A DNA stretch of 62,772 bases, counting the filler, from Candidatus Fermentibacterota bacterium (lineage in GTDB: Bacteria > JAFGKV01): the NCBI GenBank assembly GCA_016928395.1. It is 6 parts of 5 records of this genome, joined end to end, with 100 filler letters (N's around TTAATTAATTAA, not from the genome) between each part and the next. Parts side by side here need not be neighbours in the genome. Positions count along the whole stretch, not along the records: positions 39,715 to 48,347 come from JAFGKV010000238.1; 5 more parts are not named here. One strand, 5' to 3'. The position numbers and the translations under genes are program-made. Under the pieces are notes generated by a model. That model was not told the origin of the DNA, did no database searches, and saw only the letters and a list, made by a program, of their open reading frames with translations. Within the stretch, counting starts at the first letter, position 1; every line of letters starts with the position of its first letter. Positions 1-62,772 of this stretch are shown one piece after another.

Positions 1-1860
1 AAGCCGGGAGACTTCGCCCGCGACTCTGCGCAATGACGTATCCGGAGAGGAGAGTCTCCCAGGTGAATCCTGACGTACTTGGAGCCGTTGCACGCTCAGA
101 CGAATGGTCGAAAGCGCATCGCGCATGAGCACCGTGATCTCCCGTGCGACCGGTGACCAGGAATCTCCTCCGCGGCTCATTGAGCCGCTGGTATCCTCTT
201 CAACACAGACAAGCCGAACACCGCACCCCAGGTACGGCCGGGGGCCCGCCGTCGAATGGACACGGTAGTACAGGCCATCCCGAAAGAGCCTCGCCTCGCG
301 GGTGGGCCCGGCCTCGGCGCTCCTTGCCCTTTTGGCAAATCCCGCACCGAAAAACAACTCGTCCATGCCGACACCCCGCCGGAGTGGATCGCCCCCAAGG
401 AGATCACGCATCGCCTGGTTGACCCATCGGAGACGTCCCCTGGCAGTACTCAACGCCACAGCGGTTTTCGTATCCGATAAGCCCCTGCACATCCTGCGGC
501 GGGCGACGTGGTGGGATGTGACATCCACGAGCGCCAACATGGCCATTGCCAGAGCTGCCGCCAGTGCGATGGCAAGCCACGGCCGTACCCGGACGCCGCC
601 TCCCAGGGACGCGACCCGGAGGATCTGCCAGGAACGATACTGGCCCCCTTCCCTGGTGACGAGCCAGGGAGGAGCGCCGAATCCCGTGTGGAGCAGCCGG
701 ACTTCGTCATTCCCGGCGACCGTCATCACCTGGCCGTCGGTGAGGGAGACGCATGCGGTGTGCCCATCATATGTCTTCATCACCGCTTCCGGCTCACCGT
801 TGAGATCGAGATCATCCACCGCGGTGAGAGTCACGGGGCCCGAGACCACGCGATAGCGAAACAGAAGCCTCGGTTCTAGGTCGCACACCAGTAGGTCTCC
901 TTCTTCGGAGCCGCACACGATGCGCGTCTCGCCCCCAACCTGGCATGCCATGATTGGCCCGAGCGCGCCTCGCAGGGGGACGGTAGCGTGCATCGACGAC
1001 CCCAGATCATTCAGAATGGAGAGGGTGGGCGGGGATCCCGCCGTGTCCGCGGGGGTCACCAAGACCGCAAGGCGAGGCTGATCCAGGTGGTCATCGAGAA
1101 TCTGTGGATATGCCGCGATTGTGGGAGCGGTGGCGAGGCATGCGCGCCGCACTTCATTCCCGTCCGACGCCAGTACGACAAGCGTGGCTCCCGCGCTGTC
1201 GACGCACGCAACTACCGCGAGCACGCTATCTCCGCGGCTCCACATGAAAACCGGTCCCGACACTCGGCCGGGAAGCGGCTGCCACCAGCGCACGGAGCCC
1301 GTCATCCATTCCACGCAGAGCAGCGCGGTACTCCCCGAACCGTCGGGAGTCAGCGATACTAACAGCTCATCTGGAGGGACTCCGTCGACGTCAAGAACAC
1401 CCTCGATTCGAGGAGACGCCAAGGCCCAGGGTGGATCGATGGGCAAGGGACAGAACGCGACAAGCCCCATGGCACTGGAGATGACTTCGAGGCCTAATGG
1501 GTGGCGAAGACCAATGACGATTTCCGCGGATGAACTTCCGGCGGACCTCACGCCGCGGTCCAGTTCTAGTGCCTGGAGATCGCAGATCGTCCCCCGGGGC
1601 AGGTGGGGACCCGCGATGAAGGCCCCGGAAGCGTTCAGGAGCTGAAGATACGTGGCCTCCACTCCGCCCACGCGGCTGTCGTTGAGGAGAATGATCCTGT
1701 CCTGCCGGTTCAGGTCGACATCCGCAGGAATCTCGATCTGGCAGGGCTCCCGATGCCGGGCGGAGAGGAGAGAAGACGCCAGATGCTCGCGGCCGGGCCT
1801 GGCGAGAGCGACGCCCGGGAGAACACAGAGCATTGCGGCGCATGCCTTCATCCAGCTCAT
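1..1860 (-). CDS. Membrane sensor histidine-kinase-like protein (signal peptide, FG-GAP/beta-propeller-like extracytoplasmic region, TM, PAS-like, degenerate HisKA); 3'-truncated by window start
   Basis: Absent from the ORF track because it has no stop. Hand translation of the minus strand from ATG at 1860 gives 620 stop-free codons: MSWMKACAAMLCVLPGVALA (signal), DVDGVPPDELLV and DDLDLNGEPEAV (FG-GAP-like), WLAIALAAALAMAMLALV (TM), AVALSTARGRLRWVNQAMRDLLG (PAS start), WSPVAREITVLMRDALSTIRLSVQRL...RVAGEVSRL (NtrY-type DHp helices). Confidence 0.8.
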   Translation of the reverse strand, partial: MSWMKACAAMLCVLPGVALARPGREHLASSLLSARHREPCQIEIPADVDLNRQDRIILLNDSRVGGVEATYLQLLNASGAFIAGPHLPRGTICDLQALELDRGVRSAGSSSAEIVIGLRHPLGLEVISSAMGLVAFCPLPIDPPWALASPRIEGVLDVDGVPPDELLVSLTPDGSGSTALLCVEWMTGSVRWWQPLPGRVSGPVFMWSRGDSVLAVVACVDSAGATLVVLASDGNEVRRACLATAPTIAAYPQILDDHLDQPRLAVLVTPADTAGSPPTLSILNDLGSSMHATVPLRGALGPIMACQVGGETRIVCGSEEGDLLVCDLEPRLLFRYRVVSGPVTLTAVDDLDLNGEPEAVMKTYDGHTACVSLTDGQVMTVAGNDEVRLLHTGFGAPPWLVTREGGQYRSWQILRVASLGGGVRVRPWLAIALAAALAMAMLALVDVTSHHVARRRMCRGLSDTKTAVALSTARGRLRWVNQAMRDLLGGDPLRRGVGMDELFFGAGFAKRARSAEAGPTREARLFRDGLYYRVHSTAGPRPYLGCGVRLVCVEEDTSGSMSRGGDSWSPVAREITVLMRDALSTIRLSVQRLQVRQDSPGRLSSPDTSLRRVAGEVSRL

Positions 1861-2083
1861 CGCCTCGCCCTCACTGGCGCCACGCCTCCCTCCCCTACCC
1901 TGGTCTCGCTGTGGGCGGGCGCCCAGAAGGCGCCGAGTGCCGATTACGGCTCGATTCGCTCCCGAGGCACGAGATTCAGGGTTCGGGGTTCAGATCTCGA
2001 TCCTGCCCGGGACGACCGCCTCCTGCAGCCAGACCGCGTATCTCTCTTTTCCTGCTATCTCCTCATTGAAATGCAGCCCGCCC

Positions 2084-3010
2084 TCATGGGCTTTTGGCAA
2101 CCCCGCTCAACGACACGGTAGCCTTGGCGTGCAGCGCTTGCATGTATTCAGGCATGGCCGCGTCGACTTTGCTCTTGAGAAGAAAGGCTTCGAGGTCACT
2201 CCGGGTCTTCTTGTCCAGCACCGCAGGCACCGCCGGCTTAATCTCCTCCACCTTGAGAACGTGAAAGCCAAAGTCGGTGGCCGCGACGGGGCTGATCTCA
2301 CCCTGTTCCACGCCCGCCAGTGCCTCCTGGAGTTGAGGAGCCAGCGCCGATAGCGACACGAACCCCAAGTCGCCGCCTTTGTCCCTGCTCCCCGCATCGT
2401 GCGATTTCAGCGCTGCCAGCTTCGCGAAATCCGCGCCGGCCTGCAGAGCGACAAGAACCTCTTGGATCTCGGCCTCCGTGGGCACGAGGATATGCCGAAG
2501 GTGATACTGCGGGGGAATTCCCAGTTGATCCTTGTTCGCCTCGAAGAACTCGTCAACTTCATCGGTCGTGATCCCGATCTCGCGGGCCTCGATAATGACC
2601 TTCTCCTGCAACATCCCCAGGCGAACCTGGGCCTTAACATCGTCCATGGTCATCCGCTGCGAGGCCAGCCATGTGTCGAATTCCTCAGGGCTGGAATAGC
2701 CGGCAGTCAATTCAGAGACCCGTGCATCAAGATCCTGATCCTTGATCTGGATGTTCAGGGAGGCAGCCTCGTCTTGCACCAGCAGCTCACTGATCATCTG
2801 CCCGAGCACTTGGGCGCCATAGGTCTTGAACATTCGCTGATAGAGCTGGTCATCGGTGATTACGTGGTCGTTTACCTTGGCCACCACGTTGGCCAACTTG
2901 TACTCTATCCTGGGCGAATCCGTCTTCTCACCCGCTTCACCCTGGGCCAACACGCAGGCGGGAACCACCAGCGGCATCAGACCTGTTAGCACGATAGTCA
3001 CTGGACGCAT
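2084..3010 (-). CDS. Parvulin-type peptidyl-prolyl cis-trans isomerase (PrsA/SurA family)
   Basis: Signal peptide, VVAKVNDHVIT N-domain, HLRHILV, FAKLAALKSHDAGSRDKGGDLGF, FGFHVLKVE motifs; AGGAG RBS before ATG 3010. Confidence 0.9.
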   Translation of the reverse strand: MRPVTIVLTGLMPLVVPACVLAQGEAGEKTDSPRIEYKLANVVAKVNDHVITDDQLYQRMFKTYGAQVLGQMISELLVQDEAASLNIQIKDQDLDARVSELTAGYSSPEEFDTWLASQRMTMDDVKAQVRLGMLQEKVIIEAREIGITTDEVDEFFEANKDQLGIPPQYHLRHILVPTEAEIQEVLVALQAGADFAKLAALKSHDAGSRDKGGDLGFVSLSALAPQLQEALAGVEQGEISPVAATDFGFHVLKVEEIKPAVPAVLDKKTRSDLEAFLLKSKVDAAMPEYMQALHAKATVSLSGVAKSP

Positions 3011-3276
3011 GCGAACTCCTTTCCATGAAGACCAAGTGCACTGCCCTCCCACTGACGGGCACACCGAATGCACGTCATGTTGGGCCTCAAGACGCCATCA
3101 CGTCAAGAGCAAATCAAGAGAAGGGTGGATGGATGGATGACGTGGCGGAATGAGGGAGGCACGGACACCCTCCAGTCGGCCACGCGACCACCTATCTGTC
3201 ACTCCAGGCCCATCCACCCTGAGCTCTGTCATCCACACCTCGCCTGGTCTCCGCTCAACTGCCCCCGCCATGAGGG

Positions 3277-6200
3277 TCAGAATCGGCGATACAGCGCAGC
3301 TTTCGTGTGTTCTACCACGATCTCCCCTATGGCCCGGAAAGACGCCAGGTAGGGGCTCGAAGCAGCCATCTCCCCATTGATACGTTCGATCACGATGCGA
3401 CGCTGGGGTTGCACGGGGCGAGTGAGCAGATGGGTGAACACCGTTAGGTATCGCGGGAGACTAGTATCAGACGGCGAGACGAAGAACGTCACCTCCCCGC
3501 CGTGGCGTTGCGAGATCACCACCAATCGATCCCCGTGATAGACCAGATGAGTTCCTGGCAGACGCGTGGGCAAGGGTACCGAGAGCCCAGTGACAGGTAC
3601 GCCACACAATGAGGCGGGATCGGCAGCGCTCAGCCAGAATACTTCACCGGTCCCCGCCTCCCGCAATGACCCCAGCGCATGGGCAGCCATGAACTGAAGG
3701 CCTGGGATCCCCTCGAAGAAACGCCCAGACACCACCTCGCCGGACAGCTCCATGATCCGCAATGATCGGAATATTCGGCTCCACCGAAACGCACAGAGCT
3801 CATGTTCGAGCAACTCACGGAAGAGGATGCCGTATCGGTTCAGGAGGATACGAATACGCTCTTTCTGCCGCTCCTCGCGCTCGATGCCATCCCCCCCAGG
3901 TTCGGGCCAAGGGATCCGGTACCAGTTCCCCTCCAGCGGCAGCGAGCCTCGCCAGCGTCCAAAGGCGCTGCGTGATGGTCGGCGCCCCCGCTCCGGGGAA
4001 GCCTCCGAGGGCGCCAACTGGAATGAAGCACCCACGCCGCGTCGCACGGCAAGGAATGAGTCATTCGCCATCTCCCCCTCCCACACGGCCCGCCATAGGC
4101 GATCGACCAGGTCTCTGACCGGCACCGTACACCTGAGCATGAGCGTACTGAGATCATACTTACCCCACGGATCGGGAAAGATGTCATGCAATGACGTGGT
4201 CTCGTCTGGCCGGGAACCGCCGCTTGGTTCCCATGGCTCATCCCGCACCAGATCCAGGTCGTGCCAGCGCGTGAACACCACACGCCGGTCTCCGCACCCG
4301 ATCCACCGCATCTCGCCCTCCCGGAGCAAGGCATCGAGCCATGCCGGCGCGTATCCACGCAGCCGGGCGGGGAGTATCTCCGTTTCCCATAGGCCCGCGG
4401 AGGCCGGACATGCCGCCAAACGCGAGACGCGATCCCTCGTGGCATCTGGGGAATTCCCCTGCGGCGCGACCCCCTGGTGAAAGGCTAGGAAGGAGGCGAT
4501 TCTATCGGCCGGTAAGGGTTCAAAGGCCCAGGACGTCTCGCGTCGTAGAGACTTAAGAATCCACATGAAGTTAGCCGCTTCACATATCTGTCTCCCAACG
4601 GATTCTTCGGTCAGTTCCCCGCACACGATTTTGCCTTCGGCCTCCAGGGCATCCAGTGCACGGCAGGCCCGTTCGCGACCAACTCCGAGAGTATCGGCAA
4701 TGGCCGACTGGGGCAGCGGCCCATAGAACCGAAGCCAGTCCGAGAGAATGACCGGCAAGAGCTCGTCAGGATCATAATCGGGGCAGGCGGGGATCTCCAT
4801 GGATCTCCCTGAGAGCGCGTGCGCGATGGCGCCCGTCCCGGGATGTAGAGCCCAGGTCACCCGGGACAGGTCTTCCACGGCCATGAGCAGCGTCGCCCCG
4901 CCGGGGAGCACTAGCCACACCAGCCGCGTGGCCAAGGAATCGATCACCTCCGGGAGGCACGTTTCCCGGGCGATATGCTCCCGCAACATCTCCCACTCGG
5001 CCGCCGGGATGGCGATGCGCTCCCTCACCCAGTCGAGCAAATCAGACGCACTGGTCGGCACATACCCGGGAATCAGCCGCTGCCGCTTCTGTGCGAAGCG
5101 CTTTGCTGCATCCGCGGAGATCTTTGGCCTGAGGTGCGGCGACCGTGCCACCTCGTTGATGAGATCGGCATCCGCTCTTGACCGGCCTGTGGGCTTGTCG
5201 CCCATATACATATACTCATTGATCTGACGCCACGCCGCACACCGCGCGAAGGGGCTGGGGTGGCCTGTGCGGACATGGGACCACCGGATTGACCCCGCCT
5301 CGATCGCCCAAAGCACAAGGTGCAGGCGATCAAGATCGAACTCATCCTGGAGACACGTGCGCCAGGCTTCCAGGAGGATCGGGAAGTCATCGAGATCACG
5401 GACCGCCTCAAACAGCTTCTGGGATCGCAGTCTATTCATCCAGAGGGGCATGCGCTCCGCTACTCTGCGCCTCGGGAGAAGCAAGGCGCGGCCCGCCGCT
5501 TCCCTGAACCGCGCGGCGAAAATCCCTGAACCTTCCAGGCGTCGGCGGACAAGGGCGTCCAGCGTGCCAGGGGCGACCATGGACAGAATCTCCCCTGCAT
5601 CCATGTCCTCGGCGAGCACCACCACGATGGTGTCGTTGGATGGGTAAATCTCGGGTAGAAACCCATGCCGTTGCTCCCACGCCGCGCCCAAGGCCAAGGC
5701 CCAGGGATGATTGACTCTCAGCCCGAAGCACGAATGAATAATCACTTGGGTGCCTGGGCCACCCCCGGGGCCGCTGTCCACATGCTCGACGACGAGGTGA
5801 TGGCGGTGCGGCACGTCGCATCCGGTGGCCGACGCCTGACTCTGCAAGAAGCCGACGAGCGCTTCGGCAGCCGCCGGTTCAAGGTGATGCACGGAGACGA
5901 GTGTTGCGGCGAAATCGGGATCGTGTGCCCGATCCGCGGCGGTCTCCAGAAAGCGACCGATCAACTCCGAGAAATGGGCGTCTCTCCGGTACCCTTCGCC
6001 TCTCCAGAAGGGGGTAGATGCCGCTCTGGAGGGAACGGGCGTCACAACTACGTCATTGTGGGTGATGCGCTGGATCCGCCAGGTCTGGCTCCCCAGAGTA
6101 AAGCTTTCCCCAGGCGAGGCTTCCCACACGAACTCCTCATCCAACTCACCCACCCGGGCACCGTCCTGACGCCGAAGGTGGAAGTAGCCTCGATCGGGAA

Positions 6201-7698
6201 TGACGCCACCCGACGCATAGAGCGTCAGCAATGATCCGCGGCGGCCGACAACCGTTTTGGCGATACGATCCACGCATACCAGGGGAGCGAGTTCGCGAAT
6301 CCTGGTATCTGCAAAGCGGCCGGCCAGCATGCCGAGCACCAAATCGAACATACGGCGGGTCAGCCCGTTGAAGGGATGACTGGTACGCACCGCGGCGAAG
6401 AGGCTGTCGATATCCCACTGTTCGATCCCCACCATGGAGACGATGATCTGGGCCAGTACGTCTAATGGGCAGGCAACCGGTCGCGTGGGCTCGATATCGC
6501 CCGAAAGAACGGCAGGGACCAGGGCCGCCGCCTCCACCAGATCATGGGCGTGGGTGGGCACGAACACCCCGCGGGAGATACCGCCGACCCGATGCCCGGA
6601 GCGCCCGATCCGCTGGAGGGCAGAAGACACCGAGGAGGGGCATGAGACCAGCACCACCTCGTCGATGGACCCGATGTCAATGCCCAATTCGAGGCTGTGC
6701 GTGGCCACGATGGCCTTTAACTGGCCAGATTTGAGTCGCTGTTCGACATCATGGCGGATTTCGCGAGACAAGGAACCGTGGTGCGCGTATGCTACTGTGG
6801 CATCTTCGGCGCGGTTGATCGCCAGCGTGAGCCGTTCGCTCACCCGCCTGCTAGTGGTAAAAAACAAGGTGGAGCGATTGCGAGCGATGATGCTGCGCAT
6901 CTGGAGAGCCATGGTATCCCAGAATGAGCCGTCCTGATCGCCGATCCGGGCAGTAAGCGCGACGCGGAGTTCGCAGGTCTTCGTCGGTGCCGTTCGAATC
7001 ACGACGACATCCCTGGCTGTGAAGGCTGGATCGTGGGACGGACCAGACACGACATACCCGCCGATGAAACGAGCCGCCTCGTCCTCCGGCTGCACGGTGG
7101 CCGACAAAGCGATCCTCTGGAACTCACCGGCCATCGCCACAAGACGGTCAACGGCCGTGATGAGATACGTACCCCGCTTTGTTCCCAACACCGCATGCAC
7201 CTCGTCAAGGATGACCGCCTTGATTTCGCCCAACACGCCTCTGCCACGGGGTGAACTGAGGAGCAGGTTGAGACTCTCTGGTGTCGTGATGAGAATCTCC
7301 GGAGGGTGCCGAATCATGGCCTGCCGCGCTGCGGAGGGTGTATCGCCGCTGCGGGTAAGCACTCGAATGCGAGGCATGGGTTCGCCGCCCACGCAGAATT
7401 CCTGCCGCAACTCGTGGAGCGGAACGATGAGATTACGCTGGATATCGTTGTTCAGGGCGCGCAGCGGCGATACGTAGAGTACGCTGGTCTGCCCTGAGGG
7501 CCACTGCCCGCGGACGAGCCGGTCTATCGCCCACAGGAACGCCGCCATGGTCTTTCCGCTGCCCGTGGGTGCAATCATGAGCACGTGATCGCCGCGGGCA
7601 ATGCACGGCCATGCAGACCGCTGCACCTGGGTCGGATCACCCATGCGGGCTTCAAACCACCGCGCCACCCACGGGTGAAAGAGGGAAAGAACGCTCAT
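3277..7698 (-). CDS. lhr: Lhr-family ATP-dependent helicase, full-length form with C-terminal extension
   Basis: APTGSGKT, YVSPLRAL, ILITTPESL, DEVH, LSAT, HHGSLS, SLELGIDIG, QRIGRSGH, IPDRG and ELDEEF motifs; C-terminal GRFFEGIPGLQF and SAADPA typical of the Lhr CTD. Start taken at MSVLSLFHP. Confidence 0.92.
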   Translation of the reverse strand: MSVLSLFHPWVARWFEARMGDPTQVQRSAWPCIARGDHVLMIAPTGSGKTMAAFLWAIDRLVRGQWPSGQTSVLYVSPLRALNNDIQRNLIVPLHELRQEFCVGGEPMPRIRVLTRSGDTPSAARQAMIRHPPEILITTPESLNLLLSSPRGRGVLGEIKAVILDEVHAVLGTKRGTYLITAVDRLVAMAGEFQRIALSATVQPEDEAARFIGGYVVSGPSHDPAFTARDVVVIRTAPTKTCELRVALTARIGDQDGSFWDTMALQMRSIIARNRSTLFFTTSRRVSERLTLAINRAEDATVAYAHHGSLSREIRHDVEQRLKSGQLKAIVATHSLELGIDIGSIDEVVLVSCPSSVSSALQRIGRSGHRVGGISRGVFVPTHAHDLVEAAALVPAVLSGDIEPTRPVACPLDVLAQIIVSMVGIEQWDIDSLFAAVRTSHPFNGLTRRMFDLVLGMLAGRFADTRIRELAPLVCVDRIAKTVVGRRGSLLTLYASGGVIPDRGYFHLRRQDGARVGELDEEFVWEASPGESFTLGSQTWRIQRITHNDVVVTPVPSRAASTPFWRGEGYRRDAHFSELIGRFLETAADRAHDPDFAATLVSVHHLEPAAAEALVGFLQSQASATGCDVPHRHHLVVEHVDSGPGGGPGTQVIIHSCFGLRVNHPWALALGAAWEQRHGFLPEIYPSNDTIVVVLAEDMDAGEILSMVAPGTLDALVRRRLEGSGIFAARFREAAGRALLLPRRRVAERMPLWMNRLRSQKLFEAVRDLDDFPILLEAWRTCLQDEFDLDRLHLVLWAIEAGSIRWSHVRTGHPSPFARCAAWRQINEYMYMGDKPTGRSRADADLINEVARSPHLRPKISADAAKRFAQKRQRLIPGYVPTSASDLLDWVRERIAIPAAEWEMLREHIARETCLPEVIDSLATRLVWLVLPGGATLLMAVEDLSRVTWALHPGTGAIAHALSGRSMEIPACPDYDPDELLPVILSDWLRFYGPLPQSAIADTLGVGRERACRALDALEAEGKIVCGELTEESVGRQICEAANFMWILKSLRRETSWAFEPLPADRIASFLAFHQGVAPQGNSPDATRDRVSRLAACPASAGLWETEILPARLRGYAPAWLDALLREGEMRWIGCGDRRVVFTRWHDLDLVRDEPWEPSGGSRPDETTSLHDIFPDPWGKYDLSTLMLRCTVPVRDLVDRLWRAVWEGEMANDSFLAVRRGVGASFQLAPSEASPERGRRPSRSAFGRWRGSLPLEGNWYRIPWPEPGGDGIEREERQKERIRILLNRYGILFRELLEHELCAFRWSRIFRSLRIMELSGEVVSGRFFEGIPGLQFMAAHALGSLREAGTGEVFWLSAADPASLCGVPVTGLSVPLPTRLPGTHLVYHGDRLVVISQRHGGEVTFFVSPSDTSLPRYLTVFTHLLTRPVQPQRRIVIERINGEMAASSPYLASFRAIGEIVVEHTKAALYRRF

Positions 7699-7871
7699 AT
7701 CCTGGTCCGGATGGTCACAGATCGCTGCCACCGCACAGCGCTGCACTGGCGAAGGAAGAGGCAGCAGGCGGCTTCACCCTTAGGTGCGACGTGCAACGAT
7801 AGCCTGGGAGGCCCGTGCGGGAAGCCACGGATGCCAACTTTTGGTGAAACGAGGAGGCTCGTCCACGGGCT

Positions 7872-9104
7872 TTATGGCCCCGGCAGCCTCCGGCGGGTCC
7901 ACGGCTCGAAGCCCGTGAAACCCAGCGATGCCTCCAGGTAGGTTTCCTTCACCCCATACCGAAGCAACCCACCTCGACGGCCCACGGCGATCGCCACCTG
8001 GACCACGCCTTGCCCTTGACCGGCACCCAGCATTGTCCCCGCAGTGAACGCCTCATCCGACGGTGGCGTAGACGACATGCCTCCATCAGGAAGCGGTACC
8101 AAGTAGTACCCCGGCCGGGATCGATAGCCGATCCGGATGGGAGGATACGTGCGCTCCCCGTTCGTGGGTACGAACTCAAGACCGATGCTCACCACGGTGA
8201 CATCGCGAAATTCGTCAGATTGGCCTTCGAAGGTCGCCTCGCTCCATCTCTCCTTCCACACATCCGCGGCCAAGGAGAGACCTCTCAGCGGCCCGACACC
8301 GATGCCGGCCCCAAAGCGCGAGGGCAACGAATAGTCGAACTCCGTGCTCCGATCGACGTAATGGGTGGTATGGATGGTCAGAAGCCCGTTCCCGGTAGAC
8401 GATCCGCGCCAATACGCACCCAATCCAACTGTTCCACCATCCCAGAAGAATCCCAGTGCGGGGTAGCCTCCGCTGTGCTTCTGCAGCAGTTCATCCTTGG
8501 TGTCGACGTAGGAAGAATTCTCGAAATCCAAGTTGGAAATGGTGCGCACGCTGCCGAACAACCAACGCCATCCCGCGCCGATGCCGATGCCGGAGCCCGG
8601 CGAATACGCAATAGAGAGACCCCCGGCATACACTCCGCCACTGCGATTCAGTTTTCTTGTGTACGCCAACCCCGCCTCCGTAGTGCAGGCCTCGGCAAAA
8701 CTATACTGGGCGGAATGGAGTTGCTCAATACCCAATCCCAGGGCAACTCCCCATTGTAGAGGCAGAGAGAATACTCCTGATGAAAGCCGGCCCGATGTCA
8801 GCCGCTGCGAGGACGATCCATCGCTTCCCCAGTTTACAAATGGCCGATACGTCAGGTTGAACGACGCGGTAGACACGCGGGCAAGACTGGCAGGATTGAC
8901 GGCATCCACATAGGCGCCGGTCGCTCCCAGCCCTGCGCCTCCCATGGCGAATGCTCGCTGATCCACCGAGAGCATCGACTCGCCGAAATACTGGGACGAC
9001 AGAACTCCGGCCCCGTACACAGGAGTCAATCCTCCCGTAAAGACGCAACACAGAACCGCCACGCACGCCAGGCGCGGCCATAAATCGTGAGTTCTGGGTG
9101 TCAT
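7872..9104 (-). CDS. Outer-membrane beta-barrel protein (FadL/PorV-like superfamily)
   Basis: Signal peptide, RAFAMGGAG and NPASL N-terminal motifs, alternating amphipathic strands; overlaps the upstream lipoprotein stop. Confidence 0.7.
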   Translation of the reverse strand: MTPRTHDLWPRLACVAVLCCVFTGGLTPVYGAGVLSSQYFGESMLSVDQRAFAMGGAGLGATGAYVDAVNPASLARVSTASFNLTYRPFVNWGSDGSSSQRLTSGRLSSGVFSLPLQWGVALGLGIEQLHSAQYSFAEACTTEAGLAYTRKLNRSGGVYAGGLSIAYSPGSGIGIGAGWRWLFGSVRTISNLDFENSSYVDTKDELLQKHSGGYPALGFFWDGGTVGLGAYWRGSSTGNGLLTIHTTHYVDRSTEFDYSLPSRFGAGIGVGPLRGLSLAADVWKERWSEATFEGQSDEFRDVTVVSIGLEFVPTNGERTYPPIRIGYRSRPGYYLVPLPDGGMSSTPPSDEAFTAGTMLGAGQGQGVVQVAIAVGRRGGLLRYGVKETYLEASLGFTGFEPWTRRRLPGP

Positions 9105-10345
9105 CGGCTGCTCTCCGCAGGTGGCGGCGTGCCCCCGGGTGAAGCCGGCGCATACCCTCCGGGAGGCAAAGGAGGCACTGAGTAGTCGATCTCGATACGG
9201 GGAGTCAATCCCGCGGGTCCATCAATGGGGAAGAACGGGCAGAACGCCACCGCATTGTCCTCTGCGCTGAATCGAACCTGGAATCCGTTGTTGTCAATGG
9301 CCCGGGCCACCCATTCCTTCACGGCGCTGCTTATGTTGAACGACACCTCGGAAACGCCGGGCACCACCAGTGACTGATTCACATACGGCGACATCACGGC
9401 AGTGGAGTCTCCCCGCCAGATACTGTCGATGAGTTCGACCTGCAGCGACTTGGTCTCGAGAAGCGCCTGGGTAGTGTCACAATAGAGATAGAGGGTCGCG
9501 TAGTTGATGGTGACGGTACTGTCCAGCACATCGGGAAGCGGGAAATGGATCAGCATACGATAGCCGACGCCACTGCCGACCAAGAGCCTATCCTCGGCCA
9601 CCGGCGCGACGCGACGGGCGATAGAGGCATCGGCCGCGGCATAGAGCACTCGGGTGGTGTCGTTACCCGCGGTATCTACGAAGCTAACCTCCCATTGCGG
9701 ACGCAGGGTCACGGCGGCCTCGCGGCTATTGAAACGCCACAAGGACTGCGAGAACCCCTCATCATCCAGCCGGACCATGAAACCATAGTTCTCCGCGCGC
9801 TCCTCATAGATCTGACGCGTGACGGCTGCGGGAATGACGAACGTGACCCGCGAGGTATCGGCATGCAGCGAGCATGGCCCCGCCTCGGCGATGGTTAGCG
9901 GGAAGACGACACCTCCGGGCGAATCCCAGAGAAGGTCCCCAGTGCTGTCAGTGTTTGCCCGCTCCCAGGTCACGACGCTCTCATTCCAAAACTGCCGAAC
10001 CCGGTACAGCCGGAACCATACGGGATCATCCTGACCCACCTGAAGCGTCAGAGTGAGCCTGCTCTCCCCATAACTCTGCACAGTCGTGTCTACCAAGGCA
10101 AACCGCAGGAGCGAATGGGCCTCGTAGCCACCATCTCTTCCTACGAACAGCACCGCGCCTCCCCCCAGAGGCACGACACGGGCAAACGTCGTTTCGGCGT
10201 CGGCAGAGTCAATCACTAGACTGAGCGGCTGAGAACCCTGACCCGGAAGACCGCCCAACCATGGAGCGACCGGTCCCTCTTTCGTACTACAGCTCAGCAG
10301 GCATGCCAGGGTCAGCGCCGCCGCTATGATACGCCTATCCGGCAT
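9101..10345 (-). CDS. Putative lipoprotein with two beta-sandwich (DNRLRE/DUF4270-like) domains
   Basis: Lipobox [29 protein letters not shown] and RPQWEV in domain 1; a similar NNGFQV...PRIEIDY in domain 2. Confidence 0.6.
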
Positions 10346-10532
10346 TGTGTGACCCTGGACGTGGTGGTTCCTCCTTGGTGACATCACGCTCGATCTCCCG
10401 CATTCCCCGCTTGAACTCGTTGATGCCGCTACCCAGAGAGCGCATGACCTCCGGGATTCGTTTCGCCCCGAAGAGCAAGAGAACTACCAGCAAGATCACC
10501 AACAGCTCTTGCATGCCGATCATACCAGGCAT
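10335..10532 (-). CDS. tatA: Sec-independent translocase subunit TatA/E
   Basis: [39 protein letters not shown] is the canonical TatA signature. Confidence 0.95.
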
Positions 10533-10701
10533 AACCTCTTCCCTCCTCACAACGCAGTAGTGCCGAGTGGCGCTATTCCGTACATTTGGTAACTGCAGTT
10601 AGGGTGCCGGCACCAACCATGTCAAGCAGGGCTGATGGATCACTGTCGGCCGCGGCCGGCGCGCGTCGCACGCGAGCCGCTGGAGAATACACCACAACGC
10701 G

Positions 10702-12315
10702 ATGGAGGGGTCCGTGAATCCACGGAGCCGATGGCCGCGCAAACCAGTCGTCTATGAGATCAATACGCGGATTTGGCTGGCGGATCTTCAGGATCGATTG
10801 GGTCGCGAAGTAACCCTTGCAGATGTCCCGGACCAGGCAATCACGCGATGGAAGAACATGGGAATCCACGCGGTGTGGCTCATGGGCGTCTGGAAGACCA
10901 GCCCGTACAGCGCCGAGCTCTGCCGAGCAAGCCAGGGATTGAGACACGAGGCCACGGAGATTCTTGGAGAGTTCCGCGACCGAGATATCGATGCCTCACC
11001 GTATGCGGTGGCAGGGTACGAGATCGACCCGGTCCTGGGAGGCCAGGAGGCCATGGGCGCCCTGCACGGTAGGATGAAGGAGCTGGGGGTTCTCCTGGTG
11101 CTCGATTTCGTGCCGAATCACCTGGCGGTAGACCATCCGTGGACTGCGGCCAAGCCTGAGCTGTTCGTGGCGGGGACCCAGGAGATCTTGGCCCACGACC
11201 CGGTAGCATTTTTCTCCGTGCCCGATGGCTCCGCCATCCTCGCCCATGGGCGGGATCCTCACTTTCCACCATGGTCAGACACCGCCCAACTGGACTACTT
11301 CAAGGAACAGACACATGAGGCCATGACCGATGAACTCCTGCGGGTCGCCGCGCACTGCGATGGAGTCCGCTGCGACATGGCCATGCTGCTCCTGCCGGAT
11401 GTATTCAAATCGGTCTGGGGATGGACAACGCCCGAGCGCACGCCACCGTGCTTCTGGGACAAGGCCATTGCGACGGTTCGCAAGAGAAACCCGGGCTTCC
11501 TGTTCATGGCGGAGGTCTACTGGGGGCTGGAGGGAGTCTTGCAGGGGAAGGGCTTCGATTACACGTATGATAAAACTCTGTATGACCATCTCGTGTCGAG
11601 ACGAACCAATGAAATCCACGCCCACCTCTCCACTCGCATCGGGTTCCACGAGCATGCCATGCGCTTCATTGAGAATCACGACGAACCTCGGGCGGCAGCG
11701 GTATTCGGCAAGGCGCAATCGAAGATGGCGGCTGCTATGATTTTGACATTGCCCGGCGCCACGCTTCTCCACCAGGGCCAGGAATACGGATGGCAGAAGC
11801 GGCTTCCGGTGCAGCTCCGCCGCCGGCCTATCGAACCTACCGACCATGATCTCGAGGCAGTGTACACAACCCTGATCCGAATTGCCGGCGATCAGGTGAT
11901 CCAGGATGGGAAGTGGGAGATGCTGGTGGTTGAAGCTGACCGCAGGCAGGATGTTCTCGCCTACCAATGGGTTTCACCGTATCACGAAGGCAGCCTGCTA
12001 GTAGTACTCAATCTCACCTCGGCATGGCAGACCGGATGTGCCCGGGCGACGTGTCTGGGCTCGCACATGACCCGGGTGAATGCCCATGACATCATGACAG
12101 GTAAGGATGAGATCCGCCCCGCGTTGGTGGCCACCCGCGTGGAGGTGCCATTTCGTCTTCCCCCGTGGGGCTTCAAGATTGTTCGGCTTGGCGTCCCCGG
12201 TCATCAGGCAGACGACACAGAGGGAAGGCGGGTAGTCACCGGCAATCCGAGGAATCGCAGGAAGCGAGGACCGGGAAAGACGCAGCCCCATCAAGACAAG
12301 GGCCACCAGATCTGA
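10702..12315 (+). CDS. Alpha-amylase family glycoside hydrolase (GH13)
   Basis: VYEINT, SPYAV, LDFVPNH, DGVRCDMA (nucleophile), FMAEVYW (acid/base), FIENHDE. Start may be GTG 10714. Confidence 0.9.
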   Translation: MEGSVNPRSRWPRKPVVYEINTRIWLADLQDRLGREVTLADVPDQAITRWKNMGIHAVWLMGVWKTSPYSAELCRASQGLRHEATEILGEFRDRDIDASPYAVAGYEIDPVLGGQEAMGALHGRMKELGVLLVLDFVPNHLAVDHPWTAAKPELFVAGTQEILAHDPVAFFSVPDGSAILAHGRDPHFPPWSDTAQLDYFKEQTHEAMTDELLRVAAHCDGVRCDMAMLLLPDVFKSVWGWTTPERTPPCFWDKAIATVRKRNPGFLFMAEVYWGLEGVLQGKGFDYTYDKTLYDHLVSRRTNEIHAHLSTRIGFHEHAMRFIENHDEPRAAAVFGKAQSKMAAAMILTLPGATLLHQGQEYGWQKRLPVQLRRRPIEPTDHDLEAVYTTLIRIAGDQVIQDGKWEMLVVEADRRQDVLAYQWVSPYHEGSLLVVLNLTSAWQTGCARATCLGSHMTRVNAHDIMTGKDEIRPALVATRVEVPFRLPPWGFKIVRLGVPGHQADDTEGRRVVTGNPRNRRKRGPGKTQPHQDKGHQI

Positions 12316-12334
12316 AGCAGCCGAAGGAGAGGAG

Positions 12335-12690
12335 AGGATGGGTGGATGGATAGGTGGATGAAAGACGGGAAGCGAATCAGGAGTGGGGACTCGGCAGTCG
12401 GGCCCAGGGAGAAAGCCCAAGTACGGCGCTAAACGCGTGAGAGAATTGTCAGTCCTGCGATCCCGTGGCACTCGCTAGTGCAACCGGCTTCGCACTCGAA
12501 TGCCAGCTTCCTCGATTCCGATACCGATCGCGATACCGATCCCGAGCCAACCGGCAGCGGAGTGAGGAGATAGGAGTGAGGAGAGGCGGCATTGGGCGGT
12601 ATTCAGAATCCAGAAGTCAGAACCCAGAAGGCCCATCCATCCGTCCACTCATCCATCCGTCCATCGTTCCATCATTCCATCATTCCAACG
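12335..12690. repeat. Intergenic cluster of short tandem repeats between convergent genes
   Basis: GGATGGGTGGATGG run, CGATTC/CGATAC hexamer run (about 12512-12547), CAGAATC/CAGAAGT heptamers, CCATCCAT/TCCATCAT octamers. Confidence 0.7.
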
Positions 12691-12758
12691 CTGAACCCTT
12701 GTCGCACCACAAGGCGCCTTTGCGCCCATCCCCTCCCACGCAGCAAAATCAGCGAGGC

Positions 12759-15700
12759 CTACTTCGCCCCCTTCATCGGCAGCTCGCGGGCAGCATCGGT
12801 GCTGGCGCCGATCTTCACGGCGAAGCTGTCTCCCCCCGCGATATCCTCATCGGTAATGATATGCACGTCCAACAGGCCATCGCTGCGACACCCGGTCCGC
12901 CCTTGGTTGATTTCGCCCAGGCACAGGCTCCATCCTTCGAGCCAGAGGGTGAGGTCCTGGCGCTGGGCAGGCGTCCCGGAAAAATGGATGAGAAGGTCAA
13001 TATCGCTGGCGGGGCCCGCCGTGGCGTTCTTCGTGCTGCCCAGAATGTACATGGCCCGAATGCCGAAGCGTTGGGGGTCGGTGTGAGCTGCGATTCGCTC
13101 CGCCATGCGCAACCGCCACCGCCAGTTCTCGGCGCCGTCTTGCTGGCACGACACATCAGCCCTTTCGCTGCTTTTCACCTCCCGCATCTCCACAGACGGC
13201 TCCGCGAGACACCCAATGGCCTCTTCCTGATCGGCATTCATGAGAACACGGAGAACCTTGCCTTCGGTGCAGCGGGGTACATCAATGACCCGCAGCGTGT
13301 CGGCCAGATGAGCAAACTCCGGAAGGAGTTCGGCGAGGATGTTCGGCGACCCCAGGAGGAAGGCTTCGTTGAACTTGGTACCATCCGTATCTGGATACAG
13401 CGGAAGATATCGGATAGAGGCCTCCACCAGATCCTGGAAAAAGTGGGTACCGAATGACACGTCGGGCACATAGTTGCCCTTTTTCCGTGCTACTTCGATG
13501 AGCATCGCGGTGTTGTTGATCTCAGAGTATGTAACCCTGACCCCCAGTTTGATGTCGCCCCGGCTGCCCCAGCGCCCGGGCCCGATCAAGACGAACTTCC
13601 TTCGTGGCAGGATCTTGTTCAGTCGGCCCACAGCCTCTCCCACCGCGCAGAGGTCAGCCAGCTCCGCCAGTTCCCCATACTTGTCGGGATCGACATAGAC
13701 GACGTGCGTAAGATCGGGCACGCGCCCGTTGGAGACGAACCGGTTGGCGGTGAACAGGATAGCTTCGTCGGGAAGACCTCTCGGTATTTCCGCCGCCACG
13801 TCCTCGCCGGATGAAGCCTGCGGTCTGCACTGGAGAAGATAGAGATCCGTGCCGTCGTGGGCGAACTCCACATCCACCGGCGCCTGCAGAGCCTGATCAA
13901 GGGTCCGCAGAATGGCCGCCATCTGCTTCACGAACGGCGTGCCCAAGACCAGCGTGTCGAATGTCGCCACGACATCGTCACGCTGGAAGTCGGTCATGAG
14001 GCCTACCCCGCGTGTGAGCATACCCCCGGAATGAACTGAGAAGACGGAACTCAGGGCGGGATACTCATGACCGCATTCCTCCAGAAGCTGTTTGATCTCG
14101 AGACTCTCGAAGCAGTTCTTCTCGAGGTTGATGACATCGACCTTCTTGGGGGCGTAGCGGATCACCTCATCGACAGAGACATTGACCCTCAGGTTCGGTT
14201 TGCTGGGGGCCACGAGCACGGGGTAGTCATCCCCGACCCGATCCACTGCGCGGGTTCCCAGCCCCGGCACGAGCCTCAGGAGGCCGTCTTCCCGCTTGAT
14301 CCGGGAGGACCAACGGAACTCGTTCCGGCTGAACGCAACCCCTGCGAAGGCCGGGAGAAAATACTTGCCGACCCGTTTCCCCACGACTTCCTGGATCATG
14401 ACCCCCATCTCTTCATTGAAATCCAGGAGACCACGTTCAGCCCGATACTCGATGGGATCCGGGCCAAAGGTCGATGAGTAGACCTCGGCAACCGCATCCA
14501 GCAGGGCCGCGAGACGCTCCTCCTTGGGCCCCTGGTTCGCGATGAAGAGGCTCTTGTACTTCCCGGAGAACGCCGTGCCGAGCCGATCTTCGAGCAGACT
14601 CGAACTGCGGACGATGACAGGCACCTCACCCAAATCGTCCAATGCCTGAGAGAGGCCCTTCACAAGCTCCTGGGGAAAGTAGCAGTGCTTGAATACCTGG
14701 ATGAGTTGAGGATACTCTCTCCGGACTTCGTCGACCTCTTTGTACTTCTGTTCGTATACATCGCCCAGGTTGTTGTGCCCGATGAAGGCCAGAATCCCAT
14801 CGGATGCCACAAACCACGTCCGCGGGGTCTTTACCGTGCCTATCCCCTGGTTCTTGGGCGCCATCCTCTTCAAGATACGGCTGGCCAGAAACAAACCAGC
14901 CGTCTTGCCGCCAAGCCGGCCGTAGCTTCCTGCCGGGAAGATGATGCGCTCGCTCAGCTCGAAGAAGTCTTCGATCTCGATGAAACGCTTCGCGATGTTT
15001 ATGTACTCGAGCTGCTCGGTAAAAAACCTCCGAATAAGCGCGACCTTGACGCCCTTCTCCGCTGCGGTGGGCAGTGTTGCGCCGACCGGCATCATCCTCC
15101 GGAACTTCTGCATCGCATCAAGAATATCGGTCAGCGGGGCATATACGTTCTGCAGCGTACGTACCAGCCCCGCCGACCTGTCTTCCTGAATCCACTGCTC
15201 AATACTGGAGAGAATCTCGTGGTCGGTGAGGTAGCGCGTCGATACTCTGAATGTCTCCTCACTGATACTGCCGACGGTATCCGAATCTGGGAGAACCTGG
15301 GGTTGGTTGGTCTCCCCGAACAGGCTCTCTCCTTCATGCACGCCGTAGCGCTGCAGCAACGAACGAGCCTCGGCCGCGCCGATCCAGGCGAGATAGTTGA
15401 TCATCTTCCTGGAGATCCGCGTCAGAAGGTCAGGATCTGTTTTGCGGAGGAGTTCGAGGGCCATGAACCACTCGGGCCGCGCGGTGTCGATGAGTTGCTC
15501 CCGCTCCTGGCGAACCGTCTCGAACATGGCGCGAAGCCGATGATGCAGGATGTAGTGGCCGAGACGGTCGGCGATGGTGCGGAGGAGTTTGACCTCCTCC
15601 CGGAGGAACTGCCCCTCGTCACCCTGTGGACGCTCTTCTCGGTAGTATACGCAAATCTTGCCTACCGGAGCGTCCTGCACCCTGATGTCAGCGCAGAAGC

Positions 15701-15944
15701 CCCATGGTGTCGGCTCGTAGTCGTCGGTGCGAAAGACATGCGGCCCGTACGAGATCTCGGTTACGCAGATGTCCGAGTGCTGCAGAGCCGGCGGAATCGC
15801 CTGGGCCACGCCGGCGAAGGCCTCCTCGGGCGACGTGGTGGGGCAGTTGAGAAGTTCCTCGACCCGGTAGAGGCACCGCAATTCCTTTGCCCGCTCGTGC
15901 AGCGTGGAGAAAAGTGAGCCCGCAGCTCTGGTGGTCTTATCCAT
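12759..15944 (-). CDS. PEP-synthase/PPDK N-terminal (ATP-grasp) domain protein with N-terminal GAF-like module and C-terminal nucleotidyltransferase domain
   Basis: LHERAKELRCLY...FLREEVKLL N-module; LGGKTAGL, VRSSSLLED...FSGKYKS, GLGTRAVD, VDVEFA, LQCRP; GPGRWGS and SFGTHFF; C-terminal LGSTKNATAGPASDIDL (GS...DxD NTase motif). Confidence 0.85.
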   Translation of the reverse strand: MDKTTRAAGSLFSTLHERAKELRCLYRVEELLNCPTTSPEEAFAGVAQAIPPALQHSDICVTEISYGPHVFRTDDYEPTPWGFCADIRVQDAPVGKICVYYREERPQGDEGQFLREEVKLLRTIADRLGHYILHHRLRAMFETVRQEREQLIDTARPEWFMALELLRKTDPDLLTRISRKMINYLAWIGAAEARSLLQRYGVHEGESLFGETNQPQVLPDSDTVGSISEETFRVSTRYLTDHEILSSIEQWIQEDRSAGLVRTLQNVYAPLTDILDAMQKFRRMMPVGATLPTAAEKGVKVALIRRFFTEQLEYINIAKRFIEIEDFFELSERIIFPAGSYGRLGGKTAGLFLASRILKRMAPKNQGIGTVKTPRTWFVASDGILAFIGHNNLGDVYEQKYKEVDEVRREYPQLIQVFKHCYFPQELVKGLSQALDDLGEVPVIVRSSSLLEDRLGTAFSGKYKSLFIANQGPKEERLAALLDAVAEVYSSTFGPDPIEYRAERGLLDFNEEMGVMIQEVVGKRVGKYFLPAFAGVAFSRNEFRWSSRIKREDGLLRLVPGLGTRAVDRVGDDYPVLVAPSKPNLRVNVSVDEVIRYAPKKVDVINLEKNCFESLEIKQLLEECGHEYPALSSVFSVHSGGMLTRGVGLMTDFQRDDVVATFDTLVLGTPFVKQMAAILRTLDQALQAPVDVEFAHDGTDLYLLQCRPQASSGEDVAAEIPRGLPDEAILFTANRFVSNGRVPDLTHVVYVDPDKYGELAELADLCAVGEAVGRLNKILPRRKFVLIGPGRWGSRGDIKLGVRVTYSEINNTAMLIEVARKKGNYVPDVSFGTHFFQDLVEASIRYLPLYPDTDGTKFNEAFLLGSPNILAELLPEFAHLADTLRVIDVPRCTEGKVLRVLMNADQEEAIGCLAEPSVEMREVKSSERADVSCQQDGAENWRWRLRMAERIAAHTDPQRFGIRAMYILGSTKNATAGPASDIDLLIHFSGTPAQRQDLTLWLEGWSLCLGEINQGRTGCRSDGLLDVHIITDEDIAGGDSFAVKIGASTDAARELPMKGAK

Positions 15945-17670
15945 GGCGTCGTATCACTCCTCTGCCGTTTCGCCCATCCACGCAGACGGAGAGAGGATTC
16001 TCCGCCTGCACATGCCGAATGAATCTCGTTCGCGCCACCTCAGCCTGCGCCTCCAGCCAATTCCAGTCAATCCCATGCTGCTCTGTGTGACGCACTGAGA
16101 AATAGGAAACCTTGAAACTTGTGAGATTGTGGAAGAAATGGGAGCCTTGGCTCAGGTCAGGCTGCATCTGCGGCAATGTCGCCTCTACAATAACGCGGGC
16201 TCCGGAGATCGTGCTCCAGTTCACGGGGATTCCAAGCCAGGGATCCGAGGAACCCCACCGCCCGAATCCTACCAGGAGATAGGGCCTCCCCTCGTCAACG
16301 AGCGGCAGGTTGATACGCTCCAGCTCCTGGGCGATACGCGGAGTGAAGCGCGGTTCGAACATCTCGGGCATCACGTAGACGATGTCACGGATATCGTCCC
16401 TTTGTCCATTGCCCAAGACCGTCTCGGACGCCACGATGACTCTATCGCCCCTGAGTTCCTCCACGGGGAGAAGAATCTCTTCATTGGACACCACCATGGG
16501 CCGAACCTGGAGGAAGCCGAACCGGGCGGGAATGCCGCGTTTCCGATCCAGCGTGACCGCGAACTCAACCTCCACGGGCGCCTTTACCGATTCCTCGCTG
16601 GCCTTGAGCACCGCGCGGATAAGATCATTGAACGGCACTTCCTCGTATTCCAAGATCGGAGCAAAATTCACCACCCTCGGCCCCTCGGGGCCTACCCCCG
16701 GCATCAGTCGGTCGGAGCGTGGATCATACGTGGACGCGACGAACCGCAAGGTATTGTCGTAGTCTGCCGCATCAAGACCGAGTTGCACCAAATACTCGGT
16801 CTCCCGAATGGGGTCATGGGGCGGAGACGCTCCCATGTTGACGGCCCAGAAGGCCGTCTGCGAACTCTTGAGCAGTTGACCAATACTCCCGTAGGGCGGC
16901 GGCGCCTTGGGATATGCGGGGGAATAGGTCCACACCAGCCCGCCGTCGACGATGGTCTTTCCCAGCCCGAGGGCAAGATCCACCACGCCATCCTCAGGCT
17001 TGGCATATCCGCTTGGGTAGAAGTTGTAGGATCGGGCGACCCCCGCGAAGGTAGGGTAGAAGCGATCCGTCACGGGAGAACCCACTACTTCCTGGATGAT
17101 GACCGCCATCTTCTCCGCTGAAGGATCCTTGCCGACTGTCCTAAGGTATGCCTTCGCCTCGCGGAAGAAGGTCGATGCCCACACGAACTTCACCGCTTCC
17201 ACCAGCCGGCGGAACCGGGCATCGGGATCAGGCTGATTGTTGGGGATCATCTTGGTGGCATAGACGCCGGCGAACGGTTCATACATGGCGTCTTCCAGCA
17301 TGCTCGATGAGCGCACGGCCAGGGGAACGCGCACGTCGTTCGTCACGGCGCGCAGGTCTCCCACCAGTCTCGCGGGAAGATCGCCCCGCTGGAACGCGTG
17401 GCCTATGCGCTCGTCGGGCAGATCTGAGTATGCCGTGTCGAGAAGATCGTTCTGCGCCAGGAAGGCATCGAAGAAATCGGTGCCGATAACCGTCATGCGG
17501 GGGATGGTAATGGTGAACCCGGGTGTCCGATCGGGCGGGAACTGCTGCCGGATGGTTTGTTCGACGGTCAAAAGTCCCTGCGCTTTCCCGCCAAAAGATC
17601 CGGTTCCTATCCGGGATACGGGGCTTTCGCCGTCGAAGAATCTCCTGTCGAAGCTGGAAAGATCAGTCAT
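15937..17670 (-). CDS. PEP-synthase/PPDK N-terminal (ATP-grasp) domain protein
   Basis: FGGKAQGL, AVRSSSMLED...FAGVYAT, GLGKTIVDG, VEVEFA, LQVRP, GFGRWGS, SQGSHFF; no pyruvate-binding TIM barrel. Confidence 0.85.
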   Translation of the reverse strand: MTDLSSFDRRFFDGESPVSRIGTGSFGGKAQGLLTVEQTIRQQFPPDRTPGFTITIPRMTVIGTDFFDAFLAQNDLLDTAYSDLPDERIGHAFQRGDLPARLVGDLRAVTNDVRVPLAVRSSSMLEDAMYEPFAGVYATKMIPNNQPDPDARFRRLVEAVKFVWASTFFREAKAYLRTVGKDPSAEKMAVIIQEVVGSPVTDRFYPTFAGVARSYNFYPSGYAKPEDGVVDLALGLGKTIVDGGLVWTYSPAYPKAPPPYGSIGQLLKSSQTAFWAVNMGASPPHDPIRETEYLVQLGLDAADYDNTLRFVASTYDPRSDRLMPGVGPEGPRVVNFAPILEYEEVPFNDLIRAVLKASEESVKAPVEVEFAVTLDRKRGIPARFGFLQVRPMVVSNEEILLPVEELRGDRVIVASETVLGNGQRDDIRDIVYVMPEMFEPRFTPRIAQELERINLPLVDEGRPYLLVGFGRWGSSDPWLGIPVNWSTISGARVIVEATLPQMQPDLSQGSHFFHNLTSFKVSYFSVRHTEQHGIDWNWLEAQAEVARTRFIRHVQAENPLSVCVDGRNGRGVIRRHG

Positions 17671-17752
17671 CGTGCACTCCGCCGGCGAGGAGTATCTTCA
17701 ACCGCACACCCTCCCCGAAAATGCCGGAGAGGGTGTGCATATCAACGGGTGA

Positions 17753-19039
17753 TCAGACCCAGCCGCGAGCCCTGCACGCATCGACGACCCGGCTGACCGA
17801 GATCACGTACGCGGCATCCCGCATGAAGAGCTTGCGCTTGCGCGCCAGATCACTGACGGCGATGAACGCGGAGGTCATCTTCTGATCGAGTTTACCCAGG
17901 ACCTCGTCCTTGGTCCAGAAGTAGTTCATGTTGCACTGGACCTGCTCGAAGTAGCTGCACGTCACCCCGCCGGCATTGGCCAGGAAGTCAGGGATGACGA
18001 ACACGCCGCGATCCTTGATGATGACATCGGCGTCGGGCGTGGTGGGACCATTGGCGCCTTCGGCGATGACCTTGACGCGCGGGCTCATCTTCTGCGCGGT
18101 CTCCGCATTGATCTGGTTCTCCAAGGCCGCGGGGATGAGAATGTCGGCATCCTGTGCAAGCCATGCATCGCCTGGCAGGCGCTCATAGCCCAGGTCCTGA
18201 GCCTTGCCCTTGTCAATGCCGCCGTACCGGTCGGTGATGGCCAGCAGTTCTTCGAGGCTGATCCCGCTCTTCTTACGGTAGGTATAGGATGTCTGCTCAG
18301 CCTGATCCCAGCAGGACACGCAGATCACCGTGCCGCCCAACTGAGTGTAGAGCTGGATTGCATACTGGGCAACATTGCCGAAGCCCTGCACGGCTGCCAC
18401 CGTGTCATCGGGCCTGATCCCAAGCTCCTTGAGCGCCTCGCGAATGGTATAGACAACGCCATACCCGGTCGCCTCCGTCCGCCCCAGCGATCCGCCGAGA
18501 CCCACCGGCTTGCCGGTGATGAAGCCGGGATACTTGGCACCGTGAATGGTCTCAAACTCGTCCAACATCCACAGCATGTGCTGCGGGCTGGTCATAACAT
18601 CCGGCGCCGGCACATCACTGAGAGGACCGACGTTTCGAGCCACCTGGCGTATCCAGCCGCGACACAGACGCTCCTGCTCCCGTTCGGATAGATCGTGGGG
18701 GTCACAGATCACGCCGCCTTTCCCTCCGCCGAGGGGGATATCGACCACGGCGCACTTCCACGTCATCCACATGGAGAGCGCCCGCACGGTGTCGATGGTC
18801 TCCTGGGGGTGGAACCTGATGCCACCCTTACACGGCCCCCGAGCATCATTGTGCTGGGACCGGAATCCGCGGAATACCCGGACGGATCCGTCATCCATCC
18901 GAACAGGTATATTGAAGTGATACTCGCGCATCGGCCAGCGAAGCAAGTCACGGGTCGGCTGATCCAGCCCGAGCGTATCGGCAACCCCGTCAAACTGCTT
19001 CTGCGCCATTTCGAATGGATTGAACGAGCCTCTTGCCAT
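17753..19039 (-). CDS. gdhA: Glu/Leu/Phe/Val dehydrogenase (glutamate dehydrogenase)
   Basis: GPCKGGIRFHP, MTWKCA, GGGKGG, DVPAPDV, GRTEATGYG, QGFGNV, EGANGPTT, PDFLANAGGV; GGAGGAG RBS before ATG 19039. Confidence 0.93.
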   Translation of the reverse strand: MARGSFNPFEMAQKQFDGVADTLGLDQPTRDLLRWPMREYHFNIPVRMDDGSVRVFRGFRSQHNDARGPCKGGIRFHPQETIDTVRALSMWMTWKCAVVDIPLGGGKGGVICDPHDLSEREQERLCRGWIRQVARNVGPLSDVPAPDVMTSPQHMLWMLDEFETIHGAKYPGFITGKPVGLGGSLGRTEATGYGVVYTIREALKELGIRPDDTVAAVQGFGNVAQYAIQLYTQLGGTVICVSCWDQAEQTSYTYRKKSGISLEELLAITDRYGGIDKGKAQDLGYERLPGDAWLAQDADILIPAALENQINAETAQKMSPRVKVIAEGANGPTTPDADVIIKDRGVFVIPDFLANAGGVTCSYFEQVQCNMNYFWTKDEVLGKLDQKMTSAFIAVSDLARKRKLFMRDAAYVISVSRVVDACRARGWV

Positions 19040-19129
19040 GTCTCTCCTCCATGTGCACGGCCCCGCCGCGCTCTCTCCCACAGTACTTCAGGACATGTTG
19101 AGTGCTGTGGAATCATCACCGCCGGATCG

Positions 19130-19178
19130 AAAAAAAGAGCCCTGCCGACTGGAGCCCACGGGGGCTGTCGCAGGAGTC
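19130..19178 (-). terminator. Intrinsic terminator-like hairpin upstream of gdhA
   Basis: Minus strand CCTGCGAC-AGCCC-CCGT-GGGCT-CCA-GTCGGCAGG-GCTC-TTTTTTT. Confidence 0.6.
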
Positions 19179-19355
19179 CGACCTGGCATGGTGATAGTGG
19201 GCTAACAAGACTCGACGAAGTTCCTGCTTCGCCCTGCCTTTGTCAAATATCGCGGTGACACGACACGAGGGGGATTGACTTCCTCGCTTCCCCCCCGCTT
19301 CGCTTCGCTCGCAGTTCTCAGTTGTTGTCAGTCAGTGTCAGTCAGAGGTCGGGCC

Positions 19356-19405
19356 TTCTTCACCTCTTCACCTCTTTGCTTCTTTGCTTCTTTGCTTCTT
19401 CACCG
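19356..19405. repeat. Octamer tandem repeat (TCTTCACC / TCTTTGCT)
   Basis: TCTTCACC x2, TCTTTGCT x3, TCTTCACC read directly. Confidence 0.75.
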
Positions 19406-19450
19406 CTCATGCTCTTCGTGGTGAATCACGCCGCTCTATCTCCTCACTCC

Positions 19451-19870
19451 TCACTCCCGCCGTGGCCTTACCTTGATCGTACGGTAGCGCCCCAGGCTTA
19501 CCGTGCCGGGCGGGGCGCCCCGCGGCTTCCTGACCTCACGACAGGTGGTGACGTGCACGGCAACGCTTCCCCCTGCCTTGGCAACAGAATATCCCGCCGC
19601 CAAGGCTGCGGCATAGCGCTCCGTGTCCCGGGGGAGACGATCCGCCCCACCCGGATTCCGCACGACAACGTGCGATCCTGATCCGGAGGCAATATGAAAC
19701 CAAAAATCACCCGGAGCGGCCAGCCTGAGCGTCAGAATGTCGTTGTCGGCCGCGGTGCGGCCAACGAGCACCGTGGAGCCGTCAGGTGCCACAAAACGCC
19801 GGGCAATCGCACGGCCGCGCCACATTCCTGAATCAGCACTCTGTGGATCAGGCCCGTCTGATGCTCTCAT
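19451..19870 (-). CDS. Stand-alone NFACT RNA-binding domain protein (DUF814)
   Basis: VLVGRTAADNDILT, DFWFH, GSGSHVV, AAALAAGYS, VRKPRGAPPGTV; AGGAG RBS before ATG 19870. Confidence 0.85.
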   Translation of the reverse strand: MRASDGPDPQSADSGMWRGRAIARRFVAPDGSTVLVGRTAADNDILTLRLAAPGDFWFHIASGSGSHVVVRNPGGADRLPRDTERYAAALAAGYSVAKAGGSVAVHVTTCREVRKPRGAPPGTVSLGRYRTIKVRPRRE

Positions 19871-20301
19871 ACGTCGTTGCTCCTGCCGGACTGGCCTGAG
19901 GCCTGCCACCTAGTTCTCGCCTGAGACGGGTCGAGCACGATCGATTCGTCGCATCCCCTGCGGCAATTCGAGGTGACCGCTGTGCGTGCTGGATGGCTCC
20001 AAGATACGGCTCACCGCACCCAGCAGAAACAGTTAACCCCCTCGTCCATGCTGCAGTACTTCACCGAAGGGGTGACACCCGACCTTCGAACGAATCGCGC
20101 CTGTCCTGACGTGGCCAGAAGTGAAACAGGGCCGAATGCCCAGGATCTCACGCGGACTGCAGACTGGCTGCGAAGCGAGCGTGCAGACAGCCGACGGCTT
20201 CCCGCACAACGAGACGGGGAACCACCGCCGCATCATCGGGTTCGCTTGACTATACCTCACGACATCTTCCTCGTTTCCCGTATCTCAAGGAGGTCACGCC
20301 T

Positions 20302-21723
20302 GTGCATCTCAGGCATCTCGGTGCCCTTATGCTCGCCTTACTCCTCCCCTGGACGGTCGCGGCAACACCGCTTACCCTCGCAATGGCTCCCTCATCCGAG
20401 CGGGGCCTGGCCTCCAATTCTCTCTCGACCCTCGTCTGGGACGGTGCCCGGCTCTGGGCAGCCAGCGGCAGCGGCGTCAGCCATTCCCTGGGTGTGCCCA
20501 CCACTGCGTTGGACTGGGTGACCTTCACCACCGACGACGGCCTGCCTTCAAACATCATACCTGCCCTGGCCGCCCAGGACGGGATCGTCATCGTGTCGGC
20601 GGCATCCTATGACGATCCCGATCTGAGTTACACCTTGGATCGGGGCGACGGTCTCTTCCGCTCGGACGACCTGGGTGCCACATGGGATTCTCTTGGCTTG
20701 AATCGGGCAGTCGGCATCGGCAATATCTGCTGGGACGTGGCCCTGGCCGGCAATGCGGTATGGGCTGCCTGCTGGAACGGGAAGGCAACCTCCGACTTTC
20801 CGTCAGGGTTGGCCCTGAGTACCGATGGCGGCGCCACATGGGCATACCCCGATGTGGCAGACACCATCGGGCCTCTGTGCTTCGCCCTGGCTGCGGCCGA
20901 TTCGACGTGCTGGGTGGGGACAGGCCAGGGAATCGGCCGTACGACCGACTTCGGAGCAACATGGCGCTCGTTCAGCTACGCCAGCACAGACGGAGACATC
21001 TCCGGTGATTGGATCGTCGCGCTTGAGGTTCACCCCGATGACCCACAGGCCGTGTGGGCCGCGACCCGCGCCATTCCTTCCATGGACGGTCAGCCGGGCT
21101 ATGGCACTGACGGAGCCTGCTTCAGTCTCGACGGAGGAGGCGCGTGGCACCGAATCGAAGAACTGGTGGGTGCCAGTGTATGGGACTTTGCATTCTCCGG
21201 TGACACGGTCTGGGCGGCCACGGAGGAGGGGTTGGGGTTCTCACCAGACCGGGGTGCCACATGGTCCCTTCTGACCAGAGACGCGGGTCTACCCGAAGAG
21301 GTGTTCTATTCGGTGGCCGTCGTCGGATCCCACGTGTACGCGGGATCCGACGACGGCCTGGTGTGGAGCAATGACCGCGGTGTCACCTGGCAGGTCATGT
21401 TGGCCAGTCAACCCCAGGGGACCCTTGATACACCCGAGGTGTATGCGTATCCGAATCCATTCAGCCCCAGGCGGGGTCAAACCGCCCGGATCCGCTATAG
21501 CTTGGGAAATTCGTCCCGAGTGTGGCTCAGGATCTTCGACTTCAATGAGCATGTGGTGCGCACCCTGACGGACGGCCAGCAACGAACCCTGGGCGATCTC
21601 CTCTTCGAATCGTGGGATGGCCTTGACGACCAGGGGCGCCTCGTGCCCAACGGGACCTACTTCTTCCGCTTACATGCAGAACGAGGCGCCCCGTCATACG
21701 GCACAATCATGGTGTTGGACTGA
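20302..21723 (+). CDS. Secreted Asp-box (BNR) beta-propeller protein with C-terminal FlgD-Ig / T9SS-sorting-like domain
   Basis: Signal peptide; repeated S/T-x-D-x-G-x-T-W boxes; C-terminal YAYPNPF...IFD...VRTL...WDGLDDQGRLVPNGTYFFRL; AAGGAGGT RBS. Confidence 0.85.
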   Translation: MHLRHLGALMLALLLPWTVAATPLTLAMAPSSERGLASNSLSTLVWDGARLWAASGSGVSHSLGVPTTALDWVTFTTDDGLPSNIIPALAAQDGIVIVSAASYDDPDLSYTLDRGDGLFRSDDLGATWDSLGLNRAVGIGNICWDVALAGNAVWAACWNGKATSDFPSGLALSTDGGATWAYPDVADTIGPLCFALAAADSTCWVGTGQGIGRTTDFGATWRSFSYASTDGDISGDWIVALEVHPDDPQAVWAATRAIPSMDGQPGYGTDGACFSLDGGGAWHRIEELVGASVWDFAFSGDTVWAATEEGLGFSPDRGATWSLLTRDAGLPEEVFYSVAVVGSHVYAGSDDGLVWSNDRGVTWQVMLASQPQGTLDTPEVYAYPNPFSPRRGQTARIRYSLGNSSRVWLRIFDFNEHVVRTLTDGQQRTLGDLLFESWDGLDDQGRLVPNGTYFFRLHAERGAPSYGTIMVLD

Positions 21724-22646
21724 TGCGATACACAACGCTCCTCACGCTAGTGTTCCTGACGACGGCTCACGCGCGGGTCAACCCCGGCGACTTCCTCAGC
21801 ATGCCTTTCGACCCTTCCACGGCAGCCCTAGGCGACGCCGCCGAAATCCTGCGGGGAGGCGCCGCCTCGGCACTGCGCAACCCGGGAATCATCGGAAGCA
21901 TGGAATCCCGCGAGGTGTTTGCGGCGCACACCTTCCTTTCCCTACACCGGCGACTCGATGCCGCGGCTGTGGCCATGCCCATCGGCAACCACGGAACGCT
22001 GGCCATCGCCGGAGTCCAGGCCGCGGTGGACAAGATCGACGGCAGAGATCTGAATGGCCGCCATACTGGCTATCTTACCGACACGCGCAATGCCGTATCC
22101 TTCGTATTCGGCCTGCGCCCCATCCCACAGGCCTCCTTCGGCATCGCCATCAAGGCGTTGTTCCGGGAGATGTCCGAGGAGACCGCCAGCGGCACCGCGT
22201 TTGACATCGGGGGTCGCGCGGAAGTCTACGAAGGCATCACCGTAGCGCTGACAGGCCGAAATCTCGGCATCATGAGGCCCAAGGGTCGGCCTATGGGGGC
22301 CTATTGGCCGTGGAACAGCTCCTACTGGTCTGACGACTTGCAGGTACAAAAGGATGACCGGATCCCGCCATCCCTGGCCTTCTCGGCAGCATCAAGATCC
22401 CTGCCGTGGGGACTGCGTGCGGGGCTGGGGGTGGCGAAGACTGAAGGCGAGGCCGCAACGGTCTCTGGAGGTCTAGAGTATCCCGTGGATAATCGCCTGA
22501 CGCTCCGGGCCGGGGGAACAGTCGATTCACCCGCGCTGGGTGCGTCAATGCTGATTCCGGTATCGTCCGCGCTCGTCACTGTGGGATATGCCTGGAGCAC
22601 GGGAGAGTTGACGAACGACCCGATTCATCGAGTTTCTCTGACCTCT
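21723..22646 (+). CDS. PorV/UPF0164-like outer-membrane beta-barrel protein; 3'-truncated at contig end
   Basis: Signal peptide, GDFLSMP...AALGDA...NPG, AFDIG, GLEY, HRVSL near the C-terminus; TGATG overlap with the upstream gene. Confidence 0.7.
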
Positions 22647-22746
22647 NNNNNNNNNNNNNNNNNNNNNNNNNNNNNNNNNNNNNNNNNNNNTTAATTAATT
22701 AANNNNNNNNNNNNNNNNNNNNNNNNNNNNNNNNNNNNNNNNNNNN
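22647..22746. other. Artificial contig spacer
   Basis: N-run with TTAATTAATTAA core (stops in all frames). Confidence 0.99.
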
Positions 22747-22772
22747 GCAAGGTGCTGGACTGACGCCTGCGC

Positions 22773-22892
22773 CTTGGATAGCGGGAGCCCAGCTCCCGCA
22801 GGCGAAAGCCCCGCATCCAGCGGTGCGGGGGCACCCGGCTTCAGCCACGACACGCCACCCCTGTCGGGCCTGAAGGCCCTCCTACTCTGTCC
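22773..22892. repeat. REP-like hairpin cluster including a GTAG-type REP copy
   Basis: GCGGGAGC/GCTCCCGC and CCCGCA/TGCGGG stems; 22835-22892 is near-identical to 27750-27807. Confidence 0.7.
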
Positions 22893-23035
22893 ATGCACCC
22901 CCTGGTCGCCCGCGGGAGGGCGGGGCTCGGGGTCGGTCTCGCTCTCGGTGTCGTAATCGCAATCGTAATCGACGAGCTGGGCACTCGACCGCGAGCACGT
23001 GTATCTGTACGAGCTTTGCACGCTCTCACAAACAC

Positions 23036-23099
23036 GTGGGGGCCCCGGGTCGCCCGGACGATACATGTCGTAGCTTCCGAGGCTGCCGCGTGAAGCTAC
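23036..23099. repeat. Dispersed about 65-bp repeat, second copy at 48502-48566
   Basis: GTGGGGGCCCCGGG(C)TCGCCCGGACGATAC...CTTCCG...AAG-TAC shared by both copies. Confidence 0.7.
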
Positions 23100-23359
23100 C
23101 GCGTCGAGAGTATGGAATGCTGGAATAGTGGAACGATGGCGATGATTGGATGGTTGGAAGTAAGGGAGGTTGGTAATTGAACCGTGCTCCGGCATGTCCC
23201 TATCACCTCGCCACCCCGCGCCGCTGGATGCGCGGCTTCGGGGTTTCCGCGCCGCAACCTACCTTCCGCTCGGCCCCTCCCCTTGACCTCCGGTGCCGGT
23301 GTGGTGTTCATTGCTGGGTTCGCTTTTCTATCCCACCCGATCATGAGGATCCCGTTTCA

Positions 23360-24526
23360 ATGACATCGCACCAGCCCGTGCCTCTTCTGGATCTCAGGCC
23401 GCAGTATGCGGCGCTCAAAGACGAGATCCGCATCGCTTTAGACAGGGTCATCGAGTCGCAGCATTTCATCCTGGGCCCCGAAGTCGAGGGCTTGGAGAGA
23501 GAGATAGCCGCGTACTCGTCATGCAGGTTCGGCGTCGGCGTCTCGTCCGGCACCGACGCGCTGCTCATCGCACTCATGGCCATGGGCATTCGATTAGGCG
23601 ACGAGGTGATCACGTCGCCCTTCACCTTCTTCGCTACCGCAGGAAGCGTGGCCCGTCTCGGTGCGAGGCCGGTATTTGTGGATATCGAGCCGAGTACTTT
23701 CAACATAGATCCAGCCCTCATAGAGCGCGCCGTCACGCCCAAGACGCGCGCCATCATACCCGTGCACCTCTTCGGCCAGACAGCCGACATGGATCCTCTC
23801 ATGCAGATCGCAGAGCGCCACGACCTGATCGTCATCGAGGATGCCGCCCAGGCCATTGGGGCTGAGTATCGGGGCCGGCGGGCAGGGTCCATCGGGCACA
23901 TGGGCACATTCAGCTTCTTCCCGTCCAAGAACCTCGGCGGGTTCGGTGACGGAGGGATGGTCACCACGAACAGTTCTGAGATAGCTGATCGTCTGCGAGT
24001 TCTCCGCAACCATGGGGCGAGCCCGAAGTATTATCATCGTCTGATGGGGGGAAACTTCCGGCTGGACGCGCTTCAGGCCGCGGTCCTACGGGTGAAGCTC
24101 TTTCACCTCGACAGGTGGACTGAGGGCCGCCAGCACAATGCAGCAGCGTACCGGAGGCTCTTCACCTCGGCCAATCTCGTCGAGACTGGCGATTGCGCAG
24201 GGGTTCTGGGGCGTGACTTTCCCGTGGCGCTTCCCTATGAAGCGGCCTCGCGCCGGCACATCTACAACCAATTCGTGATCCGAGCCACATCACGGGACGA
24301 CCTGGTAGCCCATCTGAAGGCCAGAGGCATCGGCCACGAGATCTACTATCCGGTGTCTCTCCATCAGCAGGAATGCTTCGCGGATCTCGGCTACCCGGCG
24401 GGCGCATTCCCCGAGAGCGAACGGGCGGCCGCCGAGACCGTGGCCTTACCCATCTACCCGGAATTGACGCCGTCGATGCAAGAGGCCGTGGTTGCTGCCA
24501 TTGCCGAGTTCTATGGGGCACGCTAG
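23360..24526 (+). CDS. DegT/DnrJ/EryC1/StrS family PLP-dependent aminotransferase
   Basis: [56 protein letters not shown]. Confidence 0.95.
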
Positions 24527-24628
24527 GCGGCACGCTCGGGGGGATCTAGGTGTGAGAGACGGGCGAGGAGTCTCGCTCTACCAGGCAGAGTATGGCTGTC
24601 CCGTGACAGCCTAACCGGGGAGGAAACA

Positions 24629-26275
24629 GTGTCCGAAGTATCGATCAGTCCATTGGGAGAAGCATTCCCGTTGCCCCGCCGCGAGGAATATGACCCCGAG
24701 TTCACTCGGGTGGAACGACTCGCAGAGGCCGCCCGTTCCGAAGGCAAGGAAGTCGTGGTGGTTATGGGTGTCGGCTTCGTTGGGGCGGTGATGGCCGCCA
24801 TCGTGGCTGACACAGTTGACCCGGAATCTGGAAAACCCGGCAAGTTTGTGATCGGGTGTCAGCGCCCAAGTACCCGCAGCTACTGGAAGATCCCGCTGCT
24901 GAACCGAGGCGAGGCGCCGGTCAAGGCGGAGGATCCCGAGGTCGCGCCCATGATCAGGCGCTGTGTGCTGGAAAAGAAGACCCTGACCGCCACCTTCAAC
25001 AGCGATTGTCTTCGATTAGCCGACTGCGTGGTGGTTGACGTGCAGTGCGACTACAGGAAGAACTCGTTGGGGGATATGCGAACCGGCGAGGTGGAGATGG
25101 GCGCGCTGGAGTCAACCATGCGCACCATCGGGGAGAAGGTGCCGAAGGAGTGCCTCGTGCTCATCGAGACAACGGTGGCGCCGGGAACCACCGAGTTTGT
25201 GGCGTATCCCATCATGAAAAAGGAATTCCAGAAACGCGGTATCACCACGCCTCCGCTGCTTGCCCACAGCTTCGAGCGCGTCATGCCTGGCCGGAACTAT
25301 GTCTCGTCTATCCGAGATTTCTGGCGGGTCTGCGCCGGATGCAACGCCCCCGCCAAGGAGCGCGTCGTCAGGTTCCTTCACGAGGTCATCAATACCCGTG
25401 ATTTCCCCTTGACGGTGATGGACCGCCCCATTGAGTCGGAGACCACGAAGATCGTGGAAAACTCCTACCGGGCCACCATTCTTGCCTATCTCGACGAGTG
25501 GAGCGTCTTCGCGGAGCGCAACGGAGTCGATCTCATCAAGGTCATCAATGCGATCAAGATGCGGCCAACCCACAGCAACATGATCTTCCCCGGCCCCGGG
25601 ATCGGGGGCTACTGCCTTCCCAAGGATGGCGGCCTCGGCCACTGGGCGTACCATCATATCCTCGGGTTCGAGGATGACATTTTCAAACTCACGCCCATGG
25701 CCATCGACATCAACGATACCAGGGGTCTCAGGGCCGCGGAGCAGACCCGCGACGCGTTGCGCAACATGGGTCGCTACATCGCGGGCGCGACCGTGCTGCT
25801 GTGTGGCGCCAGCTATCGTGAGGATGTCGGCGACACCCGGTACAGCGGCTCGGAACTGGTTGCCCGCAAACTGGCCGAGATGGGCGCGGAGATCACGGTG
25901 CACGATCCCTACGTGGATCACTGGTACGAGCTGGAAGAACAGGCGACCTACCCTGCTCCCGGCCAATCATGGGCACGGTTTTTCCGCCACCAGGAGGAGC
26001 TCCCGGACATTCGCGTGCAGAAGGATCTTGCCGAAGCGGCCCGGGGCGTGGAGGCCGTGGTCTTGGCGGTGCGCCATGAGCAGTACCTCAATCTCAACCC
26101 GGATGAGATGCTCTCGTGGGTGGGCGCGCCCTTCGCCATTGTGGATTGCTTCGGTATCCTCGATGACGCGCGGATTCGCCGCTACTTCGAGCTGGGATGC
26201 GAGGTCAAGGGGCTCGGCCGCGGCCATATTCTGCGCATCAAGAAGGAAGTCACACGCACGAGAGCCGTGTCATGA
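24629..26275 (+). CDS. Nucleotide-sugar dehydrogenase (UDP-glucose/GDP-mannose dehydrogenase family)
   Basis: GVGFVG Rossmann motif, IETTVAPGTT, ERVMPG, ETTKIVEN, GIGGYCLPKD (catalytic Cys), SYREDVGDTR. Confidence 0.92.
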   Translation: MSEVSISPLGEAFPLPRREEYDPEFTRVERLAEAARSEGKEVVVVMGVGFVGAVMAAIVADTVDPESGKPGKFVIGCQRPSTRSYWKIPLLNRGEAPVKAEDPEVAPMIRRCVLEKKTLTATFNSDCLRLADCVVVDVQCDYRKNSLGDMRTGEVEMGALESTMRTIGEKVPKECLVLIETTVAPGTTEFVAYPIMKKEFQKRGITTPPLLAHSFERVMPGRNYVSSIRDFWRVCAGCNAPAKERVVRFLHEVINTRDFPLTVMDRPIESETTKIVENSYRATILAYLDEWSVFAERNGVDLIKVINAIKMRPTHSNMIFPGPGIGGYCLPKDGGLGHWAYHHILGFEDDIFKLTPMAIDINDTRGLRAAEQTRDALRNMGRYIAGATVLLCGASYREDVGDTRYSGSELVARKLAEMGAEITVHDPYVDHWYELEEQATYPAPGQSWARFFRHQEELPDIRVQKDLAEAARGVEAVVLAVRHEQYLNLNPDEMLSWVGAPFAIVDCFGILDDARIRRYFELGCEVKGLGRGHILRIKKEVTRTRAVS

Positions 26276-26463
26276 TGCGCCCTGCAAAGAGCGTGGGAGA
26301 CCACCCGGGTTGCCCACGGCGGACCCGCCCGCACAGGGTGCTGACTGTGGAATGGGCCGCATGCCAACTCCATCACTCCAGTGTTCCGCCCTCCCCCTTC
26401 CCGGTTCAGCGACTCTGAACCGTGATGCCTGACAAGCTGCCGTGCACATGGGGCATTTGAACA

Positions 26464-27504
26464 GTGTTCCATAGGCAACTGCGTAGGCTTCGCCGCTCCA
26501 TCCGCCATCTCCTTGGCAGCAGAATCCAACGCCGCCGGGTGACCAACAAGGTGTTGGGGGTTGTCTGTGTTGCAGCAATCTTGGCGGTCGGGGTGAGCGC
26601 GCTTCCCGATTTCGTAAAGAGCCTCGGCGAAAAGTCGTTCTATCAGGCCGCGTCCCGAGGCAGCGCTGAACAGGTCAGGATACTGCTTCTTCTCGGCGTC
26701 AAGCCTGACTTGCCCGATCCCTACGGCTACACGCCCCTGCACTACGCGTCATCCCGCGGTCAGGTGGAACTCGTTGGCCTCCTCTTGGCCCACGGCGCCA
26801 ACCCCAACCTAAGCGGATACGGTGGCCGGACCGCGCTCCACATGGCGGCGATGTACGGCCATTCTCACGCCATGCGCCTTCTGCTCGAAGGTGGCGCAGA
26901 CCCTACCATCGGCGACAGCGGGGCGAGAACTCCGCTCTTCCATGCTATTACCCGGGCATTCAAGGCCATCTCCGATACGCTCGTCGCCCTCGGAGGCAGC
27001 GCTGATCAGCGCGATATGCACGCTCGGACCGCGCTCCACTATGCCGCGGCCAGCGGCCATCTTCGGGCTGCGGAATTGGCCCTGAGCCTCGGGGCAGAGA
27101 TCGAAGCCCGTGCCGACGACGGCGCGACGCCCCTGCACGCCGCTTCGGCCGCGGGACGGATTGACATGGTTCGGTTCCTTATCGACAAGGGCGCCACGGT
27201 CAACACGGCCATAGACGACGGCTCGACGCCCTTACACGCTGCAGTGAAGGGAAGCCACACGGCCGTGGTCGAGGCTCTGCTCGCCCATGGCGCCCGCGTC
27301 AATGCACGCATGGAGCACGGCATCTCGCCTCTTCACGCTGCAGTGATCGACCGTCGGGCCGAGATCGCCAGATTACTTCTGGATCACGGCGCCAGTGTCA
27401 ACGCCAAGACGGACAAGGGGTGGACCCCACTTCACTATGCTGCCTATGCCGGCGATACGGAGATCTCCCAGTTGCTGCTCGAACGGGGAGGCCGCTACTC
27501 CTAG
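26464..27504 (+). CDS. Ankyrin-repeat protein with N-terminal membrane anchor
   Basis: About 8-9 G-x-TPLH-x-A 33-aa repeats; hydrophobic VLGVVCVAAILAVGVSAL. Confidence 0.92.
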   Translation: MFHRQLRRLRRSIRHLLGSRIQRRRVTNKVLGVVCVAAILAVGVSALPDFVKSLGEKSFYQAASRGSAEQVRILLLLGVKPDLPDPYGYTPLHYASSRGQVELVGLLLAHGANPNLSGYGGRTALHMAAMYGHSHAMRLLLEGGADPTIGDSGARTPLFHAITRAFKAISDTLVALGGSADQRDMHARTALHYAAASGHLRAAELALSLGAEIEARADDGATPLHAASAAGRIDMVRFLIDKGATVNTAIDDGSTPLHAAVKGSHTAVVEALLAHGARVNARMEHGISPLHAAVIDRRAEIARLLLDHGASVNAKTDKGWTPLHYAAYAGDTEISQLLLERGGRYS

Positions 27505-27558
27505 ACTCTTTGCGTCCTCGCTGCGCGAGGAATGGCGGGATGTGGGGGTGGAGTGTTG

Positions 27559-27598
27559 GGATATTCCATGGCCGGAATATTCCGGGCATGGAATATCC
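27559..27598. repeat. 40-bp near-perfect palindrome
   Basis: GGATATTCCATG-GCCGGAATATTCCGGG-CATGGAATATCC, one mismatched pair. Confidence 0.8.
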
Positions 27599-27743
27599 AG
27601 ACGAATGGATGGCTCGCTTCGCACGCAGGTCATAGGGTTCAGGGTTCGGGGTTCAGTCGGGCCTCGGAGGGCACGGGCGCACTCAGATTTCTCGAGGACG
27701 AGAGTATGCGGCGCAGCCGGCGGGCAGGTGAGGCGGCTTCTCC

Positions 27744-27807
27744 GTAGGACCGGCTTCAGCCGCGACACGCAACCCCCGTCGGGCCTGAAGGCCCTCCTAC
27801 TCTGTCC
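27744..27807. repeat. Inverted GTAG-type REP doublet (REPIN-like)
   Basis: GTAGGACCGGCTTCAGCCGCGAC (27744-27766) and the reverse complement of GTAGGAGGGCCTTCAGGCCCGAC (27778-27800). Confidence 0.7.
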
Positions 27808-27907
27808 NNNNNNNNNNNNNNNNNNNNNNNNNNNNNNNNNNNNNNNNNNNNTTAATTAATTAANNNNNNNNNNNNNNNNNNNNNNNNNNNNNNNNNNNNN
27901 NNNNNNN
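27808..27907. other. Artificial contig spacer
   Basis: N-run with TTAATTAATTAA core. Confidence 0.99.
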
Positions 27908-28037
27908 GAGAGGCGATCGCGGCTCGGTCTCGTCTGGCCAGGCTCCACCCCTCTTTTACCCCCGATCCCAACCCCTCATGAAATATCCGGGTTATCGCCG
28001 CATTGGTTTCTTCCGGGCGACCTGGGGCAGCCACCCT

Positions 28038-28922
28038 CTAACGGTGATGGGTGGCTGCCGTGCTACGGGGCAGGCTCTCGGCCATCCCTGCCGGGGCGAG
28101 GAGGCAGTAGGCGGCGGTGATCGCCAGTTCCCGCACCAACGGGATGCGGCCGATAACCGGCGCCCCTAGCACGGGGGCGCCGTACCGCAAGGCAAAGGAG
28201 GGGCGCGAGAGGTACATTTTTTCCCTCGCAACGACGAATCCTGCGTCCCGGATACACCTGTGGAAGGCGTGAATCGTAAGCCGGATTTGGCGTAGGCGGC
28301 GCACTTCCTCGTGGGCGAGAGTGCTTCCCCCGGTGAGCCGATGGAACGCGGCATCCGGCAGAAGCTGGAGATAGGGGAGCCGGTTGTAGGGCACCCACAG
28401 TACCCTCTTGCGGGGCAGGATCTGCTGGTGGGCTCCGAAGGGTGAGTAGTACGGCGGAAAGATGACGAACACCAGGCCTTGCCCCGAAAGGGCATGCCGA
28501 ACCATGCCCAGAGCACGGGCCGGTTTGTCCAGGTGCTCGATGACATCTCGAAACATCACCAGGTCGAAGGGGCCGTCACGGAAGACGTCAGCATCTTCTT
28601 CAGTTACGTCGCCGACCACTACCCGGGCGTCGATACCCTCGTTCTCGTTGTGCCGTCGCGCCACCTCCACCAGCCGACGGTCTATGTCAATCATTGTGAC
28701 GCGGCACCCGGCGGCGGCAAAGGCCGCGCCGCATCCCCCGTCGCCGCATCCCACCTCAAGCACCCTCCCATTATGGAGGTCCAGGCCCCAGCGAGTTAGC
28801 AGGGGAATGAGATACTGCGTGGCCAGTTCCTTCTGGTAGCGACGGTAGAAGCTGTCCCAGTCTTCGCCGGGATCTCGCGTGACTCTGCGCCTCACCATGA
28901 CCGCCAGGCGTGAGGGAGCCAC
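28038..28922 (-). CDS. Class I SAM-dependent methyltransferase
   Basis: VLEVGCGDGG motif I, IDID, FDLVMFRDVIEHL, FPPYYSPFGAH. Start may be ATG 28898. Confidence 0.88.
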   Translation of the reverse strand: MAPSRLAVMVRRRVTRDPGEDWDSFYRRYQKELATQYLIPLLTRWGLDLHNGRVLEVGCGDGGCGAAFAAAGCRVTMIDIDRRLVEVARRHNENEGIDARVVVGDVTEEDADVFRDGPFDLVMFRDVIEHLDKPARALGMVRHALSGQGLVFVIFPPYYSPFGAHQQILPRKRVLWVPYNRLPYLQLLPDAAFHRLTGGSTLAHEEVRRLRQIRLTIHAFHRCIRDAGFVVAREKMYLSRPSFALRYGAPVLGAPVIGRIPLVRELAITAAYCLLAPAGMAESLPRSTAATHHR

Positions 28923-29180
28923 GGAGATGCATGCTGCCTCTGGGGCATTGCGTCAATACGCATCATGCGCACCCGTGAGAGGGGGGAGTTCATGGGGTTG
29001 GGGGTTCAGTCGGGTTCGGTATCGATATGGGGTTGACACGGAGGCCGCAGATTGGAGTACGATCGCGACTACAAGAGCGAGTGCGGGGGCTGGCAGAACC
29101 GTGTGCCCTCACACGAGGGTTCGGGGATAGCGCCCGGGAGGCATTGAATCGCGTTCCGGAAGGGAGGGAAGCCTCGGTAC

Positions 29181-30308
29181 TCATGCCAACAGGCGCCCCA
29201 GCCACGGCCGGCGAATAGCGATGGCGCGGGACCTACAGGCTTCGTGGCAGCAGTAACAGCGGATGCACCGAGACCGATCCACGTGGGGAACGCCATCACG
29301 AAAGGCCATCGCGTCCACGGGGCAGGCGGTTACACAGGCATGACAGCGGGTGCAACGATCCACCACCACGGTGGGCGCAGGGGAGAAGACGCCCTTGAGC
29401 AGGCGGCGCGTTGCCGCCCGGATCAGAGGATTGCGGAACACACCCATATCCAGCCGGTGGGGCGTGGCGCCCTTGAGGCCACCCGGCAGGAGTTCCTCGG
29501 GCGCGGGGCCGACGATGGTATCCGCAGCCGCGTCGAGCCATGGCAGTCTATGCAGGGGTACATTGCAGAAACGGGCGGCCACCCGGTCTACTGCCTGAAG
29601 GTCGCCTCCCACAACGATGGCGCCGACCTCGCGGGGGTCTCCGCCCGCGGGGCCCTCTCCCTCCATGGCAACCACGGCATCCACCACCGTGGCTCTGACC
29701 GGAATGGACAGCGCAAGGTCCTTGAGGGCCAGGGAGAATCGCCGCTCTTCGGCGAAGCGGGCGTGGTAGCCGACCTTGAAGTGACCCGGCACGACACCGA
29801 AGAGGTTCTTCACCGCGCAGGTGATCCCGGTATAGGAATGGGTCTTCAGCTTGGGAACATTCACGATGAAGCCGACCTGGCTCACCACGCGCACTACCTC
29901 GGCCCGGGCCAAAGTCCTACCCCCCAGGGAGCGTAGATCCCACTTTAGGTCCCAGGAGAGTTCGCAGCCTGTGCCGCGAGCCACATCGGCCATACCCGTC
30001 TCCCGGTAGACGCGCTCAAGGCCCCGCTTCGACCAGAGGAATGCGCCACTGTAGCTATCGCCGATAATGGGATGATGTCCCAGACGTTGCAGTGCTCTGA
30101 CCACGCCGCGCACTATCTCAGGATGGGTCGTCGTCGCCTCGCCCGGCGCGGCGGCGTGGAGGAGATTGGGCTTCACAAGCACCCGGCAGGATGGCCCCGC
30201 CATGGCATCCAATAATCCTGATTTTTCCAGAACCTCGCCTACCATCTCGGCAGCGTTGCCGTAGCCCGAGGAGCGGCGGATCATGATGGAGGATGGAGTC
30301 TGGTTCAT
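29181..30308 (-). CDS. DUF362 domain protein with C-terminal 2x[4Fe-4S] ferredoxin domain
   Basis: VLVKPNL, TTHPE, PKLKTH, AVKNLFG, MEGEGP; CTRCHACVTACP and CIRCYCCHEAC. Confidence 0.9.
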   Translation of the reverse strand: MNQTPSSIMIRRSSGYGNAAEMVGEVLEKSGLLDAMAGPSCRVLVKPNLLHAAAPGEATTTHPEIVRGVVRALQRLGHHPIIGDSYSGAFLWSKRGLERVYRETGMADVARGTGCELSWDLKWDLRSLGGRTLARAEVVRVVSQVGFIVNVPKLKTHSYTGITCAVKNLFGVVPGHFKVGYHARFAEERRFSLALKDLALSIPVRATVVDAVVAMEGEGPAGGDPREVGAIVVGGDLQAVDRVAARFCNVPLHRLPWLDAAADTIVGPAPEELLPGGLKGATPHRLDMGVFRNPLIRAATRRLLKGVFSPAPTVVVDRCTRCHACVTACPVDAMAFRDGVPHVDRSRCIRCYCCHEACRSRAIAIRRPWLGRLLA

Positions 30309-31477
30309 GCCGTAATACCAGCTCTGACGCGCTCAAGTCGCCTCCTGATCCTCATGGCGGCGCGGGCAGGCGGGTCATGGCGCAGGGCCTCCTCACTCCA
30401 TCGAAGCGACGCCTGAGCATCTCCGGTACGAAGGGCATGCATACCCAGTCGTTCCGCCGCCTCCCAGGCGGCAGAGAGATGACCGCGGGCGCCTTCGGCC
30501 AGCACTGCCGCCATCTCGTCGGAAGGGCCCTCGAGTCGCCACAGCGCCACAGCCGCGCGCAGCCGGGTATCGTCCACAGTCCCCTGAGCTGCGCGTCGGT
30601 ACCATCGCCGCGCTTCGGAAGGATCCACGGATTCCAGTGTGCGGCCGATGAAGAATGACAGTCTCGCGTTGCTGCCAGGGTTCTCGACGAGATCGCACAG
30701 CAGACGCAGCAGTACCAGAAGCGAGAGGGTATCCTGGCCGTTCTTCGCCAGAATGCGCGCCAGGTGGCGTCGCCTTCGCCACGGCAATCCCTCGCACTCA
30801 CGCCAGATGGGATGCCATGTCCAGGCAGGCCGAACCATTGCCATGACACGGTCCTCCACGAGGGCCAAACGGGACGAGATCCCCTGCCGCCCATACACAT
30901 CGCGGGCCAGGGGCTCCAGGTCGATGGCGCCGGTGGGAGGGACAAGACCCCCTCGTCCCAGGACCTTCGAGCGGCGATCCAGCAGAGGAAGGTCGAATCG
31001 GGATCCATTATAGGTCACCAGGTGGGATGACGTGGCCATGTGACGCTGTAGCGCCCAGAGGGCAGCTCCCTCGTCCTCCATCCCCCGCATGACGATTTGC
31101 TCGAGCCGGAGAACCTCTCCGTCATTCCATGCAAGCCCGATGACAAAGGGGATCTCTCTGCTGCCTCCTACGGTGGCCGCGGTCTCCAGGTCCAACGCGA
31201 TAAGGTGCATTACTGCGGCGTCTACTTTCCAGGCGGCGGCCAGCGGTCCCGGGATGGGCCGGGGAGGCCCCCAGGACGGGAACTCTACCTCGAACACCGG
31301 CACCGACCCGAAGGGCGTGGGCATCAGGTGTGGGAACGCCTGATCCTCCAGTCGCGTCGGATGACTCGCCACGACGGCGTTCGTGCCGAACCGGGCTTCG
31401 GTCTCCCTGATGAGGTTCTTGAGCCGCGTGATGATCTCATCGCCGGGTGGACGGGACCCGTGGGGCTGGGGACGCAT
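30305..31477 (-). CDS. YprB/MrfB-like RNase H-fold (DEDD) exonuclease with TPR-like C-terminus
   Basis: ALDLETA, PFVIGL, LVTYNGSRFDLPLL, IDL, KNGQDTLSL; helical C-terminus ending IRRRLERV. Confidence 0.75.
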   Translation of the reverse strand: MRPQPHGSRPPGDEIITRLKNLIRETEARFGTNAVVASHPTRLEDQAFPHLMPTPFGSVPVFEVEFPSWGPPRPIPGPLAAAWKVDAAVMHLIALDLETAATVGGSREIPFVIGLAWNDGEVLRLEQIVMRGMEDEGAALWALQRHMATSSHLVTYNGSRFDLPLLDRRSKVLGRGGLVPPTGAIDLEPLARDVYGRQGISSRLALVEDRVMAMVRPAWTWHPIWRECEGLPWRRRRHLARILAKNGQDTLSLLVLLRLLCDLVENPGSNARLSFFIGRTLESVDPSEARRWYRRAAQGTVDDTRLRAAVALWRLEGPSDEMAAVLAEGARGHLSAAWEAAERLGMHALRTGDAQASLRWSEEALRHDPPARAAMRIRRRLERVRAGITA

Positions 31478-31532
31478 CTGACGCTGGCGCCCCGTTATCG
31501 GCTACTGTGCGCGTGGACCTTGGCCATAGAGA

Positions 31533-32633
31533 CTACCCCACGATATCGAGGAAGCGGATCACCTGGGGTTCGCTGGGTGCCCGTTCACGGGCCTTGGCGG
31601 CGAGGCGCGCGGCCTCGGTCCGATCGCCGTGCCAGCGTTCCAGCTTCGCCAGCGCGAGGAACGGCCGGTAGTCGGAGTCAAAACGGCGGCAGGCCAGGTG
31701 CAAGGTCAATCTGGCCTGCGCAATCTTCCGGAGGTTCTGTTCGGCTTGGGCTCGCATGAGCAACCACTCAAGCGGGCACCATGCCGCTTCAGTAGCCTTG
31801 CTGAGAAACGGCAAGGCGAGGGTATCACGCCCTCCCCGGTGATGGAATCTGCCGGCCTCGAACAGGGCTAGGCTGTCGGTCGGACATAGTCTGATGGCTT
31901 TGTCGAACGCCATGGCTGCAGCAACGGTGTCGCCCGCAGCCTCCTGAGACCACCCCAAGGCAACGCGCGCCGCGCAGGACGCCGGGGCCAAGGCAACCGC
32001 CTGTGTCGCGGCGTGGAGGGAGCCATTGATGTTGCCGCACTGGAGGCGAAGAGAGGCCAGTGCCCGCCACAGCTCAGCATCATCTGCGAAAAGCCGAATG
32101 GAACGGGCAAACAGGCTGTCGGCCAGCGTCTCTTCCTCCAGGGCCCGAGCGGTCCATGCCAGCGACCGAACAGTCGCCGGCGCGGGACCGGGCAGCATGG
32201 CGGCCCCGCGAAGCGCAACCCGGGCGGAATCCATCGATCCGAGATCCAGGAAGGCCCCCGCCAGTTCGGCCAGCACGTCCGGGCTGTGGCCCCGGCTCTC
32301 GCATGAGGAAAGGACACGCACTGCCTCGGCCGGATCACCAAGTTCCCGGTACAGCTGCGCGATGCGGTGTCCTGCCCGGCGACCGCACGGAAGGCTCTCC
32401 GCCGTTGTAAGCCATCGACGGGCATCGGTCGCGCGGCCGAACCGAATGGCTTCGGATGCCGCACGCACCATGTCATAACACTCGCCATCGTCCGACCCCT
32501 GGCGACTCAGGGGGTCACGGCCGGAGAGATCCAGGTCTGAACGGGTGAGCATCACCACCGCGCCGGCGAATGCAAGAGAGAGGCTCACCAACGCTGCCAC
32601 GGCGCCCACCAGATGGCGGCGATTATCGCCCAT
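31533..32633 (-). CDS. Tetratricopeptide-repeat protein with N-terminal membrane anchor
   Basis: TM LVGAVAALVSLSLAFAGAVVML; multiple TPR units (AVALAP, AIRLCP, ARERAP). Start uncertain. Confidence 0.75.
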   Translation of the reverse strand: MGDNRRHLVGAVAALVSLSLAFAGAVVMLTRSDLDLSGRDPLSRQGSDDGECYDMVRAASEAIRFGRATDARRWLTTAESLPCGRRAGHRIAQLYRELGDPAEAVRVLSSCESRGHSPDVLAELAGAFLDLGSMDSARVALRGAAMLPGPAPATVRSLAWTARALEEETLADSLFARSIRLFADDAELWRALASLRLQCGNINGSLHAATQAVALAPASCAARVALGWSQEAAGDTVAAAMAFDKAIRLCPTDSLALFEAGRFHHRGGRDTLALPFLSKATEAAWCPLEWLLMRAQAEQNLRKIAQARLTLHLACRRFDSDYRPFLALAKLERWHGDRTEAARLAAKARERAPSEPQVIRFLDIVG

Positions 32634-32888
32634 ACTGACGCTCCACGACACGCCTCTCCTTCGGGTTGGGCCGACGAGCTCTCGTGAACCGTAGCTCACT
32701 CCGCACGACCGCGCCTCTGGTTTCCGCTCCTCCTCCAGAATATATCCGGTGGACACGCGTGCGTCGTCTCAGCGATCGGACTTCGCGGTTCGCTCGAGCG
32801 GGGTATGCCTCGCGTCGATGACAATCGCTCAACCTAGGTTCTTGTGAGCCCAGGAAAAACCGGCTACATTCAGGGGGAATAACCCCGC

Positions 32889-33599
32889 ATGAGCACAGGA
32901 GGATCCTTGTACGCGCTTGTTGCAGAAAACATATCCCGGTCATTTGTCACGGGTCAGGGGCGACTGGAGGTTCTCTCCGGCGTCCATATGTCTGTACAGC
33001 GTGGATCAGTGGCGAGTGTAGTGGGCGCCTCCGGTTCCGGCAAGAGTACTCTGCTGCAGATCTTGGGAGGGCTGGATCGACCGGATGGCGGCCGTGTGAT
33101 CGTGAATGGTGAGGAGGTACACGCGCTCAGCGAGCCGGCCCGGGCCGCCTTCCGGGCCCGGACCATCGGGTTTGTCTTCCAGTTTCATCATCTGCTTCCT
33201 GACTTCAATGCCTTGGAGAATGTCATGATACCCGCCCTCATCGTGGGAGCGCCCCGGCGACACGCTGAGGAGCGCGCCAGAGCCCTTCTGGCTGCGGTGG
33301 GGCTCGAAGAGCGATGGAGCCATCGGCCGGCCCATCTCTCGGGTGGAGAGCAGCAACGGGTGGCAGTGGCGCGAGCGCTCATGAACGAACCGCGCTTGGT
33401 CCTGGCCGATGAGCCGTCAGGCAATCTTGATCCGAAGACCGCGACTGTTCTGGAGGATCTGCTGTGGGGTCTAGTGGGTACCACAGAAGCGAGTATGATA
33501 GTGGTCACCCACGACGAGGGCCTTGCGCGACGAGCAGATATGTGCCTGAGACTGGCCGGGGGAAAGCTGGAGGAGGTGCCCCATGGATCACCCCTGTGA
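32889..33599 (+). CDS. lolD: Lipoprotein-releasing system ABC ATPase (LolD-like)
   Basis: [58 protein letters not shown]. Confidence 0.85.
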
Positions 33600-34110
33600 T
33601 GCCTGCGGGAATCGGCCGGCAGAGATACGGGTCACAGAGGTGGCCAGGGGCCGGGTTGAGGAGCGAATGCTCTGTCGTGCGTGCGCAGCGAAACTGGGGG
33701 TTGACAGCGGGTCGCACGCAGTCTTCAGCGTGTCGAAGCTCGTTGCGGGGATGGGAGACCAGGCTGCGCCGAACGGCTTGGAGCGCGTGGATGCGGTCTC
33801 CTGCCAATCCTGTGGTCTCAGGTATGCGGAGTTCCGGGATAGTGGCAAGTTGGGATGTCCTGAGTGCTACCGTGCATTCAGCAAGGACCTGGCGGTGCTC
33901 ATTCGCAGGCTGCACGGTGCGCTCCGTCATTCAGGGCGTGGCCCCGGTGAGCGGAGCGCCGAGCAGGCGATCCGCCTGGAGCTGGCCTCCCTGCGGAATC
34001 AACTGGCGGAGGCTGTCGCAAAGGAAGCGTACGAAGGGGCGGCCCGACTTCGAGATCGGATTCGAGAACTCAAGACGCCCGGCACGGACAGCGAGGAAGA
34101 GATCCCGTGA
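33583..34110 (+). CDS. mcsA: McsA (CxxC motifs plus UVR domain)
   Basis: [41 protein letters not shown] motif; precedes mcsB. Confidence 0.92.
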
Positions 34111-35162
34111 TGTCGTTTGATGACATGGTTCAGGAGGCCAGTACGTGGCTCTGTCTCGATGGGCCGCAGTCAGACCGGGTCGTGTCCTCGAGGGCCCGCC
34201 TGGCCCGGAACATCTCGGCCCATCATTTCGCGCACAGAGCATCCAGCGAGAGCATGACCCGCATGACCCTCTCCATGGAAGGCGTGATGCAGCAGTTGCC
34301 CGGCCTGCAGCCCTGCTCTTTCCTCCGCCTTGCCGACATCAGCCCGCTGGATCGGGAGATCCTGGCGGAGCGTCACATGATCAGCCATTTTCCTCAAAGC
34401 GACACCGTGTCCAAGGCAGTAGCCTTCAGAGCAGACGAACGGGCCACTGTTCTGCTCAATGAAGAGGATCATCTCCGGATCTCAGGATTCGCTCCGGGGT
34501 TCGATCTCTGGGACGCGCTTCGCATGGCCAAGGAGGTGGAGTCGGAACTGGAATACTATGCCGATTTCGCATACTTGGAACAATGGGGGTATCTTACGGC
34601 GTGTCCCACCAATGTGGGGACCGGCCTCCGGGCATCGCTTCTTGTTCATCTTCCCGGGTTGGTGTTGACCCGCGAAGTGGGAAAGATGGTGAATGGGCTT
34701 TCTCAAATCGGTCTTGCCGTGCGGGGATTCAGAGGTGAAGGCAGTGAGGTGGTGGGGAATCTCTTCCAGGTATCCAATCAGGTCACCCTGGGGAAATCGG
34801 AGGAAGAGATAGTCGAGATGGTGTGCCAAGTAACGGCACAGGTCTTGCACTATGAAAACCAGGCTCGCGAAGTCTTAATGAGAGACGCGCGGTCTCAGGT
34901 CGAGGACAAAGTCTGGCGGGCGCTGGGCCTGCTGCGAACTGCTCGACTTCTGACTTCCGTCGAGGCGTTGGGCCTCGCCAGTGCCGTGCGACTGGGGACT
35001 GATCTGGGCATCCTTCAGGGCATCGCTGTGTCGGCCCTCAATGAGATGATTCAGCTTGCCCAGCCGGCCCACGTGCAGCGACGCGAAGGAGACGATGTGT
35101 CGTCGGAGGAGCGCGACGCCAGACGAGCAACCTGGGTCCGACGTCGGCTCATGATGGAGTAA
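34107..35162 (+). CDS. mcsB: Protein-arginine kinase McsB
   Basis: [51 protein letters not shown]. Confidence 0.95.
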
Positions 35163-35182
35163 TGCTGGATGAGGGAAGACCC

Positions 35183-37650
<2,468 letters not shown>

Positions 37651-37651
<1 letters not shown>

Positions 37652-39614
37652 TGCGCCGCATCGCGCTTGTGTGTCTTGTGGCTGTTGTGGCCAATGCCGA
37701 GCAGATCACCACTGACATCAGGGTACAGGGAGCGGCAACGTTGGACTCTTCATTCGTCCTCAGAACGGCGGGACTGCGTTCAGACGTACTCCATACCAGC
37801 ATGGATCTTGCCGACGCAGTGCGGCGGCTCTATCGCGCAGGCCTGGTGGACGATGTGCAGGTCTACAGCCGGCCTGCCGTCGGCGGAAGAGAGCTGACGC
37901 TTGCCATACGCGAGCGCCCACCCCTCGCGAGCGTTGAGTTCACAGGCAACAAGCGGATTTCGACCGACGACCTTCAGAAGAAGGTTCCCCTCATCAAGGG
38001 TCAGCGGGTGAGCCAGGCGCGCATCGAGAACTATGCAGCCCTCATTCGGCGAACCTACCGAGAAGAGGGCTATCTGAAGGCTCGGGTGGAGACCCAGATC
38101 GACTCCCTGGCTGCAGGCACAGCTGTTGTCTACCGCATAGAAGAAGGCCCCAAGGTGATCGTCCGCCAGATCCGCATTGAGGGCGCCGAGGCCATCGAAG
38201 CCAAGGCTGTCGCCAAGAGGATGAAGCTGAAGCCCAAGGGGTTCCTTCGCGGCGGCAAGTTCGACAGGGCGAAACTCGAGGAGAGCTTCGAGTCGATTGA
38301 GGCTTTCTATCGCGAGCGGGGATATCTGGACGCGGCGGTAGTCGATCACCGTGTGGAGTATCACGCCGACAGCAGTAGCGTAACGGTGGCCCTGGAGGTG
38401 GACGAGGGCCGCATGTTTCGGGTCGGATCGTTTGCTCTCACCTTTGACGACAGTCTCAGCTACTCCGAGGAGAGCCTTCTTGGCTTCATCAAGCTCAATC
38501 CCGGCGACCCTTTTAACTACGCACGGCTGGAGAAGGGCGTGCGCTCGATGTATGAACGATTCCAGGAGGACGGGTATCTCTGGGCTCGTGTCATTCCTGA
38601 TGAGCGGCGAACCGGCGATGTGGTAGACTATACCTTTGCCATACACCAGGGCCCACCCGCCATGGTGCGGCTCATTCGGATCGAAGGCAACACGACGACC
38701 AAAGAGAAGGTGATCCGGCGGGAGTTGCTCATCTACCCCGGCGATAGATTTCGTCGAAGCGCTTTGGTGAGGAGCCACCGGGAAGTGTACAATCTGGGCT
38801 TCTTCGAGGATGTCGCAGTGGACTTCGACAACCCCTCGACCGAGGGCGATGTCGATTTCGTCGTGAAGGTCAAGGAGAAGTCATCGGGGCAGTTCAACTT
38901 CGGCGTAACCTACTCCAGCCAGACCCGGCTCATGGGGTTTATTCAGCTCTCCCACCCCAATGTCTTGGGGAACGGATGGATCTCCAATTTGAGGTGGGAG
39001 TTCGGCAAGGCCAACCGCAACATAGAATTCGGCTTCACGGAGCCCTGGCTGCTTGGGACGCCAACCAGAGCGGGGTTTGATCTCTATAATACCGAGAGTA
39101 ACTACTATTATGCAGACTACTCAGTGGAACGACGGGGTGGTGGCATCAACGTGGGCCGACCATTGCCGTGGGTTGACTATGTCAGTGCCTCGTTCGCGTA
39201 CAGTCTCTCCGATGTTCGCGTCTCCCCCGACGATGACTATACGGGATCTGATCTCCCGGAGGGATGGCAGACGACGAGCCGAACCACGTATCGGGTCGTC
39301 CGGGACAGCAGGGACAACTTCCTCGAGCCGACGCGGGGATCGCGAAGCATTCTGACCATGGAGCTGGCCGGTCGGGTTTTCGGCGGCGATGTGGCCTATC
39401 GAAAACACGAGGTGCAGACCTCCTGGTTCACTCCGCTGGCGAGCAAACTCATCGCTTCGGTGAGTTTGAAGGCAGGCTCCGTGGTGGGATACCCGGGGAG
39501 GAGTGACGTGCCGGTGTACGAGCAATTCAGGCCAGGGGGCACGAGCACCGATGGAACCGTACGAGGATACGAGGACTACTCTCTGGGCCCGGTGGATGCC
39601 ACTGGCTACTACTC
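37651..39614 (+). CDS. bamA: Outer membrane protein assembly factor BamA; 3'-truncated
   Basis: Signal peptide, POTRA repeats (GNKRI, YREEGY, GNTTTKEKVIRREL, LGFFEDV), FTEPWL, RDSRDN, VRGY. Confidence 0.93.
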
Positions 39615-39714
39615 NNNNNNNNNNNNNNNNNNNNNNNNNNNNNNNNNNNNNNNNNNNNTTAATTAATTAANNNNNNNNNNNNNNNNNNNNNNNNNNNNNN
39701 NNNNNNNNNNNNNN
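39615..39714. other. Artificial contig spacer
   Basis: N-run with TTAATTAATTAA core. Confidence 0.99.
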
Positions 39715-39716
39715 CT

Positions 39717-41897
39717 TTCATGCAGGCGTTCAATACGGTTTTCCAACAGGGAGGGCCCATCATTGTCTCCAGCAGCAAGCCGCTGGCCTCCATGGAGCCT
39801 CTGTCGATGCGCGTCAGGGCCGCTCTGGGCATCTGTCGGCCTTTGACGCTGGTCGCGCCCAAGCAGGAAACCATCGTCACCATCGCATTCCGGGTGGCAG
39901 AGAAGGCCGGCGTGGAGTCCAAGGGAGTAAACTGGGGCGTTTTGGTGCAGGAAGCTGGCGGAGATCTCCGGCGAGTGCTTGAGGCGATTGGCGGCGGCAG
40001 ATCCGTTCGCGGTGCAGGCCGTGTCGCCGAGACTACGGTTACTGCTTTCGAGCCACGAGTCAGCCCCTCGGAAGAGTCCGGCGCCGCCCGAACAGCCGCG
40101 CTCTTACGCGAGGAGGCGGAAGCAATCATCAGCGAGGCAAGAACCGCCATCGATGAGATCGAGCAACGGCCTGGAGCTATCGACTCCGAGCTCCTGGATC
40201 GCGCCAAGGATGCTTTGGCGCAGGCGATTCGCGCGCGGGATTCCGGCGACTTCGATGCAAGTGAGCAACTAGGAATGGAGGCGCTGGAGAAGGCGGCGCT
40301 TGCCCACAGTCGGTCGGAGGGGACGATGGTCGCGAAGAGTCCGCCCGAGGCTGCGGCCACACCGAAGCAATCACAGCCGGTGCTGGCGCCCTACACCGAG
40401 CCGGAGGGTACTGATGAGCACGTGAAGGCATCGCTTCGGGAGGCTGAGAAGGCGATCCGAGATGCATGTGATGCCGGGGCTGAGGAATACGCTTCTCGCG
40501 AGCTGCGGATGGCCGTCAACGGGCTCGAGGAAGCGCGGCGGATAGCGGCGGATCCCGCGTTGCGTGCGCGGGCCGTTGACGAGGCCCGGCTGGCGGCGGA
40601 GCAGGCGTGGGATGCCGGACGAAGAGCCAAGACCAGAAAGGAAGAGGCTCGGATCAAGCAGGAGAAAGACAAGGTCCGCCGTTGTCAGATGGCAATTGAG
40701 GAGGTACGGAAAGAGCACGAGCGTCTTGCAGTGCATGAAGGTGATACACCCATCGTCGCCCAGCTTGAGGAAGTTGGGGTTTTTATCGACACGGCCGCGC
40801 AGTACCAGGAAGTCGGAAGCATAGGTCAGGCGCTGGAGCATGTGATGAAGGCCCGGAAGCGCCTCAACGAGATCTCAGATGAAGCGCGGCTTCGTCGTGA
40901 ACTTCGCGACATCATAAACGAAGTGGACGGTCTCGTCGGTGAGGCAGACAAGCGTGGCGAGACGCAGAGTCCTCAGCAACTGGTCGACATCCAGAACGCC
41001 TTGGCAGAAGCAGAGCGAGTGCTCATGGGTGACAGCGCCGACTATGAGCTGGGACTAAACTGGGCACGAGTCGCCCGACAGAAGGCCTTGAGACTGGCCG
41101 AAGGGGGCACCGATCGTCGATCGAAGGACGTCGGCAAGTCCAAGCGGCAGGATGGACCTGAGCTCACTTTCGATAGTCTCGAAGTGTGCGAGGGCAACCA
41201 GTTTGTCATCGCCATGGCCAGGACCGCAGCTGAGACACCTCACCTCGTCAAGAGCCCCCTCTACGTTTTTGGCGACGTCGGGGTGGGGAAGACCCACCTC
41301 TTATCTGCGATTCAAGATCTGGCCAAGAAGACGCATCCTGACAACTCCGTTGTTCTCACGACTGCAGCGGATTTCTCCGAAGACTACCGTGAGGCCCTTG
41401 CCCTGGGCAAGGCATCGTCCTTCAGGGAGGCCTACCGTGCCTCGGATCTGTTCATCCTCGATGACCTGCACCACATCGTAGCGAATCCCGATGGGATTCG
41501 CGAGTTCTTCCATACGTTGAGCGCCATCGAGGCATCAGGCGGTTTGGCCGTGGTATCGGCCGCCGTTCCCCCGCGGAAGCTGGGGATTGATGACAAGAGC
41601 TTTCGGTCGCGTCTCGAGGGTGGTGTGACAGCAGAGATGAAGTACCCCTCTCTGGAGGCGCGCGAACGCATACTCCGCCACGCGGCGAAGCGCTACGATT
41701 TGAAGATTCCTGATGAGGCCATTACTCTTCTGGCTACCATGATCACCAGCAATGTGCGGGAACTCCTCGGCGCGTTGGGCAAGGTCGCCGCGCATTCCCG
41801 CGCCGAGGGCGGCCAGGTCACTGGTGAGATCATGAGAAGGGTTCTTCAAGAGGTGCTTCCGGGGCCCAGTGAGGACGAAAAGTGGCTTCACTCATAG
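39717..41897 (+). CDS. Protein with two DnaA-type AAA+ modules (N-terminal degenerate, C-terminal near-intact) separated by DUF4398-like helical repeats; 5'-truncated
   Basis: N-terminal FMQAFNTVF...IIVSSSKP...GGDLRRVLEAI aligns to the second half of DnaA domain III; AEKAIRDACDAGAEEYASRELRMA repeat; C-terminal LTFDSLEV, PLYVFGDVGVGKTHLL, FILDD, RSRLEGG, SNVRELLGAL; ends without domain IV. Confidence 0.85.
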   Translation, partial: FMQAFNTVFQQGGPIIVSSSKPLASMEPLSMRVRAALGICRPLTLVAPKQETIVTIAFRVAEKAGVESKGVNWGVLVQEAGGDLRRVLEAIGGGRSVRGAGRVAETTVTAFEPRVSPSEESGAARTAALLREEAEAIISEARTAIDEIEQRPGAIDSELLDRAKDALAQAIRARDSGDFDASEQLGMEALEKAALAHSRSEGTMVAKSPPEAAATPKQSQPVLAPYTEPEGTDEHVKASLREAEKAIRDACDAGAEEYASRELRMAVNGLEEARRIAADPALRARAVDEARLAAEQAWDAGRRAKTRKEEARIKQEKDKVRRCQMAIEEVRKEHERLAVHEGDTPIVAQLEEVGVFIDTAAQYQEVGSIGQALEHVMKARKRLNEISDEARLRRELRDIINEVDGLVGEADKRGETQSPQQLVDIQNALAEAERVLMGDSADYELGLNWARVARQKALRLAEGGTDRRSKDVGKSKRQDGPELTFDSLEVCEGNQFVIAMARTAAETPHLVKSPLYVFGDVGVGKTHLLSAIQDLAKKTHPDNSVVLTTAADFSEDYREALALGKASSFREAYRASDLFILDDLHHIVANPDGIREFFHTLSAIEASGGLAVVSAAVPPRKLGIDDKSFRSRLEGGVTAEMKYPSLEARERILRHAAKRYDLKIPDEAITLLATMITSNVRELLGALGKVAAHSRAEGGQVTGEIMRRVLQEVLPGPSEDEKWLHS

Positions 41898-43150
41898 AAC
41901 TGCTCGTATCTCGACAGATGATCTCTTCCGAGCAGGCTCGTGAAGCGGCGGCTCTATCAGAAGAGACTGGGGCTTTCATAGGGCGAATCCTCGTTTCTCA
42001 GGGAGCAGTGGAGGAGCAAATGCTGGCTCGTTTTCTCGAGCGGGAATGCACCGAGAAGCCGGGGGCTCTGCACATCGAGGCAGACGCTCAGTTGATGCAG
42101 TTGCTCCCCGAGAGGCTCATGCGCACCTACCGCATGGTCCCCTTGGGAAGATCTCCCTCCGGCGTCCTGAAGCTCGCAGTATCGGAGCCGCTATCCATAG
42201 GCGGCATAGACCAGGTGAAGCGCCGGCTGGGAATGCCCGTCAGGCTGATTCTGGTGGATTCTGATACCATCGAGACGCTGCTGGGTGTGCCCGTGCAGTC
42301 CGTGGCGGTCCAGCCCCCGCTACCTCCAGAGCCTACCTCCGCATCGGTGAGCCTGGCTCCCTCGCGTCCTATTCACACTCCGTCTACCTCTGCTGCGTCC
42401 GCGGAGGGTTCTCTTGCACAGGATCAGGGCGCAGTGTTGCGGCCTCGAATGGTGCGCCAGCGGGTTGATGCTCCTGAGGACTGGCAGCCCGATCCCGTGC
42501 CGGGCGAGCTTCCTTCGGTCCTGGAGGAAGCCTTCAATGCGCTTCAGTCCGTCGTGGAAAGCAGCCAGCACGTGTTCTTAGTGGTCACTGGTCCGGATTC
42601 TGCGAGGGACCTAGTACTCAGGAAGCTGCGCACGGTCACATGGGGAGACCACGAGGCATTCTATCTGGATCTGATCGCCCATCATTTTCCTGCTGAGGTT
42701 GATCATCAGCGCAGAGTTCCTACCATACTGGACGGAGTTGACGTGGCCGGGATCGATGAGGAAGAGGAGCGGCGCCTTCTCCGTACCATCAGCGCAGCGT
42801 ATGCTGCCAAGACACCGCTGGTGCTTGGAATGAGGAAGAGCCCTAAGGAGTCCCAGAATTTGAGTGGAGGCCTGCGACTCACGCTTGGCCTGGCCAAGAT
42901 GGTGCCCATCGAGGTAGAGGAGACCGCGGAGAGATCCGCGTCTCCACCTGATTTTGAACAGCTATTCCTGGCCTTGGCCGATGAGACTGCGGCTTGGAGT
43001 GAGGCGGCATTTGCCGGGGCGAGTCTTCGTCCTCTGCTCCAGGCCGCTTCTCGAGCGTATACGAGGGGAAGCCGACAGGAGGCTCTCGGCAAGGCAGCAA
43101 CGGCCGTGGCCAGCCGCGTTTCTCATCTCACCGAGGAGCGGCTTGGCTGA
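41882..43150 (+). CDS. PilB/GspE N-terminal (MshEN/T2SSE_N) domain fused to a heavily degenerate DnaA-like AAA+ module
   Basis: LIELLVSRQMISSEQ...FIGRILVSQGAV, LLPERLMRTYRMVPL, LKLAVSEP; later FLVVTGPDSARDLVL (lost P-loop), TILDGVD, LLRTISAAYAAKTPLVLGMRKSPKESQNL. Confidence 0.7.
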   Translation: MASLIELLVSRQMISSEQAREAAALSEETGAFIGRILVSQGAVEEQMLARFLERECTEKPGALHIEADAQLMQLLPERLMRTYRMVPLGRSPSGVLKLAVSEPLSIGGIDQVKRRLGMPVRLILVDSDTIETLLGVPVQSVAVQPPLPPEPTSASVSLAPSRPIHTPSTSAASAEGSLAQDQGAVLRPRMVRQRVDAPEDWQPDPVPGELPSVLEEAFNALQSVVESSQHVFLVVTGPDSARDLVLRKLRTVTWGDHEAFYLDLIAHHFPAEVDHQRRVPTILDGVDVAGIDEEEERRLLRTISAAYAAKTPLVLGMRKSPKESQNLSGGLRLTLGLAKMVPIEVEETAERSASPPDFEQLFLALADETAAWSEAAFAGASLRPLLQAASRAYTRGSRQEALGKAATAVASRVSHLTEERLG

Positions 43151-44421
43151 TGCCAAGGCGGCGGAATACTCGTGCCGGGCTTGGAAGACGTTTCGGCCGA
43201 ACCCTGGTTCGATGGGGAGCAGTCACCGAAGCTCAGTTGAAGGAGGCCCTGACTCATCAGCACGAGCGCGGGGGTCTCATAGGCAGATGGCTTGTCGAAA
43301 CAGGTGCAGTGTCCCCAGGAAGAATGAGAGACCTCCTCGATCGGTTTCATCGGCGGCGGCATCTGTCGGTGGCTAATCTCCGCATCGACCGCGAAGTGCT
43401 GCGGGTTCTCACGAAAGATCTTGCGTGGGCATGGTGCGCACTACCGTTGGATATCTCAGATGGCGATCTCGTTGTCGCTGTCCCTGATGCTTCTGAGACC
43501 GAATGCGTCGCCACTCTCGCCGACGCAACCGGCATGACGATCCAGCCGGTCTCGTGTCCTGAAGACGAAATTGCTGAGGCCATCCGACGTCACTACGGAT
43601 CTCAGGGCGTGATCCCCGACGAGTGGTTGTTTGGATCGGCTCCTCTCTCGAAGTTTCGCTTCGAGACCTACGTGGTCGGCGAGGCGAATCGACGTGTGTA
43701 TGAGGCAGCCATGGCTGTTGCGGTGGCACCCGGGGTGCGACATAATCCGCTTTTCGTGTATGGGGAAGTAGGGCATGGCAAGACGCATCTTCTGAATGCC
43801 ATCGGCAATCGGATCAGAGAGGAGCGTCCCTCAAGCATAGTACTCTATCTCCCAGCAGTTCGTTTCGCTGATGAGCTCCTTCGTGCAATAGAGCATAACA
43901 GACTCGTGGAATTCCGGACGGTATACGCGCGTACGACGGTGCTTCTACTGGATGATGTGCAGTTCCTGGCCGATCAACGGGCCGTCCAAGAGGAGTTCGC
44001 GAACCTCTTCGAAGTGCTGCAGGCGAGGGGACGGCAGATCGTTATCACCAGTGATCGTGCTCCCGAGGAAGTACAGACCTTGGCGGATCGAGTTAAATCG
44101 GGACTTGGCGCTGGGCTCATTGTCGGCGTGGAAGTCCCCAGCATCGCGATGAAGGCTGCGATTCTCATGGAGAAGCGGCGTGAGCATAAGTGGGCCTTGC
44201 CCGATAATGTCATTACCCGCGTCGCGCACGAGTTTGACGGGGATGTGAGACGGCTAGAGGGGATACTCCGAACTGTATGCGCACGGATTGAACTTGACAG
44301 CGGCAGGCCGATGGACGAAATATTATCTTCTGTTCTTACAACTGTGCATTCAGATACAGGCGTCGCGGAACCGTGGGAGTCCGCCCCCGAGTTGCGGGCT
44401 CGAACACATCCAAACCGATAG
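43150..44421 (+). CDS. MshEN/T2SSE_N domain fused to DnaA-type AAA+ domain III
   Basis: RFGRTLVRWGAVTEAQLKEALTHQ / LIGRWLVETGAV; FRFETYVVGEAN, HNPLFVYGEVGHGKTHLL, LLLDD, ITSDR, GDVRRLEG; no domain IV. Confidence 0.88.
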   Translation: MPRRRNTRAGLGRRFGRTLVRWGAVTEAQLKEALTHQHERGGLIGRWLVETGAVSPGRMRDLLDRFHRRRHLSVANLRIDREVLRVLTKDLAWAWCALPLDISDGDLVVAVPDASETECVATLADATGMTIQPVSCPEDEIAEAIRRHYGSQGVIPDEWLFGSAPLSKFRFETYVVGEANRRVYEAAMAVAVAPGVRHNPLFVYGEVGHGKTHLLNAIGNRIREERPSSIVLYLPAVRFADELLRAIEHNRLVEFRTVYARTTVLLLDDVQFLADQRAVQEEFANLFEVLQARGRQIVITSDRAPEEVQTLADRVKSGLGAGLIVGVEVPSIAMKAAILMEKRREHKWALPDNVITRVAHEFDGDVRRLEGILRTVCARIELDSGRPMDEILSSVLTTVHSDTGVAEPWESAPELRARTHPNR

Positions 44422-47400
44422 GTGAGCACGATGGCGAAGCAGCAGCAACAGCGGCTCGGCGACCTACTCGTCGAACATAAGGTTATCACCAAGAAACAGC
44501 TGAAGCAGGCGCATGAGGAGCAGTCGCGTGACACTGAGGGTCGCCGATTGGGGAGAATCCTGATTGACCTTAACTTTATTGGTGAAGAGACTCTTATCAG
44601 TTTTCTTGCACGGCAGTGCGGAATGCCTCACCTACGTTTGGGTGATTACGAGATAGACAGTGAGGTAATAAAGTACGTATCTCCTGAACTTGTAACAAAG
44701 TATCAGGCTGTACCCATCGACAAACTTGGGAAAATACTCACTGTTGCCATGGTTGACCCTTTGGACGATGAGGCGCTTGACGGCCTGCAGAAGGCCACTG
44801 GCTTCGTGGTCAAGCCTATCGTGTGTTCAGAAAAGGACATCGAGGACGCAATTGATCGGTACTATGGTGCGGGAGTGCTTGAGGCCAGTAAGGAAAGCCG
44901 CAGGCGGGCGGTCGCTGAAGCGTCGGGTCGGCCCACGGCAGAGCAGGAACCGGTGGCAATCGAGGAGAGTCTGGATGGCCTCCGGCCTCTGAAGCCATAT
45001 ACCTTCGACGAGTTCGTCGTCGGTCACGCGAACCAGTTCACCTACGCGACGGCCAAGGCCGTTGCTGAGGCTCCCGCACAGGACTACAACCCTCTGTTCA
45101 TCTACAGCGGCGTTGGTCTCGGAAAGACCCACTTGGTCAATGCAATAGGCAACCACATCCTTGCCCGTGACCCAGGATCCCGCGTCATCTATCTCTCTTC
45201 GGAGCGATTCACTGCTGAACTAGTCAGTGCGATTCAGAGGAATGATATCAAGAGTTTTCGGCGACGCTACCGTGAAGTGGATGTTCTGCTTCTTGATGAC
45301 ATTCACTTTCTGGCGGGCAAGGAGCGTGCTCAGGAGGAGTTCTTCCACACGTTCAACGAACTCTACAATGCACACAAGCAAATCGTCACGACCAGTGATC
45401 GGCCACCCAAAAGCATGCTTACTTTGGAGAAGCGCCTTCGGAGTAGGTTCGAGGGCGGGATTATCACCGATATCCAGCCGCCCGAGTATGAAACGAGATT
45501 GGCGATACTCCACAAGAAGATGGAGCGGATGGGACAAAGTGTGGATCAGCCGGTGCTTGAGCTTCTGGCTGAGCGCATCACATCCAATATCCGAGAGCTG
45601 GAGGGCGCATTACGAGGGGTGATCGCGTCTGCAGAGGCTGCTGGCGAGTCTATTACCCGGCGTTACGCCGAGCGGGTCTTGGATGAGATTCTTGGCGAGA
45701 CAGAGGCTGCGTCCAGGCAGCGCGAAGTGGAAGAGGAAGTTGCTGAAATCATCACGAAGGCCAAGGCGCGGCTCCAGGATGTGGTTGATGCCGGGGTCGA
45801 AGCCGAACTGCCCGAGGGTGTTGAGAACGTTCGCTCTCAGCTTGAGGTGGCCAATCAGGCGCTACGAAGTGGTGATCTGAATGCGGCCCGGAGCGCCGCG
45901 ATGGAGGCACGGGAGCGAGCGGTGGCATTATTGCGGGAGCAAGAGGAAGGCCGGAAAGTCCGGGCGCGTGAACGGATCGAATCTGGGCTGAGGGAGAAGG
46001 TAGGCACTCTGCAGCAGCTAATCGATCAGGCCGCACAGGTCGGAGTCGGGGAAGAGGTTGTCCAGGGTTTCTCCTCGTCCCTCTTGAACTTCGAGGGAGA
46101 AATGGCCCGCGGCGGAGATCCTGTACCGCTGGAGGCTGAGGTTGGCAGACTCTTGAAACAGGTCGCGAAGGCAATCGAGGAGGCGAGTATGAGCTCCCGT
46201 GCCGCTGAAGATTCTCGCTCTTTGGACTGGGAAATCACCGGTGTGCAAGCCGAGATGGATCGTTTGGCAGCGGCTACCCAGGGTCGCCTTGGGGCGCAAG
46301 CTTCGGAGGCGGAGCGTCTCCTTCGGGAAGCTATCGGTCTGGTCCGGGCAGGAAAGCACACACAAGCCCGTGCTCTGGTGAAGCAGGCCAAGGAGATCGC
46401 GACTGCGCTCAAGGCTGCGGGTATCGAAGATGCAGAGGAGCCGCAGAAGCTTGATGCCGATCAGGCCGTGAAGAGCGCGGCGACTGCCATCGAGCGAGCG
46501 AAGGCGGAGGGTGCAGCGCAGCTTGCGGCCCAACCTCTTGAAGAGGCGGAGGATCTGGTCATCAACGCCGAGGCGATGCTTGAAGCTGAGGAGTTCGATG
46601 AAGCGCTCGCCTATGCTTTGCGGGCTGAGGAGGCAGCACTGCGGGCGTCGGCGTCGGCCATCGAGCAAAGAACAGCCATCAAGCGCCAGGAGACTGAGCA
46701 GAACCTCGCCAAGGCGGCGGAACTGGTGGCATTGGCGACCGAGAGCGGCGCCGAAGAGTACTCCCGTGAGGACCTCGACGCCATTACTGCCAGCCAGGTC
46801 GAGGCCAAAGCTGCTGTGGAGCAGGACCGGGTCATCGAGGCTTTCGACCTTAGTCAGTCTCTGCTCCGAGCTTCTCAGAAGCTGCTCAACGACACCAAGG
46901 CGCGAAAGACCGAATCCCTCCGAAAAGCCCTTGCCGATCGCCTTTCCCGTGCTGAAGAAACGATCGAGCGCGCCCGTGGCCGGGGCGCGGCAAAGTACTG
47001 CCCAAGTGATCTTGGTGACGTGGAGAAGCTCCTGGGAGACGGAAAGAAGCTTCTGAAAGCCGGTCAGTTTGAGAAGGGGCTGGAGGTCTCAGAGGAGATT
47101 CCTGCTCGTGTCGATGCCTTGGCGCAGAAGACAGAACAAGCGCGGGACGCGGAAGAGTCGCTTCGCAAGCGGAGCAAGGAGACACTTCGGGAGGCAGAGT
47201 CGATCCTGCAGGGGGCTCTTGCTGCGGGTGCACTTCGCTATGTACTGAAGACCTTCCAGGACGCGCAGGTTGCCCTTGCCCGGGCGGTTGAGCTTGTTGA
47301 GGGTGAGGATCCACAGAAAGCGTTCCAGGAGAGCCAGACGGTACTGTCACAAGCCCGGCGTGTGATCGAGTCTATCGAGGAGAAGAAACTCGAGGTCAAG

Positions 47401-48347
47401 CGGCAGGAACTCCAAACCGTCATCGAGGGCGCGAAGGCGAATCTAGAGAATGCCGTGAAGGAAGGGGCCGAGAAGTACGTACCCTCTCTGTTGGAGGAGG
47501 CTCGGAACTCTCTGGCTCTGCTTCAGACTGCATACGATGAAGCCAAGTATGACGATGGCCTTGCACTCAAGGGACAGCTTGTGGAACTGGTGCGACAGAC
47601 GCGTCAGGAATCCGAGCAGAGGCGTCTCCGGGAGGAGAGGACTAGGAATCGCTGCCAGCAGTTGCTGGGTACAGCCAAGGATCTCGTGTCTCAGTCGGAA
47701 GCCTTGGAGGCATCGCGGTACGCGGGTGCCCAGTTGAAGCAGGTGAGAGGGCAGATCGAGGACGTAACTCATCATCTCGATGAGGATAAGGTAGAGGAGG
47801 CGGAAACACTCGCTCAGGCAACGCTTTCCATGGCTGAGAATCTCTTGGCTGCCACGCAGGAGGAACGCGGCGCCGAGATGAAGCGCACACTCCAGGGCTA
47901 TGTCGAGACTCTCTCCGAGATGCTCAGCCTTACTCTGGAAACAGGCGGCCGTCGATACGCACCCGAGAAGGTGCAGCGCGCGGAGGCTCAACTGGGAGAG
48001 ATTCGGCAGAGCCTCGAATCTGGTGAGTATGAAGCTGGCCTCGAGGGAGCGGAGCCTCTGGAGGCTCTGCTGGTGCAGCTCCAGGACGAGACTGAGACCA
48101 AGCGGAAGGAAGAAGAGGAGCTGCGTCGAACAACCCGAGCGGCGCTGGACCGTTCCGAGGAACTTCTCGGTGAGGCCATAGCTATCGGTGCTGAGGAGTT
48201 CGCCGAGGAGTCTCTCAAGAACGTTCAGGCTCTCTTTAGCAGGGCTTCCGATGTCGGTCGAGGTGATGACACTCGGCGGGCCTTTGAGCTGTCACAGGGG
48301 GTTGTTGAACGGGCTGCCAAGTTGGTCGAGGAAGCGAGAGTACGGAA
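44422..48347 (+). CDS. MshEN/T2SSE_N domain + intact DnaA-type AAA+ domain III + long array of DUF4398-like helical repeats; 3'-truncated
   Basis: [17 protein letters not shown] / [93 protein letters not shown]; then about 9 repeats of A..I..A...GA..Y....L. Confidence 0.9.
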
Positions 48348-48447
48348 NNNNNNNNNNNNNNNNNNNNNNNNNNNNNNNNNNNNNNNNNNNNTTAATTAAT
48401 TAANNNNNNNNNNNNNNNNNNNNNNNNNNNNNNNNNNNNNNNNNNNN
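48348..48447. other. Artificial contig spacer
   Basis: N-run with TTAATTAATTAA core. Confidence 0.99.
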
Positions 48448-48472
48448 GCGGATGCGGGGGATGAGGGTGATG

Positions 48473-48573
48473 GGTGCCGCGTGGAGTGAAGTTACAGCTT
48501 AGTGGGGGCCCCGGGCTCGCCCGGACGATACGTGGTGCAACTTCCGGTGCCGCGGCGGTAAGGTACAGCTTAG
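48473..48573. repeat. About 72-bp-period tandem repeat, related to 23036-23099
   Basis: GGTGCCGCG...AAG-TACAGCTTAG at 48473-48502 and 48545-48573. Confidence 0.65.
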
Positions 48574-48833
48574 CCACACTGAGGTAGCCGAAGGCGGCAT
48601 TGTGTTCGAGCGACGCTCGATGCCGCTCGCCGTGAACGCCGCAGGCGCTCCTGAGGCGAGCTTTGCTCGTACTGTGGTGCCCGCAGGACGCACTGCGATC
48701 GGCTTCAGCCGATACCGCCCTCACAGCACCCTGGGCTTGTGCCAGTGGATGAATACGGTGACCTTGTGAACTTGGAACGCGAGCTCCGCACGTATGAATT
48801 TGTGCGACCAGGAATCAGCAGTGAGGTAACGCA

Positions 48834-49064
48834 GTGAGACGCTCGATCGAGTGTCTGATCTACCGAGGCGAGCGACTCTACGTCGCCGAGTGCTTCGATT
48901 TTCCCGTCGTGACACAGGGCGCGACCCTGGACGAGGCAGTTGACAACCTTCATGAGGCTGTCGCGCTTCACCTTGAGGGCATGAATCTTGGGGAACTCGG
49001 CTTTGCTCCCTCACCTCGGCTTGACGTGAGACTCGAAGTCGGGGAACGCATCGGTGTCTCCTAA
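48834..49064 (+). CDS. hicB: HicB-family antitoxin
   Basis: YVAEC...VVTQGATLDEAVDNLHEAVALHLEG. Confidence 0.85.
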   Translation: MRRSIECLIYRGERLYVAECFDFPVVTQGATLDEAVDNLHEAVALHLEGMNLGELGFAPSPRLDVRLEVGERIGVS

Positions 49065-49299
49065 GCTGACGCCGCGTTCCGGCCGGGAAGTTGTCGAGAT
49101 CCTTCTCGAATTCTGATTTCGGCCTACCCGAACATCGGGCAGTCACGTGACGCTGCTCCGGGAGACTGAAGGCGCGAGGCAGTCGCTGACAATCCCACTC
49201 CATCGCGAGCTTGATGCCGGAACCTTGCGAGCGATCATCCGTGACGAGAGCCGATTCGTCGATTACGACCTTCTGAAAGCCGCGTTCTGGAGCCAATGA
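49054..49299 (+). pseudogene. hicA: HicA-family toxin with in-frame TGA (49114-49116)
   Basis: Hand translation MSPKLTPRSGREVVEILLEF*FRPTRTSGSHVTL...LTIPLHRELDAGTLRAII...; the stop falls at the conserved Gly of GF. Confidence 0.85.
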
Positions 49300-49317
49300 C
49301 CGCCGTCCGCGTGGCGG

Positions 49318-49666
49318 ACACCGTGGTCGACGCAGTCGACACCGCCCTCCGTGGCGCGCACGCGCTACCGTGGTGCCCGCAGGGCACACCGTGGGCGTCC
49401 CTGCCGCCACCGTGATGCGCTCCGCGCACACTGGCCCAATCCTCCAATCTCTTCGAAGATTCTTCCAATCGCTCCAACTCATTACACCCCAGCGCCATGC
49501 CTCGCGTCGTCGCCCATGCGCCGCCCTTTCGTCCTGGAAGATCCCTCCAATTCCGCTTTCCCATCGCCTTCCGAAGTGCGCGCCGCACACACCGTAGTCG
49601 ACGCAGTCGACAGTGCCTCACCGCGATCGCGCACGCGCTACCGTGGTGCCCGCAGAGCACACCGTG
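49318..49666. repeat. About 77-bp direct repeat pair (49318-49393, 49589-49666); partial third copy near 48670
   Basis: ACACCGTRGTCGACGCAGTCGACA...CGCGCACGCGCTACCGTGGTGCCCGCAGRGCACACCGTG. Confidence 0.8.
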
Positions 49667-50212
49667 CCGTTCGCGGACGCACCGCGCACCGTTGTGCGCC
49701 TTGCTCGCACAGAGGGCGTCGCAGACGCCACTGACCGCGGGCTCTGCCCGCGTGGCACATTGCTTGCGATGACACCCCCTCGTGCCCGGGGTGATGCGAG
49801 GGATCTCCCCTTGGTGACGAGTACATGCCGCCTTGACAGGATGAAGCGATGCGGATTGCAATCCGCGCGTGCTTCACGGTGGGGGTCCTGTCGAGGGTTG
49901 CCCGGGGCGTCGGCACACGCGGCGGCGCCCCGGGCGCTCTCAAAGTCCCTGGGGCCAGCGGGAGGGCTTACATTTGACTCAATCAGATGCAGCAGGCACT
50001 TTGCTGATAGCCATGGGCGAAGCTTCCTTGCACCAGGAGGAACCACTCCGTGCTGGCCGTGCAGGGTGAGCGCCTAGGGTTAGACCTTGAGATGTGACAG
50101 GATCGTTGTGATCAAAGAGTCTGGATTCGATTGGCGAGAGCATTGGGCCATAAGGACTCTGAGGGTCGTTACAGTGGCCAGTGACTGGGCCGAAAACAGG
50201 CGCAGAGGGAAG

Positions 50213-50232
50213 CTATTCTCATATGAGAATAG
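50213..50232. repeat. Palindromic site CTATTCT-N6-AGAATAG, copy 1
   Basis: CTATTCT CATATG AGAATAG. Confidence 0.8.
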
Positions 50233-50632
50233 TGAGCGGTGCCGGGGATCTGGCGGCGAGCGGGGGGGGAGGATGTTCGAGCCGATCGTATCCATCACGG
50301 CCCCTGGCGAAGGTGTTTCTCGGAACTGAACAGGGCCAAGGAAGCCGAAGTCATGGGCACGGTCAAGCGGTCCGGGTGCGAGGGCGAACCCGCACCCAGG
50401 CACGCCCATGAGGGTCGCTGGTGCACGGGCAGGGGGGTAAGGAGTCCCCGTTGCATAAACGTCTGTAGGCTCACACGGATAGGGGAGTGATGGGGCACGT
50501 GAAGATAGATTGAAGATTTGACCCCACGGGCGTTCAGATGGATCAGGGGCGGTGAGCCGGGCCGCGGGAGCCGGCATGACACCCTCGAGTGCTCTGCCGC
50601 GTGGCCGCTCGTGCGATAGCCCCTCGCGGGAC

Positions 50633-51931
50633 CTACCGAAGGATGCGAAGCATTTCCTGGGCGTGCCGGTTCTCGGGCATGAGGTCAACTGACCTCTCGT
50701 ACGCGGCGAGAGCCCCCTCTACATGGCCGTTCTCCACGTGCGCATCCCCGAGGCAATCATACAGGAGCGCAGACTGGGGCAGCGCAGCGGTTGCCCTCTG
50801 CAGCACGCTGATTCCTTCGTTTACCATGCCGCTGCGCACCAGCCGCATCCCGAGTATGCTGAACTCCTCTTCAGACCAGTAGAGTGCCTCCGTCGTGCGG
50901 CCAGCCGGCACCGGGTACCGCTGCAGCGCTGCCAGGATCCCCTCTCGCTCGATGGCGCGGCTCATCAGGAAAGCCGTGGAGTGATCGACCCTGACCCGAG
51001 TGAATCGCTCGGCGATGGTCGTGCAGAAGGTCTCCAGGTCGGCGCGGGACAGAGGCGGGCCGTGCCCCGGCACCACCGTTTCGAGTCCCGTCTCCCGCCG
51101 CAACAGGCCTTCCAGTTCACCCACGAGCCGCGACACGTCGGCCATGGCATTCACAGGGAAACCCGAGCTCCGCGGGGAGTTGATCACATCCCCGGTCAGC
51201 AGGAGCCTTTCTTCCGGGACGTAGACCAGGATGTCGTGATTCGTGTGCGCGTTGCCGCAGAACCGCAACTCCAGCCTCACGTCGCCGAGATCGAGACACA
51301 GACTGTCCGTGAAGGCAAGGGCTGGCGTTGAGGATGCCCGCACTTTTGCGGAATCTGGCGCCAACAACTCCAGCGAGGCGATTAGCGCCCTCAGTGCGGC
51401 GCCTTCTTTGCACTGTGGGTCCACGCTCTGGTATTTCTTGCGAGCCGCCTCAAGGCGGCTCGTGCGTGCCCAGTCAATGTGGAGCCTGGAAGCCATGGCG
51501 TGGCCGACATATGCCGCGAATCCGCGATGGGCGACCAGTGGGATGCCCGGGAATGCTCCGATGCCGCCCACATGATCCGGGTCGCCGTGCGTGACGATCA
51601 CGTTGATGAAATCCCCCCGCCCGAACTGCTCCTCAATGACACGGCGCACCTGCTCCATAATTATGCTCGAGTGATTCGTGTCGATCACCACGATACCCGA
51701 GTCGGCGGCAATCGCGGTGACGTTCACATCGAGGCACTCAACCACGATGACGCGATCGCTCAGGCGTATTACCGAAGAGGAGATCCCTGCGATGTCCTGC
51801 GCTGCAGTGCCTGCAACACCGGCGGGCCACTGGGCCCAGGCAATTCCTGAGAGGCCAGCCCACACGCAGCACGCCATGGGGAATGCCCCCCACACAGGGC
51901 TTCGTCGGTGTGGTGGATTAGCACGGGCCAC
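50633..51931 (-). CDS. Secreted metallo-beta-lactamase-fold hydrolase with C-terminal TPR
   Basis: VVIDT, VTHGDPDHVGG, AHTNHD, LLTGD, VVPGHG; C-terminal LYDCLGDAH...AYERSVDLMPEN. Start may be ATG 51877. Confidence 0.85.
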   Translation of the reverse strand: MARANPPHRRSPVWGAFPMACCVWAGLSGIAWAQWPAGVAGTAAQDIAGISSSVIRLSDRVIVVECLDVNVTAIAADSGIVVIDTNHSSIIMEQVRRVIEEQFGRGDFINVIVTHGDPDHVGGIGAFPGIPLVAHRGFAAYVGHAMASRLHIDWARTSRLEAARKKYQSVDPQCKEGAALRALIASLELLAPDSAKVRASSTPALAFTDSLCLDLGDVRLELRFCGNAHTNHDILVYVPEERLLLTGDVINSPRSSGFPVNAMADVSRLVGELEGLLRRETGLETVVPGHGPPLSRADLETFCTTIAERFTRVRVDHSTAFLMSRAIEREGILAALQRYPVPAGRTTEALYWSEEEFSILGMRLVRSGMVNEGISVLQRATAALPQSALLYDCLGDAHVENGHVEGALAAYERSVDLMPENRHAQEMLRILR

Positions 51932-52510
51932 TACGCGACCTCCCTGGGGGAACCGAGGGCACGTTGGTGCCGAATGTGACGTACGTGGTCAACTGGGCCG
52001 TGATTTCCTCCGCCGTCTGGCCCACCGAGGATTGGGAACCCACACGAAACCAGGGCTCTCTGACCTGAGACCGGGCGCGGAGGCAATGAGTAATTGTCTT
52101 GGGCGTGATCGGACAGGCAAGGCAACGGAGCAAGCGACCGTACGCTCGCGGATCGGCGTGGCTGGCGCATGAGTTGGGAGCCCATATTCGCTGAGCGTGG
52201 GTGTGCCTCCCCTGAGGTGGACTTGCGGCGGCAAGTCTACACCAGTTGGTGTTTGGTGTATGTGTGGTGGCGAAGAAACGAGAGGGCTATTCGTCGTCAA
52301 TGCTGAAGTTCAAGCCGTAGTCCGGACTGTGTTCGTATGGGATTCGGCGGGGCGCCGGCGATTCGACGACACCTCGGTCGGTGACGCACGCCGAACTCCG
52401 TCGTACTACTAGGCAAGAACGTTTCAGCGGGGCGTTTCGCTACAGAGTTGTTAGTGGGAATGATTCGTAGTTGTTCAAGGAGCAATCCAGAGGCCAGATC
52501 AGATCGTGCC

Positions 52511-52536
52511 GCACTATTCTAAGGTGAGAATAGTGC
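52511..52536. repeat. Palindromic site CTATTCT-N6-AGAATAG, copy 2
   Basis: GCACTATTCT AAGGTG AGAATAGTGC (10-6-10). Confidence 0.8.
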
Positions 52537-53043
52537 CTCAGCCCGCGTGTTGATCCTTCGAAGGGGCTTGGCGGGCTGTGCGGAGAGCCTGGTGCGCAAC
52601 GAAAGGTGCTCTCGTCCCGTTGCAGCTTCAGCGGAGACGGATGGCCGCCTGCGAAGCGGGCGGACTGCCGATTGGAGATTGCCGACTGCCGACTCCGTAT
52701 TCCGCATTCCCCGTTCCGAAATCGACATATGGCGCCGTGGTTGCCACCCCACGTGCGCCGATTGGACCCGCCGCTGGTCCCGCGCGCGGCACGCCTGAGC
52801 AGTCCCGAGATTATGGGCTCAAGATTGACCCCACGGAGTGCCGTACTGACCGCATGAGCCGACGACTCGGTGCCTTGACAGGTGCGAGTCGAGGCTCTTC
52901 CTTCGCTTTGCTTCCCTCCGAGAGAGATCTTCACCAGGGGCTGTGATGTGGCCAATCGGGTCTTGCGCAGAAGGTAGAGGGGTCATGCGGATCTGCATGA
53001 GACGCAGGCAGACGGCCTGAAGACACACCAACCGAGGTCCGAG

Positions 53044-53439
53044 ATGGTTCAACCACTCATTCGCAAGGTCGACTGCGTCAGCCTCCCTGTCCGGGATCTC
53101 GACGAGGCGCTTTCGTTCTATCGCGACCGTCTCGGTCACGAGCTCATTTGGCGTACTTCGTCGGCCGTCGGACTCCGGCTCGCCGAATCGGACTCCGAAC
53201 TTGTCCTACACACTGAATGCCGACCTCCCGCTGCGGAACTGCTCGTTGAAGCAGTTCCAGCGGCTGTCTCTCAGTTTAGGGAGGCCGGCGGCTCGGTGCT
53301 GTCGGGTCCATTCGATATCCAGATTGGGAAGTGTGCCGTCGTCTCGGATCCGTGCGGCAACCAGCTTGTGCTGCTCGACATGAGTAAGGGTGTGCTTCGA
53401 ACCGACGACCAGGGCAATGTCATTGAGCAGGCTGTCTGA
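53044..53439 (+). CDS. VOC (glyoxalase/bleomycin resistance) family protein
   Basis: VRDLDEALSFYRDRLG, GPFDIQIGKCAVVSDPCGNQLVL. Confidence 0.9.
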   Translation: MVQPLIRKVDCVSLPVRDLDEALSFYRDRLGHELIWRTSSAVGLRLAESDSELVLHTECRPPAAELLVEAVPAAVSQFREAGGSVLSGPFDIQIGKCAVVSDPCGNQLVLLDMSKGVLRTDDQGNVIEQAV

Positions 53440-53842
53440 GGAGCTTCCTAATTGTCGCATGTCAAGCCCTGACCATAGGCCGCTCCTCTCGATCGAAGCG
53501 GTCATCAGCCTTGCTACTTGACGTGCCTGGAACAGTGGTCCCCATGAGAATGTGAATTCTGGGAATGCCCACGAAATCAGGACTTCCCGCTCTCTGGGTC
53601 TACGAAAGCCGGCTTCAGAGGTTTGCCCGAAGGCAGGATGCGCGAGAGCTGGTCAGGGCGTTGACAGATGAGGGGGATCTCGGACAGGCTGACGGGGGCG
53701 CGGCGGGAGCGGAGTGCGTCTGTATGCCCTTCTCCTTCGGCAGGATGGACGCGTCCGAACTGAATAGTGGTTCGCTGCATTGTATGACGAATGGCCACAA
53801 CGTACACGCCCACGTCTTGAGCCGATCGGAGGACACGTGATC

Positions 53843-53950
53843 ATGAGCGTCGCGATTTCAATTCGCCCGCCTGAATGCCTCACCGCCGAGTTAGACGAGG
53901 CTGCGGCGGCCACGGAACGATCTAGGCCCGATCACAGCCAGGCTCGGACA
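53843..53950 (+). pseudogene. Ribbon-helix-helix (CopG/antitoxin-like) gene remnant
   Basis: GGAGGA RBS then MSVAISIRPPECLTAELDEAAAATERSR; similarity is lost afterwards. Confidence 0.45.
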
Positions 53951-54021
53951 ACGCTCGCGGGAGAACAGCGGTTTCCAAGAACGACTCCGCGATCAGCAGG
54001 AGAGTGCGGATCCTTCGCCAA

Positions 54022-54121
54022 NNNNNNNNNNNNNNNNNNNNNNNNNNNNNNNNNNNNNNNNNNNNTTAATTAATTAANNNNNNNNNNNNNNNNNNNNNNN
54101 NNNNNNNNNNNNNNNNNNNNN
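54022..54121. other. Artificial contig spacer
   Basis: N-run with TTAATTAATTAA core. Confidence 0.99.
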
Positions 54122-54337
54122 AGTCGCCGCTGTAGAACAGACACGTATCCGGCCCCAGCATTTCCGGCTCTGCCTCGCACCAGAACAACGTGTCATACCG
54201 CGCCACCGCTATGCTATCGCCCCACGCCCACACCGAACTGTCCGGCGGCCAGCTCCACTCCACCCGCGTGCTGCACAAGTCACACGGAATGCCTGGCTGC
54301 TCTTCTTCGCCGAGCCTCCGATCCGCGCCTTTTGGCT
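54122..54337 (-). pseudogene. Orphan cassette fragment resembling the N-terminus of the 58051-60096 toxin ORF
   Basis: ...CDLCSTRVEWSWPPDSSVWAWGDSIAVARYDTLFW...GPDTCLF versus VGAWGERVPYVRIDSIW...GPDTYWF; runs off the contig. Confidence 0.5.
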
Positions 54338-54398
54338 ACTATTCTCACCTTAGAATAGTCGTCAAGATGGCCGCAGAAGTGGCTGCTTCGGTTTCGCC
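54223..54398. repeat. About 175-bp direct repeat, copy A (contains palindrome copy 3 at 54338-54359)
   Basis: First 54 bp match 57057-57110 with 1 mismatch; similarity continues through ACTATTCT CACCTT AGAATAGT. Confidence 0.85.
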
Positions 54399-54480
54399 GG
54401 CCTAGTTTGAACAGGCCATGGTTGAGATGGCGCGTGATCCTCAGATCCGGGCCGCATGCGCCGAAATCGGGACGCGGGCT

Positions 54481-54696
54481 TCACGCGGGGATCGCGATAT
54501 ACTCCGCAGTTGAATGGGTCTGAGGCACCGGCAGTCTATCTTCGAGCAAGCCGCGCACATGCATGTCGATTGCTTCATGCATCCTGCGCGCTGTTTGGTC
54601 GCGAGTTCTGCCAGTTGCCACACACCCAGGCAGATCGGGCGAGTACGCAGAGTAGTTCCCCTCCGTCTTCTCGATTACGATCAGGAAGCGGTGCAT
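54481..54696 (-). CDS. hicB: HicB-family antitoxin
   Basis: FLIVIEKTEGNYSAYSPDLPGCVATGRT...MHEAIDMHVRGL. Confidence 0.92.
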   Translation of the reverse strand: MHRFLIVIEKTEGNYSAYSPDLPGCVATGRTRDQTARRMHEAIDMHVRGLLEDRLPVPQTHSTAEYIAIPA

Positions 54697-54698
54697 CG

Positions 54699-54908
54699 TC
54701 AACCATCCTGCTCAGGTCTGGGTCTAGCCAACTGAGCTTGCTTCAATACGCTACCGAGCGTGCCCGGCGCTAGATCGTCTCCAGGATGACCGGCAATCGT
54801 GACACGACCGGGTTTGTTTGCATGCTTGAACTGCCGGTGGCTACCCTTGGTCACGACGAGGTACCAACCGTCTCCCTCAATCAGTTTGATCACGTCCCGG
54901 ACCTTCAT
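54699..54908 (-). CDS. hicA: HicA-family toxin (intact)
   Basis: MKVRDVIKLIEGDGWY...KGSHRQFKH...GRVTIAGHPGDDLAPGTLGSVLKQA. Confidence 0.92.
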   Translation of the reverse strand: MKVRDVIKLIEGDGWYLVVTKGSHRQFKHANKPGRVTIAGHPGDDLAPGTLGSVLKQAQLARPRPEQDG

Positions 54909-55234
54909 CTTCGTTCGCCTTAGCGGCAAAGGCCTGGTGGTATCCGTCGCGGTGTCGCGCCTCGTGCAGCGTCAAGGAAAAGCAGACTGAGAGCATATTG
55001 TGCCTGAGGGCCTCCAGATGCAAGCCCACACGGCGCACCAGCCGCATCCTCCGTTGGCATACCCAGTCACCGCGCACCACGGCCATGCTTCTTTGAGTCA
55101 ACGTGCGCGCCGGGGAGAGAGCATGAACGTCGATGAGATCCGGACCTGTCAGGTTCAGCTGATAAGCGAGGGAGTCTCGTGGTACGTACCGTCACGCGCT
55201 CATCCATCGCCTGATGTGGCCGGCGCCAGGAATG

Positions 55235-55500
55235 GGGAGGCGCCTTGGCCTTGTACCCTCCCTCCACATGATCCCGAATCTGGTCCTCCGCCCACGACGG
55301 TAAGTCCATCAGCGCCAACTGCTCCTCCAGGTTCCCCTCGTCTATGTCATACACCCCCTTCCCCTGCGCAACCGCCAACTCCAGCACCTTCACCGTGCTC
55401 ACCTTGTACTTGGCCGTAAACACCTCATGCTCCCCCCACGCAACAGTCCACGCCAGCGTCGTGGCACCCCCGCGTATGCCCCAAGTCCCCTCCGGTGCGG
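55235..55500 (-). pseudogene. Fragment of a large secreted/polymorphic-toxin-type protein
   Basis: EHEVF...VSTVKVLELAVAQGKGVYDIDEGNLEEQL...IRDHVEGG resembles (from memory) a conserved module of large transglutaminase/Rhs-like proteins; it begins at an AWG motif like the other cassettes. Confidence 0.4.
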
Positions 55501-55528
55501 CGAGGCTCGCCACATCAGAATGCTTCTC

Positions 55529-55557
55529 TTGACATCAGGGGCCTAACCGGCAACATT
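55529..55557 (+). promoter_or_regulatory. Sigma70-like promoter for the AAA ATPase gene
   Basis: TTGACA - 17 bp - AACATT, about 50 bp before AGGAGA/GTG 55609. Confidence 0.45.
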
Positions 55558-55608
55558 CTTTTCCAGTTTTGCCTCGAAGCGGTAACATGCGTGACCAGGA
55601 GAGCGCCA

Positions 55609-56922
55609 GTGCTGGCAACCATCAAGTCCATCATCCTGGACTTCCAGGAGACCCGCCCCGAGACCGGCGTGCCACGCCGCCTCCAGATCGAGACGGTCCG
55701 CGGAAAGGCTGCCGTCCTCATCGGCGTTCGCCGCGGCGGCAAGTCGACATACCTGTTCCAGGTGATGCAACGGTTGTTGAAGCGCGGGGTCCCTCGACAG
55801 AACATCCTCTATCTGAACTTCTTCGACGACCGGCTCCACAACGTGCGAGCGCACAACCTCGGTCTCATTGCCGATGCCTACTTCTCCATCTATCCGATGA
55901 AGAAGAACGCCGAGACCGTCTACTGCTTCTTCGATGAGATTCAAACGGTCCCCGGCTGGGAGCCCTTTGTCGACCGTCTGATGCGCACCGAGAAATGCGA
56001 AGTGTATCTCACGGGCTCGTCAGCCAGGATGCTCTCCAAGGAGATTGCGACGCAGATGCGCGGGCGGGCGCTCTCGTGGGAAGTATTCCCGTTCTCCTTC
56101 CACGAGTTCCTGGACTACAGAGAAATCGAAGGTGATGGCGCACTCTCGACGAAACGACAACTCCTCGTCCGGAACGCGTTCGAGGAGTACTGGGAGACCG
56201 GAGGATTTCCCGAGGTTGCGGGCATGAGCCGCGTCGTAAGGATCAAGATCCACCAAGAGTACTTCCACACCATCCTATTCCGTGACCTGATCGAGCGCCA
56301 CGACATCTCCCACCCGAGGGCACTCACCGACCTGGCCCATCGCCTGGTGGACAACACCGCGTCGCTTTACTCCGTCAACAGCCTGACGGGGTACCTGAAG
56401 TCGCGTGGCCACAAGGTTCCCAAGTCCGCGGTGTCAGACTACCTTGAGTGGTTCGAGGATGCGTACTTCCTGTTCACCGTCCGGATCTTCGACGCGTCAC
56501 TGGCGCGCAGACATACCAACCCGAAACGGATCTACTGCATCGATCACGCGATGGTCTCCTCGGTGTCATCGGGAATCCTGGTCAACTCCGGGCATCTCCT
56601 GGAGAATCTCGTGTTCACGGCGCTTCGACGTCTTCACCCAGAGATCTACTACTACAAGACCCGGACAGGACGAGAGGTGGATTTCGTAATCCCAGTACGG
56701 GGCCAGCCGAAGATGCTGGTGCAGGCATGTGAGTCCATTGCGGAGCCGCGGACGCGGAAACGGGAGATGGCGGCCTTGAATGAGTCGATGGCCGAGCTGA
56801 ACCTGGCGACAGGGACCATCGTGACCCGGAACGAAGACGAACGAATCGATGTGGAAGCGGGGACCATTGAGGTGATTCCGGCCTGGCGATTCCTCCTGTC
56901 CCTCCCCGAATCTCCTGTCTGA
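55609..56922 (+). CDS. AAA+ ATPase with DUF4143 (AAA_14 family)
   Basis: GVRRGGKST, FFDEIQ, LTGSS, MRGR, FPFSFHE, GGFPE, YCID, LENLV, YYYKTRTGREVDF. Confidence 0.9.
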   Translation: MLATIKSIILDFQETRPETGVPRRLQIETVRGKAAVLIGVRRGGKSTYLFQVMQRLLKRGVPRQNILYLNFFDDRLHNVRAHNLGLIADAYFSIYPMKKNAETVYCFFDEIQTVPGWEPFVDRLMRTEKCEVYLTGSSARMLSKEIATQMRGRALSWEVFPFSFHEFLDYREIEGDGALSTKRQLLVRNAFEEYWETGGFPEVAGMSRVVRIKIHQEYFHTILFRDLIERHDISHPRALTDLAHRLVDNTASLYSVNSLTGYLKSRGHKVPKSAVSDYLEWFEDAYFLFTVRIFDASLARRHTNPKRIYCIDHAMVSSVSSGILVNSGHLLENLVFTALRRLHPEIYYYKTRTGREVDFVIPVRGQPKMLVQACESIAEPRTRKREMAALNESMAELNLATGTIVTRNEDERIDVEAGTIEVIPAWRFLLSLPESPV

Positions 56923-57056
56923 ATCGGCAGGCATCACGGTTCGGGGCAGGGGAACGTTGGCAGTGTGCCGCGTGACCGCACCTCTGTGAACGTGAATCGT
57001 CCAGCTCGCTCCACTTCCTCCTCCCGCCGCGCAGCCAGGCTCGCCGCCTGCCGCGT

Positions 57057-57230
57057 CACGCCCACACCGAACTGTCCGGCGGCCAGCTCCACTCCACCCG
57101 TGTGCTGCACCCATCGCACAGAATGCCTGTGCGCCCCGCCGCTGGTCCTCCGTTCAGCGCTCGTGTGGCACTATTCTCACTATAGAATAGTGGCCAAGAG
57201 GGCTGCATAACTATCTGTTCCGGCTTCGCC
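57057..57230. repeat. About 175-bp direct repeat, copy B (contains palindrome copy 4 at 57168-57192)
   Basis: Matches 54223-54398; GCACTATTCT CACTAT AGAATAGTG. Confidence 0.85.
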
Positions 57231-57493
57231 AGTCTATCGGGAGAGCCTGGGCCCGACTGGAAGAGTGTCACGAGAAAAGAAAAGGCCTTGGCGACCGGCC
57301 CAAGCAGCTGGGATCGAAGGTCCCCCCCTGTGCACGCAGTGGCTCCGCTCTATCAGCCCACTTCACATGCCTCTGTCGCCTTCTGGACGCCATCCCACGC
57401 TGTCTACTCCAAGATCCTGGACATCCGCGCACAGTGGCTTCCGTGAAAGAGCGATCTCTCCTTGTCTGAGCTTGGCGCCAAATCCCCGTGTGC

Positions 57494-58042
57494 TCAGGGA
57501 GTTGGGGGCTGCGGGGAAAGCTCAGCAGGCGTTGAAGGAGCGAATGATTCTGCCTTGACCCACTTCATCTTCCTACCATCCCTGACGAGATCCGAGCCCG
57601 CCGTCAATTCGACCAGGCCCGGGCTGTAGCGGTACTTCCGGACTGAACGCCATCCTCCCTGGCCGGGGTGTCGCCATCTTACGATGATCTCGGCTTCCTC
57701 AGCAGCCGGCAGCACGTCGACTCCTTCCAAGGTCGGGGTTACGCCCTTCACAGACGCATCCGCGTCGCTTAGCAGACGAAGTGTGCCCTCAGAAGCAACC
57801 TCGGCGAACTCTATCAAGGTGCCCTCGTTTCCGGCATGCCTGTAGATGAGGACGTGGAGGTCCGGGAGGTTTGCGATACACAGGACGTCCTCTTCGGAAA
57901 ACGTGTAGGTGCCTTCCCACGTACGATGGGCTCTGGCCGAGAGGCCTGCTCGGTCGATAACCACTGCTGTGTCCACGCCGTGGACCCCAACAGACATAAC
58001 AAGAAGGCACCCAACTGCGATAGAGAATGAGCGAGTATCCAT
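57494..58042 (-). CDS. Small exported protein, candidate immunity protein
   Basis: Signal-peptide-like MDTRSFSIAVGCLLVMSVGVHG; GAGGA RBS; starts 8 nt after the toxin-like ORF stop. Confidence 0.55.
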   Translation of the reverse strand: MDTRSFSIAVGCLLVMSVGVHGVDTAVVIDRAGLSARAHRTWEGTYTFSEEDVLCIANLPDLHVLIYRHAGNEGTLIEFAEVASEGTLRLLSDADASVKGVTPTLEGVDVLPAAEEAEIIVRWRHPGQGGWRSVRKYRYSPGLVELTAGSDLVRDGRKMKWVKAESFAPSTPAELSPQPPTP

Positions 58043-58050
58043 CGTTCCTC

Positions 58051-60096
58051 CTATTCGACCTCACCGCAAACATCGTCGACGTAGTCGCGATACGGTGCGC
58101 CTCTGATCTCCCAACTGCCCGACCTTGTGGGTGTCTTGTTCATCCAGTAGATCACCCATCGATGCGCCCCGTTGTAACGCTGGATAGCACAGGCGTCGAT
58201 AGGTGTCCGATCAGTGCCCTTCTGGAAGTTAATCCCATTGAAGGAGAACACGTAGTTCTCCAGTGGCATGGTCGGCTCCTCTTCCTGCTGCTGGCTTTCC
58301 TGTGAGGCGATCCAAGATTCTGCTTCGGTTCTGCACGGATTGGCGAGTCTTGACTTGCCTCCTGAGATATTCGCTCTCCAGTCCCAAAGCTGCTGGGCAC
58401 TCGGGTTCGGGTCATCGAGTTGCATTATGCCCCACCCATTCGGTCCCCCGAAGTTGGGACATCCCCGGTAGTCGCTCCAATCAGCGCCCCACGGACCGGC
58501 CTCATTGAATTGGGCATAGTACCTCCCTTGCTCTTGTCTATGACTCTCGAACCTCGCGATGGCCACGACATACCAAGGATCTGTCCCGAGTTCGATTTCC
58601 ACATCGCTCTCAGAAGGGTTTTCTCCTCTGATATGGAAGACATGGTTCTGATACACCGTTGCGCCCGCGACACTCCATCTCAGCGTGGCCTTTCCGCCTC
58701 GGCGGTCCTCGCCAAATGCGTCTCTTATCGCCCACTGCTCGGCCGCGCTCGACCACTCAGTATAGATGTCATAGTCCTGCCGGTTGCTTCGACCATACTC
58801 GATGACAATGTCCCAATGTACGAAGCCCTGAAGTTGAGGGGGGCGCACCTGAGCCCGCAGGTTCGGCATCTCATTGTCGGTGATAAACGCGAATTCATCC
58901 CCCAGGATCTCTTGGACCGGGATCAGGTCCGGGTAGACCACGGTGAACTGCGCTCGGTCAAGCTCCAACTCCCACGACAGACCGTCTGAGAGCACGACAG
59001 TGAGTGGTGCGTCGTGCGTCGCCATGCTCCGCTCGCATCCCTCGACCCATAGGTCTCCGAAGTCTGCTTGCGTCTCCTCCAACAGGAAGGACCAGTCCTC
59101 ACTCAGTGAGAACCAGCATTCACTGGTTGCGCTGGGGTCAACCATGAGGTTCTCCCTACCACCGGTGCAACCTCTCCACACTCGGAGTCTGTTACTCTCC
59201 GTGCGCAGCCCAAGTCGAAAGCCCTCACTGGCGAACCAGTCCGTCCACGGCTCCAAGCGGATCTCAATCCTGACCAAGTCATTGTCCGTGAACTGCTCTT
59301 CCAGCAGTCCCTCAGAGTCAGGGGCGTACTGATTCCCGTTGTCGTGGTCTGAATTCCAGGGTACGTACACCCCCTTGCCGGGGAGTTGCTCCTCCGCCTC
59401 CGGCACTGCATTCCCATTCGGCAGGTAGACCACCAGCCCGATACCTGCAGCCAACTCCTCGACGCTCCCTCTTGCTTCCACTGGTTGCCTCGTCTCCCCT
59501 CGTTCCCATTTCATCGTGACTCGGCTGGTGTACGGGTTATGCGCAGGGTCCAGCCAGTTCTCGTCGTCGTCTTTCTGTTCCCACTCCAGGGTGTAGCGGT
59601 TGTCGGAGAAGGGCAGATCCCCAAGCGTGAACTCCTCCTCGCTCTTCACCACCACCTCATCCCCGCTCTCCGGCCCGTAGCTCACGGAATGCCAATACGT
59701 CACCCCGGCCGCTGCGGGGCTCCCCACGAACGACACCTCGGACGACCCCTCGTCCGGCAATACCCGAAACACTGTCTTCACCGGCGTCTGGGCCTCGTCA
59801 TCCTCATCCACCGGCACATCCAGGATCCGATCCGACTGCTCCTCATCCACCTCCACCTTCACCACCCAGATGCTCAGCGAGTCGTTGCTCAGATACCACA
59901 GGGGGTCATTGCTCGATCCAGGCGGATATGGGCCGTACACCTCAGGTCGGAACGTGTAGAAGTCCGGATCGTATTGTTGCGTCTCGAACCAGTACGTGTC
60001 CGGTCCCACCACAAACGAATCCCGTACCCCGTCCACCATCTCCCAGATGCTGTCGATCCGCACATACGGCACCCGCTCCCCCCACGCCCCTACCAA
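58051..60096 (-). CDS. 5'-incomplete acidic protein with C-terminal lysozyme-like/transglycosylase domain (candidate toxin cassette)
   Basis: AIARFES (catalytic Glu), GWGIMQL, LWDWRANI, RYNG, YVDDV; NSDHDNGN...DNDLVRIEI acidic Ig-like region; no RBS or signal peptide, and an in-frame TGA at 60124-60126. Confidence 0.65.
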   Translation of the reverse strand: MVGAWGERVPYVRIDSIWEMVDGVRDSFVVGPDTYWFETQQYDPDFYTFRPEVYGPYPPGSSNDPLWYLSNDSLSIWVVKVEVDEEQSDRILDVPVDEDDEAQTPVKTVFRVLPDEGSSEVSFVGSPAAAGVTYWHSVSYGPESGDEVVVKSEEEFTLGDLPFSDNRYTLEWEQKDDDENWLDPAHNPYTSRVTMKWERGETRQPVEARGSVEELAAGIGLVVYLPNGNAVPEAEEQLPGKGVYVPWNSDHDNGNQYAPDSEGLLEEQFTDNDLVRIEIRLEPWTDWFASEGFRLGLRTESNRLRVWRGCTGGRENLMVDPSATSECWFSLSEDWSFLLEETQADFGDLWVEGCERSMATHDAPLTVVLSDGLSWELELDRAQFTVVYPDLIPVQEILGDEFAFITDNEMPNLRAQVRPPQLQGFVHWDIVIEYGRSNRQDYDIYTEWSSAAEQWAIRDAFGEDRRGGKATLRWSVAGATVYQNHVFHIRGENPSESDVEIELGTDPWYVVAIARFESHRQEQGRYYAQFNEAGPWGADWSDYRGCPNFGGPNGWGIMQLDDPNPSAQQLWDWRANISGGKSRLANPCRTEAESWIASQESQQQEEEPTMPLENYVFSFNGINFQKGTDRTPIDACAIQRYNGAHRWVIYWMNKTPTRSGSWEIRGAPYRDYVDDVCGEVE

Positions 60097-60222
60097 CGAG
60101 TGCGAACAGGTCGTGACTGGATATCAACAGAAGGGGTAACTACTCAGGAGGCATCCTCCCGGGCCGGGATGCCTCCTGAGGGAAGTGGGCGAGTGGATGT
60201 GGCGCTGCTGGCTGGATGACGA

Positions 60223-61728
60223 CTACGTGGTGTTGACGGCCGGGACGAAGGGGTTGCCCAGGAAGACTCGGCACAAGGCTTCCAGGGCGTTGAGGCCGTT
60301 CTTCCGCGCCGTCGAGACGTAGCCGCGGATACGGCAGAAGTCCACGAGGGCGTCAAAGCTTCGGAAGGTGCCGGAGATCTTCTGCCGCAGCTTCATCATC
60401 CGCAGATCGCGCTCCGAGAGGTTGTTGTCGAACGGGACCGAGAAGTCGCGCATGAAGGCGAGGATGCCGTCGGGGTGGTTCCGGAATCGGTCGAGCAGGT
60501 TGCGGGCTTTGCTCTGCTTGCGGCGTCCCCGGCGCGTGGGGCCAGCCGACGGTTCCATGAGCGGATTCTGCGCGTAGCCGGCTTCCACGATCTGCTGATA
60601 TCGCTTGAGGAACCAGTCGAGATCCTCAACCGGCAGGGCGGCGAGGCCCGCGTCGCGGGCGGTATCGGCCGCCGTCTTGATCGCCAGCAGATGGTCGATC
60701 ATGGTTTTGGCCCACGCCTGGCCTTGCTCCTCCCACAGGAAGATGAGTTCGCGCAGGAGGTGCGCGTTGCAGAAGGCGTGGTCGCAGTCGTACTTCAGGT
60801 AAGAGTCCCAGAAGTCGTGGACGGCGCGGCCCCGGAAATAGGGCAGGATGCCGGCGGCGTTCATGGCTTCGCACCCGCGCCGCGTGTGCGCGAAGTACCA
60901 GGTCAACCAGTGGGTCGAGACGGTGTGCAGCCAGTGCAGGCTGCCGGTAGCGCGCACGCCGGTCTCGTCAAAGCCTGCCACGTCGGCGGTGGCTGCCTGT
61001 GCGCGGATGAGTTCGTCGACCGGCTGCAGCCGCCGGGAGCACGCGGCGGAGAGGTTGGCCAGCGTTCCTTCACTGAACGTGGCGCAGGCAAAGAGGTCGC
61101 GCATGATCTCGGTCAGCCGATCGAAGGGCAGCAACTGGTACTCCTTGAGATAGACGGCCACGCTTTTGACGCGAAGGCCGTACTGCACGGGGGCCGCGGC
61201 CTCCGGCGGAAACGCGGCGCGGTTGACGCAGCCGCAGGTGCAGGTCTTGACTTCGGCCTGGTGCTCGGTGACCTCCAGCTTCGGCTCGGGCAGATCGAAG
61301 ACCTGTCGGCGTTCGACGCGGTCCGGGGCCTGTTGCGTCAAAGAGCGGCCACACCCCACGCAGCGTTCGACCGGGTGGCGCACCGTGCGATCCGGCTTTG
61401 CCACCATGCGCAGGGTCCGGCCCGGATGGCCGGGCTGGCCGCCGGTGGGCCGCTCGCTGGGCGGGCGCAGGCTCTTGGGCTTGGGTGTGCTTAGACCGTC
61501 GGAGGACGGCGGCTTACTGCTGTTGTGGGAGTCCTTCGCCACCTGCTCTTCCAACTGCCGCACCCGCCGTTCGCTGGCCTCGAGGCGTATCGTCAGATCC
61601 GGCACCTGCCGCTCCAGGGCGTGGATAGCACCAGCGGCGTCATGGAGTCGCGCGTCCATCTCCACTAGTACGCGCACGACGGTTTCCTCGCCGGCGCGAT
61701 AGATCGCCCGAGCCTCTTCCCGTGTCAT
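60223..61728 (-). CDS. IS66-family transposase (TnpC-type)
   Basis: NSSKPPSSD, GGQPGHPG, CVGCG...CTCG zinc finger, DETG, VHD, CNAHLLREL, FDNNLSERDLR. Confidence 0.93.
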   Translation of the reverse strand: MTREEARAIYRAGEETVVRVLVEMDARLHDAAGAIHALERQVPDLTIRLEASERRVRQLEEQVAKDSHNSSKPPSSDGLSTPKPKSLRPPSERPTGGQPGHPGRTLRMVAKPDRTVRHPVERCVGCGRSLTQQAPDRVERRQVFDLPEPKLEVTEHQAEVKTCTCGCVNRAAFPPEAAAPVQYGLRVKSVAVYLKEYQLLPFDRLTEIMRDLFACATFSEGTLANLSAACSRRLQPVDELIRAQAATADVAGFDETGVRATGSLHWLHTVSTHWLTWYFAHTRRGCEAMNAAGILPYFRGRAVHDFWDSYLKYDCDHAFCNAHLLRELIFLWEEQGQAWAKTMIDHLLAIKTAADTARDAGLAALPVEDLDWFLKRYQQIVEAGYAQNPLMEPSAGPTRRGRRKQSKARNLLDRFRNHPDGILAFMRDFSVPFDNNLSERDLRMMKLRQKISGTFRSFDALVDFCRIRGYVSTARKNGLNALEALCRVFLGNPFVPAVNTT

Positions 61729-62639
61729 CACCTGTCCGCCCTTCCTTCGGTTCGGGAGCAGGCGAATGCACACAACTCCCGCCGGAAGTCCGTGACGAGT
61801 GGGTACAGATACACGTCCTTGACCGCGGCGCGGATGCGATGCTCGCGGTCATTCCGGGTCCGGCCCTGTGTCGCGCCCAGCCGCAGCCAGTTGGCCGCCC
61901 GGTAGCAGGTTCCCTTGAAACGGTCGCGGTCCACGAACGTCTCCACCGCATGCACAGGATGCCCATACTTGGCCTGCCAGTCGGCGCGAATACGGCGGGC
62001 GATCAAGCCCAGCACATGACTCGCCAGATGCGGAACCTCAACCCACGGCAGGATCAGAAAGCGCGTGTTGTTGGTCAGCCCCTGCAGGTTGCGCGCCCGC
62101 GTGGCGCGATCCCACCCCAGGAAGGCGTCGCGTGGTGCGCACTTCCACGCCGCCGACCCGAACAGCAGAGAGGCCACCGGCTGGCCCAGGCGGTCACGCA
62201 CCAGATACCGGAGGTTCTCACCCACCGTGTTGCGGTGACCAAGGTAGTGGTAACGAGCCAGCAGACTGTTGAACAGCCGCAGGTCTTCCGAGCCGGGCGC
62301 GACGACGCTCACGGCCAGCGGCCGCACGTCGCGCAACGCGCGGCGAATCGGCTCGGTCGCATGCGCCACGACCGGCACGCGGCGATTGCGGAACCCGTTA
62401 GGTGAGGGGCTGCGACGCTTCGGCAGGTGGATGTGGCCGGATCGTTCCAGCTTCAGCAGCAGCGTGCGCGCCGCCATATCCTTGAGGCGGCCGTGTGCAG
62501 TCCGCCACTCCCAGAGACGACACAGCTCCTGGCTCAGTCGGCTTCTGCCCCACTCAGGATGTGCGGCCAGCAGATGCCGGATCTGATCGATCTCCTGGCC
62601 GCACAGATGGCGGCCTTGTAGCACCAGAGTAGAAGTCAT
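61728..62639 (-). CDS. DUF4338 (DruA-like) domain protein
   Basis: YHYLG, LRYLV, SAAWKCAPRDAFLGW, NNTRFLILPWV, DWQAKYG, ETFVD, GTCYRAANW; TGATG overlap with the transposase. Confidence 0.85.
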   Translation of the reverse strand: MTSTLVLQGRHLCGQEIDQIRHLLAAHPEWGRSRLSQELCRLWEWRTAHGRLKDMAARTLLLKLERSGHIHLPKRRSPSPNGFRNRRVPVVAHATEPIRRALRDVRPLAVSVVAPGSEDLRLFNSLLARYHYLGHRNTVGENLRYLVRDRLGQPVASLLFGSAAWKCAPRDAFLGWDRATRARNLQGLTNNTRFLILPWVEVPHLASHVLGLIARRIRADWQAKYGHPVHAVETFVDRDRFKGTCYRAANWLRLGATQGRTRNDREHRIRAAVKDVYLYPLVTDFRRELCAFACSRTEGRADR

Positions 62640-62772
62640 GGGAGACAAGGTAGGGCGTGGGAGGCGATGAGTCCAGCCCAAAACGCACCTCCGCTTTCGC
62701 ACCACCTGCCAATGCGATACTCCCCTCCGCCTACCTCCCCCTCATCAGCTTGTGCCTACCTGAGTAGTTACC

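Follow-up and report, generated by a model that had tools for sequence, protein, structure and literature searches.

To our knowledge, the ATPase fold of DnaA is known almost exclusively from DNA replication, where it occurs in DnaA, Hda, DnaC/IstB and ORC. Hda is the precedent for a paralogue of domain III only that acts on DnaA. A division of labour among AAA+ subunits is realised in two hetero-oligomers, ORC/Cdc6 and the clamp loader RFC. A MshEN/GSPII head is also present on PilF of Thermus, a DNA-uptake ATPase. The c-di-GMP motif of MshEN consists of two 24-residue stretches, RLGxx hh xx G hh xxxx L xxx L xx Q, separated by 5 residues, and fusions of MshEN to ‘ATPase, glycosyltransferase and other domains’ have been described (PMC5013675). 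Among the cofactors of PilB are sensors of c-di-GMP and proteins with long helical rods, for example FrzS; none of those covered is described as an AAA+ ATPase, and the review text lacks the terms ‘AAA+’ and ‘DnaA’ (PMC11580455, PMC11656802).

Here, a contig of an uncultured sediment bacterium is described that carries most of a conserved four-gene unit (g1 to g4) of Fermentibacteria-like bacteria. Each full-length protein combines a PilB-type MshEN head with one or two DnaA domain III (DnaA-III) modules, and two of the proteins have rods. The preferred reading, to which we give somewhat less than an even chance, is that g1–g4 join into a hetero-oligomer that depends on c-di-GMP and ATP and serves the type IVa pilus machine as a scaffold or regulator. 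As anticipated from the sequence alone, no description of this architecture was found in the literature; the supplementary architecture lists of one paper may include a MshEN-DnaA fusion (PMC5013675).

As in DnaA, the AAA+ modules are colinear from box II to the lid, and the first module of g4 (g4N) retains all catalytic elements checked. Unlike DnaA, domains I, II and IV are absent, a MshEN head stands in place of domains I–II, the genes do not lie beside dnaN, and several modules have lost the arginine finger or the P-loop. Paralogue modules of domain III only are shared with Hda/HdaA, and the relic module of g2 is closest to Hda in fold. Unlike Hda, the proteins comprise 422 to ~1990 aa with MshEN heads, rods and a pilus context, and they score 79–87.5 bits with TIGR03420 against a cut-off of 194.8. 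The N-terminal MshEN, with tandem c-di-GMP-type motifs that are degenerate in part, resembles PilB/MshE/PilF and NfrB. Instead of a T2SSE/PilT-class ATPase or a glycosyltransferase, a DnaA-type AAA+ module forms the output, and four such genes stand in a row. FimX-PilZ and MglA/SgmX/FrzS/SopA of Myxococcus offer a parallel: these regulators are cytoplasmic and belong, by gene or by action, to the base of the type IVa pilus. They have no sequence relation to g1–g4. A paralogous AAA+ set with complete, finger-less and nucleotide-site-less members recalls ORC/Cdc6 and RFC. This is a likeness of logic only; g1–g4 have no DNA-binding domain.

Gene layout and domain make-up

The window, the whole stretch of DNA analysed (62,772 nucleotides), consists of six contigs spliced via N44-TTAATTAATTAA-N44 linkers. 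The flanks of g1–g4 in the window are therefore not true neighbours. The four genes fill one entire 8.6-kb contig (Table 1). The sequence-only reading had described an operon with both ends cut off; the ends are indeed cut, and the cuts are contig ends. Gene calls and junctions agree with its four co-directional genes with overlapping or abutting ends: g1 and g2 overlap by 16 nt, the g2/g3 junction reads TGATG, and g3 and g4 abut (44421/44422).

Table 1. Features of the g1–g4 contig, in window coordinates
Feature	Position	Strand	Basis or remark
g1	39717–41897	+	5′ end cut by contig end; Bac_DnaA and DUF4398 matches
g1N remnant, box VI to lid	39717–40013	+	module HMM, g1 residues 1–99
g1, four ~78-residue DUF4398-like helical repeats	40101–41123	+	PF14346; repeat HMM
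g1C DnaA-III module	41157–41843	+	Pfam and module HMM, g1 residues 481–709
g2	41882–43150	+	MshEN head, disordered linker, P-loop-less AAA+ relic
g3	43150–44421	+	MshEN head and DnaA-III module
g4	44422–48347	+	3′ end cut by contig end
g4 MshEN head, two RLG...Q motifs	44452–44871	+	Pfam, NF053729
g4N DnaA-III module	44986–45660	+	Bac_DnaA 227 bits; module HMM residues 189–413
g4, ten consecutive ~78-residue DUF4398-like repeats	45724–48345	+	HMM iterated from g1 repeat

The contig encodes five DnaA-III modules, and their positions in the module HMM search coincide with the five read from the sequence. Three pass Pfam (Bac_DnaA E values of 2e-30 in g1, 1.5e-49 in g3 and 1.3e-67 in g4), one is a contig-cut remnant (g1N) and one a P-loop-less relic (g2). 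MshEN N-termini had been assigned to three genes, and g2, g3 and g4 pass Pfam (PF05157; E values of 2e-12, 2e-15 and 4e-20, all above cut-off). Bac_DnaA_C (PF08299) and DnaA_N had zero Pfam matches in g1–g4 of the window and were also not found in the full-length orthologues, in line with the reported absence of DnaA domains I and IV. The T2SSE ATPase domain (PF00437) is absent from g1–g4 according to Pfam, in window and orthologues; it is found in PilB and PilT adjoining the unit in relatives. The complete unit, present in two relatives, encodes four MshEN-headed proteins and six DnaA-III modules, because the orthologues show a MshEN head of g1 and a second module of g4 (g4C).

Aligning from residue 259 of a 983-aa orthologue, the g1 protein of the window lacks ~258 N-terminal residues, among them the MshEN head and the front half of a DnaA-III module that is degenerate. 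The head scores 30–40 bits in the orthologues (PF05157). The module HMM detects g1N with an i-E of 0.0023 in the window, 3.4e-7 in L117 and 5.7e-14 in G002, where Pfam Bac_DnaA also matches (E 5.6e-12). In the orthologues, g1N has kept Walker A, and the arginine finger R285 is replaced by S or A. The g1C module keeps Walker A, Walker B, the arginine finger and sensor II. Its sensor-I TSDR and its H/B-motif residues are replaced, the latter with loss of the R245 and V211 positions.

The g2 protein has a MshEN head (residues 1–134), a disordered linker (139–185) and a DnaA/Hda-like AAA+ relic with lid (~190–422) without Walker A and without arginine finger. The module claimed for g2 is not called by Pfam and matches the module HMM weakly (residues 282–358, i-E 0.03). 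It was recovered by hhalign (94% probability, E 8e-8), by Foldseek of the AlphaFold model (pLDDT 77.6) and by matches to Hda clusters in the Atlas. Among AAA+ folds, the relic resembles Hda best (3sc3, 3bos, 5x06); E values were 1.4e-5 for Hda 3sc3 and 2.3e-5 for DnaA 8btg, and RFC and ORC were also among the matches. The head of the model matches PilF GSPII-B and MshE.

In g3, a MshEN head (residues 14–153) is followed by a DnaA-III module (165–395) with intact Walker A/B and sensors I/II. The arginine finger R285 is replaced by G in the window and in L001, and the R245 position is also lost. The closest solved structure is domain III of B. subtilis DnaA (8bv3, E 2e-53).

The g4 of the window lacks ~685 C-terminal residues with further repeats and the complete module g4C, which lies at ~1700–1931 in orthologues of 1987–1993 aa. 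The g4 head shares 38.5% identity over 148 residues with the MshEN head of the PilB in a relative's pilus cluster. DUF4398-like repeats had been read in two genes. Pfam agrees for g1 (PF14346, 36.2 bits, cut-off 27.9, E 8.6e-9) and makes no DUF4398 call in g4, where the repeats were seen only with an HMM iterated from the g1 repeat (i-E 1e-3 to 3e-21; 13–14 repeats in full-length orthologues). Residues 832–1308 of g4 were modelled at pLDDT 92.4, all helix, and the repeats are predicted to form a continuous all-helical array. A Foldseek search of the PDB with the model of these repeats had no match at E <= 0.001, so the term ‘spectrin-like’ refers to the predicted helix pattern alone. Weak Foldseek rows were designed helical proteins, vinculin and EzrA. 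Tandem Repeats Finder detected no DNA repeats in the contig; the protein repeats of g1 and g4 are old and diverged.

Conservation and pilus context in relatives

The order g1-g2-g3-g4 is constant in three lineages, and the g1/g2 overlap is identical in the window, L001 and L117. Orthologues in the two other lineages share 41–64% identity with the window genes. In the two complete relatives, the unit is located between pilD and a tonB-like gene/pilB. The order in L001 and L108 is pilin-like, PilD, g1, g2, g3, g4, TonB_C protein, PilB, hypothetical, PilT, PilC, PilS, PilT-like, PilR. L117 has the same order, starting with the pilin-like gene and breaking off after PilB at the end of the locus. 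G002, a closer relative (ClpC 88% identical), has a beta-helix protein, pilin-like, PilD and g1 up to the contig end. Orthologues of g2, g3 and g4 were not found in G002 with protein queries; this says nothing about their absence, since the contig stops within g1. The pilus context is seen in relatives only: the contig of g1–g4 breaks off within these two outer genes, g1 and g4, and no pilus genes were found on the other contigs of the window. The block between pilD and tonB-like/pilB provides strong contextual support for a link to the pilus, which had been one of several options in the sequence-only reading.

In all four genes and all three pairs, pN was 0.20–0.41 against a saturated pS of 0.74–0.85. 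Saturation of synonymous sites means that dN/dS proper is not estimable; the only finite value, for g3 of the window versus L001, was 0.09. Judged by these values, all four genes are under purifying selection. In the phylogenetic tree, the module types fall into separate deep clades, one for each type and all outside canonical DnaA, and the canonical DnaA of a relative groups with DnaA of other phyla. Three g1N modules, the g1N remnant of the window and three g2 relics (<80 bits with the module HMM) were left out of the tree, as were the L014 fragment, L020, L026 and L053, the last three having no usable module from the ORF picker. Conserved orthologues, low pN and deep clades speak for co-opted DnaA-type paralogues, not decaying copies. 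A separate canonical DnaA with domain IV is present in a relative's genome: the only strong PF08299 match of G001 lies on another contig, in a canonical DnaA of 477 aa. The phylum-level search around G001 reached 2 genomes, and most of the 100 ‘relatives’ searched apparently belong to other phyla, so that the tally serves as a contrast and not as a phylogenetic survey.

Five contigs from an RNA library correspond to g1, to g4 and to the junction of g3 and g4; in three of them, no letters differ. They hint at expression; DNA carry-over could also yield such contigs. Uncovered stretches of the contig in runs X2–X4 and the small word shares of these runs were left out of account.

ATP sites, c-di-GMP motifs and proposed assembly

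The ATP-site losses are complementary: no element is missing from two or three modules, whereas two are without the arginine finger and one is without Walker A. The complete ones are g4N and g4C; g1C retains Walker A/B and the finger. Together with gene coupling, this pattern suggests a hetero-oligomer, as the sequence-only reading had supposed. A complex prediction of the g3 AAA+ module (160–423) with the g2 relic (186–422), run without controls, had a score of 0.00 (mark 0.32) and speaks neither for nor against binding.

The family model NF053729 scores 38.5, 46.8 and 60.4 bits in g2, g3 and g4 (cut-off 38). In g3, motif 1 fits the published relaxed pattern and motif 2 only a looser in-house pattern, with a spacer of 5 residues. 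Both g4 motifs fit only the looser pattern, with K or N at position 10 and a spacer of 7 residues. Motif 1 is degenerate in the g2 head, and both motifs are degenerate in the heads of g1 orthologues. By these motifs, the c-di-GMP gating suggested earlier is plausible for g3 and g4 and doubtful for g2 and g1, in which the first motif is degenerate.

The g4N module is close to DnaA. All ten catalytic or DnaA-specific positions checked are kept, including Walker A/B, sensors I/II and box VII R281/R285, and g4C keeps the R281 position too. Although domain IV is missing, g4N scores 348.7 bits with the DnaA equivalog model TIGR00362 (cut-off 343.9); it shares 49% identity with the AAA+ module of the canonical DnaA of G002. 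These features, the fingers kept in g4N, g4C and g1C, and the presence of Hda among the best fold matches of g2 would suit Hda-like regulators of replication initiation. Such proteins would dock on ATP-DnaA oligomers and insert a finger or cap the filament, coupling initiation to c-di-GMP and surface life. This appears improbable. The block is conserved among pilus genes instead of next to dnaA/dnaN, and the scores of Hda models stay far under the cut-offs. MshEN heads occupy the N-termini in place of a short clamp-binding tail. An Hda-type action would have no need of six distinct modules or of rods with ~1,250 residues, and several paralogues are without the finger required for it.

Val-211 and Arg-245 of E. 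coli DnaA are required for binding of single-stranded DNA (PMC9198467), and the counterparts of both H/B positions are kept in g4N and g4C. The unit could thus be a DNA-uptake accessory of the pilus. At the pilus base, the complete g4 modules would then assemble on incoming single-stranded DNA as a spiral like that of DnaA. The location within a type IVa pilus cluster and the PilF-type heads are compatible with this role, to which we assign a small probability. The R245 position is lost in g3 and g1C, the V211 position in g1C as well; no comEA, comEC or dprA-type gene was seen on the 35.7-kb contig of a relative; and polarity modules, rather than DNA genes, accompany the single-gene paralogues. 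The retention of all DnaA-specific residues checked in g4N and g4C, H/B positions included, agrees with a role directed at DNA or DnaA at least as well as with the preferred reading.

From the domain make-up, gene coupling, conservation, pilus synteny in relatives and motif-loss pattern observed here, we infer c-di-GMP binding, co-assembly, docking and an effect on the pilus. In the preferred scaffold or regulator, ATP would drive the co-assembly of g1–g4 into a defined DnaA-like spiral hetero-oligomer. Arginine fingers would be donated by g4N, g4C and g1C, while g3 and g1N would bind ATP without donating a finger and the P-loop-less g2 module may act as a dead interface or cap. Binding of c-di-GMP to the g3 and g4 heads may tune the assembly, which could license, position or scaffold pilus extension. 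It would then be a lineage-specific counterpart of the control of PilB by FimX-PilZ and MglA/SgmX/FrzS/SopA.

If true, this would be a natural case of an initiator spiral with a function outside replication origins. MshEN and the initiator AAA+ module would be a new receptor-output pair, and candidate PilB cofactors would gain a new class from phyla that are little known and uncultured. The evolution of ordered hetero-oligomers could be traced in this series, which includes complete paralogues as well as ones without finger or P-loop.

Paralogues outside the unit

DnaA-III genes are not restricted to the unit. The genome of a relative has 12 Bac_DnaA matches, including six REC-headed genes and one extra MshEN-headed single gene outside the operon, and G002 has 10. 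Single MshEN-DnaA-III genes abut Roadblock/LC7 and PATAN genes at two of the five loci with readable neighbours (L119, L121), with an additional Ras-like GTPase at L119. The other three have unrelated neighbours (OPT transporter, subtilase, ECF sigma factor, NikR). The first two loci point to a motility link of the paralogues and count for the pilus reading, the other three against it. In Myxococcus, polar recruitment of PilB is under MglA/MglB-type modules, and PATAN proteins co-occur with SgmX (PMC11580455).

The many paralogues, the varied contexts of lone MshEN-DnaA-III genes and the depth of the module clades, which are not recent copies, would also agree with g1–g4 as separate c-di-GMP/ATP switches sharing an operon. 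As members of a lineage-wide expansion with DnaA-III as a generic signalling output, they would act in homo-oligomers or singly on different targets, without a joint machine. We regard this as unlikely in view of the invariant g1/g2 overlap and the gene order fixed in three lineages. The g2 module lacks P-loop and finger, yet is under apparent purifying selection, which is hard to explain for a stand-alone ATPase. Judged by longest-contig size, no member of the g2 family occurs without a g3 partner; 8 of 12 g2 clusters share this size with a g3 cluster.

A broader form of the pilus reading extends to the paralogues, and we hold it as a tentative proposal with the odds against it. The lineage may re-use the DnaA initiator spiral as a general, switchable signalling assembly module under MshEN heads, responding to c-di-GMP, or receiver heads, responding to phosphorylation. 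Within the unit, six modules on four chains would form an ordered, ORC-like hetero-oligomer, tethered by the spectrin-like rods of g1 and g4 and gating the time and place of PilB engagement at the base of the type IVa pilus. Neither such pilus control nor such a use of the initiator fold would have a described counterpart.

An anti-phage defence reading was dropped because matches to PADLOC defence models were only weak and at the generic AAA level (mad8 6e-6 and 1.4e-4, TRIP13 8e-4).

Tandem DnaA-III proteins of Gemmatimonadota, uncharacterised and named ‘DnaA/Hda family protein’, dominate the best 150 matches of the profile search. All eight examined have two modules. Like g1 and g4, they have a helical linker between the modules and no domain IV; unlike these, they are without MshEN head, and the linker has ~130–170 residues and is not a repeat rod. 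Annotation pipelines label this very large family and genes of the g1–g4 type ‘chromosomal replication initiator protein DnaA’, which inflates dnaA counts in metagenome-assembled genomes.

Contig layout of the four genes

Five identical spacers (N44-TTAATTAATTAA-N44) join six contigs of a draft assembly artificially, and adjacency across them is meaningless. The stretch 39715-48347 is exactly one contig of 8,633 bases, filled by the four co-directional open reading frames (ORFs) g1 to g4. The ORF calls reproduced the overlap of g1 with g2, the TGATG shared by g2 and g3 and the 44421/44422 junction of the sequence-only reading. That reading also took both operon ends as cut off. The outer ORFs are indeed open, and the cause lies in the assembly: the ends are cut because the contig ends there. 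The ClpC and BamA-like genes upstream in the window are no true neighbours of g1-g4. They overlap in stop and start, and the BamA-like gene is itself cut by a contig end. The public gene call for g2 (record P0126, 376 aa) starts 46 codons later than the window ORF. The longer form begins with GTG and includes helix 1 of the MshEN head; eleven orthologous clusters align with it from residue 1 on, which makes the longer start the likelier one.

Features of the window and of related loci
Feature	Sequence	Position	Strand	Remarks
Lhr-type large helicase	window	3277-7746	-	1489 aa
PPDK_N-domain pair	window	12759-17670	-	adjacent, 1061 and 577 aa
Spacers	window	22647-22746, 27808-27907, 39615-39714, 48348-48447, 54022-54121		100 letters each
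ClpC-type Clp ATPase, BamA-like outer-membrane protein	window	35162-39614		ClpC 829 aa
g1	window	39717-41897	+	open at 5' end
g2	window	41882-43150	+	16-nt overlap with g1
g3	window	43150-44421	+	start overlaps g2 stop in TGATG
g4	window	44422-48347	+	begins one base past g3 end; open at 3' end
Depth spike	window	45187-45474		conserved Walker B/box VI stretch, common to dnaA of other organisms
AAA_14/DUF4143 ATPase	window	55495-56922	+	other contig than g1-g4
IS66-family transposase	window	60223-61773	-	other contig than g1-g4
TonB_C gene	L001	15978-17432		bitopic; between g4 and pilB
TonB_C gene	L117	16754-18274		bitopic; between g4 and pilB
MshEN-DnaA-III gene	L119	7083-11197		region in which the gene abuts Roadblock/LC7 and PATAN (DUF4388) genes and Ras/Arf-like GTPase
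MshEN-DnaA-III gene	L121	342-6935		region in which the gene abuts two Roadblock genes and PATAN (DUF4388) gene
DnaA-III match	G032:C3	230674-231327		unrelated genome; inside 2164-residue open frame

Domains of the encoded proteins

Pfam Bac_DnaA matched g1 (E 2e-30), g3 (1.5e-49) and g4 (1.3e-67). Neither DnaA_N nor Bac_DnaA_C gave a Pfam match in any of the four, in agreement with the claimed lack of DnaA domain I and of the HTH domain IV in the sequenced part. Without domain IV, g4 passed the NCBIfam equivalog model of DnaA (348.7, cut-off 343.9). The NCBIfam Hda models scored far below their cut-offs. An HMM built from the g3 family placed DnaA domain III (DnaA-III) modules at residues 481-709 of g1, 165-395 of g3 and 189-413 of g4, weakly at 1-99 of g1 and very weakly at 282-358 of g2, matching the five ranges noticed before. 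The predicted g2 module is judged real but degenerate by profile-profile comparison, an AlphaFold model and the protein Atlas. The comparison with the g3 family (94% probability, E 8e-8) spans the head and the Walker B-to-box VII part. In the model (pLDDT 77.6), a disordered linker connects the MshEN head to an alpha/beta domain of five strands that bears a helical lid; the model's best structure matches other than MshEN are Hda and DnaA (E 1e-5 to 2e-4). In the Atlas, g2 reaches TM 0.54-0.61 to Bac_DnaA/Hda clusters; its feature score there, 0.89, is a lead only.

Orthologues complete the picture. Full-length g1 (983-984 aa) begins with an MshEN head followed by the degenerate DnaA module, and full-length g4 (1987-1993 aa) has a second, complete module at its C-terminal end; about 258 residues of g1 and 685 of g4 are missing from the window. 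This brings the whole unit to six DnaA-III modules and four MshEN heads. The original observation is confirmed, and the unit is more complete than could be seen from the window.

The three MshEN N-termini noticed before were recovered by Pfam in g2, g3 and g4 (E 2e-12 to 4e-20), and all three pass NF053729, the NCBIfam model of the MshE-type c-di-GMP motif (38.5, 46.8 and 60.4 bits; cut-off 38). In the g3 head, motif 1 fits the published relaxed MshEN pattern and a looser motif 2 follows exactly 5 residues on. The two motifs of the g4 head are of the form RLG...Q, carry K or N at position 10 and lie 7 residues apart; the head shares 38.5% identity over 148 residues with the PilB head of the relative's pilus cluster. 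The g2 head has kept the second motif alone, and the g1 heads of the orthologues are degenerate. From the state of these motifs, c-di-GMP binding is therefore expected for g3 and g4 at most, and the suggested c-di-GMP gating is plausible for these two and doubtful for g1 and g2. The T2SSE_N part is kept in all four heads. An excerpt of a review (PMC11656802) presents it as the part with which PilB-type ATPases probably contact the inner-membrane platform.

DUF4398-like repeats had been noticed in two genes. Pfam supports them in g1 (DUF4398, E 8.6e-9) and makes no DUF4398 call in the helical part of g4, where they emerged with a repeat HMM iterated from the g1 match. With this HMM, g1 shows 4 repeats, and g4 shows 10 in its sequenced part and 13-14 at full length; they lie back to back with a period of about 78-80 residues. 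Residues 832-1308 of g4 are modelled as all-helical (pLDDT 92.4): each unit has two helices of about 20 residues and one of about 50 that continues into the next unit. The repeat model has no significant structure match in the PDB.

Relatives, pilus genes and paralogues

Two relatives carry the full unit. L001, a 35.7-kb contig of a Candidatus Fermentibacteria MAG (genome G001), was the one close relative in a scan of species-representative genomes (g3 64% identical), and L117 came from a metagenome scan (g3 56%). Both encode g1-g4 in one order with an identical 16-nt g1/g2 overlap. Identities to the window genes are 56-57% (g1), 41-44% (g2), 56-64% (g3) and 63% (g4). The contig of L001 (with its remainder, L108) encodes a beta-helix protein, a pilin-like protein, the prepilin peptidase PilD, g1, g2, g3, g4, a TonB_C protein, PilB (MshEN and T2SSE), a hypothetical protein, PilT, PilC, a PilS-type kinase, a second PilT-like ATPase and a PilR-type sigma-54 activator. 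L117 agrees with this order over the stretch between the beta-helix protein and PilB; its locus ends with PilB. The TonB_C protein consists of a cytoplasmic basic stretch, a proline-rich stretch, one membrane span, two DUF4398-like repeats and TonB_C; the repeats in its post-membrane segment are of the same type as in the cytoplasmic g1 and g4 rods. The relative's pilus contig also carries an AAA_14/DUF4143 gene similar to the one in the window.

A second relative genome of the same small group, G002, is closer by ClpC (88% versus 75% for G001). It has the beta-helix, pilin-like, PilD and g1 genes on a contig that stops inside g1, and g2-g4 were not found elsewhere in its assembly with the queries used. 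A near-identical 18.8-kb contig from the public DNA sequencing run X1, an independent assembly of a near-identical strain, extends the window contig by 10.2 kb beyond its upstream end (39715); like the window contig (48224-48347), it breaks off among the g4 repeats. The other contigs of the window hold no pilus genes, and we therefore infer the pilus context for the window organism. Among the roles that such a context might suggest, ssDNA handling in DNA uptake is quite improbable.

The genes are not decaying copies. Earlier, decaying duplications with dN/dS near 1 had been considered; for each of the four genes in each of the three pairs, pN (0.20-0.41) is far below saturated pS (0.74-0.85). 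A separate canonical DnaA, also asked for in the sequence-only reading, is present in the relative's genome with domain IV on a different contig. In a tree of 45 modules, built without the degenerate modules and without four loci whose ORFs were unusable, the canonical DnaAs of nine lineages, including this 477-aa protein, form one group (95/89). Single-gene MshEN paralogues join the g3 modules (99/96), and receiver-headed paralogues join them in turn (100/97). The g4N, g4C and g1C modules (N- and C-terminal) each form a deep, well-supported group of their own with short internal branches. Hda-like control of replication by the unit, whose g2 model resembles Hda in fold, is improbable.

Bac_DnaA matches number 12 in G001 and 10 in G002, the only genomes with more than three among 100 sampled and the only ones in this sample with MshEN-DnaA fusions (3 matches). 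The extra copies comprise four with a receiver (REC), DnaA-III and a domain of about 230 residues without assignment, one with REC and DnaA-III, one with a REC-like domain, DnaA-III and a basic tail, and one single MshEN with DnaA-III. The six REC-headed paralogues (G001 contigs C116, C65, C291, C253, C200 and C160; loci L085-L087 and L089-L091) suggest that two-component signalling in this lineage uses DnaA-III as an output; no literature was found on Bac_DnaA as a response-regulator output domain. They lack the arginine finger wherever checked.

An exhaustive profile search gave 37,555 matches. Among the best 150 representatives, 12, each standing for a cluster at 50% identity, combine MshEN with DnaA-III (about 340 to 1,990 residues); Pfam confirmed both domains in all ten checked, and precomputed Pfam assigns them in the other two. 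Their names on record are the automatic 'chromosomal replication initiator protein' and, once, 'ATP-binding protein [candidate division WOR-3 bacterium]'. Most other matches among the best 150 are tandem DnaA-III proteins. This large family of about 560-700 aa, named in Gemmatimonadota, joins two modules by a helical linker and lacks domain IV (P0021, P0023, P0026, P0027, P0036, P0051; L060; L079). It is annotated as 'DnaA/Hda family' or 'chromosomal replication initiator' and appears uncharacterised. The G032:C3 open frame may be another long DnaA-III fusion protein.

Neighbours were read for five single-gene paralogue loci. Those of L122, G002:C7 and G001:C283 are unrelated. At L119 a cNMP-GGDEF gene lies 4 kb downstream, and at L121 a 1091-aa protein without Pfam match follows. 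In Myxococcus, the MglA/MglB module brings PilB to the pilus machine via SgmX, FrzS and SopA; SgmX in turn is found together with PATAN proteins (excerpt of PMC11580455).

ATP sites, proposed assembly and occurrence

The modules were aligned to E. coli DnaA. The roles of V211 and R245 follow an excerpt of PMC9198467, and those of the other residues compared are general background. Both g4 modules keep K178, T179, V211, D235, D236, R245, D269, R281, R285 and R334, with K285 in one g4C. In g1C, Walker A/B, R285 and R334 are kept and V211, R245, D269 and R281 are changed. The g3 module keeps the nucleotide site and sensors and has A at 245; its finger position 285 is G in the window and L001 and R in L117, and G, D, S or R across 15 clusters of the family. 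The g1N module keeps Walker A and has S or A at 285; its Walker B reads DG for DD in L117, the one full-length orthologue aligned there, and DD in the G002 orthologue. The g2 module has no Walker A, IDG at Walker B and no arginine finger.

As is established for DnaA, the finger of the neighbouring module completes each ATP site in spirals of this type. If g3, without a finger, faced g2, without a site, the interface would be a coherent 'dead' one; a finger donor would then face the g3 site, and live interfaces could be closed by the complete modules. Loss of ATP-site elements in this complementary manner fits an ordered hetero-oligomer, as do the translational coupling and the tiny g2 family. 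Among 8,000 word-sharing candidates, drawn from a database of 5.8 billion proteins and scored, this family numbers 12 clusters (E <= 1e-5); in 8 of them the longest contig has the same size as that of a g3 cluster. That the four products instead act as separate switches is unlikely.

The nearest known kinds are MshEN receptors and DnaA/Hda paralogues. The most likely reading of g1-g4, held tentatively, is a pilus-linked assembly of DnaA-type modules controlled by c-di-GMP and ATP; that it is a categorically new machine is doubtful. No relevant literature was found on MshEN with DnaA, also among the listed titles and abstract starts on the MshEN domain, or on a DnaA paralogue with AAA+ and pilus. 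The founding MshEN paper, in excerpt, reports fusion to 'ATPase, glycosyltransferase and other domains' (PMC5013675). The excerpt of the 2024 review of PilB cofactors (PMC11656802) contains neither 'AAA+' nor 'DnaA', and the genome paper on Hyd24-12/Fermentibacteria names genes of type IV pili and neither DnaA nor c-di-GMP. As far as this literature shows, to which the supplementary tables of the founding paper do not belong, the MshEN and DnaA-III architecture is undescribed, as the sequence-only reading had supposed.

Five contigs of one metatranscriptome library match g1, the g3/g4 junction and g4, three of them without differences; the junction contig covers 90 and 61 bases on its two sides. 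This is a hint that g1, g3 and g4 are expressed, with DNA carry-over possible. Near-identical DNA occurs in one sediment-metagenome run, a possible source, and short pieces with 90-100% identity in two further sediment-metagenome studies.

Follow-up and report, generated by a model that had tools for sequence, protein, structure and literature searches.

Six DnaA-type AAA+ modules in four proteins of a type IV pilus operon may form one asymmetric ATP-dependent assembly

Four consecutive genes in a type IV pilus gene cluster encode DnaA-type AAA+ modules that differ in the catalytic residues they retain, which raises the question of whether the four proteins act as parts of one machine or separately. 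The first-pass annotation had counted five DnaA-like modules and judged that the N-terminal module of gene 1 looked catalytically dead. The window, that is, the whole stretch of DNA analyzed (62,772 nucleotides), consists of contigs of a 343-contig MAG strung together by N44-TTAATTAATTAA-N44 linkers. Positions 27908-39614 are the opening 11707 bases of contig C299, and positions 39715-48347 are the final 8633 bases of the same contig, with approximately 64 kb omitted between the two pieces. Because non-adjacent pieces of C299 are joined here, the 'ATG' at 39720 is codon 259 of a 983-residue gene 1 (C299:74939-77890). The seemingly dead N-terminal module is an artefact of this join; the full module has Walker A (GPGCVGKT) and Walker B (LILDD), with an MshEN domain ahead of it. 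Neither ClpC nor BamA borders the four genes: pilD precedes them and, as seen in an ortholog, pilus genes follow. Since complete gene 4 orthologs carry a second, C-terminal DnaA module (g4C), the set comprises six modules in four proteins, not five. The features are as follows.

39615..39714, no strand: artificial, non-genomic join N44-TTAATTAATTAA-N44 between C299:1-11707 and C299:75708-84340
39715..41897, + strand: gene 1, 3' part (codons 257-983 of 983); the gene starts at C299:74939, 769 nt before this window piece
39720..40043, + strand: C-terminal half of module g1N (sensor I to lid); Walker A and Walker B fall outside the window
40104..41132, + strand: helical-repeat spacer of gene 1, 4 repeats of ~80 aa (Pfam DUF4398 match)
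41124..41891, + strand: module g1C (Pfam and ortholog alignment)
41882..43150, + strand: gene 2, 422 aa; MshEN at 42074-42283, pseudo-AAA+ module at ~42494-43147
43150..44421, + strand: gene 3, 423 aa; MshEN at 43360-43608, DnaA-type AAA+ module at 43618-44382
44422..48347, + strand: gene 4, first 1308 codons; truncated at its 3' end where the contig stops
44620-44871, + strand: MshEN of gene 4 (Pfam)
44962-45726, + strand: module g4N, a fully intact DnaA-type module (Pfam and motif strings)
45793-48342, + strand: helical repeats of gene 4, at least 10 of ~80 aa

The four genes (g1 to g4) belong to a conserved operon, pilD-g1-g2-g3-g4-(tonB-like)-pilB-x-pilT-pilC-pilS-pilT/U-pilR, found in a rare uncultured lineage. 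In the source genome (G000), pilD lies immediately upstream of g1; another genome (G002) has pilD upstream and tonB-like, pilB, pilT, pilC, pilS and pilR genes downstream, and PilB-like reading frames follow g4 at loci L050 and L053. The order g1-g2-g3-g4 was found in 5 of the 5 loci long enough (G000, G002, L050, L052 and L053). Two short contigs carry g3-g4 and g2-g3, respectively, and a third genome of the phylum has a g1 fragment at a contig end. In the window, the frames of g1 and g2 overlap by 16 nt, the start of g3 overlaps the stop of g2 (TGATG), and g3 and g4 abut. Our comparison comprised five syntenic operons and 5-16 distinct orthologs per gene; g4C, which is unassembled in G000, is described from three orthologs. 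All of these sequences come from one narrow clade, the phylum being represented by three genomes in the collection, and the ortholog counts given below are not independent because many sequences are close kin. The orthologs are 42-76% identical over whole proteins, yet their motif states recur.

All four proteins were found to have an N-terminal MshEN domain (PF05157), which is followed by PF00308 modules without domain IV in g1, g3 and g4 and by a degenerate module in g2. In full, g1 contains the MshEN domain, a first DnaA-type AAA+ module (g1N), four helical repeats (DUF4398-like) and a second such module (g1C), and the three complete g4 orthologs have 1987-2013 residues with 14 repeats ahead of g4C. 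Scored by stretch in an own-genome search, PF00308 gave 232.4 bits for g4N, 171.6 for g3, 105.6 for g1C and 42.7 (E 2e-10) for g1N; scored by whole protein, it gave 227.4 bits for g4, 168.7 for g3, 106.4 for the window fragment of g1 and 142.3 for full g1 over two stretches. Domain III of DnaA, the AAA+ module of the initiator clade (PDB 8btg, 8bv3, 2z4r, 1l8q and 2hcb), is common to g1C, g3, g4N, g4C and, weakly, g1N, and g4N and DnaA agree in their Walker A/B, sensor I, box VII and sensor II strings. In contrast to DnaA, the four proteins start with MshEN, contain up to two modules per chain and are encoded in a pilus cluster. The domain IV helix-turn-helix (PF08299) was not found in g1-g4 or the G002 orthologs, and DnaA domain I was not found in g1-g4. 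PF08299 was present only in the genome's own complete DnaA, a separate 470-residue protein on contig C126 (TIGR00362, 464.4 bits, profile positions 21-437). Full-length DnaA was rejected as an identity for g1 and g3 (TIGR00362, 243.4 and 244.9 bits, under the cut-off of 343.9) and for the G002 g4, whose 612.7 bits are a sum over two modules with a best stretch at positions 105-352 of 437. Hda likewise has a DnaA-type AAA+ module without domain IV, but the proteins described here differ from it in their MshEN domains and pilus context, and their TIGR03420 (Hda) scores of 79-176 bits do not reach the cut-off of 194.8. Hda itself has one module in a short chain and acts with the sliding clamp on DnaA.

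The MshEN domain is the N-domain of PilB, MshE and PilF (PDB 5htl, 8pdk and 6olj), and the g4 N-terminus was similar to PilB chains, with an E-value of 1e-29. The T2SSE motor ATPase domain (PF00437) was not found in g1-g4; it was present in the true PilB and PilT encoded downstream in G002. The cyclic-di-GMP-binding MshEN motif has 24 residues (Wang et al. 2016, PMC5013675). The corresponding profile NF053729 (cut-off 38 bits) scored 67.0 bits in g4, 46.8 in g3 and 38.5 in g2, with no match in g1. By eye, RLG...Q was visible in both half-sites of g4, in one of g3 and in none of g1 and g2; the g4 copies are missing the central Gly in both motifs and have a spacer of 7 residues versus the published 5.

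Alignment of the orthologs revealed a distinct motif state for each module. The strings that the first-pass annotation had read by eye are all present in the sequence: GVGLGKT, LLLDD, TSD, RLRSRF and NIRELEG in g4, DRVKSGL in g3 and VSAAVPP in g1C. All motifs of g4N are intact in 5/5 orthologs, and g4C is mostly intact, with box VII varying in two of three orthologs and Lys at the finger position in one. Every g1C ortholog (n = 9) keeps Walker A, the Walker B Asp pair, the sensor-II Arg and the finger Arg, and every one has lost the sensor-I Asp and carries Ser in place of the first box VII Arg; g1C is thus predicted by motif to bind ATP, with sensor I gone and the finger always kept. In g1N, GK[TS], the first box VII Arg and the sensor-II Arg were found in 10/10 orthologs, the sensor-I Asp and the finger Arg in 0/10, and Walker B was split between DD (5/10) and DG (5/10); judged by these motifs, g1N is not dead, though it is without the sensor-I Asp and finger Arg. 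Walker A, Walker B, sensor I (TSDR) and the first box VII Arg of g3 are conserved in 16/16 orthologs, and its sensor-II Arg in 15/15 of the sequences reaching it (L054 stops short). The finger position of g3 reads Gly in the window and G8 D4 S1 R3 across the 16 orthologs, with at least three changes on the tree and Arg confined to one lineage. The g3 ATP site therefore appears complete, and its finger position appears unconstrained rather than fixed. A proposal that g3 is a terminal cap is weakened by this drift, and g3 would not be the sole candidate for such a role, as g1N and g2 are fingerless too and stand-alone paralogs mostly so.

The g2 protein was described earlier as having no GKT, and indeed GK[ST] was found in 0/13 sequences, with G[PS]DxxRD in place of the former P-loop. 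All 13 also show D-G at Walker B and lack both box VII Arg residues, and the sensor-II position is variable (R6 K3 E2 G1 Q1). The module had no Pfam match and no PF00308 hit, and hhalign gave only a weak match (E 0.0076, probability 5%). An AlphaFold2 model of g2 had a mean pLDDT of 69, reaching ~80 over residues 200-340. In Foldseek, its C-terminal half was similar to chains of DnaA, Hda and clamp loaders (E 1.7e-4 to 1e-3), with RFC and ORC chains also among the fold matches, and its N-terminal half matched PilF GSPII-B and MshE. The model points to a degenerate AAA+ module as the second domain of g2. There are 36 invariant columns across nine g2 sequences, which in the alignments include the sites of the former P-loop, Walker B and box VII and a portion of the lid; by this measure g2 is retained under constraint. 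It is confined to the source clade (8 clusters among 1.84 billion representatives).

The expectation that motif losses would be fixed among orthologs was borne out for g2, g1C, the finger and sensor I of g1N, and the intact state of g4N, and was not borne out at the g3 finger, the g1N Walker B and the g4C finger. The recurrent pattern, as read from the alignments, exceeds chance. On the module tree, the sequences grouped by module type, every such clade containing all four lineages compared; the split into six is therefore older than the divergence of these lineages.

Six modules with their own, largely conserved residue losses suggest one asymmetric machine. The reading we favour, with a probability of roughly 0.4, is that the four proteins assemble into one asymmetric ATP-dependent hetero-oligomer at the base of the type IV pilus. 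The proteins would assemble, probably co-translationally, in fixed stoichiometry and through head-to-tail contacts of the DnaA type; in head-to-tail oligomers of DnaA itself, the ATP bound by a protomer is contacted by Arg285 of its neighbour (PMC5742627). The MshEN domains would dock the assembly at the cytoplasmic base of the pilus machine. The signal-sensing, hydrolysing core may be g4, as its cyclic-di-GMP motif is the best of the four and both of its ATPase modules are complete. The g3 protein would offer a hydrolysable site in need of a finger from another module, g1C would be chiefly a finger donor, and g1N and g2 would be structural. Since only three modules carry a finger, ATP-bridged growth would be self-limiting, and the helical rods would fix distances. 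Active, nucleotide-binding-only, finger-only and dead members also occur among the paralogous AAA+ modules of clamp loaders and ORC-Cdc6, which are experimentally established hetero-oligomers on DNA and clamps; the putative g1-g4 assembly, in contrast, is without a DNA-binding domain and includes two two-module subunits.

The alternative that survives best is that the four proteins are independent nucleotide-switch adaptors of the pilus, each docked by its own MshEN domain, with the residue decay after tandem duplication representing sub-functionalisation. Of the 6 REC-fused stand-alone DnaA-like paralogs of the source genome, 5 are without the finger Arg, and solo MshEN-DnaA paralogs of this genome and its relatives have Gln at that position; Walker A/B, sensor I and sensor II are retained in all of these fingerless copies. 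Because such stand-alone copies are commonly fingerless, a fingerless DnaA-type module evidently works without operon partners. Moreover, g3, with its drifting finger position, is sister to the solo MshEN-DnaA paralogs (support 99/96), which lie outside any pilus cluster; the copy on contig C108, for example, is not beside pilus genes. However, independence does not sit well with the strict co-occurrence of four genes in fixed order at all five loci and with the overlapping frames in the window, nor with the constraint on g2, which has neither P-loop nor finger. The g1C finger, kept although its own site is without sensor I, would be useless in a monomer. We regard independent action as rather unlikely on balance.

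The dumbbell-shaped g1 and g4 could instead be intramolecular clasps, in which the C-terminal module uses its finger to engage the ATP bound by its own N-terminal module or by that of another copy of the protein. In this way ATP would shut the rod, giving a loop or a dimer, by analogy with the ATP-gated head engagement of SMC/Rad50 proteins, and g2 and g3 would be accessory. Both proteins do pair a finger-bearing C-terminal module with an N-terminal module that binds ATP by motif, and the repeat number is constant (14 in each of the three complete g4 orthologs, 4 in the two g1 orthologs checked). A model of three repeats was a confident helical array (pLDDT 90), but it consisted of helix pairs and not of a long antiparallel coiled coil, and the conserved g2 and g3 are left unexplained. 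Both the clasp and this mode of closure seem improbable to us. That the proteins are signal-controlled replication regulators engaging the true DnaA, for instance as filament cappers that have an ATP site and lack a finger, or through the very DnaA-like g4N, and tying initiation to cyclic-di-GMP or pilus status is very improbable: g4N has very short branches on the tree, is 51% identical to the genome's own DnaA (44% or less to the other operon modules) and matches B. subtilis domain III with an E-value of 4e-82 over 238 residues, but g1-g4 are without domain IV and domain I, a complete DnaA is encoded on another contig, and the operon is embedded among pilus motor genes, every protein having a PilB-type N-domain.

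Returning to the asymmetric hetero-oligomer, its three fingers can be set against three complete ATP sites. Every finger and site finds a partner in 4 of the 120 directed ring orders; 2 of these 4 keep the g1 modules and the g4 modules adjacent, and both are collinear with the gene order. This count shows that the model is self-consistent and is not evidence that the assembly exists. A more specific form, which we hold to be a long shot, is a 1:1:1:1 hetero-hexamer of six initiator-clade AAA+ modules on the pilus motor, gated by cyclic di-GMP. The modules would follow the order g1N, g1C, g4N/g4C, g3, g2 and back to g1N, such that the order of proteins round the ring equals the gene order. The fingers of g1C, g4N and g4C would act on the complete sites of g4N, g4C and g3, giving three contiguous catalytic interfaces, and the remaining three interfaces would be permanently inert. 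The 4- and 14-repeat rods would project as arms of fixed length, and the three active sites would be under the control of cyclic di-GMP bound to the MshEN domain of g4. If this hexamer is real, bacteria would have a counterpart of ORC-Cdc6 without a role in replication.

The source genome (G000) was a metagenome-assembled genome of 343 contigs and 4.79 Mb with a completeness of 94%, and the window was found to chain its contigs C295, C298, both ends of C299, C301 and C302, joined by N44-TTAATTAATTAA-N44 linkers. Any synteny or gene read across these joins is artificial.

Artificial joins in the window and pieces of contig C299
22647-22746: artificial join
27808-27907: artificial join
27908-39614: first 11,707 bases of C299
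39615-39714: artificial join
39715-48347, plus strand: last 8,633 bases of C299 (C299:75708-84340), with genes 1-4 (g1-g4)
48348-48447: artificial join
54022-54121: artificial join

The 5' end of gene 1 was cut because the join omits the approximately 64 kb between the two pieces of C299, and the 3' end of gene 4 was cut because the contig stops there. ClpC and BamA were ruled out as operon neighbours, as both lie at the opposite end of the 84-kb contig, 64 kb away. Two genes were read there, at window 35162-39614. The first encodes an 829-aa chaperone of the ClpC type, a double AAA+ protein carrying Clp_N and UVR motifs; the next encodes a BamA-like POTRA/Omp85 protein and loses its 3' end at the window join. 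When read in the contig, gene 1 encoded 983 aa (C299:74939-77890) arranged in the following order: an MshEN domain (the PilB-type N-terminal domain), a first DnaA-type AAA+ module (g1N), four helical repeats of approximately 80 residues and a second DnaA-type module (g1C). Gene 2 (422 aa) contained an MshEN domain and a C-terminal half without a Pfam match, gene 3 (423 aa) contained MshEN and PF00308, and gene 4 contained MshEN, PF00308 and helical repeats, its frame still lacking a stop at codon 1308, where the contig ends. The reading frames were tightly packed; genes 1 and 2 overlapped by 16 nt, genes 2 and 3 had a TGATG in common, and genes 3 and 4 abutted.

The order g1-g2-g3-g4 was found at five loci, namely in G000, in G002 (which represents the one other genus of the family in the collection, where the phylum has three genomes) and in the metagenome contigs L050, L052 and L053. 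The shorter contigs L051 and L054 showed g3-g4 and g2-g3, respectively, and G001, the remaining genome of the phylum (82% complete), showed a g1 fragment at a contig end. The g3 alignment retrieved 8 loci in a metagenome scan; a scan with the g2 alignment gave 396 pattern matches, none of which was confirmed. The three complete g4 orthologs (1987-2013 aa) each carried 14 repeats and a second, C-terminal DnaA module (g4C), so that the set comprises six modules in four proteins; the modules named in the first-pass annotation were present, but its count of five has to be raised by one. Residues 1306-1993 of the G002 g4 had no ortholog-level tblastn match in the G000 genome (the N-terminal part matched at 63% identity), which places the g4C of G000 outside the assembly. 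Assemblies were also observed to stop within the helical-repeat regions, after repeat 10 in the G000 gene 4 and after residue 693 in the G001 gene 1 (C183, L059), and short-read assemblies of this lineage will tend to lose C-terminal modules.

The prepilin peptidase gene pilD lies directly upstream of gene 1 in G000. The G002 cluster begins with genes for a beta-helix protein and a 226-aa ORF, continues with pilD, g1, g2, g3 and g4, and then has a TonB_C protein, pilB, a 330-aa ORF, pilT, pilC, pilS, pilT/U and pilR. Upstream of the G000 pilD (L011:115-8633, equal to C299:64455-72973), we also observed genes for a protein of 1877 aa that matched SprA_N (type IX secretion) and for a beta-helix protein of 968 aa, together with an ORF of 224 aa that fell into no family; the latter two have counterparts upstream of pilD in G002. 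A defence reading was rejected, as PADLOC gave weak mads_8/TRIP13-type AAA matches (best E 6e-6) and no defence system.

The gene 2 module had no Pfam match. Its hhalign match to the other DnaA modules placed Walker B to box VII in the expected register, but with an E of 0.0076 and a probability of 5% it was too weak alone, and a fold model was therefore used. The AlphaFold2 model from four orthologs (mean pLDDT 69, about 80 over residues 200-340) predicted the strand-helix order of an AAA+ core with a helical lid. With Foldseek, the N-terminal half of the model matched PilF GSPII-B and MshE, and the C-terminal half matched DnaA (2hcb, 8btg, 1l8q), Hda (3sc3, 5x06) and clamp-loader chains with E values of 1.7e-4 to 1e-3; clamp-loader (RFC), Hda and ORC chains were all among the fold matches. 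In a search of 1.84 billion representatives, the module profile recovered only 8 clusters, each a strong hit; the module, as modelled, is thus a clade-restricted, highly diverged AAA+ relic.

To compare the modules, residue roles were transferred via alignment to the genome's own DnaA and, for the first module of gene 4 (g4N), also to B. subtilis DnaA. According to the review PMC5742627, Arg285 is the finger, which reaches the ATP of the adjacent protomer when the subunits are stacked head-to-tail and on which intrinsic ATPase activity depends, Arg281 (box VII) acts in oligomer stabilisation, Arg334 (sensor 2) has a role in hydrolysis and Asp269 (sensor 1) has a role in nucleotide affinity. 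Counts refer to distinct sequences; P0010, P0018, P0019, P0020, P0022 and P0138 were removed as identical to, or contained in, locus translations.

Motif states of the six modules among orthologs
g4N (n = 5): Walker A GK[TS], Walker B, sensor-I Asp, first box VII Arg, finger Arg and sensor-II Arg each 5/5
g4C (n = 3): Walker A, Walker B, sensor-I Asp and sensor-II Arg 3/3; first box VII residue Met in L050; finger Lys in L053
g3 (n = 16): Walker A, Walker B, sensor-I Asp and first box VII Arg 16/16; finger position Gly 8, Asp 4, Ser 1, Arg 3; sensor-II Arg 15/15 (the truncated L054 stops before this position)
g1C (n = 9): Walker A 9/9; Walker B DD 9/9; sensor-I Asp 0/9; first box VII residue Ser 9/9; finger Arg 9/9; sensor-II Arg 9/9
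g1N (n = 10): Walker A 10/10; Walker B DD 5/10 and DG 5/10; sensor-I Asp 0/10; first box VII Arg 10/10; finger Arg 0/10 (Ala 5, Ser 5); sensor-II Arg 10/10
g2 (n = 13, one a fragment beginning inside the P-loop): Walker A GK[TS] 0/13; Walker B D-G 13/13; sensor-I Asp absent; first box VII Arg and finger Arg absent 13/13; sensor-II position Arg 6, Lys 3, Glu 2, Gly 1, Gln 1

As evident from these counts, the module-specific motif loss proposed from the window was real and largely conserved among orthologs, although the g3 finger position drifts and the g1N Walker B is split. The readings of g4N as fully equipped, of g2 as lacking GKT and of g1C as having lost the sensor-I Asp while keeping the finger all held. 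The Gly finger of gene 3 was borne out in only half of the orthologs, and the description of the gene 1 N-module as catalytically dead had to be withdrawn, as the full 983-aa gene has Walker A GPGCVGKT and Walker B LILDD. g1N and g2 were the two most degenerate modules, with 8 and 14 alignment columns deleted between Walker A and Walker B, in the stretch where, according to PMC5742627, the initiator-specific helices lie. The former P-loop of g2 read G[PS]DxxRD in place of GK[ST].

A maximum-likelihood tree was computed for 34 modules, comprising the six types from four lineages, the genome's DnaA, six paralogs fused to a receiver domain (REC) and four solo MshEN-DnaA paralogs. Every module type formed its own clade with all four lineages (supports 96-100), which indicates that the six-fold split is older than the divergence of these lineages. 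The g3 modules were sister to the solo paralogs (99/96), and that pair was sister to the REC-fused paralogs (98/98); g1N and g2 clustered (97/99), with long branches flagged by the tree program. The g4N branches were very short, with 51% identity to the genome's own DnaA versus at most 44% to any other operon module, and the G000 (window 44962-45726) and G002 copies were 85% identical; g4N evolves very slowly. Whole-protein identities between lineages were 42-54% for g2, 50-66% for g1, 55-76% for g3 and 62-76% for g4. When a g3 tree was rooted on the solo paralogs, at least three changes were needed at the finger position. The Arg-finger lineage (L051, L052, L053) was nested beside the Gly-bearing G002 (support 92); on parsimony, a return from Gly to Arg is therefore preferred over repeated, separate losses of Arg. 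In L053, the only member of this lineage with a complete g4, g3 (9435-10688) had a finger Arg and the g4C of g4 (10688-16648) a finger Lys, a single observation, whereas G002 and L050 showed the opposite, with Gly in g3 and Arg in g4C. This one event could mean that the number of Arg fingers is held at three.

The MshEN motif, as published in PMC5013675, consists of two copies of RLGxx(L/V/I)(L/V/I)xxG(L/V/I)(L/V/I)xxxxLxxxLxxQ with a 5-residue spacer. Against the corresponding NCBIfam model, NF053729 (cut-off 38 bits), g4, g3 and g2 scored 67.0, 46.8 and 38.5, respectively, and g1 had no match. Binding of cyclic di-GMP is predicted to be strongest for g4, followed by g3, and weakest or absent for g2 and g1. 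By eye, g4 kept RLG and Q in both half-sites, with Lys/Arg and Asn at the central Gly positions and a 7-residue spacer; g3 kept the first half-site, and g1 and g2 were without the Arg and Gln contacts. The g1 repeat region matched Pfam DUF4398, and an iterated profile found 14 repeats of approximately 80 residues in each complete g4 ortholog, at least 10 in the truncated G000 g4 and 4 in g1; this constant number suggests that rod length matters. The AlphaFold2 model of three g4 repeats (pLDDT 90) showed each repeat as a helix of approximately 20 residues followed by one of approximately 50, and had no PDB match at E <=0.001 (best, the Borrelia BB0323 N-domain, E 0.17).

We also found that PF00308 matched 14 places in G000, of which 4 lay in the operon (g1N, g1C, g3, g4N). 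Pfam was run on the eight strongest matches outside it, the remaining two being weak and on the short contigs C100 and C234. The true DnaA (470 aa) had PF08299 and scored 464 bits over the whole TIGR00362 profile. Alongside it, the genome encoded at least 11 further proteins with DnaA-type modules, six REC-fused (406-620 aa, without domain IV) and five MshEN-fused, including a solo fusion of 409 aa.

DnaA-type paralogs outside the operon
C20, C218, C78, C150, C126 and C311 (loci L004-L008 and L010): REC-DnaA fusions
G000, C108:1402-2631 (L058): solo MshEN-DnaA paralog
G001, C7 (L043:7601-8932), minus strand: solo MshEN-DnaA paralog

In both genomes, the solo copy lay outside any pilus cluster, with a secreted protein bearing a T9SS tail on one side and an OPT oligopeptide transporter on the other; the C108 copy also had genes for a REC-GGDEF cyclase and for a histidine kinase at a distance of about 5 kb. 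All seven non-operon paralogs kept Walker A, Walker B, sensor I and the sensor-II Arg. The finger Arg was kept in one of the six REC fusions (G, S, L, G and V in the others), and the solo copies had Gln. As their ATP sites are intact, the fingerless REC-fused modules might act as putative DnaA-type oligomer caps under phosphorylation control. Protein-search matches carried the database names 'chromosomal replication initiator protein DnaA' or 'DnaA/Hda family protein', so the multiplicity of such proteins matters for annotation.

Once corrected, the observation is real: the loss of catalytic residues is specific to each module and largely conserved, in four genes of fixed order located within a pilus motor cluster. 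We give a candidate common hetero-oligomer of g1-g4 a probability of about 0.4. It is favoured by the strict co-occurrence, fixed gene order and overlapping frames, by the dead module kept under constraint, by the finger that g1C always retains though its own site is without sensor I, and by the match in number between three fingers and three complete ATP sites. Against such a complex, or narrowing the case for it, fingerless DnaA-type modules evidently function alone in G000, the g3 finger position drifts, and the comparison is limited to one narrow clade of largely close kin. That g1-g4 are instead independent paralogous adaptors is rated somewhat less likely than the hetero-oligomer. Complex prediction of the g3 AAA+ module (residues 160-423) with the g2 pseudo-module (196-422) gave a score of 0.00 and a mark of 0.32 in a run without controls, which weighs on neither side of the question of binding. 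Upon enumeration of the 120 directed ring orders of six modules, 4 matched each finger to a complete site, and two of these kept the g1 modules adjacent and the g4 modules adjacent, in the protein order g1-g4-g3-g2, collinear with gene order. A consistent model can therefore be drawn up, in which the C-module of g4, or its N-module in the alternative order, would serve g3, and g1C would serve g4; it is a prediction rather than evidence for the common complex. An intramolecular ATP clasp formed by the dumbbell proteins is distinctly improbable, and a link of g1-g4 to replication control is very improbable.

DnaA-type AAA+ modules are textbook replication parts, and clamp loaders, ORC, Hda and SMC/Rad50 were the systems compared. 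Unlike DnaA, g1-g4 were without domain IV and fell short of the full-length equivalog score; identification as Hda or PilB was rejected, and the four belong to an MshEN-DnaA fusion family. Our literature search found no paper on MshEN-DnaA or REC-DnaA fusions and nothing relevant on DnaA-like pilus ATPases. The four-paralog, six-module form, the pseudo-ATPase, the long fixed-length rods and the evidence of conserved degeneracy are new. Six DnaA-type modules in a pilus-motor operon have been stripped of DNA-box binding, joined to the pilus motor docking/cyclic-di-GMP domain, and have decayed in a conserved, module-specific manner. If they assemble, g1-g4 would be a compact natural case of a homo-oligomeric AAA+ switch becoming an asymmetric hetero-oligomer in which some positions are active, some finger-only and some dead; type IV pili would also have in them a regulator or accessory that has escaped study. 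Should they not assemble, the set still shows this lineage employing DnaA-type modules as general signalling ATPases.
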